Shown here piece after piece: positions 1 to 14,457 of a DNA stretch of 14,457 bases. The notes under the pieces were generated by a model. It made no database searches. It saw nothing but the letters and a program-made list of their open reading frames with translations, and had not been told where the DNA came from. Position numbers and translations under genes: made by a program. The stretch spans positions 1-14,457 of the forward strand of contig JAGGVJ010000002.1 of NCBI GenBank assembly GCA_021158055.1, written 5' to 3'. The DNA is from Candidatus Iainarchaeum sp. GTDB taxonomy: Archaea; Iainarchaeota; Iainarchaeia; JAGGVJ01. The first letter of the stretch is position 1. Each line of letters starts with the position of its first letter.

Positions 1-418
1 AATCAGCAGACGCGTTGCCATAATACAGATAAATATCAGTCGAACCGTTTGCGGGAATGCTTGGAACCTTCACCCACACCTTCGTGTTTGCAGTGTTGCA
101 ACCTGATTCAACCCAATAACTCAACTCCTGTGTTCCGGAAGTGTCGGCAAACCTCAAATCACCACAATCACTATTCATCGTATCATCTGCAATCAAAGAC
201 AAAGAATCAAACTCAACCAAAACCTGAAAATCAGTGAGTTCAGAACCGGAAGAATCAGTCACAGTGATTGCTTTCCTGTACTCCCAGTCAGCATCCCACC
301 AGGTCCCCGCTGACAAAACAAGGGGAAACAAAAATATTAAGAAAACAGTGACAAGAAACCAATTAAAGAACTTCAAATTAAAACAGCCAGAAACTGTTTT
401 GAAACCAACTACGCTCAT
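1..418 (-). CDS. Secreted/surface DUF2341 domain-containing protein (partial, runs off the left edge; not in the ORF track)
   Basis: Manual translation from ATG 418 (GGTGTG SD-like motif at 427-432): MSVVGFKTVSGCFNLKFFNWFLVTVFLIFLFPLVLSAGTWWDADWEYRKAITVTDSSGSELTDFQVLVEFDSLSLIADDTMNSDCGDLRFADTSGTQELSYWVESGCNTANTKVWVKVPSIPANGSTDIYLYYGNASAD. A signal peptide is followed by the WxYRxxI, DLRF, LSYWVE, VWVKVPxIP and IYLYYGN motifs typical of DUF2341. Alternative TTG start at 376. Confidence 0.88.
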   Translation of the reverse strand, partial: MSVVGFKTVSGCFNLKFFNWFLVTVFLIFLFPLVLSAGTWWDADWEYRKAITVTDSSGSELTDFQVLVEFDSLSLIADDTMNSDCGDLRFADTSGTQELSYWVESGCNTANTKVWVKVPSIPANGSTDIYLYYGNASAD

Positions 419-431
419 TTTTAAAACACAC

Positions 432-482
432 CTTGCATTTATTTTTAACTTGCATTTATTTTTAACTTGCACTTATTTTTAA
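432..482. repeat. 3 x 17-bp tandem repeat CTTGCA(T/C)TTATTTTTAA
   Basis: Units at 432-448, 449-465 and 466-482, with one mismatch in the third. Lies directly upstream of the DUF2341 gene RBS. Confidence 0.92.
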
Positions 483-756
483 ATACCACTTAAATTTGTG
501 ACAAACTATAGCAACCACATAAAAATAATCATTTAAATTCACAACAATAAAACTATAATAGATAAACAAAATAAAAGGCAGTATTTAATCATTTTTTTTA
601 AAATGCATAAAAACACACTAAACGTTGATTATTCGTTGATTGACTTAATGGGTTTTTGCAAAAACCGAAAAAGTTATTTAATTTCAAATCAAATATCTTC
701 CATACAAAACTTACAAACTAGAACTTACAAATCAAATATCAAAAACCGGTGAAAAC

Positions 757-1803
757 ATGAAAACAGGAATAGTCGGATACGGAACATACATTCCAAAATA
801 CAGGATAAAAACCGAAGAAATCGCAAGCGTGTGGGGAAAAGACGCAGACCGGGTCAAAAAAGGGCTCATGGTAAAAGAAAAATCAGTTCCCGCGCCGGAC
901 GAAGACGCAATCACAATCGGGGTCGAAGCCGCAAGAAACGCGGTTGTTCACTCGGGAATTGACGTTAAAAAAATCGGCGCAATCTACATGGGTTCAGAAA
1001 GCCACCCGTACGCAGTAAAGCCAAGCAGCGCAACAGTCGCGGAAGCAATCGGCACAACACCAAACCTGACCGCAGCCGACTATGAATTTGCGTGCAAGGC
1101 AGGAACCGCGGCAATCCAGACAAGCATGGGGCTTGTCTCGTCAAAAATGGTTGAATACGCAATGGCAATCGGAGCAGACACATCACAAGGACAGCCTGGA
1201 GACGCACTCGAGTTCACGGCTGCAGCGGGAGGGGCGGCATTCATAATCGGGCGCGAAGACCTTGTCGCAGAAATCAACGACACTTTTTCGTTTACCACCG
1301 ACACCCCTGACTTCTGGCGGCGGGAAGGACAGGAATTTCCAAGGCACGGGGCAAGGTTTACAGGAACACCCGCTTACTTCAAGCACATAACCGGCGCCAC
1401 AAGAGGACTGCTTGAAAAAACAGGCGAAAGCATTGAAGAATTTGACCACGTTGTGTTCCACCAGCCAAACGGAAAATTTCCGAACGCCGTAGCAAAAATA
1501 CTCGGGGTGCCAAAAGAAAAACTCACTGCCGGGCTCAAAGTGGTTGACTTTGGAAACACTTATTCCGGGGCAACACCGCTCGGTATTGCAGCAGTGCTTG
1601 ATATCTGCAAAGCAGGAGACAAAATCCTTGCAACATCATTCGGGTCAGGAGCGGGAAGCGATTCTTTTTCAATAACCGCAACAGACAAACTGCTTGAAAA
1701 AAGAAAGACACAAAAAACCACTGTCCAAAAATACATCGACAACAAAAAATACATCAACTACGCAATTTACGCAAAATACAGGAAAAAAATAAAGGCAATT
1801 TAA
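757..1803 (+). CDS. hmgS: Hydroxymethylglutaryl-CoA synthase (archaeal type)
   Basis: Motifs [11 protein letters not shown] (catalytic Glu), EFACKAGT (catalytic Cys), FHQPNGKFP (His), GNTYSG and [16 protein letters not shown] at 748-752. First gene of the HMGS-thiolase-DUF35 operon. Confidence 0.97.
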
Positions 1804-1862
1804 CAAAACAAATCAATAAAATGAAACACGGTTAACAAAATAACAAAACAAAAGGCGATTAA

Positions 1863-3026
1863 ATGAAAGAAGTTTACATCATCGGAACAGGAATAACTAA
1901 ATTCGGCGAACTCTGGGACAAAAGCTTTCGCGACCTCGCAGTAGATGCCGGAATACAAGCAATAGCTGACTCAAAAGTTGACGTCAGTGAAATAGACGGG
2001 GTCTTCGGAGGCACCATGAGCTCGGGAAGATTCATAGGACAGGAGCATGCGGCAGCACTAATCGCAGACTACGCGGGAATAACCCCGAAACCGGCAATAA
2101 GATGCGAAGCAGCATGCGCTTCAGGAGGCGTTGCTTTCCGCGCAGGGTACTTTGCTGTCGCGTCAGGCGCAATGGACACAGCAGTAGTCGGAGGCGTTGA
2201 AAAAATGACAGACGTCTTCACAGAACAGGCAGCAGTAACTCTTGGGGGCGCGGGAGACCAGGAATGGGAAGTGTTCAACGGAGCAACTTTCCCTGCACTG
2301 TATGCGCTGATTGCAAGACGGCACATGAAAGAATTCGGCACAACCGAAGAACAGCTTGCTCAAGTCGCAGTCAAAAACCACCTGAACGGCTCAATGAACC
2401 CAATCGCGCAATACCAAATGCCGATAACAATTGAAACCGTAATGAACTCAAGCCCTGTCGCCGACCCGCTAAAACTCTTTGACTGCTCGCCGATAACAGA
2501 CGGCGCAGCAGCAGTGGTGATTGCTTCAAAAGAAGTTGCAAAAGAACACTGTGAAAAACCAATCAAAGTACTGGCATCAGCACAAGCATCAGACACCCTT
2601 GCACTGCACGACAGGAGAAAAATAACAACTCTAGACGCAACACGCTTTGCCGCAAAAGACGCGTTTAAACAGGCAGACACAACCCCCAGCAAAATAGACA
2701 TTGCAGAAGTACACGACTGCTTTACAATAGCTGAAATCTGCGCAATCGAAGACCTTGGCTTTTTTGAAAAAGGAAAAGGAGGAAAAGCAACCGAAGACGG
2801 ACTGACCGCGCTTGAAGGACAATTGGCGGTAAATACTTCCGGAGGGCTGAAAGCATGCGGCCACCCGGTCGGAGCAACAGGAATAAAACAAATAGTTGAA
2901 GCAGTCAAACAACTCAACCAGGAAGCAGGAAAACGCAACAGAAAAAATGTTGATCTGGCATTAACCCACAACGTCGGAGGGACCGGCGCAACAGCAGTGG
3001 TTCATATCCTCGGGAGGGGATACTAA
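1863..3026 (+). CDS. Acetoacetyl-CoA thiolase (acetyl-CoA C-acetyltransferase), archaeal mevalonate-pathway type
   Basis: Motifs EAACASG (catalytic Cys), [28 protein letters not shown] and HNVGG. Lies between HMGS and DUF35. Confidence 0.96.
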
Positions 3027-3430
3027 TGGCAAGCAATTCAATTTCATTGATGTGGAGAGGAATACAACAGCGCTACAATTTAATCGGAACAAAATGCAAA
3101 ACCTGCGGCCAGGCATTTTTCCCGCCAAGAAAAAACTGCCCAAAATGCAGGAGAAAAGGACAAATAGAAGAACTGAAATTCTCAGGAAACGGAAAAGTGT
3201 TCAGCCACTCGGTTGTCCACGCACCGCCGGAAGGATTTGAAAACCAGGTTCCGTACATCATCTCGCTTGTGGAACTTGAAGAAGGCCCTCTTGTAACTGC
3301 ACAAATCGTTGACTGCGAGCCAAGTGAAATACAAATAGGAACCAAAGTCAAAAAAGTATTTCGAAGGGTAAGTGAAGGCGGAAAAAGCGGAATAATCAAC
3401 TACGGGTACAAATTCGTGCTTGACAGGTAG
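3026..3430 (+). CDS. DUF35 Zn-ribbon/OB-fold protein (scaffold subunit of the thiolase/HMGS complex)
   Basis: CKTC...PPRKNCPKC zinc ribbon followed by an OB fold (PYIISLVELEEG), C-terminal YGYKF. TAATG overlap with the thiolase stop codon. Confidence 0.95.
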   Translation: MASNSISLMWRGIQQRYNLIGTKCKTCGQAFFPPRKNCPKCRRKGQIEELKFSGNGKVFSHSVVHAPPEGFENQVPYIISLVELEEGPLVTAQIVDCEPSEIQIGTKVKKVFRRVSEGGKSGIINYGYKFVLDR

Positions 3431-3483
3431 ATTATTTGAAATGATTAAAAATAAGTGCGGGGGGCGCAAAACAAAAACTTAAA

Positions 3484-3500
3484 GGAAAAAAAGTTTTTCC
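3484..3500. terminator. Possible hairpin/T-tract terminator between the convergent DUF35 and taw1 genes
   Basis: GGAAAAA-AAG-TTTTTCC inverted repeat adjacent to the taw1 stop, with T-runs on both strands. Confidence 0.3.
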
Positions 3501-4457
3501 CTAAAACTTTATTTTCATGCCCTTGCTATTGTTTGAAAACAGCACAACCCTGCTTGCGGGAACCTCTGCAACTATTTCCATCCCGCAGTGTTCTGCAACC
3601 TGTTTTGAAAACTCCTGCACTTCAGCGTGCGAAGGCATGTTTTCAATTGAAAGCCTGTGCCTTGAATACCCCACAAACATGTAAGCTTTTATTTCCACAA
3701 AATCGGTCTGGCTTTTCTTTATCAGTTCAGCGTATCCTTTCGGGTCAACCATGTTGATGTTTTTCACGGCGGTTATCCTCAAAACCCGCCTGGTGTCAAG
3801 TGAAGGAAAAAGTTCAAGGGAATCGTTTATCCTTTCCCATGAGTTTTCAATCAATGGAGCATTGATTTTTTTGTGAAGCTCCTTGCTTGGGGCGTCAAGA
3901 GAAAGGTAAAGCTGGGTCGGAAGCGAATCCAGATTCTTCAGTACTTTCGGGTTGTTTGCGTTTGACACAAGAAAAGTAGTCATGTTCCTTTTGTGAAAAG
4001 CACTTATCAGGTCGCTCAGGTAAGGGTACATTGTGGGCTCGCCCGAAAGGCTTATTGCTGCGTGACGCGGGTCTTGCGCTTCCTTTAAAAGTTCCTGGTT
4101 GAACAACTCGGGGGCTCCGAAATAACCGCTTAAAAGAAGCCTTTGTCCCTTGATGCAGTCGTCAATTATTTCATCTGGCTCATCCCAGCATGAATCCTTT
4201 GGGACATCATCTGCAATCTCCCACGGCCTCCAGCAAAAAATACACTGCTGGGTGCAAAAGTTCACTGCCGGCGTCATCTGCAGGCACCTGTGGCAGTTTA
4301 TCCCGTAAAACTTTTCCTTGTAGCAGACCCGCCCTGTCTTTATTTTTTCATGAGTCCAGTGACAGATTTTCACTGCCGAGTGGCCGCCGACCAGGTAATA
4401 GTGCTGCCGCTTGAGAACGCGAACCGCAGTGTCTGACAATAAAGGTTTTTTATTCAT
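3501..4457 (-). CDS. taw1: 4-demethylwyosine synthase Taw1/TYW1 (radical SAM, tRNA-Phe wyosine pathway)
   Basis: Motifs HSAVKICHW, CYKEKFYGI (Schiff-base Lys), HRCLQMTP, CTQQCIFCWR (CxxxCxxC), AISLSGEPT, TQLYLSLDA and EIKAYMFVGYSR. Confidence 0.96.
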   Translation of the reverse strand: MNKKPLLSDTAVRVLKRQHYYLVGGHSAVKICHWTHEKIKTGRVCYKEKFYGINCHRCLQMTPAVNFCTQQCIFCWRPWEIADDVPKDSCWDEPDEIIDDCIKGQRLLLSGYFGAPELFNQELLKEAQDPRHAAISLSGEPTMYPYLSDLISAFHKRNMTTFLVSNANNPKVLKNLDSLPTQLYLSLDAPSKELHKKINAPLIENSWERINDSLELFPSLDTRRVLRITAVKNINMVDPKGYAELIKKSQTDFVEIKAYMFVGYSRHRLSIENMPSHAEVQEFSKQVAEHCGMEIVAEVPASRVVLFSNNSKGMKIKF

Positions 4458-4565
4458 TTAAACACCAGAAACTAAACTCAAACCAAGATTTTCTGAAAAC
4501 AATATTCTAATGAATATATCACTAATTGTCACTAACAACAGTCTTCAGAGAATAAAAATTTTGTT

Positions 4566-5486
4566 TTATTTTTTTGTGTAAATCTTCAATGCTTCGGCAA
4601 CGGTTTTGTCTTCAAGAGTGATTGCCGAAATTGCATTGCACATCTTGACTGCTTCCTTCAGGCCTTTCTGGTGAATGTTTCTCCCGGTGGCGTTCCCACC
4701 TGCACCGGCGACATGGACCTGGTCGTGAACTGTCTTCAAAAAGGCTTTTGCGCCAACTGACTTTCCACCTGCGCAAATCACTTTTGTCCTGCCTGCCGAA
4801 AGCACCGCCTCTTTTAGATACTCCGGTGACGAGCTTCCTTTTTTCTGGGGGTAACTCACTTTCACAAAATCAGCACCCAGACACGCGGCAACCCCGGTTG
4901 CACCTGCAATCAAGTGCGGGTCTTTTTCGTCTTTAACTGCTCTTCCCCTCGGGTAAATCCAAATCACTGCAATCAAGCCGTTTTCATGGGCTTCGCGGAC
5001 AACCCTTGAGGCCTGTTCAAGCATCATTTCCTCAAATTCGCTTCCAAGGTATATCGTGTAACCGACCCCAAGAATGTTGAGGTCTGAACCTGACTTGAGT
5101 TCCGCCACGTCCCGCACTTCAACAAGCAGATTGCTAAAGGGCTCTGCCTGCTTTGTTTTCACAAGATTTGTTTTTGAATTGAGTTTCACAAGAAACGGCA
5201 CGTTACCGTAATCAGGCCCGTACCTTGAAATCAAGCCGAACTGCGCTGCAAAAACCCCTATGTTTGACCTGGCAGCTATCTGAAACAAATGCTCTGGATC
5301 CGCATCGGCTTTGGAAATGCCATTGCCGAAAAAGTCATCGTTTAAATGCTCTATCTTCTGGTCCCCTGCGAAAAGCATGAGCCTGCCGGTTCCCTTAGTT
5401 ATTTTCATGTAATTTTTAACATACTGATCTTTTTTAGCTTTTGGGACATCTAAAGGCACAAGCACGTCTTTTTTTGTTATTTTCAA
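4566..5486 (-). CDS. Class I fructose-bisphosphate aldolase (DhnA/FbaB-like family)
   Basis: Motifs LFAGDQKIEH, LVKLNSKT, GYTIYLGSE, WIYPRG, GADFVKV (Schiff-base Lys), CAGG and ATGRNIHQ. Start moved to TTG 5486, which follows a GAGGGGTG SD (ORF track start is 5531). Confidence 0.88.
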   Translation of the reverse strand: MKITKKDVLVPLDVPKAKKDQYVKNYMKITKGTGRLMLFAGDQKIEHLNDDFFGNGISKADADPEHLFQIAARSNIGVFAAQFGLISRYGPDYGNVPFLVKLNSKTNLVKTKQAEPFSNLLVEVRDVAELKSGSDLNILGVGYTIYLGSEFEEMMLEQASRVVREAHENGLIAVIWIYPRGRAVKDEKDPHLIAGATGVAACLGADFVKVSYPQKKGSSSPEYLKEAVLSAGRTKVICAGGKSVGAKAFLKTVHDQVHVAGAGGNATGRNIHQKGLKEAVKMCNAISAITLEDKTVAEALKIYTKK

Positions 5487-5541
5487 AACAACACCCCTCA
5501 AATTAACAATAAATAATGTAAAAACAACCAAGTATAAATAC

Positions 5542-5568
5542 GTGAACTACCCCACCTTAACGGTTGAC
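5542..5568 (-). mobile_element. Putative IS200/IS605-family end remnant (GTCAACCGTTAAGGTGGGGTAGTTCAC)
   Basis: The minus strand ends in GGTGGGGTAGTTCAC with a partial ACC-GTTAA-GGT stem-loop. This resembles the hairpin + GTAGTTCAC right ends of TnpB-carrying IS200/IS605 elements. No tnpA or tnpB in the window. Confidence 0.5.
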
Positions 5569-5631
5569 CTATATGCTTTCATTTATCTTACACCCCAACA
5601 CAAAATTATTTAAATTAGTGCATAGTTATGA

Positions 5632-5769
5632 ATAATAGTAACAATTATCAACAGGATAATAGTAACAATTATCAACAGGATAATAGTAACAATTATCAAC
5701 AGGATAATAGTAACAATTATACAACAGAAATATTAATTATTATACAACAGAATAGTAATGATACAACAG
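5632..5769. repeat. 24-bp tandem repeat ATAATAGTAACAATTATCAACAGG (3 perfect copies, 1 near-perfect, 2 decayed)
   Basis: Perfect units at 5632-5655, 5656-5679 and 5680-5703. The fourth unit has a 1-nt insertion. Decayed ...ATACAACAG units continue to 5769, ending just before the PRC-barrel gene SD. Confidence 0.95.
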
Positions 5770-5781
5770 ATGGTGATAATT

Positions 5782-6039
5782 ATGGTCAAATACACAATAG
5801 CAAGGCAGTTGGCAAGCAAAAGAATCGTTACAAGCAGGGGTGACGAAATCGGGCGCTTAAGCGACATGGTTGTAAACGAAAACACAGGCGACATAGAATC
5901 AATGCTGATTGAGCCAAACAGCGACTCAAAAATAGCAAGAAAAGCAGAGCACGAAAACGGTCTTGTAAAAGTGCCTTACTCCGCAGTCATCGCGGTAAGC
6001 GATGTTGTAATCGTTGACGAAAGAGAAATAACCGAATAA
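5782..6039 (+). CDS. PRC-barrel domain protein (CdpB-like)
   Basis: 85 aa: ARQLASKRIVTSRGDEIGRLSDMVVNENTGDIESMLIEP...VKVPYSAVIAVSDVVIVD, which fits the stand-alone archaeal PRC-barrel pattern. GGTGA SD at 5772-5776 supports ATG 5782. Confidence 0.9.
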   Translation: MVKYTIARQLASKRIVTSRGDEIGRLSDMVVNENTGDIESMLIEPNSDSKIARKAEHENGLVKVPYSAVIAVSDVVIVDEREITE

Positions 6040-6049
6040 AGGTGAAGAA

Positions 6050-6199
6050 ATGAAAGACGAATACTTTGCAGCAATAATCCTTGCGGGAGTCATTTCAGGT
6101 CTTGGAGCCGCAGCATTTCCGACAATCAACACTTTCCTGCAGATATTTCTGCTGACGGTGATTGCACTCGTTGGAATATGGTACACTATGGAAAAATAA
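6050..6199 (+). CDS. 49-aa two-TM membrane microprotein (not in the ORF track)
   Basis: AGGTGA SD at 6040-6045, ATG 6050, TAA 6197-6199. Sequence MKDEYFAAIILAGVISGLGAAAFPTINTFLQIFLLTVIALVGIWYTMEK has two hydrophobic helices. Starts 10 nt after the PRC-barrel stop. Confidence 0.8.
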   Translation: MKDEYFAAIILAGVISGLGAAAFPTINTFLQIFLLTVIALVGIWYTMEK

Positions 6200-7385
6200 T
6201 CTTTATTTTTCCTGTTTTTACATTTAGCCCCCCAAAAAATTTCGCTTCAGGCATGCCTTTTTCCTTTGCATCATTTAGAATTTCTGAAATTTTCTTATAG
6301 GAAAAACCTTTTTTTCTCGCTTTCTTTACTGAAGAGAGCAGGGAATCCACCTCTTTATAATGCAGGTAAATCAAATCCCCAATCTGCTTGAAGTCAACTA
6401 TTTGCTTCTCAAACTTCTTAACTGCTACTTCCTGCTGGGCAACTTTGCGTTTCACCTTAGAGACGGCGTCGTTTTGGACCGTGCGCTTCTGCAAAAGAAA
6501 CCTTTGAGCAACCAGCGGAGTAAACACACTGTCAACCGCGTCATTGAGCGAATCAAACCCTTCACTTTTTTCTGACGGCCTGGTTTCTTTCAATTCAAAA
6601 GAAACAACCCTTTGCTTTCCATAAACACGCGGATTGGTCTCCTGCGAACCCGAAACCATGCTTAAAATTGCTGAACAAAGCAAATCCAGCTCTTTTTCAG
6701 TTGCCTTTGAAGCAGGGCTTTCCTTATCAAGACCTGCCAACGCACACGCTTCTTCAAGATAAACAGAGCCCAGATTTACGCTTGTAACAAGAGTCCTGAT
6801 AACATCAGAAGTGCTTTTTCCAAAAGCCAGTGCAAGCTTCTCCTTTGTCAATTCTGTGGGGTTCAGCTTGGATGTCACCGGAAACACATAATCCTGCTTT
6901 GGCCTGAGGGTTCGTTTCGACCAGTCCTCAAACTTAAACGGGCGGATTATCTTTTTTTCCGAATCGCAAAGAACCATGTTTCCCGAGGCAAAAAGCTCAA
7001 CCATCAAAAACAGGTGATTTCTGGTATTCAGCTCAATGACAATAACACGGTCAAATTCGTGCTGGAAAACATCTTTTATCTTAAGCCCTGAAACATGTTT
7101 CCTGAGAAACATCGCAAACCCGGACGGCTTTTGCGGCGCGGGAATCTTAAAAGAAGTAAGCGCAAGCCACCCTGAAAGGTCAACCAAAAGATCTTTTGAA
7201 CCTGTTCCCGGCAGACGAAGCCGGAACTTAAAAAGCGACTCGCCAAGCTGCTGGACGTTTTCAACGTACGCGCCTTTAAGGCACACGAGCTCTTTTGCAA
7301 GAAACGAAAAATCCAGGTTTGTCAAGGGCAAAGGGCCCTGACTGCTCTTTTTCTTTACCTGTGGCTTTGATTTTAAAGCAGGCAT
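6186..7385 (-). CDS. rqcH: RqcH/Rqc2 (NFACT/FbpA family) ribosome quality-control protein, N-terminal portion only
   Basis: NFACT-N motifs PSGFAMFLRKH, QHEFDRVI, LMVELFASGNMVL and RTLRPKQDYVFP. An HhH region (LGSVYLEEAC), SLNDAVD and a coiled coil (KQIGDLIY) follow. No NFACT-R domain before the stop. ATG 7385 is preferred over GTG 7397. Confidence 0.87.
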   Translation of the reverse strand: MPALKSKPQVKKKSSQGPLPLTNLDFSFLAKELVCLKGAYVENVQQLGESLFKFRLRLPGTGSKDLLVDLSGWLALTSFKIPAPQKPSGFAMFLRKHVSGLKIKDVFQHEFDRVIVIELNTRNHLFLMVELFASGNMVLCDSEKKIIRPFKFEDWSKRTLRPKQDYVFPVTSKLNPTELTKEKLALAFGKSTSDVIRTLVTSVNLGSVYLEEACALAGLDKESPASKATEKELDLLCSAILSMVSGSQETNPRVYGKQRVVSFELKETRPSEKSEGFDSLNDAVDSVFTPLVAQRFLLQKRTVQNDAVSKVKRKVAQQEVAVKKFEKQIVDFKQIGDLIYLHYKEVDSLLSSVKKARKKGFSYKKISEILNDAKEKGMPEAKFFGGLNVKTGKIKIIFP

Positions 7386-7453
7386 TTCCTCAACCACCCG
7401 AACATTAACTTGTTCACACGTAAAACAATAAAAAAATAAAACAAAGCGAAAAA

Positions 7454-8644
7454 CTAAAGGAAAGCCTTCATTGACTTAAACAAACCCGGCCGCTCAACAA
7501 ACAGTTTCGCAAACGTAAACCAGTTGTTCCCGAAAGCAAAGTCAAGCAGGTCCTCCCCCATCCCCAATTTTTCCGCAATGAAATCCATGTCGTCATTTGA
7601 AAGGACTTCAAAAAACTGCCTCACTTTCCACACTTTCTTGAGCTGGTTTCCCCTCTGGTTCAGCCAAATCCTGTTGTATTTTGACAAAAAATCAGCTGAC
7701 AAGTCACCTTTTTCAATTGCCTCAACAGCAGTTTGCGCGGCAATAATCCCTGCTTCCTGAGCAAGGGCAATCCCCCCGCCATCCATGGGGTTTACCTGGT
7801 GAGCGGCGTCACCAACAACCATGAAACCGTCAAGAACCATATTATCCATTATTCCGCCGACAGGTATTCCACCCGCATTTATTTCAATCGGGGACGCGTC
7901 CTTAAATCTGGGGTCTTTTGCAATCCACTTGTCAAGGTAATACTTTGCGGTCTTTTCTGAATTGCCGCCTATCCCTATCCCGACGTTTGCGACATCTTCT
8001 CCCTTTGGAAAAATCCAGATGTACCCGCGCGGAGCAATATCTGTTCCGAAATACATTTCAAGAGCGTGCTTGTCTCCAAGTCTAATGTTTGCCATTTCAT
8101 ACTGGAAACCGGAATCCATGTCAACAAGCTTGTTTGTGGTGTCAAGGCCGGCGCTTCTTGCCATCCTCGAATCCACGCCGTCACACGCAATCACTACTTT
8201 GGCGCGGATTTCATACTCATCACCCATTTCATTCACTTTCGCGCCAACCACTTGAGAACCCTCTTTTATAACTGAAAGCGATTCGGTTTTCAGCTTTATC
8301 TTAGCGCCTTTTCTAATGGCTTCGCTTGCAAGGTATTTTTCAAACATTTTTCGCTCAAGAACATAACCATACTGGTTTTTTCCGATTTTTATCTCTTTTC
8401 CGTTTGGAGAAAACACTCTTGCGTTGTTTATCTCCCAGACAGCCCATTTCGGGTCAGGTTCCATCCCGAGCCTTTTGAACCAGCCGCCGCCAAGACCCTC
8501 TGCACAGCGCTTTGGAACGCCGATTTCCTGTTTTTTGTCAACTATGGTCACTTTTGCCCCGAGCTTTCCCGCTTCGATTGCAACGCGAAGCCCTCCCGGA
8601 CCTGCTCCGATTACAAGAATGTCAGTGTCTTTTAAATCAGTCAT
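7454..8644 (-). CDS. ggr: Digeranylgeranylglycerophospholipid reductase (geranylgeranyl reductase)
   Basis: Motifs VIGAGPGG (FAD binding), PKRCAEG, ACDG, PRGYIWIFP (PxxYxWxFP), VGDAA and NPMDGGGI. ATG 8644 overlaps the ferredoxin stop (ATGA). Confidence 0.94.
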   Translation of the reverse strand: MTDLKDTDILVIGAGPGGLRVAIEAGKLGAKVTIVDKKQEIGVPKRCAEGLGGGWFKRLGMEPDPKWAVWEINNARVFSPNGKEIKIGKNQYGYVLERKMFEKYLASEAIRKGAKIKLKTESLSVIKEGSQVVGAKVNEMGDEYEIRAKVVIACDGVDSRMARSAGLDTTNKLVDMDSGFQYEMANIRLGDKHALEMYFGTDIAPRGYIWIFPKGEDVANVGIGIGGNSEKTAKYYLDKWIAKDPRFKDASPIEINAGGIPVGGIMDNMVLDGFMVVGDAAHQVNPMDGGGIALAQEAGIIAAQTAVEAIEKGDLSADFLSKYNRIWLNQRGNQLKKVWKVRQFFEVLSNDDMDFIAEKLGMGEDLLDFAFGNNWFTFAKLFVERPGLFKSMKAFL

Positions 8645-8823
8645 TTTTTCCTCTCCTTCAAACTGATTGCGCCAACCGGACACAATTTAACGCAAATCCC
8701 GCAGTCAATACATTTTTCATTTACATCAACCCAGGTTTCCTTCAGATTAAGAGCAACCCTCGGGCAGACACTGACACACGCACCGCAATACATACATTTT
8801 TTTCTATCAATTTTAACAACCAT
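8641..8823 (-). CDS. 2x[4Fe-4S] ferredoxin, likely electron donor of GGR
   Basis: Motifs CMYCGACVSVCP and CIDCGICVKLCP. AGGTGA SD. Translationally coupled to ggr. Confidence 0.95.
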   Translation of the reverse strand: MVVKIDRKKCMYCGACVSVCPRVALNLKETWVDVNEKCIDCGICVKLCPVGAISLKERKK

Positions 8824-9060
8824 AATCTCACCTGATTATCTCGCCTGAATTATAGAATCACTTGAACTACAAAACAATTTTTCAAAAAATGATTACAATA
8901 GAATTATCAATTACATAATCTAAAAAGACATATGTTGACAACACAATATAATCTGCTTTTTTATGCTTAATAATATGCCTAAAACAACTGCTGAAACAAC
9001 AAACACTAACTTTCAACCAGTTGGCACTAAATAAAAAAGTTCTTTTTTTCTCAAAAAAAG

Positions 9061-9252
9061 TCAGTCAACTGCTTTTTCCACTAAATCCTGCCTTTCAGTG
9101 TGCACGTTTTCACGCGTTCTTGACTCCACGCCTCGCAAGCGCTCTTCCAAGTGATTTATCTTCATTGCAAAAAACCTGAACAACAGGACAATCAACACCA
9201 GAAGAAGCAAATTGAAAAACATGCTTATTGCTGAAAAATCTTCAAAAACCAT
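9061..9252 (-). CDS. Small single-TM hypothetical protein with a short coiled-coil tail
   Basis: AGGTGA SD upstream of ATG 9252. Hydrophobic segment FFNLLLLVLIVLLFRFFAM followed by a heptad-like INHLEERLRGVE. T7 tract right after the stop. Confidence 0.75.
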   Translation of the reverse strand: MVFEDFSAISMFFNLLLLVLIVLLFRFFAMKINHLEERLRGVESRTRENVHTERQDLVEKAVD

Positions 9253-9287
9253 TCACATCACCTTCCGCCAATCACAAACTGCTAAAA

Positions 9288-10748
9288 CTAAAGCTGGGAA
9301 TAATTCCCGTCATTGAACTCATACAAATATTTCTTTATCTTGTGCCCATTGAAATTATACTTCTTTTTCACTGTTTCCTCTACGCCGTAAAACTCAAAGA
9401 AATCATTTGCCTGCAAATCAAAAATGAAAAACTTTTCCCGAAAGGTCGTTTCAACAAACGAATGCCGGGTGCCGTCGTCAAGCAGCACAGTCACCACCTT
9501 TGCGTTTTCATCCCCGATGCCTTTCAGAACAGAGCACAAAAGAATGCTTGCCTCTTCACTGCTCCCGATTTTTTTTGAAACCACTTCGTCCAAGGAGAGC
9601 CAAAAACTTGATTTCATGTCATGCGGCACAACAACAATGTTTGAACGCAACCAGTCAAACGCGCCTCGAGCAACCTTTAAGTATTCTGTTTCAAACTTGT
9701 AGCCCTCCACTCCCGACATGAACCGGGCAACAAGCGTCGCAACAACCTTATCTTTTGGATTTACCAGCGACTTCATCTGGGCCGACGTCTTTGACTCGCC
9801 TGACTCGACTGCGTCCGCGTAACGGTCAATTACTGTCTGGTACAATTTGTTTTTGCCTTCTGCTTCGGCCAGCTTTTCGGCTTCTTTTGAAAGCTGCTTG
9901 TTTTTATCTGAAATGTTCTTGATTTCTTCCTGCAAATCCTTGTTTTCTTTCTGCAGTCCGGCAAACTTTGACTGCTCTGAAGAAACAGCTGACTTTGATT
10001 CATTTACCTTGTACTTGTAACTTTCCATGAGTTCAGAGTACTCGTTTAATTTTTCCCTGAAAGAATCCCTTTCTTTTGCAATGACACTCACCTGGTTGGA
10101 AAGCAAACTCACCTGCTTGGACAAAGAATCGTTTTCAACCTGCATTGCAAGCACGTTCTTTGAAGACTCGTGAGTTGATTCTAACTCGCTTTTGCCTTTG
10201 TCTTCAAGAGCAGCAATCTTTGCTTCAAGCTGGCTTATGTACTCCTTGTATGACAACCCCTGTTTTTCAAGCGAACTGATTTTTTCCTGACTCTTTGAAA
10301 CCCCTGACTTCAACTCGGCAATAGTCAAAACCTGCTTCAAATCCAGGTTTGAGCCCTTATCCAAAAAAGTCTGCAAGTCCCTTAAATCATCCAGCTTTTT
10401 GGCAATCCTGTTTTCTATTTTGCGTTTTTCTTCAGCTATTGCGTTTTTTTGTTCAATAAACTGCCCGTCGGAAATCTTCCCGTCACGGTAAGAAACAGCA
10501 ATCAAGTCCATTTTCTTGTCCAGGTTGTTCTTTTCAATGTTAAGGGCATTTATCTCAGACCAGATGTCGTCTGAAACCCCTTTCAAAGCATTCCTGCTTC
10601 TTATTAAAAAATAAACACCAACGACAATCGCAACAAGGCCCAAAAAGATGATTCCGTAAATTAAAGTATCATCCAAGGGAATCGCCTCAAATATCCCTGT
10701 TCCCAAAATAATCTGTCCAGCCATATTCTCACTCAAAAATTCAACCAT
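9288..10748 (-). CDS. Membrane-anchored long coiled-coil protein with a C-terminal transglutaminase-like domain
   Basis: N-terminal TM (LIYGIIFLGLVAIVVGVYFLI) then RSR, a SHOCT-like YRDGKISDGQFIEQK segment, and a long K/E/S-rich heptad region. C-terminus AFDWLRSNI...FWLSLDEVV...GSSEEASILLCSVL...RHSFV...FIFD. Start is ATG 10748 or 10724. Confidence 0.8.
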   Translation of the reverse strand: MVEFLSENMAGQIILGTGIFEAIPLDDTLIYGIIFLGLVAIVVGVYFLIRSRNALKGVSDDIWSEINALNIEKNNLDKKMDLIAVSYRDGKISDGQFIEQKNAIAEEKRKIENRIAKKLDDLRDLQTFLDKGSNLDLKQVLTIAELKSGVSKSQEKISSLEKQGLSYKEYISQLEAKIAALEDKGKSELESTHESSKNVLAMQVENDSLSKQVSLLSNQVSVIAKERDSFREKLNEYSELMESYKYKVNESKSAVSSEQSKFAGLQKENKDLQEEIKNISDKNKQLSKEAEKLAEAEGKNKLYQTVIDRYADAVESGESKTSAQMKSLVNPKDKVVATLVARFMSGVEGYKFETEYLKVARGAFDWLRSNIVVVPHDMKSSFWLSLDEVVSKKIGSSEEASILLCSVLKGIGDENAKVVTVLLDDGTRHSFVETTFREKFFIFDLQANDFFEFYGVEETVKKKYNFNGHKIKKYLYEFNDGNYSQL

Positions 10749-10767
10749 AATCTCACTCAAAACTCAA
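10721..10767 (-). repeat. Imperfect 24-bp tandem duplication of the RBS and start codon
   Basis: CCATATTCTCACTCAAAAATTCAA (10721-10744) and CCATAATCTCACTCAAAACTCAA (10745-10767). On the minus strand each copy reads GAGTGAGA(T/A)TATGG. Confidence 0.8.
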
Positions 10768-10809
10768 TTATACGTCCATCCAATACACTAAAATAGTTAA
10801 CTCATTTTA

Positions 10810-10851
10810 ACCTTTTCGTAAGTCTCGTTGCGAAAGCCAAAGGTAGTTCAC
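10810..10851 (+). mobile_element. Putative IS200/IS605 (TnpB omegaRNA) right-end remnant: hairpin + GGTAGTTCAC
   Basis: TTTCGTAA-gtctcg-TTGCGAAA stem-loop (10814-10835) followed by GCCAAAGGTAGTTCAC. Shares its terminal 10-mer with 5542-5551 (-). Confidence 0.5.
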
Positions 10852-10968
10852 ACTACACAACAAACCAACTCTTTTTATACTTGTTTTCTTTTTCTTTTTA
10901 ATGAAAACAAAACAACAATCGTAAACACATTATCAAAATCCGAAAGACAAACACAAAAAGCTGAAAAC

Positions 10969-11991
10969 ATGAAAATACTTGTAACAGGCGGGACAGGGTT
11001 CATCGGAAAAGCAGTTGTAAAACGATTGTCTGCAAACGCAAAATACGAGCTTATACTCCTTGTAAGAAACCCGCACAAAACACAAAGCGCACCTGAAAAA
11101 ATAAAATTCATAAAAACAGACCTTTTGGACCCGGACCTAGAAGAAAAAATCCCGAAATGCGATTGCGTCGTCCACATGGCCGGATCCATTGACGAACACG
11201 ACACCTCCCTTTTTGAAACCAATGTCGGCGGGACAAGAAACCTTTTAAAGGCATGCGAAGGAAAAACAAAGCAAATAGTTTTTATGAGCACTGCGGGAGT
11301 GCACGGAGAAAGCAAGGGCCAGACAAACGAAAAATCACATTTTTCCCCGCAAACGCTGTACGAAAAAAGCAAGCTTTACTCTGAACTCGCAATCAGGCGC
11401 TCAAACATCCCGTTCACAATCCTTCGCCCGACACTTGTATTCGGCCCGAACAAGTACTGGGCGCAAATATTCAACCTTGCGAAAAAAAGATTCCCTGTGA
11501 TCGGCTCGGGAAAAAACATGTTCCACACCGTGTTTTTGGAAGACGTGGTGGACGCGATAGAAAACGCTGTGAAGCTTCCTGCAAAAAATCAGGAATATTT
11601 GATTGCAGGACCCGACCCCCACACATACCTTGAAACATACACGGAAATAGCTGCATTATTTCAACAGACGCCAGGGTCAAAACTGCCTGTTTTTATTGTG
11701 AAGATCCTTGCCTTTTTCTCGTCGCTTGCAGGGAAAAAAACCATTGTCTCAAAAGAGCACATAACGAGGCTCATCAGAAACAGGTACTATGACACCAGAA
11801 AAGCACAAAGGGAGCTTGCCTGGAAGCCAAAGACAAACCTGAAAGAAGGACTCGAAAAAACCCTTGAGGTCTTAAAAAAATATAAAAAAGTTGAGTTCAC
11901 AAGCCGAAAAGAACAAGCACAGCCCGCAAACAAAAAAGAACCGGGAAATTTGCCGGATTCCAGGCAAAAAAACAAAAAACCACCTGCCTGA
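10969..11991 (+). CDS. NAD-dependent epimerase/dehydratase (extended SDR family)
   Basis: Motifs MKILVTGGTGFIG, VVHMAG, TNVGGT, MSTAGVHG, YEKSK (YxxxK) and LRPTLVFGP. Start moved to ATG 10969. Lys/Pro-rich C-terminal tail. Substrate unknown. Confidence 0.9.
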   Translation: MKILVTGGTGFIGKAVVKRLSANAKYELILLVRNPHKTQSAPEKIKFIKTDLLDPDLEEKIPKCDCVVHMAGSIDEHDTSLFETNVGGTRNLLKACEGKTKQIVFMSTAGVHGESKGQTNEKSHFSPQTLYEKSKLYSELAIRRSNIPFTILRPTLVFGPNKYWAQIFNLAKKRFPVIGSGKNMFHTVFLEDVVDAIENAVKLPAKNQEYLIAGPDPHTYLETYTEIAALFQQTPGSKLPVFIVKILAFFSSLAGKKTIVSKEHITRLIRNRYYDTRKAQRELAWKPKTNLKEGLEKTLEVLKKYKKVEFTSRKEQAQPANKKEPGNLPDSRQKNKKPPA

Positions 11992-12029
11992 CCCCCGTTT
12001 GATTCAACCGGTATAATTGACAGGCATAA

Positions 12030-12776
12030 TCATTTTGACTTTATCGCGGAAATCAGCTCGGAAAGATTTGCCCTTATCTCCTGCGGTTTTTCACCTAAGA
12101 GACCTGTAAGGATCATGTCCGCACCTGCCTCAACCTGCTGCCTTGCTTCCTGCGCAGAACTTATTCCCCCGCCGGTTAAAAGCGGAACACCGGTAACTTT
12201 CTTCACAGCACTGATAATTTCAGGTTCAAGAGGTGCGTTCACTCCAAACCCCGCGTCAAGATAAATAAGCGACTTCCCCGAATACTCTGAAAACAAAGCA
12301 TAAGAACGCACAATGTCAAGGTTTTGCCTTGGAATCGGTTTCGCATCCCCGATCCAGCTTGAAATCCCACCCGGCTCCATCACAATGTACGAAGTCGGAA
12401 TGGCATCTACCTCAAGCTCAAACACCGTGGGGGCACCGAGAGCCTGCGCTCCGGTAATCCAGTAAGTATTGTTGGAATTCACAAGAGTCATGAAAAAAAT
12501 AGCGTCAGCGTACTGGCTTACAGCGTTTGCGTTCCCGGGAAAAATAATCACAGGCAAACTGCATTGTTTTTTTATTTCAAGAACCAGCTCATCAAGGTCA
12601 GTCACGTGCACGTTCAAGGCACCGCCGAGAACAATGGCATCAGAACCGACTTCCTCAACTGCCTTCATTATTTCCGAAAGACATTTCGGGTTGTGCTTTT
12701 CAGGATCAAGGTAAGTGAAGTGAAGTTTTTGCGACCTGGCTTTTTCCATGAGGTCGTTCCAAACACCTTTTTTCAT
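12030..12776 (-). CDS. Geranylgeranylglyceryl phosphate synthase family (group II-like), paralog B, divergent
   Basis: Motifs HFTYLDPEK, FPGNANAVSQYADAIFFM, YWITGAQALGAP, EPGGISSWIGDAKPIPR, YLDAGFG, TGGGI and GADMILTG. ATGA overlap with paralog A. Confidence 0.9.
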   Translation of the reverse strand: MKKGVWNDLMEKARSQKLHFTYLDPEKHNPKCLSEIMKAVEEVGSDAIVLGGALNVHVTDLDELVLEIKKQCSLPVIIFPGNANAVSQYADAIFFMTLVNSNNTYWITGAQALGAPTVFELEVDAIPTSYIVMEPGGISSWIGDAKPIPRQNLDIVRSYALFSEYSGKSLIYLDAGFGVNAPLEPEIISAVKKVTGVPLLTGGGISSAQEARQQVEAGADMILTGLLGEKPQEIRANLSELISAIKSK

Positions 12777-13540
12777 ATCTTCTCCCTCCCGATTTTTTTG
12801 GTAAAAGACACGATTTCCTTTGCTTTTTCAAACGGGTTGTTTGACTTCTCAATCATTGAAGCAATGTGAATCCCGTCCGCCCCCGCCCGCACAGTGCGCT
12901 CAATGTCTTTCAGGTCCTTTGAGCTTCCCGCGCAAATTACAGGAATGTCAGTGCATGATTTTACGGCCGCAAACATTTCAGGCGTGGGAGGCGCCGGAGC
13001 ACCGCTTCCCGCTTCAAGAATGGTCATCCTGCTTCCGAGGTACTGCCCTGCAAGAGCATACGCCGCAGCCAGATCCGGCTTGTGCCTTGGAATCGGCCTT
13101 GCCTGGCCGACCCACCCCACGGTTTCACCCGGGTCGATTACAATCAGGGAAGTGGGAATCGGTTCAATCCCGAGCCTTTTTATGACCGGCGCCCCAAGCG
13201 CAGGCGCGCCGGTAATCCAATAAGGGTTCATTGAATTCATCAGGCTGTAATAATAAATCGCGTCAGCGTGAGTGGTTATTGTCCCCACGTTTCCGGGAAA
13301 CAAAAGAATCGGCAGATCAATCTCTTCCTTGATCAAACGTGCAATCTGTTCAAGAGGATACCCCTGCGCTCCAGTGGACCCGCCGATAAGAATCACATCT
13401 GCCCCGGCTTCATAAAACGCTTTGGAATTATCAAGCGCTCTTCTCGGCTCTCTTTTCGGGGGATCAATCAACCCGAAAAAACAAACCCCGTCGCTTTCAA
13501 TCACACTGTTTATATGTCTTTCAACTTTCCCGACTTTCAT
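12773..13540 (-). CDS. Geranylgeranylglyceryl phosphate synthase family (group II-like), paralog A, divergent
   Basis: Motifs LIDP, IGGST, LFPGN, LMNSMNPYWITGA, PGETVGWVG, PIPRHKPDLAAAYALAGQYLG and LEAGSGA. ATG 13540 (GTGA upstream) is preferred over TTG 13555. Confidence 0.92.
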   Translation of the reverse strand: MKVGKVERHINSVIESDGVCFFGLIDPPKREPRRALDNSKAFYEAGADVILIGGSTGAQGYPLEQIARLIKEEIDLPILLFPGNVGTITTHADAIYYYSLMNSMNPYWITGAPALGAPVIKRLGIEPIPTSLIVIDPGETVGWVGQARPIPRHKPDLAAAYALAGQYLGSRMTILEAGSGAPAPPTPEMFAAVKSCTDIPVICAGSSKDLKDIERTVRAGADGIHIASMIEKSNNPFEKAKEIVSFTKKIGREKI

Positions 13541-13564
13541 TAAATCACTAATCAAAAATTTTAA

Positions 13565-13623
13565 AAAAACATTAAAAACATTAAAAATCAGATAAAAAAT
13601 ATCTCAATAAAAAATATCTCAAT
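13565..13623. repeat. Short tandem duplications upstream of the GGGPS pair (9 bp x ~2.5 and 15 bp x 2)
   Basis: AAAAACATT units at 13565-13587. ATAAAAAATATCTCA at 13592-13606 and 13607-13621. Confidence 0.75.
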
Positions 13624-13814
13624 CAAACTTTCCGACTGCAAAATTCAAATGATTCGCTGTCTAATCAATCCTTACATCAATCAACTCTTGCATTACTCAG
13701 TTCTTACATATTACACAGTAAACTATTATAAAATTATCAGTCAAAAAGGGCAAGTTATTTCGTCAAAAGACGGAAACCAAATAACTGCAATGACATTCAA
13801 TAGATTAGAGCTAT

Positions 13815-14447
13815 TCAGAAAAACAAAAACGCTTTTTTAAGGTCTGACTTTGCGTTTCTGCTGACAGGACCGTGGCCCGGCAAAAGTGTTTCAAATCCAA
13901 GACCGGATATCTTTTCAAGCGACTTTTTCAGTTCATCCAGACTGCCACCATGCAAGTCAACCCTTCCGATGCTTCCCCCTGAAAACAACAAATCCCCGGA
14001 AAACAACAGCTTGTTTTTCCTGTCAAAAAACACAACGCTTCCCTTTGAGTGGCCTGGAGTGGAAAACACTTCAAGACTGATCTTTCCGCATTCAATGACA
14101 TCGCCGTCACCGATTTCCCTGTGCACCACAGGCATTACCGGTTCAAACTCACTGAAAAGAGACGCACAGGTATGCTCAGGAGTCAGGTTCCTTGCGTCCT
14201 CAACACCCATTGAAACTGATTTAAAGACGTGGTCGCATGCAATGTGGTCAAAATGATTGTGAGTGTTCAAGACAACATCTATTGAATCGCTGGTCAATCC
14301 GATGTCTGAAAGCGAATCAAGAAGGTTTTGCTTGTCAACGCCCGTGTCAATCAATATGTTTTGATCGCCGCTGCTCAAAAGATACACGTTCGAGCCGAAA
14401 CCCGACTCCTTCAAAACCCACACTCCTTCACACACTCTTTCAAACAA
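13815..14447 (-). CDS. MBL-fold metallo-hydrolase (glyoxalase II-like)
   Basis: Motifs SNVYLL, LIDTG, THNHFDH (HxHxDH), TPGHS, LFSGD, GRVD and PGHG. AGGTG SD at 14453-14457 before TTG 14447. Confidence 0.92.
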   Translation of the reverse strand: MFERVCEGVWVLKESGFGSNVYLLSSGDQNILIDTGVDKQNLLDSLSDIGLTSDSIDVVLNTHNHFDHIACDHVFKSVSMGVEDARNLTPEHTCASLFSEFEPVMPVVHREIGDGDVIECGKISLEVFSTPGHSKGSVVFFDRKNKLLFSGDLLFSGGSIGRVDLHGGSLDELKKSLEKISGLGFETLLPGHGPVSRNAKSDLKKAFLFF

Positions 14448-14457
14448 AAAAACACCT

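Follow-up and report, generated by a model that had tools for sequence, protein, structure and literature searches.

Two overlapping genes of the GGGP synthase (GGGPS) family, found in a genome of Candidatus Iainarchaeum sp., appear to form a conserved two-gene module rather than a set of half-broken copies repairing each other. With moderate confidence, the first protein (paralog A) is considered a working prenyltransferase with a non-canonical acceptor pocket, and the second (paralog B) an accessory partner that probably co-assembles with it. The genes are located in contig JAGGVJ010000002.1 of assembly GCA_021158055.1 (1.15 Mb, 95% complete), and the stretch of DNA analysed, hereafter the window, covers positions 1-14,457 of its forward strand. 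The GGGPS step fixes the glycerol-1-phosphate (G1P) stereochemistry of the archaeal lipids, which is one side of the "lipid divide". The case offers a whole subfamily without the residues thought to read this stereochemistry, an apparently dependent second paralogue with an altered catalytic Glu, and a conserved oxidoreductase occupying the usual place of G1PDH in genomes that otherwise keep the lipid pathway. No biochemistry on the A-type, B-type or DPANN-type GGGPS was found in the literature.

Both genes are encoded on the minus strand and are supported by the open reading frame, profiles, alignment with the GGGPS of Methanothermobacter thermautotrophicus (4MM1) and placement in the tree. 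Paralog A occupies positions 12773-13540 (255 aa). Its frame as called extends over 12773-13555; the start is most likely the ATG at 13540 rather than 13555, and the A-clade consensus likewise begins with MKxGKVE, as does the protein read from 13540. Paralog B occupies positions 12030-12776 (248 aa from an ATG). The TGA of A (12775-12773) and the ATG of B (12776-12774) share an ATGA at 12773-12776, and a Shine-Dalgarno-like GGAGG lies on the same strand at 12785-12789, inside the 3' end of A and 8 nt from the ATG of B. The 4-base overlap recurs in three of the five other A/B pairs (L034, L077 and L080). Judging from this arrangement, A and B are translationally coupled. Two intact GGGPS-family genes joined by this overlap had been described in the earlier note, and the reading frames, profiles and sequence all agree with it.

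By their sequences, both proteins belong to group II of the GGGPS/PcrB family. Scores of A and B were 153.5 and 178.2 bits with the Pfam PcrB profile PF01884 (cut-off 23.9) and 274.2 and 271.1 bits with NCBIfam NF003198 (cut-off 247). They align over the full length with 4MM1 (E-values of 4.4e-67 for A and 2.3e-62 for B) and also with the solved enzymes 6NKE, 6JO3 and 4JEJ, a likeness in sequence to the modified TIM barrel. Identity between A and B is 39%. A profile search of this genome revealed no third PcrB gene and no canonical GGGPS elsewhere; a weak match of 18 bits on contig C19 is a triosephosphate isomerase.

Residues are numbered here after the M. thermautotrophicus enzyme, and motifs were read from translations and the 4MM1 alignments. 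In the part of PMC9385802 available, from which the residue roles are taken, the triad Tyr134/Tyr178/Glu180 is called "strictly conserved" and decisive for stereospecificity and catalysis, the G1P site is formed by the loops of one single barrel, and the phosphate-binding motif consists of the beta-alpha loops 6, 7 and 8 with S-G, G-G and G-T, respectively. Paralog A carries the motifs LIDP, GGST, PTSLIV, ILEAGSG, CAGSSK, HIAS and GWVG. Thus, Tyr134 is replaced by Leu (PTSLIV) and Tyr178 by Ile (ILEAGSG), VGGGIR has become CAGSSK (residues 203-208, positions 12917-12934) and VTGT has become HIAS. The Mg/diphosphate Asp, GGS, the catalytic Glu, the GSG loop and the anchor Trp are retained, so that phosphate loop 6 keeps S-G, while loop 7 reads AGS and loop 8 reads AS. 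Paralog B carries YLDP, GGAL, PTSYIV, YLDAGFG, TGGG, LTG and SSWIG. Its GGAL has Ala for Ser54, and its YLDAGFG has Asp at Glu180 and Phe at the position of the beta-alpha-6 phosphate Ser. Both Tyr are still in place, as are GGG, TG, the Mg/diphosphate Asp and the anchor Trp. The triad is therefore Leu/Ile/Glu in A and Tyr/Tyr/Asp in B and is intact in neither, which confirms that neither copy is canonical. The Mg2+/diphosphate Asp (D25 in MtGGGPS; LIDP in A, YLDP in B) is invariant in both clades. The aromatic anchor of the hexamer (W/Y/F/H in helix alpha-5') is the Trp of GWVG in A and of SSWIG in B. The B clade shows no exception to this Trp and the A clade few, some A-only members having Arg instead. 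All the motif changes named in the earlier note, including the position of CAGSSK and the anchor Trp of both proteins, were recovered.

It is improbable that A and B are ordinary G1P-dependent GGGPS isozymes which tolerate these substitutions and receive G1P from a host or an unrecognised enzyme. Tolerance could arise from the phosphate being held by backbone amides, for which Gly to Ala or Ser is a mild change, and such binding may survive in A. Both proteins exceed the cut-off of the equivalog TIGR01769 (202.4 and 218 against 161.55 bits). Furthermore, single-copy DPANN GGGPS often have Ile at Tyr178, AGG and His-x-Gly-Thr, and bacteria with GGGPS and without G1PDH have been discussed (PMC6431249). 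However, both are below the cut-offs of the equivalogs NF003201 (201.1 and 181.4 against 388 bits) and NF003202 (185.4 and 208 against 353 bits), and of a triad described as strictly conserved in the available part of PMC9385802, A has lost both Tyr and B the Glu. Isozymes would also leave unexplained the strict order of A followed by B and the replacement of G1PDH by another oxidoreductase, described below.

The A-type is defined here by PTSL, TILE-x-GSGAP, CAGS and H-I-A-S together with placement in a clade of 36 rows, and paralog A of the window shows both the motifs and the placement. The motifs PTSL, TILE(R)GSGAP, CAGS and HIAS are common to 91 of the best 120 database clusters. D26, S55, E176, S179, A204-G205-S206 and S228 are invariant in the alignment of 35 A rows, and the dN/dS of A is about 0.02-0.05 where estimable, dS being saturated in most comparisons. 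A full A-type gene was found in 27 of 371 genomes of another archaeal class. A second PcrB was present in eight of them; in the remaining 19, A was the only GGGPS homologue, as judged in metagenome bins, which all these genomes are, from single-match searches and 1.5 kb flanks. The second PcrB follows A immediately on the same strand in seven of the eight genomes, and in the eighth (G137) A is at the end of one contig and B at the start of another. CarS and UbiA-type transferases were kept in all five A-only genomes tested. Since A is the sole GGGPS in 19 of its 27 genomes, it does not depend on B.

This distribution bears on the model of the earlier note, an obligate hetero-oligomer whose subunits make good each other's losses. 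Within the window, every canonical residue survives in at least one of the two proteins, and the coupled translation fits such a model. The complementarity does not extend to the five other pairs, where Tyr178 and the beta-alpha-8 Gly are gone from both partners. The predicted A-B complex likewise fits: it reached an ipSAE of 0.85 against 0.00 for the best of three controls. Of 80 solved complexes 58 attained this mark, and of 110 mismatched pairs 2 did so. The prediction probably passes through the likeness to solved GGGPS homodimers and does not separate A-B from A-A or B-B pairing. The three prediction runs had at least 97% of contacts in common, the pLDDT of the partners was 86-90, and the predicted interface is the symmetric dimer interface. 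As the G1P site is built from the loops of one barrel (PMC9385802, available part), losses in separate subunits would hardly be complementable, the acceptor residues not being lendable across subunits. With B missing from 19 of 27 A-type genomes, an obligate partnership fails for A and the model is very improbable as a whole; B, in turn, could depend on A.

The tree recovered an A clade with SH-aLRT of 100 and a B clade with SH-aLRT of 99, the window's copy being sister to the remaining members in both. The A clade is nested in the DPANN-type GGGPS clade (61 rows, SH-aLRT 98), and the B clade has long stem branches. Forcing A and B into one clade cost 49 lnL units with p-AU of 0.035, a marginal value for a group that was named after the tree had been seen. 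As the tree places them in different GGGPS lineages, A and B are, by this evidence, not recent or local duplicates. Paralog A would then be a DPANN-type GGGPS that moves a polyprenyl group onto a three-carbon phosphate acceptor, its acceptor pocket having been rebuilt and then fixed by selection, with Leu for Tyr134, Ile for Tyr178, AGS for GGG, IAS for TGT and a new His nearby, and it would function without B in most lineages that have it. Paralog B would stem from a separate, canonical-looking GGGPS lineage, having been put directly behind A and translated in step with it. Since both triad Tyr are missing, A could also be the inactive copy, and organisms with A alone might produce no GGGP whatsoever and rely on the lipids of a host.

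The B-type is defined here by GG(A/I)LN and SSW, by an Asp in place of Glu180, by a Phe or Met in place of the loop-6 Ser, and by a gene that directly follows one of the A-type. Paralog B of the window shows these features; it lacks the changes to YGG and TST and the basic tails that the main group has. The clade comprises 25 clusters, of which 24 score at least 392 bits and the remaining one 291 bits, against 267 bits for the highest-scoring canonical protein. Without exception, B proteins show Asp at the catalytic Glu position, and a bulky residue (Phe/Met) replaces their beta-alpha-6 phosphate Ser. In a metagenome scan with the B alignment, the patterns of which also fit canonical GGGPS, 6 of 80 loci were B-type, and A was directly upstream in all five with readable upstream DNA. 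Wherever upstream DNA was readable, no B without A directly upstream was seen. In 13 of the 25 B clusters the longest contig is of the same size as that of an A cluster, which supports the pairing only indirectly.

B is under purifying selection: its dN/dS is about 0.06-0.14 where estimable, dS being saturated in most comparisons, and 0.14 against a near relative, a comparison that covered B. A decaying, functionless B is scarcely credible. B was lost in most A-type lineages, its stem branches are long, and one near relative shares 87% identity with the window in B against 95% in A. Yet no full-length copy examined has a broken reading frame, the 25 clusters have 46 invariant columns in common (D24, Y130, E134, W141 and D174 among them), the dN/dS is low, and the start overlap is conserved.

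Purifying selection would also be expected if B were an independent prenyltransferase that still binds a polyprenyl diphosphate but has a different acceptor or chain length, its co-expression with A reflecting no more than a shared role in lipid synthesis. This is rather unlikely, although several observations agree with it. The main B group keeps 32 of 43 columns conserved in canonical enzymes in the N-terminal half and 17 of 35 in the C-terminal half, i.e., the donor half is well kept and the acceptor half is changed; the Mg/diphosphate Asp is invariant, and the genome encodes two polyprenyl synthases in tandem. The family has precedents of divergence in PcrB, MoeO5 and the haloarchaeal IaH1/IaH2 pairs (PMC9385802, available part). 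Against this, B was not seen apart from an upstream A, the erosion of the three phosphate loops takes a different course in the window's B than in the five further pairs and outlines no single new pocket, two polyprenyl synthases are also present in a relative with a single GGGPS (G001), and the neighbouring genes point to no candidate acceptor. As the least altered of the B proteins, with its two Tyr, GGG and TG in place and Glu to Asp a conservative change, the window's B might still be catalytic here.

In the preferred reading, B is a catalytically weak or inactive accessory subunit that would modulate, stabilise or localise the enzyme. It retains the barrel and the donor half with the Mg/diphosphate Asp, as well as the segments of the dimer interface and the aromatic anchor. 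The catalytic Glu and the beta-alpha-6 Ser were altered in every member, and the other two phosphate loops are eroded in the five other pairs. Joining to A would proceed via the dimer or hexamer interfaces of the family, a reading that the predicted A-B complex described above also fits. Heteromeric prenyltransferases with an inactive homologous subunit are known, such as the plant geranyl diphosphate synthase with its small subunit and NgBR/DHDDS. As in these systems, an impaired homologue would bind the active subunit via the family interface and alter its properties; folds and reactions are unrelated, and A-B binding is a prediction. The A/B pair could thus serve as a clean natural case of an enzyme paralogue becoming an accessory subunit.

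The supply of the acceptor in this genome is unusual. No match to G1PDH (EgsA/AraM) was obtained with PF13685, PF00465 or NF002022 in the 95% complete genome; GpsA was not found either (22.8 bits, the N-terminal Rossmann part only), nor was glycerol kinase (FGGY). The rest of the lipid pathway is represented by thiolase, HMG-CoA synthase and reductase, the two polyprenyl synthases, three UbiA transferases, CarS and GGR. Convergent with B, a gene for an extended SDR oxidoreductase (positions 10969-11991, plus strand; 340 aa from ATG) was recognised from its TGxxGxxG and YxxxK motifs, profiles and the neighbourhood survey. Its orthologues adjoin GGGPS of the DPANN-type or A-type in genomes without G1PDH: an extended SDR is the neighbour in 40 of 47 such loci, and G1PDH in none of the 47. 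At canonical GGGPS loci, where the acceptor supplier is encoded beside GGGPS, the situation is reversed, with G1PDH within 1.5 kb in 37 of 43 and the SDR in none of the 43. The SDR has no NCBIfam equivalog (the best, HpnA, OleD and dTDP-glucose dehydratase, are far below their cut-offs), and an ESM Atlas search retrieved only generic 3-beta-HSD/epimerase clusters. The presence of an SDR in place of G1PDH suggests that the glycerol-phosphate backbone is supplied by a different route. The altered acceptor considered in the earlier note is plausible and is further supported by this SDR and by the absence of matches to G1PDH, GpsA and glycerol kinase. Among A-type genomes, weak PF13685 matches were checked as possible divergent G1PDH: four of five are generic iron alcohol dehydrogenases, and a 420-aa protein of G119 alone is G1PDH-like (107 bits against a cut-off of 413).

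It is possible, and proposed here tentatively, that in DPANN without G1PDH a variant GGGPS, of which the A-type is the extreme, and the adjoining SDR form a G1PDH-independent route to the ether-lipid backbone, B being its lineage-specific regulatory subunit. The SDR could be a non-homologous DHAP reductase feeding GGGPS. Alternatively, the order of steps could be swapped, with GGGPS prenylating DHAP and the lipid-type SDR then reducing geranylgeranyl-DHAP and setting the stereochemistry. With DHAP as the acceptor, the Tyr residues reading the C2 hydroxyl would be dispensable. The eukaryotic ether-lipid synthesis offers a parallel, as alkyl-DHAP reductase acts there after the alkyl transfer. 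If so, many DPANN now scored as membrane-incapable could make membranes. At present, missing G1PDH in Micrarchaeota, Iainarchaeota and related DPANN is taken as proof of dependence on host lipids, and in the available parts of PMC8975820 and PMC12892359 it is read as life on such lipids; A, B and the SDR make this assumption testable.

Two GGGPS paralogues per genome are likewise known from haloarchaea (IaH1/IaH2; Peterhoff et al. 2014, via PMC9385802), where they are thought to widen the lipid repertoire. According to the available part of that source, they are group I enzymes differing at the chain-length limiter in the donor pocket. Unlike these, A and B differ in the acceptor pocket and the catalytic Glu, and their genes overlap, with one paralogue found only directly behind the other.

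The hexameric group IIa enzyme 4MM1 shares with A and B the Asp of LIDP, FPGN, YWI(T/I)GA, EPGG/E, the anchor Trp and the dimer-interface segments. It differs from A at Tyr134/Tyr178 (Leu/Ile in A), GGG (AGS) and TGT (IAS), and from B at Glu180 (Asp in B), the beta-alpha-6 Ser (Phe) and Ser54 (Ala). Its organism has a single gene instead of the pair and uses G1P made by G1PDH. Closer to A are the single-copy DPANN-type GGGPS, from relatives in the window's own class and from proteins labelled Micrarchaeota/Diapherotrites, whose clade contains A. The derived states common to both are Ile in place of Tyr178, AGG in place of GGG, a His preceding the beta-alpha-8 Gly and Thr instead of Met at PT(S/A); both also have the SDR neighbour and lack G1PDH. 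A goes beyond these changes: its Tyr134 has become Leu, the third Gly Ser, the beta-alpha-8 Gly Ala and the Thr Ser. A B partner was present at none of the 29 loci of relatives with motifs read. Within the A clade, Arg (ERGSG) occurs in 89% of the compared rows at a position where the window's protein and the relative 95% identical to it have Ala.

On the reverse strand of the window, the A-type GGGPS paralogue (A, 255 aa) was called as an ORF at 12773-13555; its start is most likely the ATG at 13540, since the relatives' consensus likewise opens with MKxGKVE. The B-type paralogue (B, 248 aa) occupies 12030-12776 on the same strand. B's ATG and A's TGA share the ATGA at 12773-12776, and a GGAGG lies 8 nt ahead of B's ATG, within the end of A. 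In profile searches both proteins are far above the cut-off of Pfam PcrB and exceed that of NCBIfam NF003198. Both align end to end with the GGGPS of M. thermautotrophicus (4MM1), and they are 39% identical to each other. The ORFs and profiles bear out the overlapping gene pair described in the earlier note, and all the motif states that it listed for A and B are present in the translations and the 4MM1 alignments. A search of the window's genome (1.15 Mb in 45 contigs, 95% complete) for a further canonical GGGPS, as the note had proposed, gave no third PcrB gene; one weak extra match is triosephosphate isomerase. In the AT-rich intergenic stretch upstream of A (13541-13814), AAAAAATATCTCAAT and CATTAAAAA each occur twice as short tandem direct repeats, which may be promoter elements.

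According to the review PMC9385802, the G1P phosphate is bound by the standard phosphate-binding motif of the barrel, located in loops beta-alpha 6, 7 and 8. The review describes Y134, Y178 and E180 (MtGGGPS numbering) as strictly conserved in groups I and II and as giving stereospecificity and catalysis; D25, possibly also S54, serves Mg2+/diphosphate, and assembly into hexamers is driven by an aromatic anchor on helix alpha-5'. At the triad positions A has Leu, Ile and Glu. It retains D25, S54 and the S-G of loop 6, while loops 7 and 8 read AGS and AS. In B the triad reads Tyr, Tyr, Asp; S54 is replaced by Ala and the loop-6 Ser by Phe, with GGG and TG retained. The anchor Trp is kept in both. 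The complementary losses reported earlier hold within this window in the residue comparison. As a mechanism, complementarity fails: Tyr178 and the loop-8 Gly are absent from both partners in five other pairs compared, and most genomes with A carry A alone. Furthermore, the acceptor site is contained in one barrel (PMC9385802), so that a loss in one subunit would presumably not be made good by the other.

The changes in A are shared by a large subfamily. Among the 120 database clusters that match A best, 91 share PTSL, TILE(R)GSGAP, CAGS and HIAS; these 91 are 56-95% identical to A and, where the source is named, mostly labelled Aenigmarchaeota. The A-type motif positions are invariant or nearly so in a 35-row alignment. 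The DPANN-type enzymes already have Ile at Tyr178, AGG for GGG and a new strand-8 His in common; in A, Leu at Tyr134, AGS and AS come on top of these. Over 78 columns conserved across 22 canonical enzymes, the 43 of the N-terminal (donor) half are kept at 40 in the DPANN-type enzymes, 37 in the A clade, 32 in the main group of B and 36 in the window's B; for the 35 of the C-terminal (acceptor) half, the numbers are 27, 23, 17 and 23. The A-type states are alternative motifs under selection, not decay, and A reads as the working enzyme, of a GGGPS type whose acceptor pocket has become unlike that of the G1P-specific enzymes. At one position, Arg (ERGSG) in 89% of the A-clade rows compared, the window's A and its 95% relative carry Ala. 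In an A-only subgroup (proteins P0034, P0038 and P0048, for example), Arg replaces the anchor Trp (GETVGRVG), for which the published rule would predict hexamer loss.

The phylogeny called for in the earlier note (quick IQ-TREE, LG+G4; 124 rows, duplicate loci and one 141-aa fragment excluded) places A and B in different parts of the tree. The A clade (36 rows, SH-aLRT 100) is nested in the DPANN-type clade (61 rows, 98), to which the window's class contributes its single-copy genes as well. Elsewhere in the tree lies the B clade (9 rows, 99), which adjoins the canonical YLEAGSG/GGG/TGT enzymes with weak support (83). Constraining A and B to one clade cost 49 lnL units (p-AU 0.035), a marginal result for a group named after the tree was seen. 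Since in both clades the window's copy branches as sister to all the others, the pair is older than the split of the window's lineage from the other carriers.

The window's genome is the sole representative of its order. A PcrB match over the cut-off was found in 39 of 40 relatives in its class, a single one in 38, and none of the 29 loci read for motifs among these 39 genomes is A-type or B-type. Besides its main GGGPS, the class-level relative G010 gives a second PcrB-like match, very divergent (38 bits; contig C2, 76188-76832), on a different contig. The tandem pair recurs in another class, of whose 371 genomes 27 carry a complete A-type gene (58-67% identical) and one more a fragment. A second PcrB gene is present in eight of the 27 and in none of the other 19. 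It lies immediately downstream of A on the same strand in seven; in the eighth, A is at one contig's end and the second gene at another's start. The 4-base overlap was seen again in three of five other A/B pairs. Six further B-type loci came from a metagenome scan, with A directly upstream in all five having readable upstream DNA. CarS and UbiA-type transferases are kept in all five A-only genomes tested. Two metagenome contigs carry convergent PcrB pairs of a different kind (L186, 2911-3729 (+) with 3747-4493 (-); L194, 1312-2124 (+) with 2513-3238 (-)). Their profile scores assign no member to the A type or the B type, and one member is low on both profiles.

As a single query, B retrieved two close relatives only (94% and 87%) and then canonical GGGPS at no more than 49%; in each of two A-type genomes, A is followed directly downstream by a second PcrB gene. 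In the protein database, an alignment of B with these partners recovered 25 clusters: one scores 291 bits and the other 24 at least 392, and the protein ranked after them, a canonical one, has 267. Across these clusters 46 columns are invariant, D24, Y130, E134, W141 and D174 (the Glu-to-Asp position) among them. The B of five other pairs is more altered than the window's (FIDS, GGIL, CLDTGM with a one-residue deletion, YGG, TST), and the printed alignment reads the same way for most of the 25 clusters. In the only comparisons with unsaturated dS, A gave dN/dS values of 0.02-0.05 and B values of 0.06-0.14; across five other pairs, the ratio of B's dN to A's is about 1 to 1.5. The contig of one near relative has 39 listed differences from the window in B, 13 of them protein-changing, which corresponds to a dN/dS of 0.14 for the listed differences only, three further protein differences lying outside the list. 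Another near relative matches the window's A at 95% identity and its B at 87%. B is therefore constrained, less tightly than A, and a dN/dS near 1 in one paralogue, part of what the earlier note would have held against its reading, was not seen in these comparisons.

B is a constrained add-on dependent on A and would most simply be a partner subunit. That B is an independent transferase is less likely. For the partner subunit, the predicted A-B complex reached an ipSAE of 0.85, the best of three controls giving 0.00; of 80 solved complexes 58 reached this mark, and of 110 mismatched pairs 2 did. The three runs have at least 97% of their contacts in common, with partner pLDDT of at least 86. 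The predicted interface is symmetric (A residues 97-121 and 156-171 against B 95-119 and 154-169) and looks like the family's usual dimer interface. Since GGGPS homodimers have been solved and the interface resembles theirs, the A-B pass may come from this likeness. What the prediction shows is that B still has a compatible modelled interface, with no preference for A-B over A-A or B-B implied. Many B-type proteins outside the window's lineage (P0242-P0262, alignment A3) have Lys/Arg-rich N- and C-terminal tails, which could point to membrane or nucleic acid binding; the window's B is without them.

An extended SDR oxidoreductase gene (10969-11991, +) adjoins the pair and converges with B. Two other pair genomes have it immediately upstream of A, on A's own strand (order SDR-A-B); among the many other loci with it are L033 (5044-5988) and L034 (5046-5996). 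Within 1.5 kb flanks, the SDR is found at 40 of 47 DPANN-type or A-type loci versus 0 of 43 canonical ones, and G1P dehydrogenase (G1PDH) at 37 of the 43 canonical loci versus 0 of the 47, counts which, as related genomes are not independent, represent a pattern and not a statistic. A profile built from 25 GGGPS-adjacent SDRs scores at least 266 bits in the window's genome and in 22 of 26 relatives outside f3, a family within the window's class; in 21 of these 22 the match is on the GGGPS contig, less than 4 kb away. None of the 14 f3 genomes reaches 266 bits, their best matches (153-181 bits) being on other contigs, and the sole closed genome without GGGPS is also without such an SDR. The SDR alignment shows TGxxGxxG and YxxxK without variation. 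None of the NCBIfam equivalogs fits; among the best weak matches are the lipid-associated HpnA and OleD, and also dTDP-glucose 4,6-dehydratase. This neighbour of A suggests that the acceptor differs in its supply or its identity. Next to the SDR lies a 490-aa ORF (9288-10760, -), whose sole match is a CEP76 peptidase-like domain at 22.5 bits, below the cut-off.

The search for G1PDH and G3PDH proposed earlier found no recognisable G1PDH in the window's genome by profile, and neither GpsA nor an FGGY kinase. In the window's class, G1PDH is present in all 14 f3 genomes, whose GGGPS is canonical at all 13 loci with motifs read; the other 26 genomes have no G1PDH match better than 5e-13. An NF002022 match at E 1e-10 is absent from 25 of the 27 A-type genomes. 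That of genome G373 is an iron alcohol dehydrogenase. G119, an A/B-pair genome, encodes a 420-aa protein (contig C7, L110, 1084-2343) with G1PDH as best match (107 bits, cut-off 413), which may by this similarity be a divergent G1PDH. The absence of G1PDH in Micrarchaeota and Iainarchaeota is taken as host dependence in PMC12892359 and PMC8975820. In the literature searched, with subscription journals and supplementary files outside its scope, only this absence in DPANN, the group I/II split and the haloarchaeal paralogues (the latter two in PMC9385802) are described; the tandem pair, the A-type and B-type motifs and the SDR-GGGPS link are not.

Other lipid genes are present. The window also encodes acetoacetyl-CoA thiolase, HMG-CoA synthase, their DUF35-type partner and geranylgeranyl reductase. 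HMG-CoA reductase, three UbiA-type transferases, CarS and two tandem polyprenyl diphosphate synthases (contig C33, 36743-37498 and 37867-38640) are found in the genome. The same synthase tandem occurs in the single-GGGPS relative G001 and is thus not tied to the A/B pair. On C33 the best UbiA-type gene (DGGGPS-like; 42286-42942) is a few kb away from this tandem.
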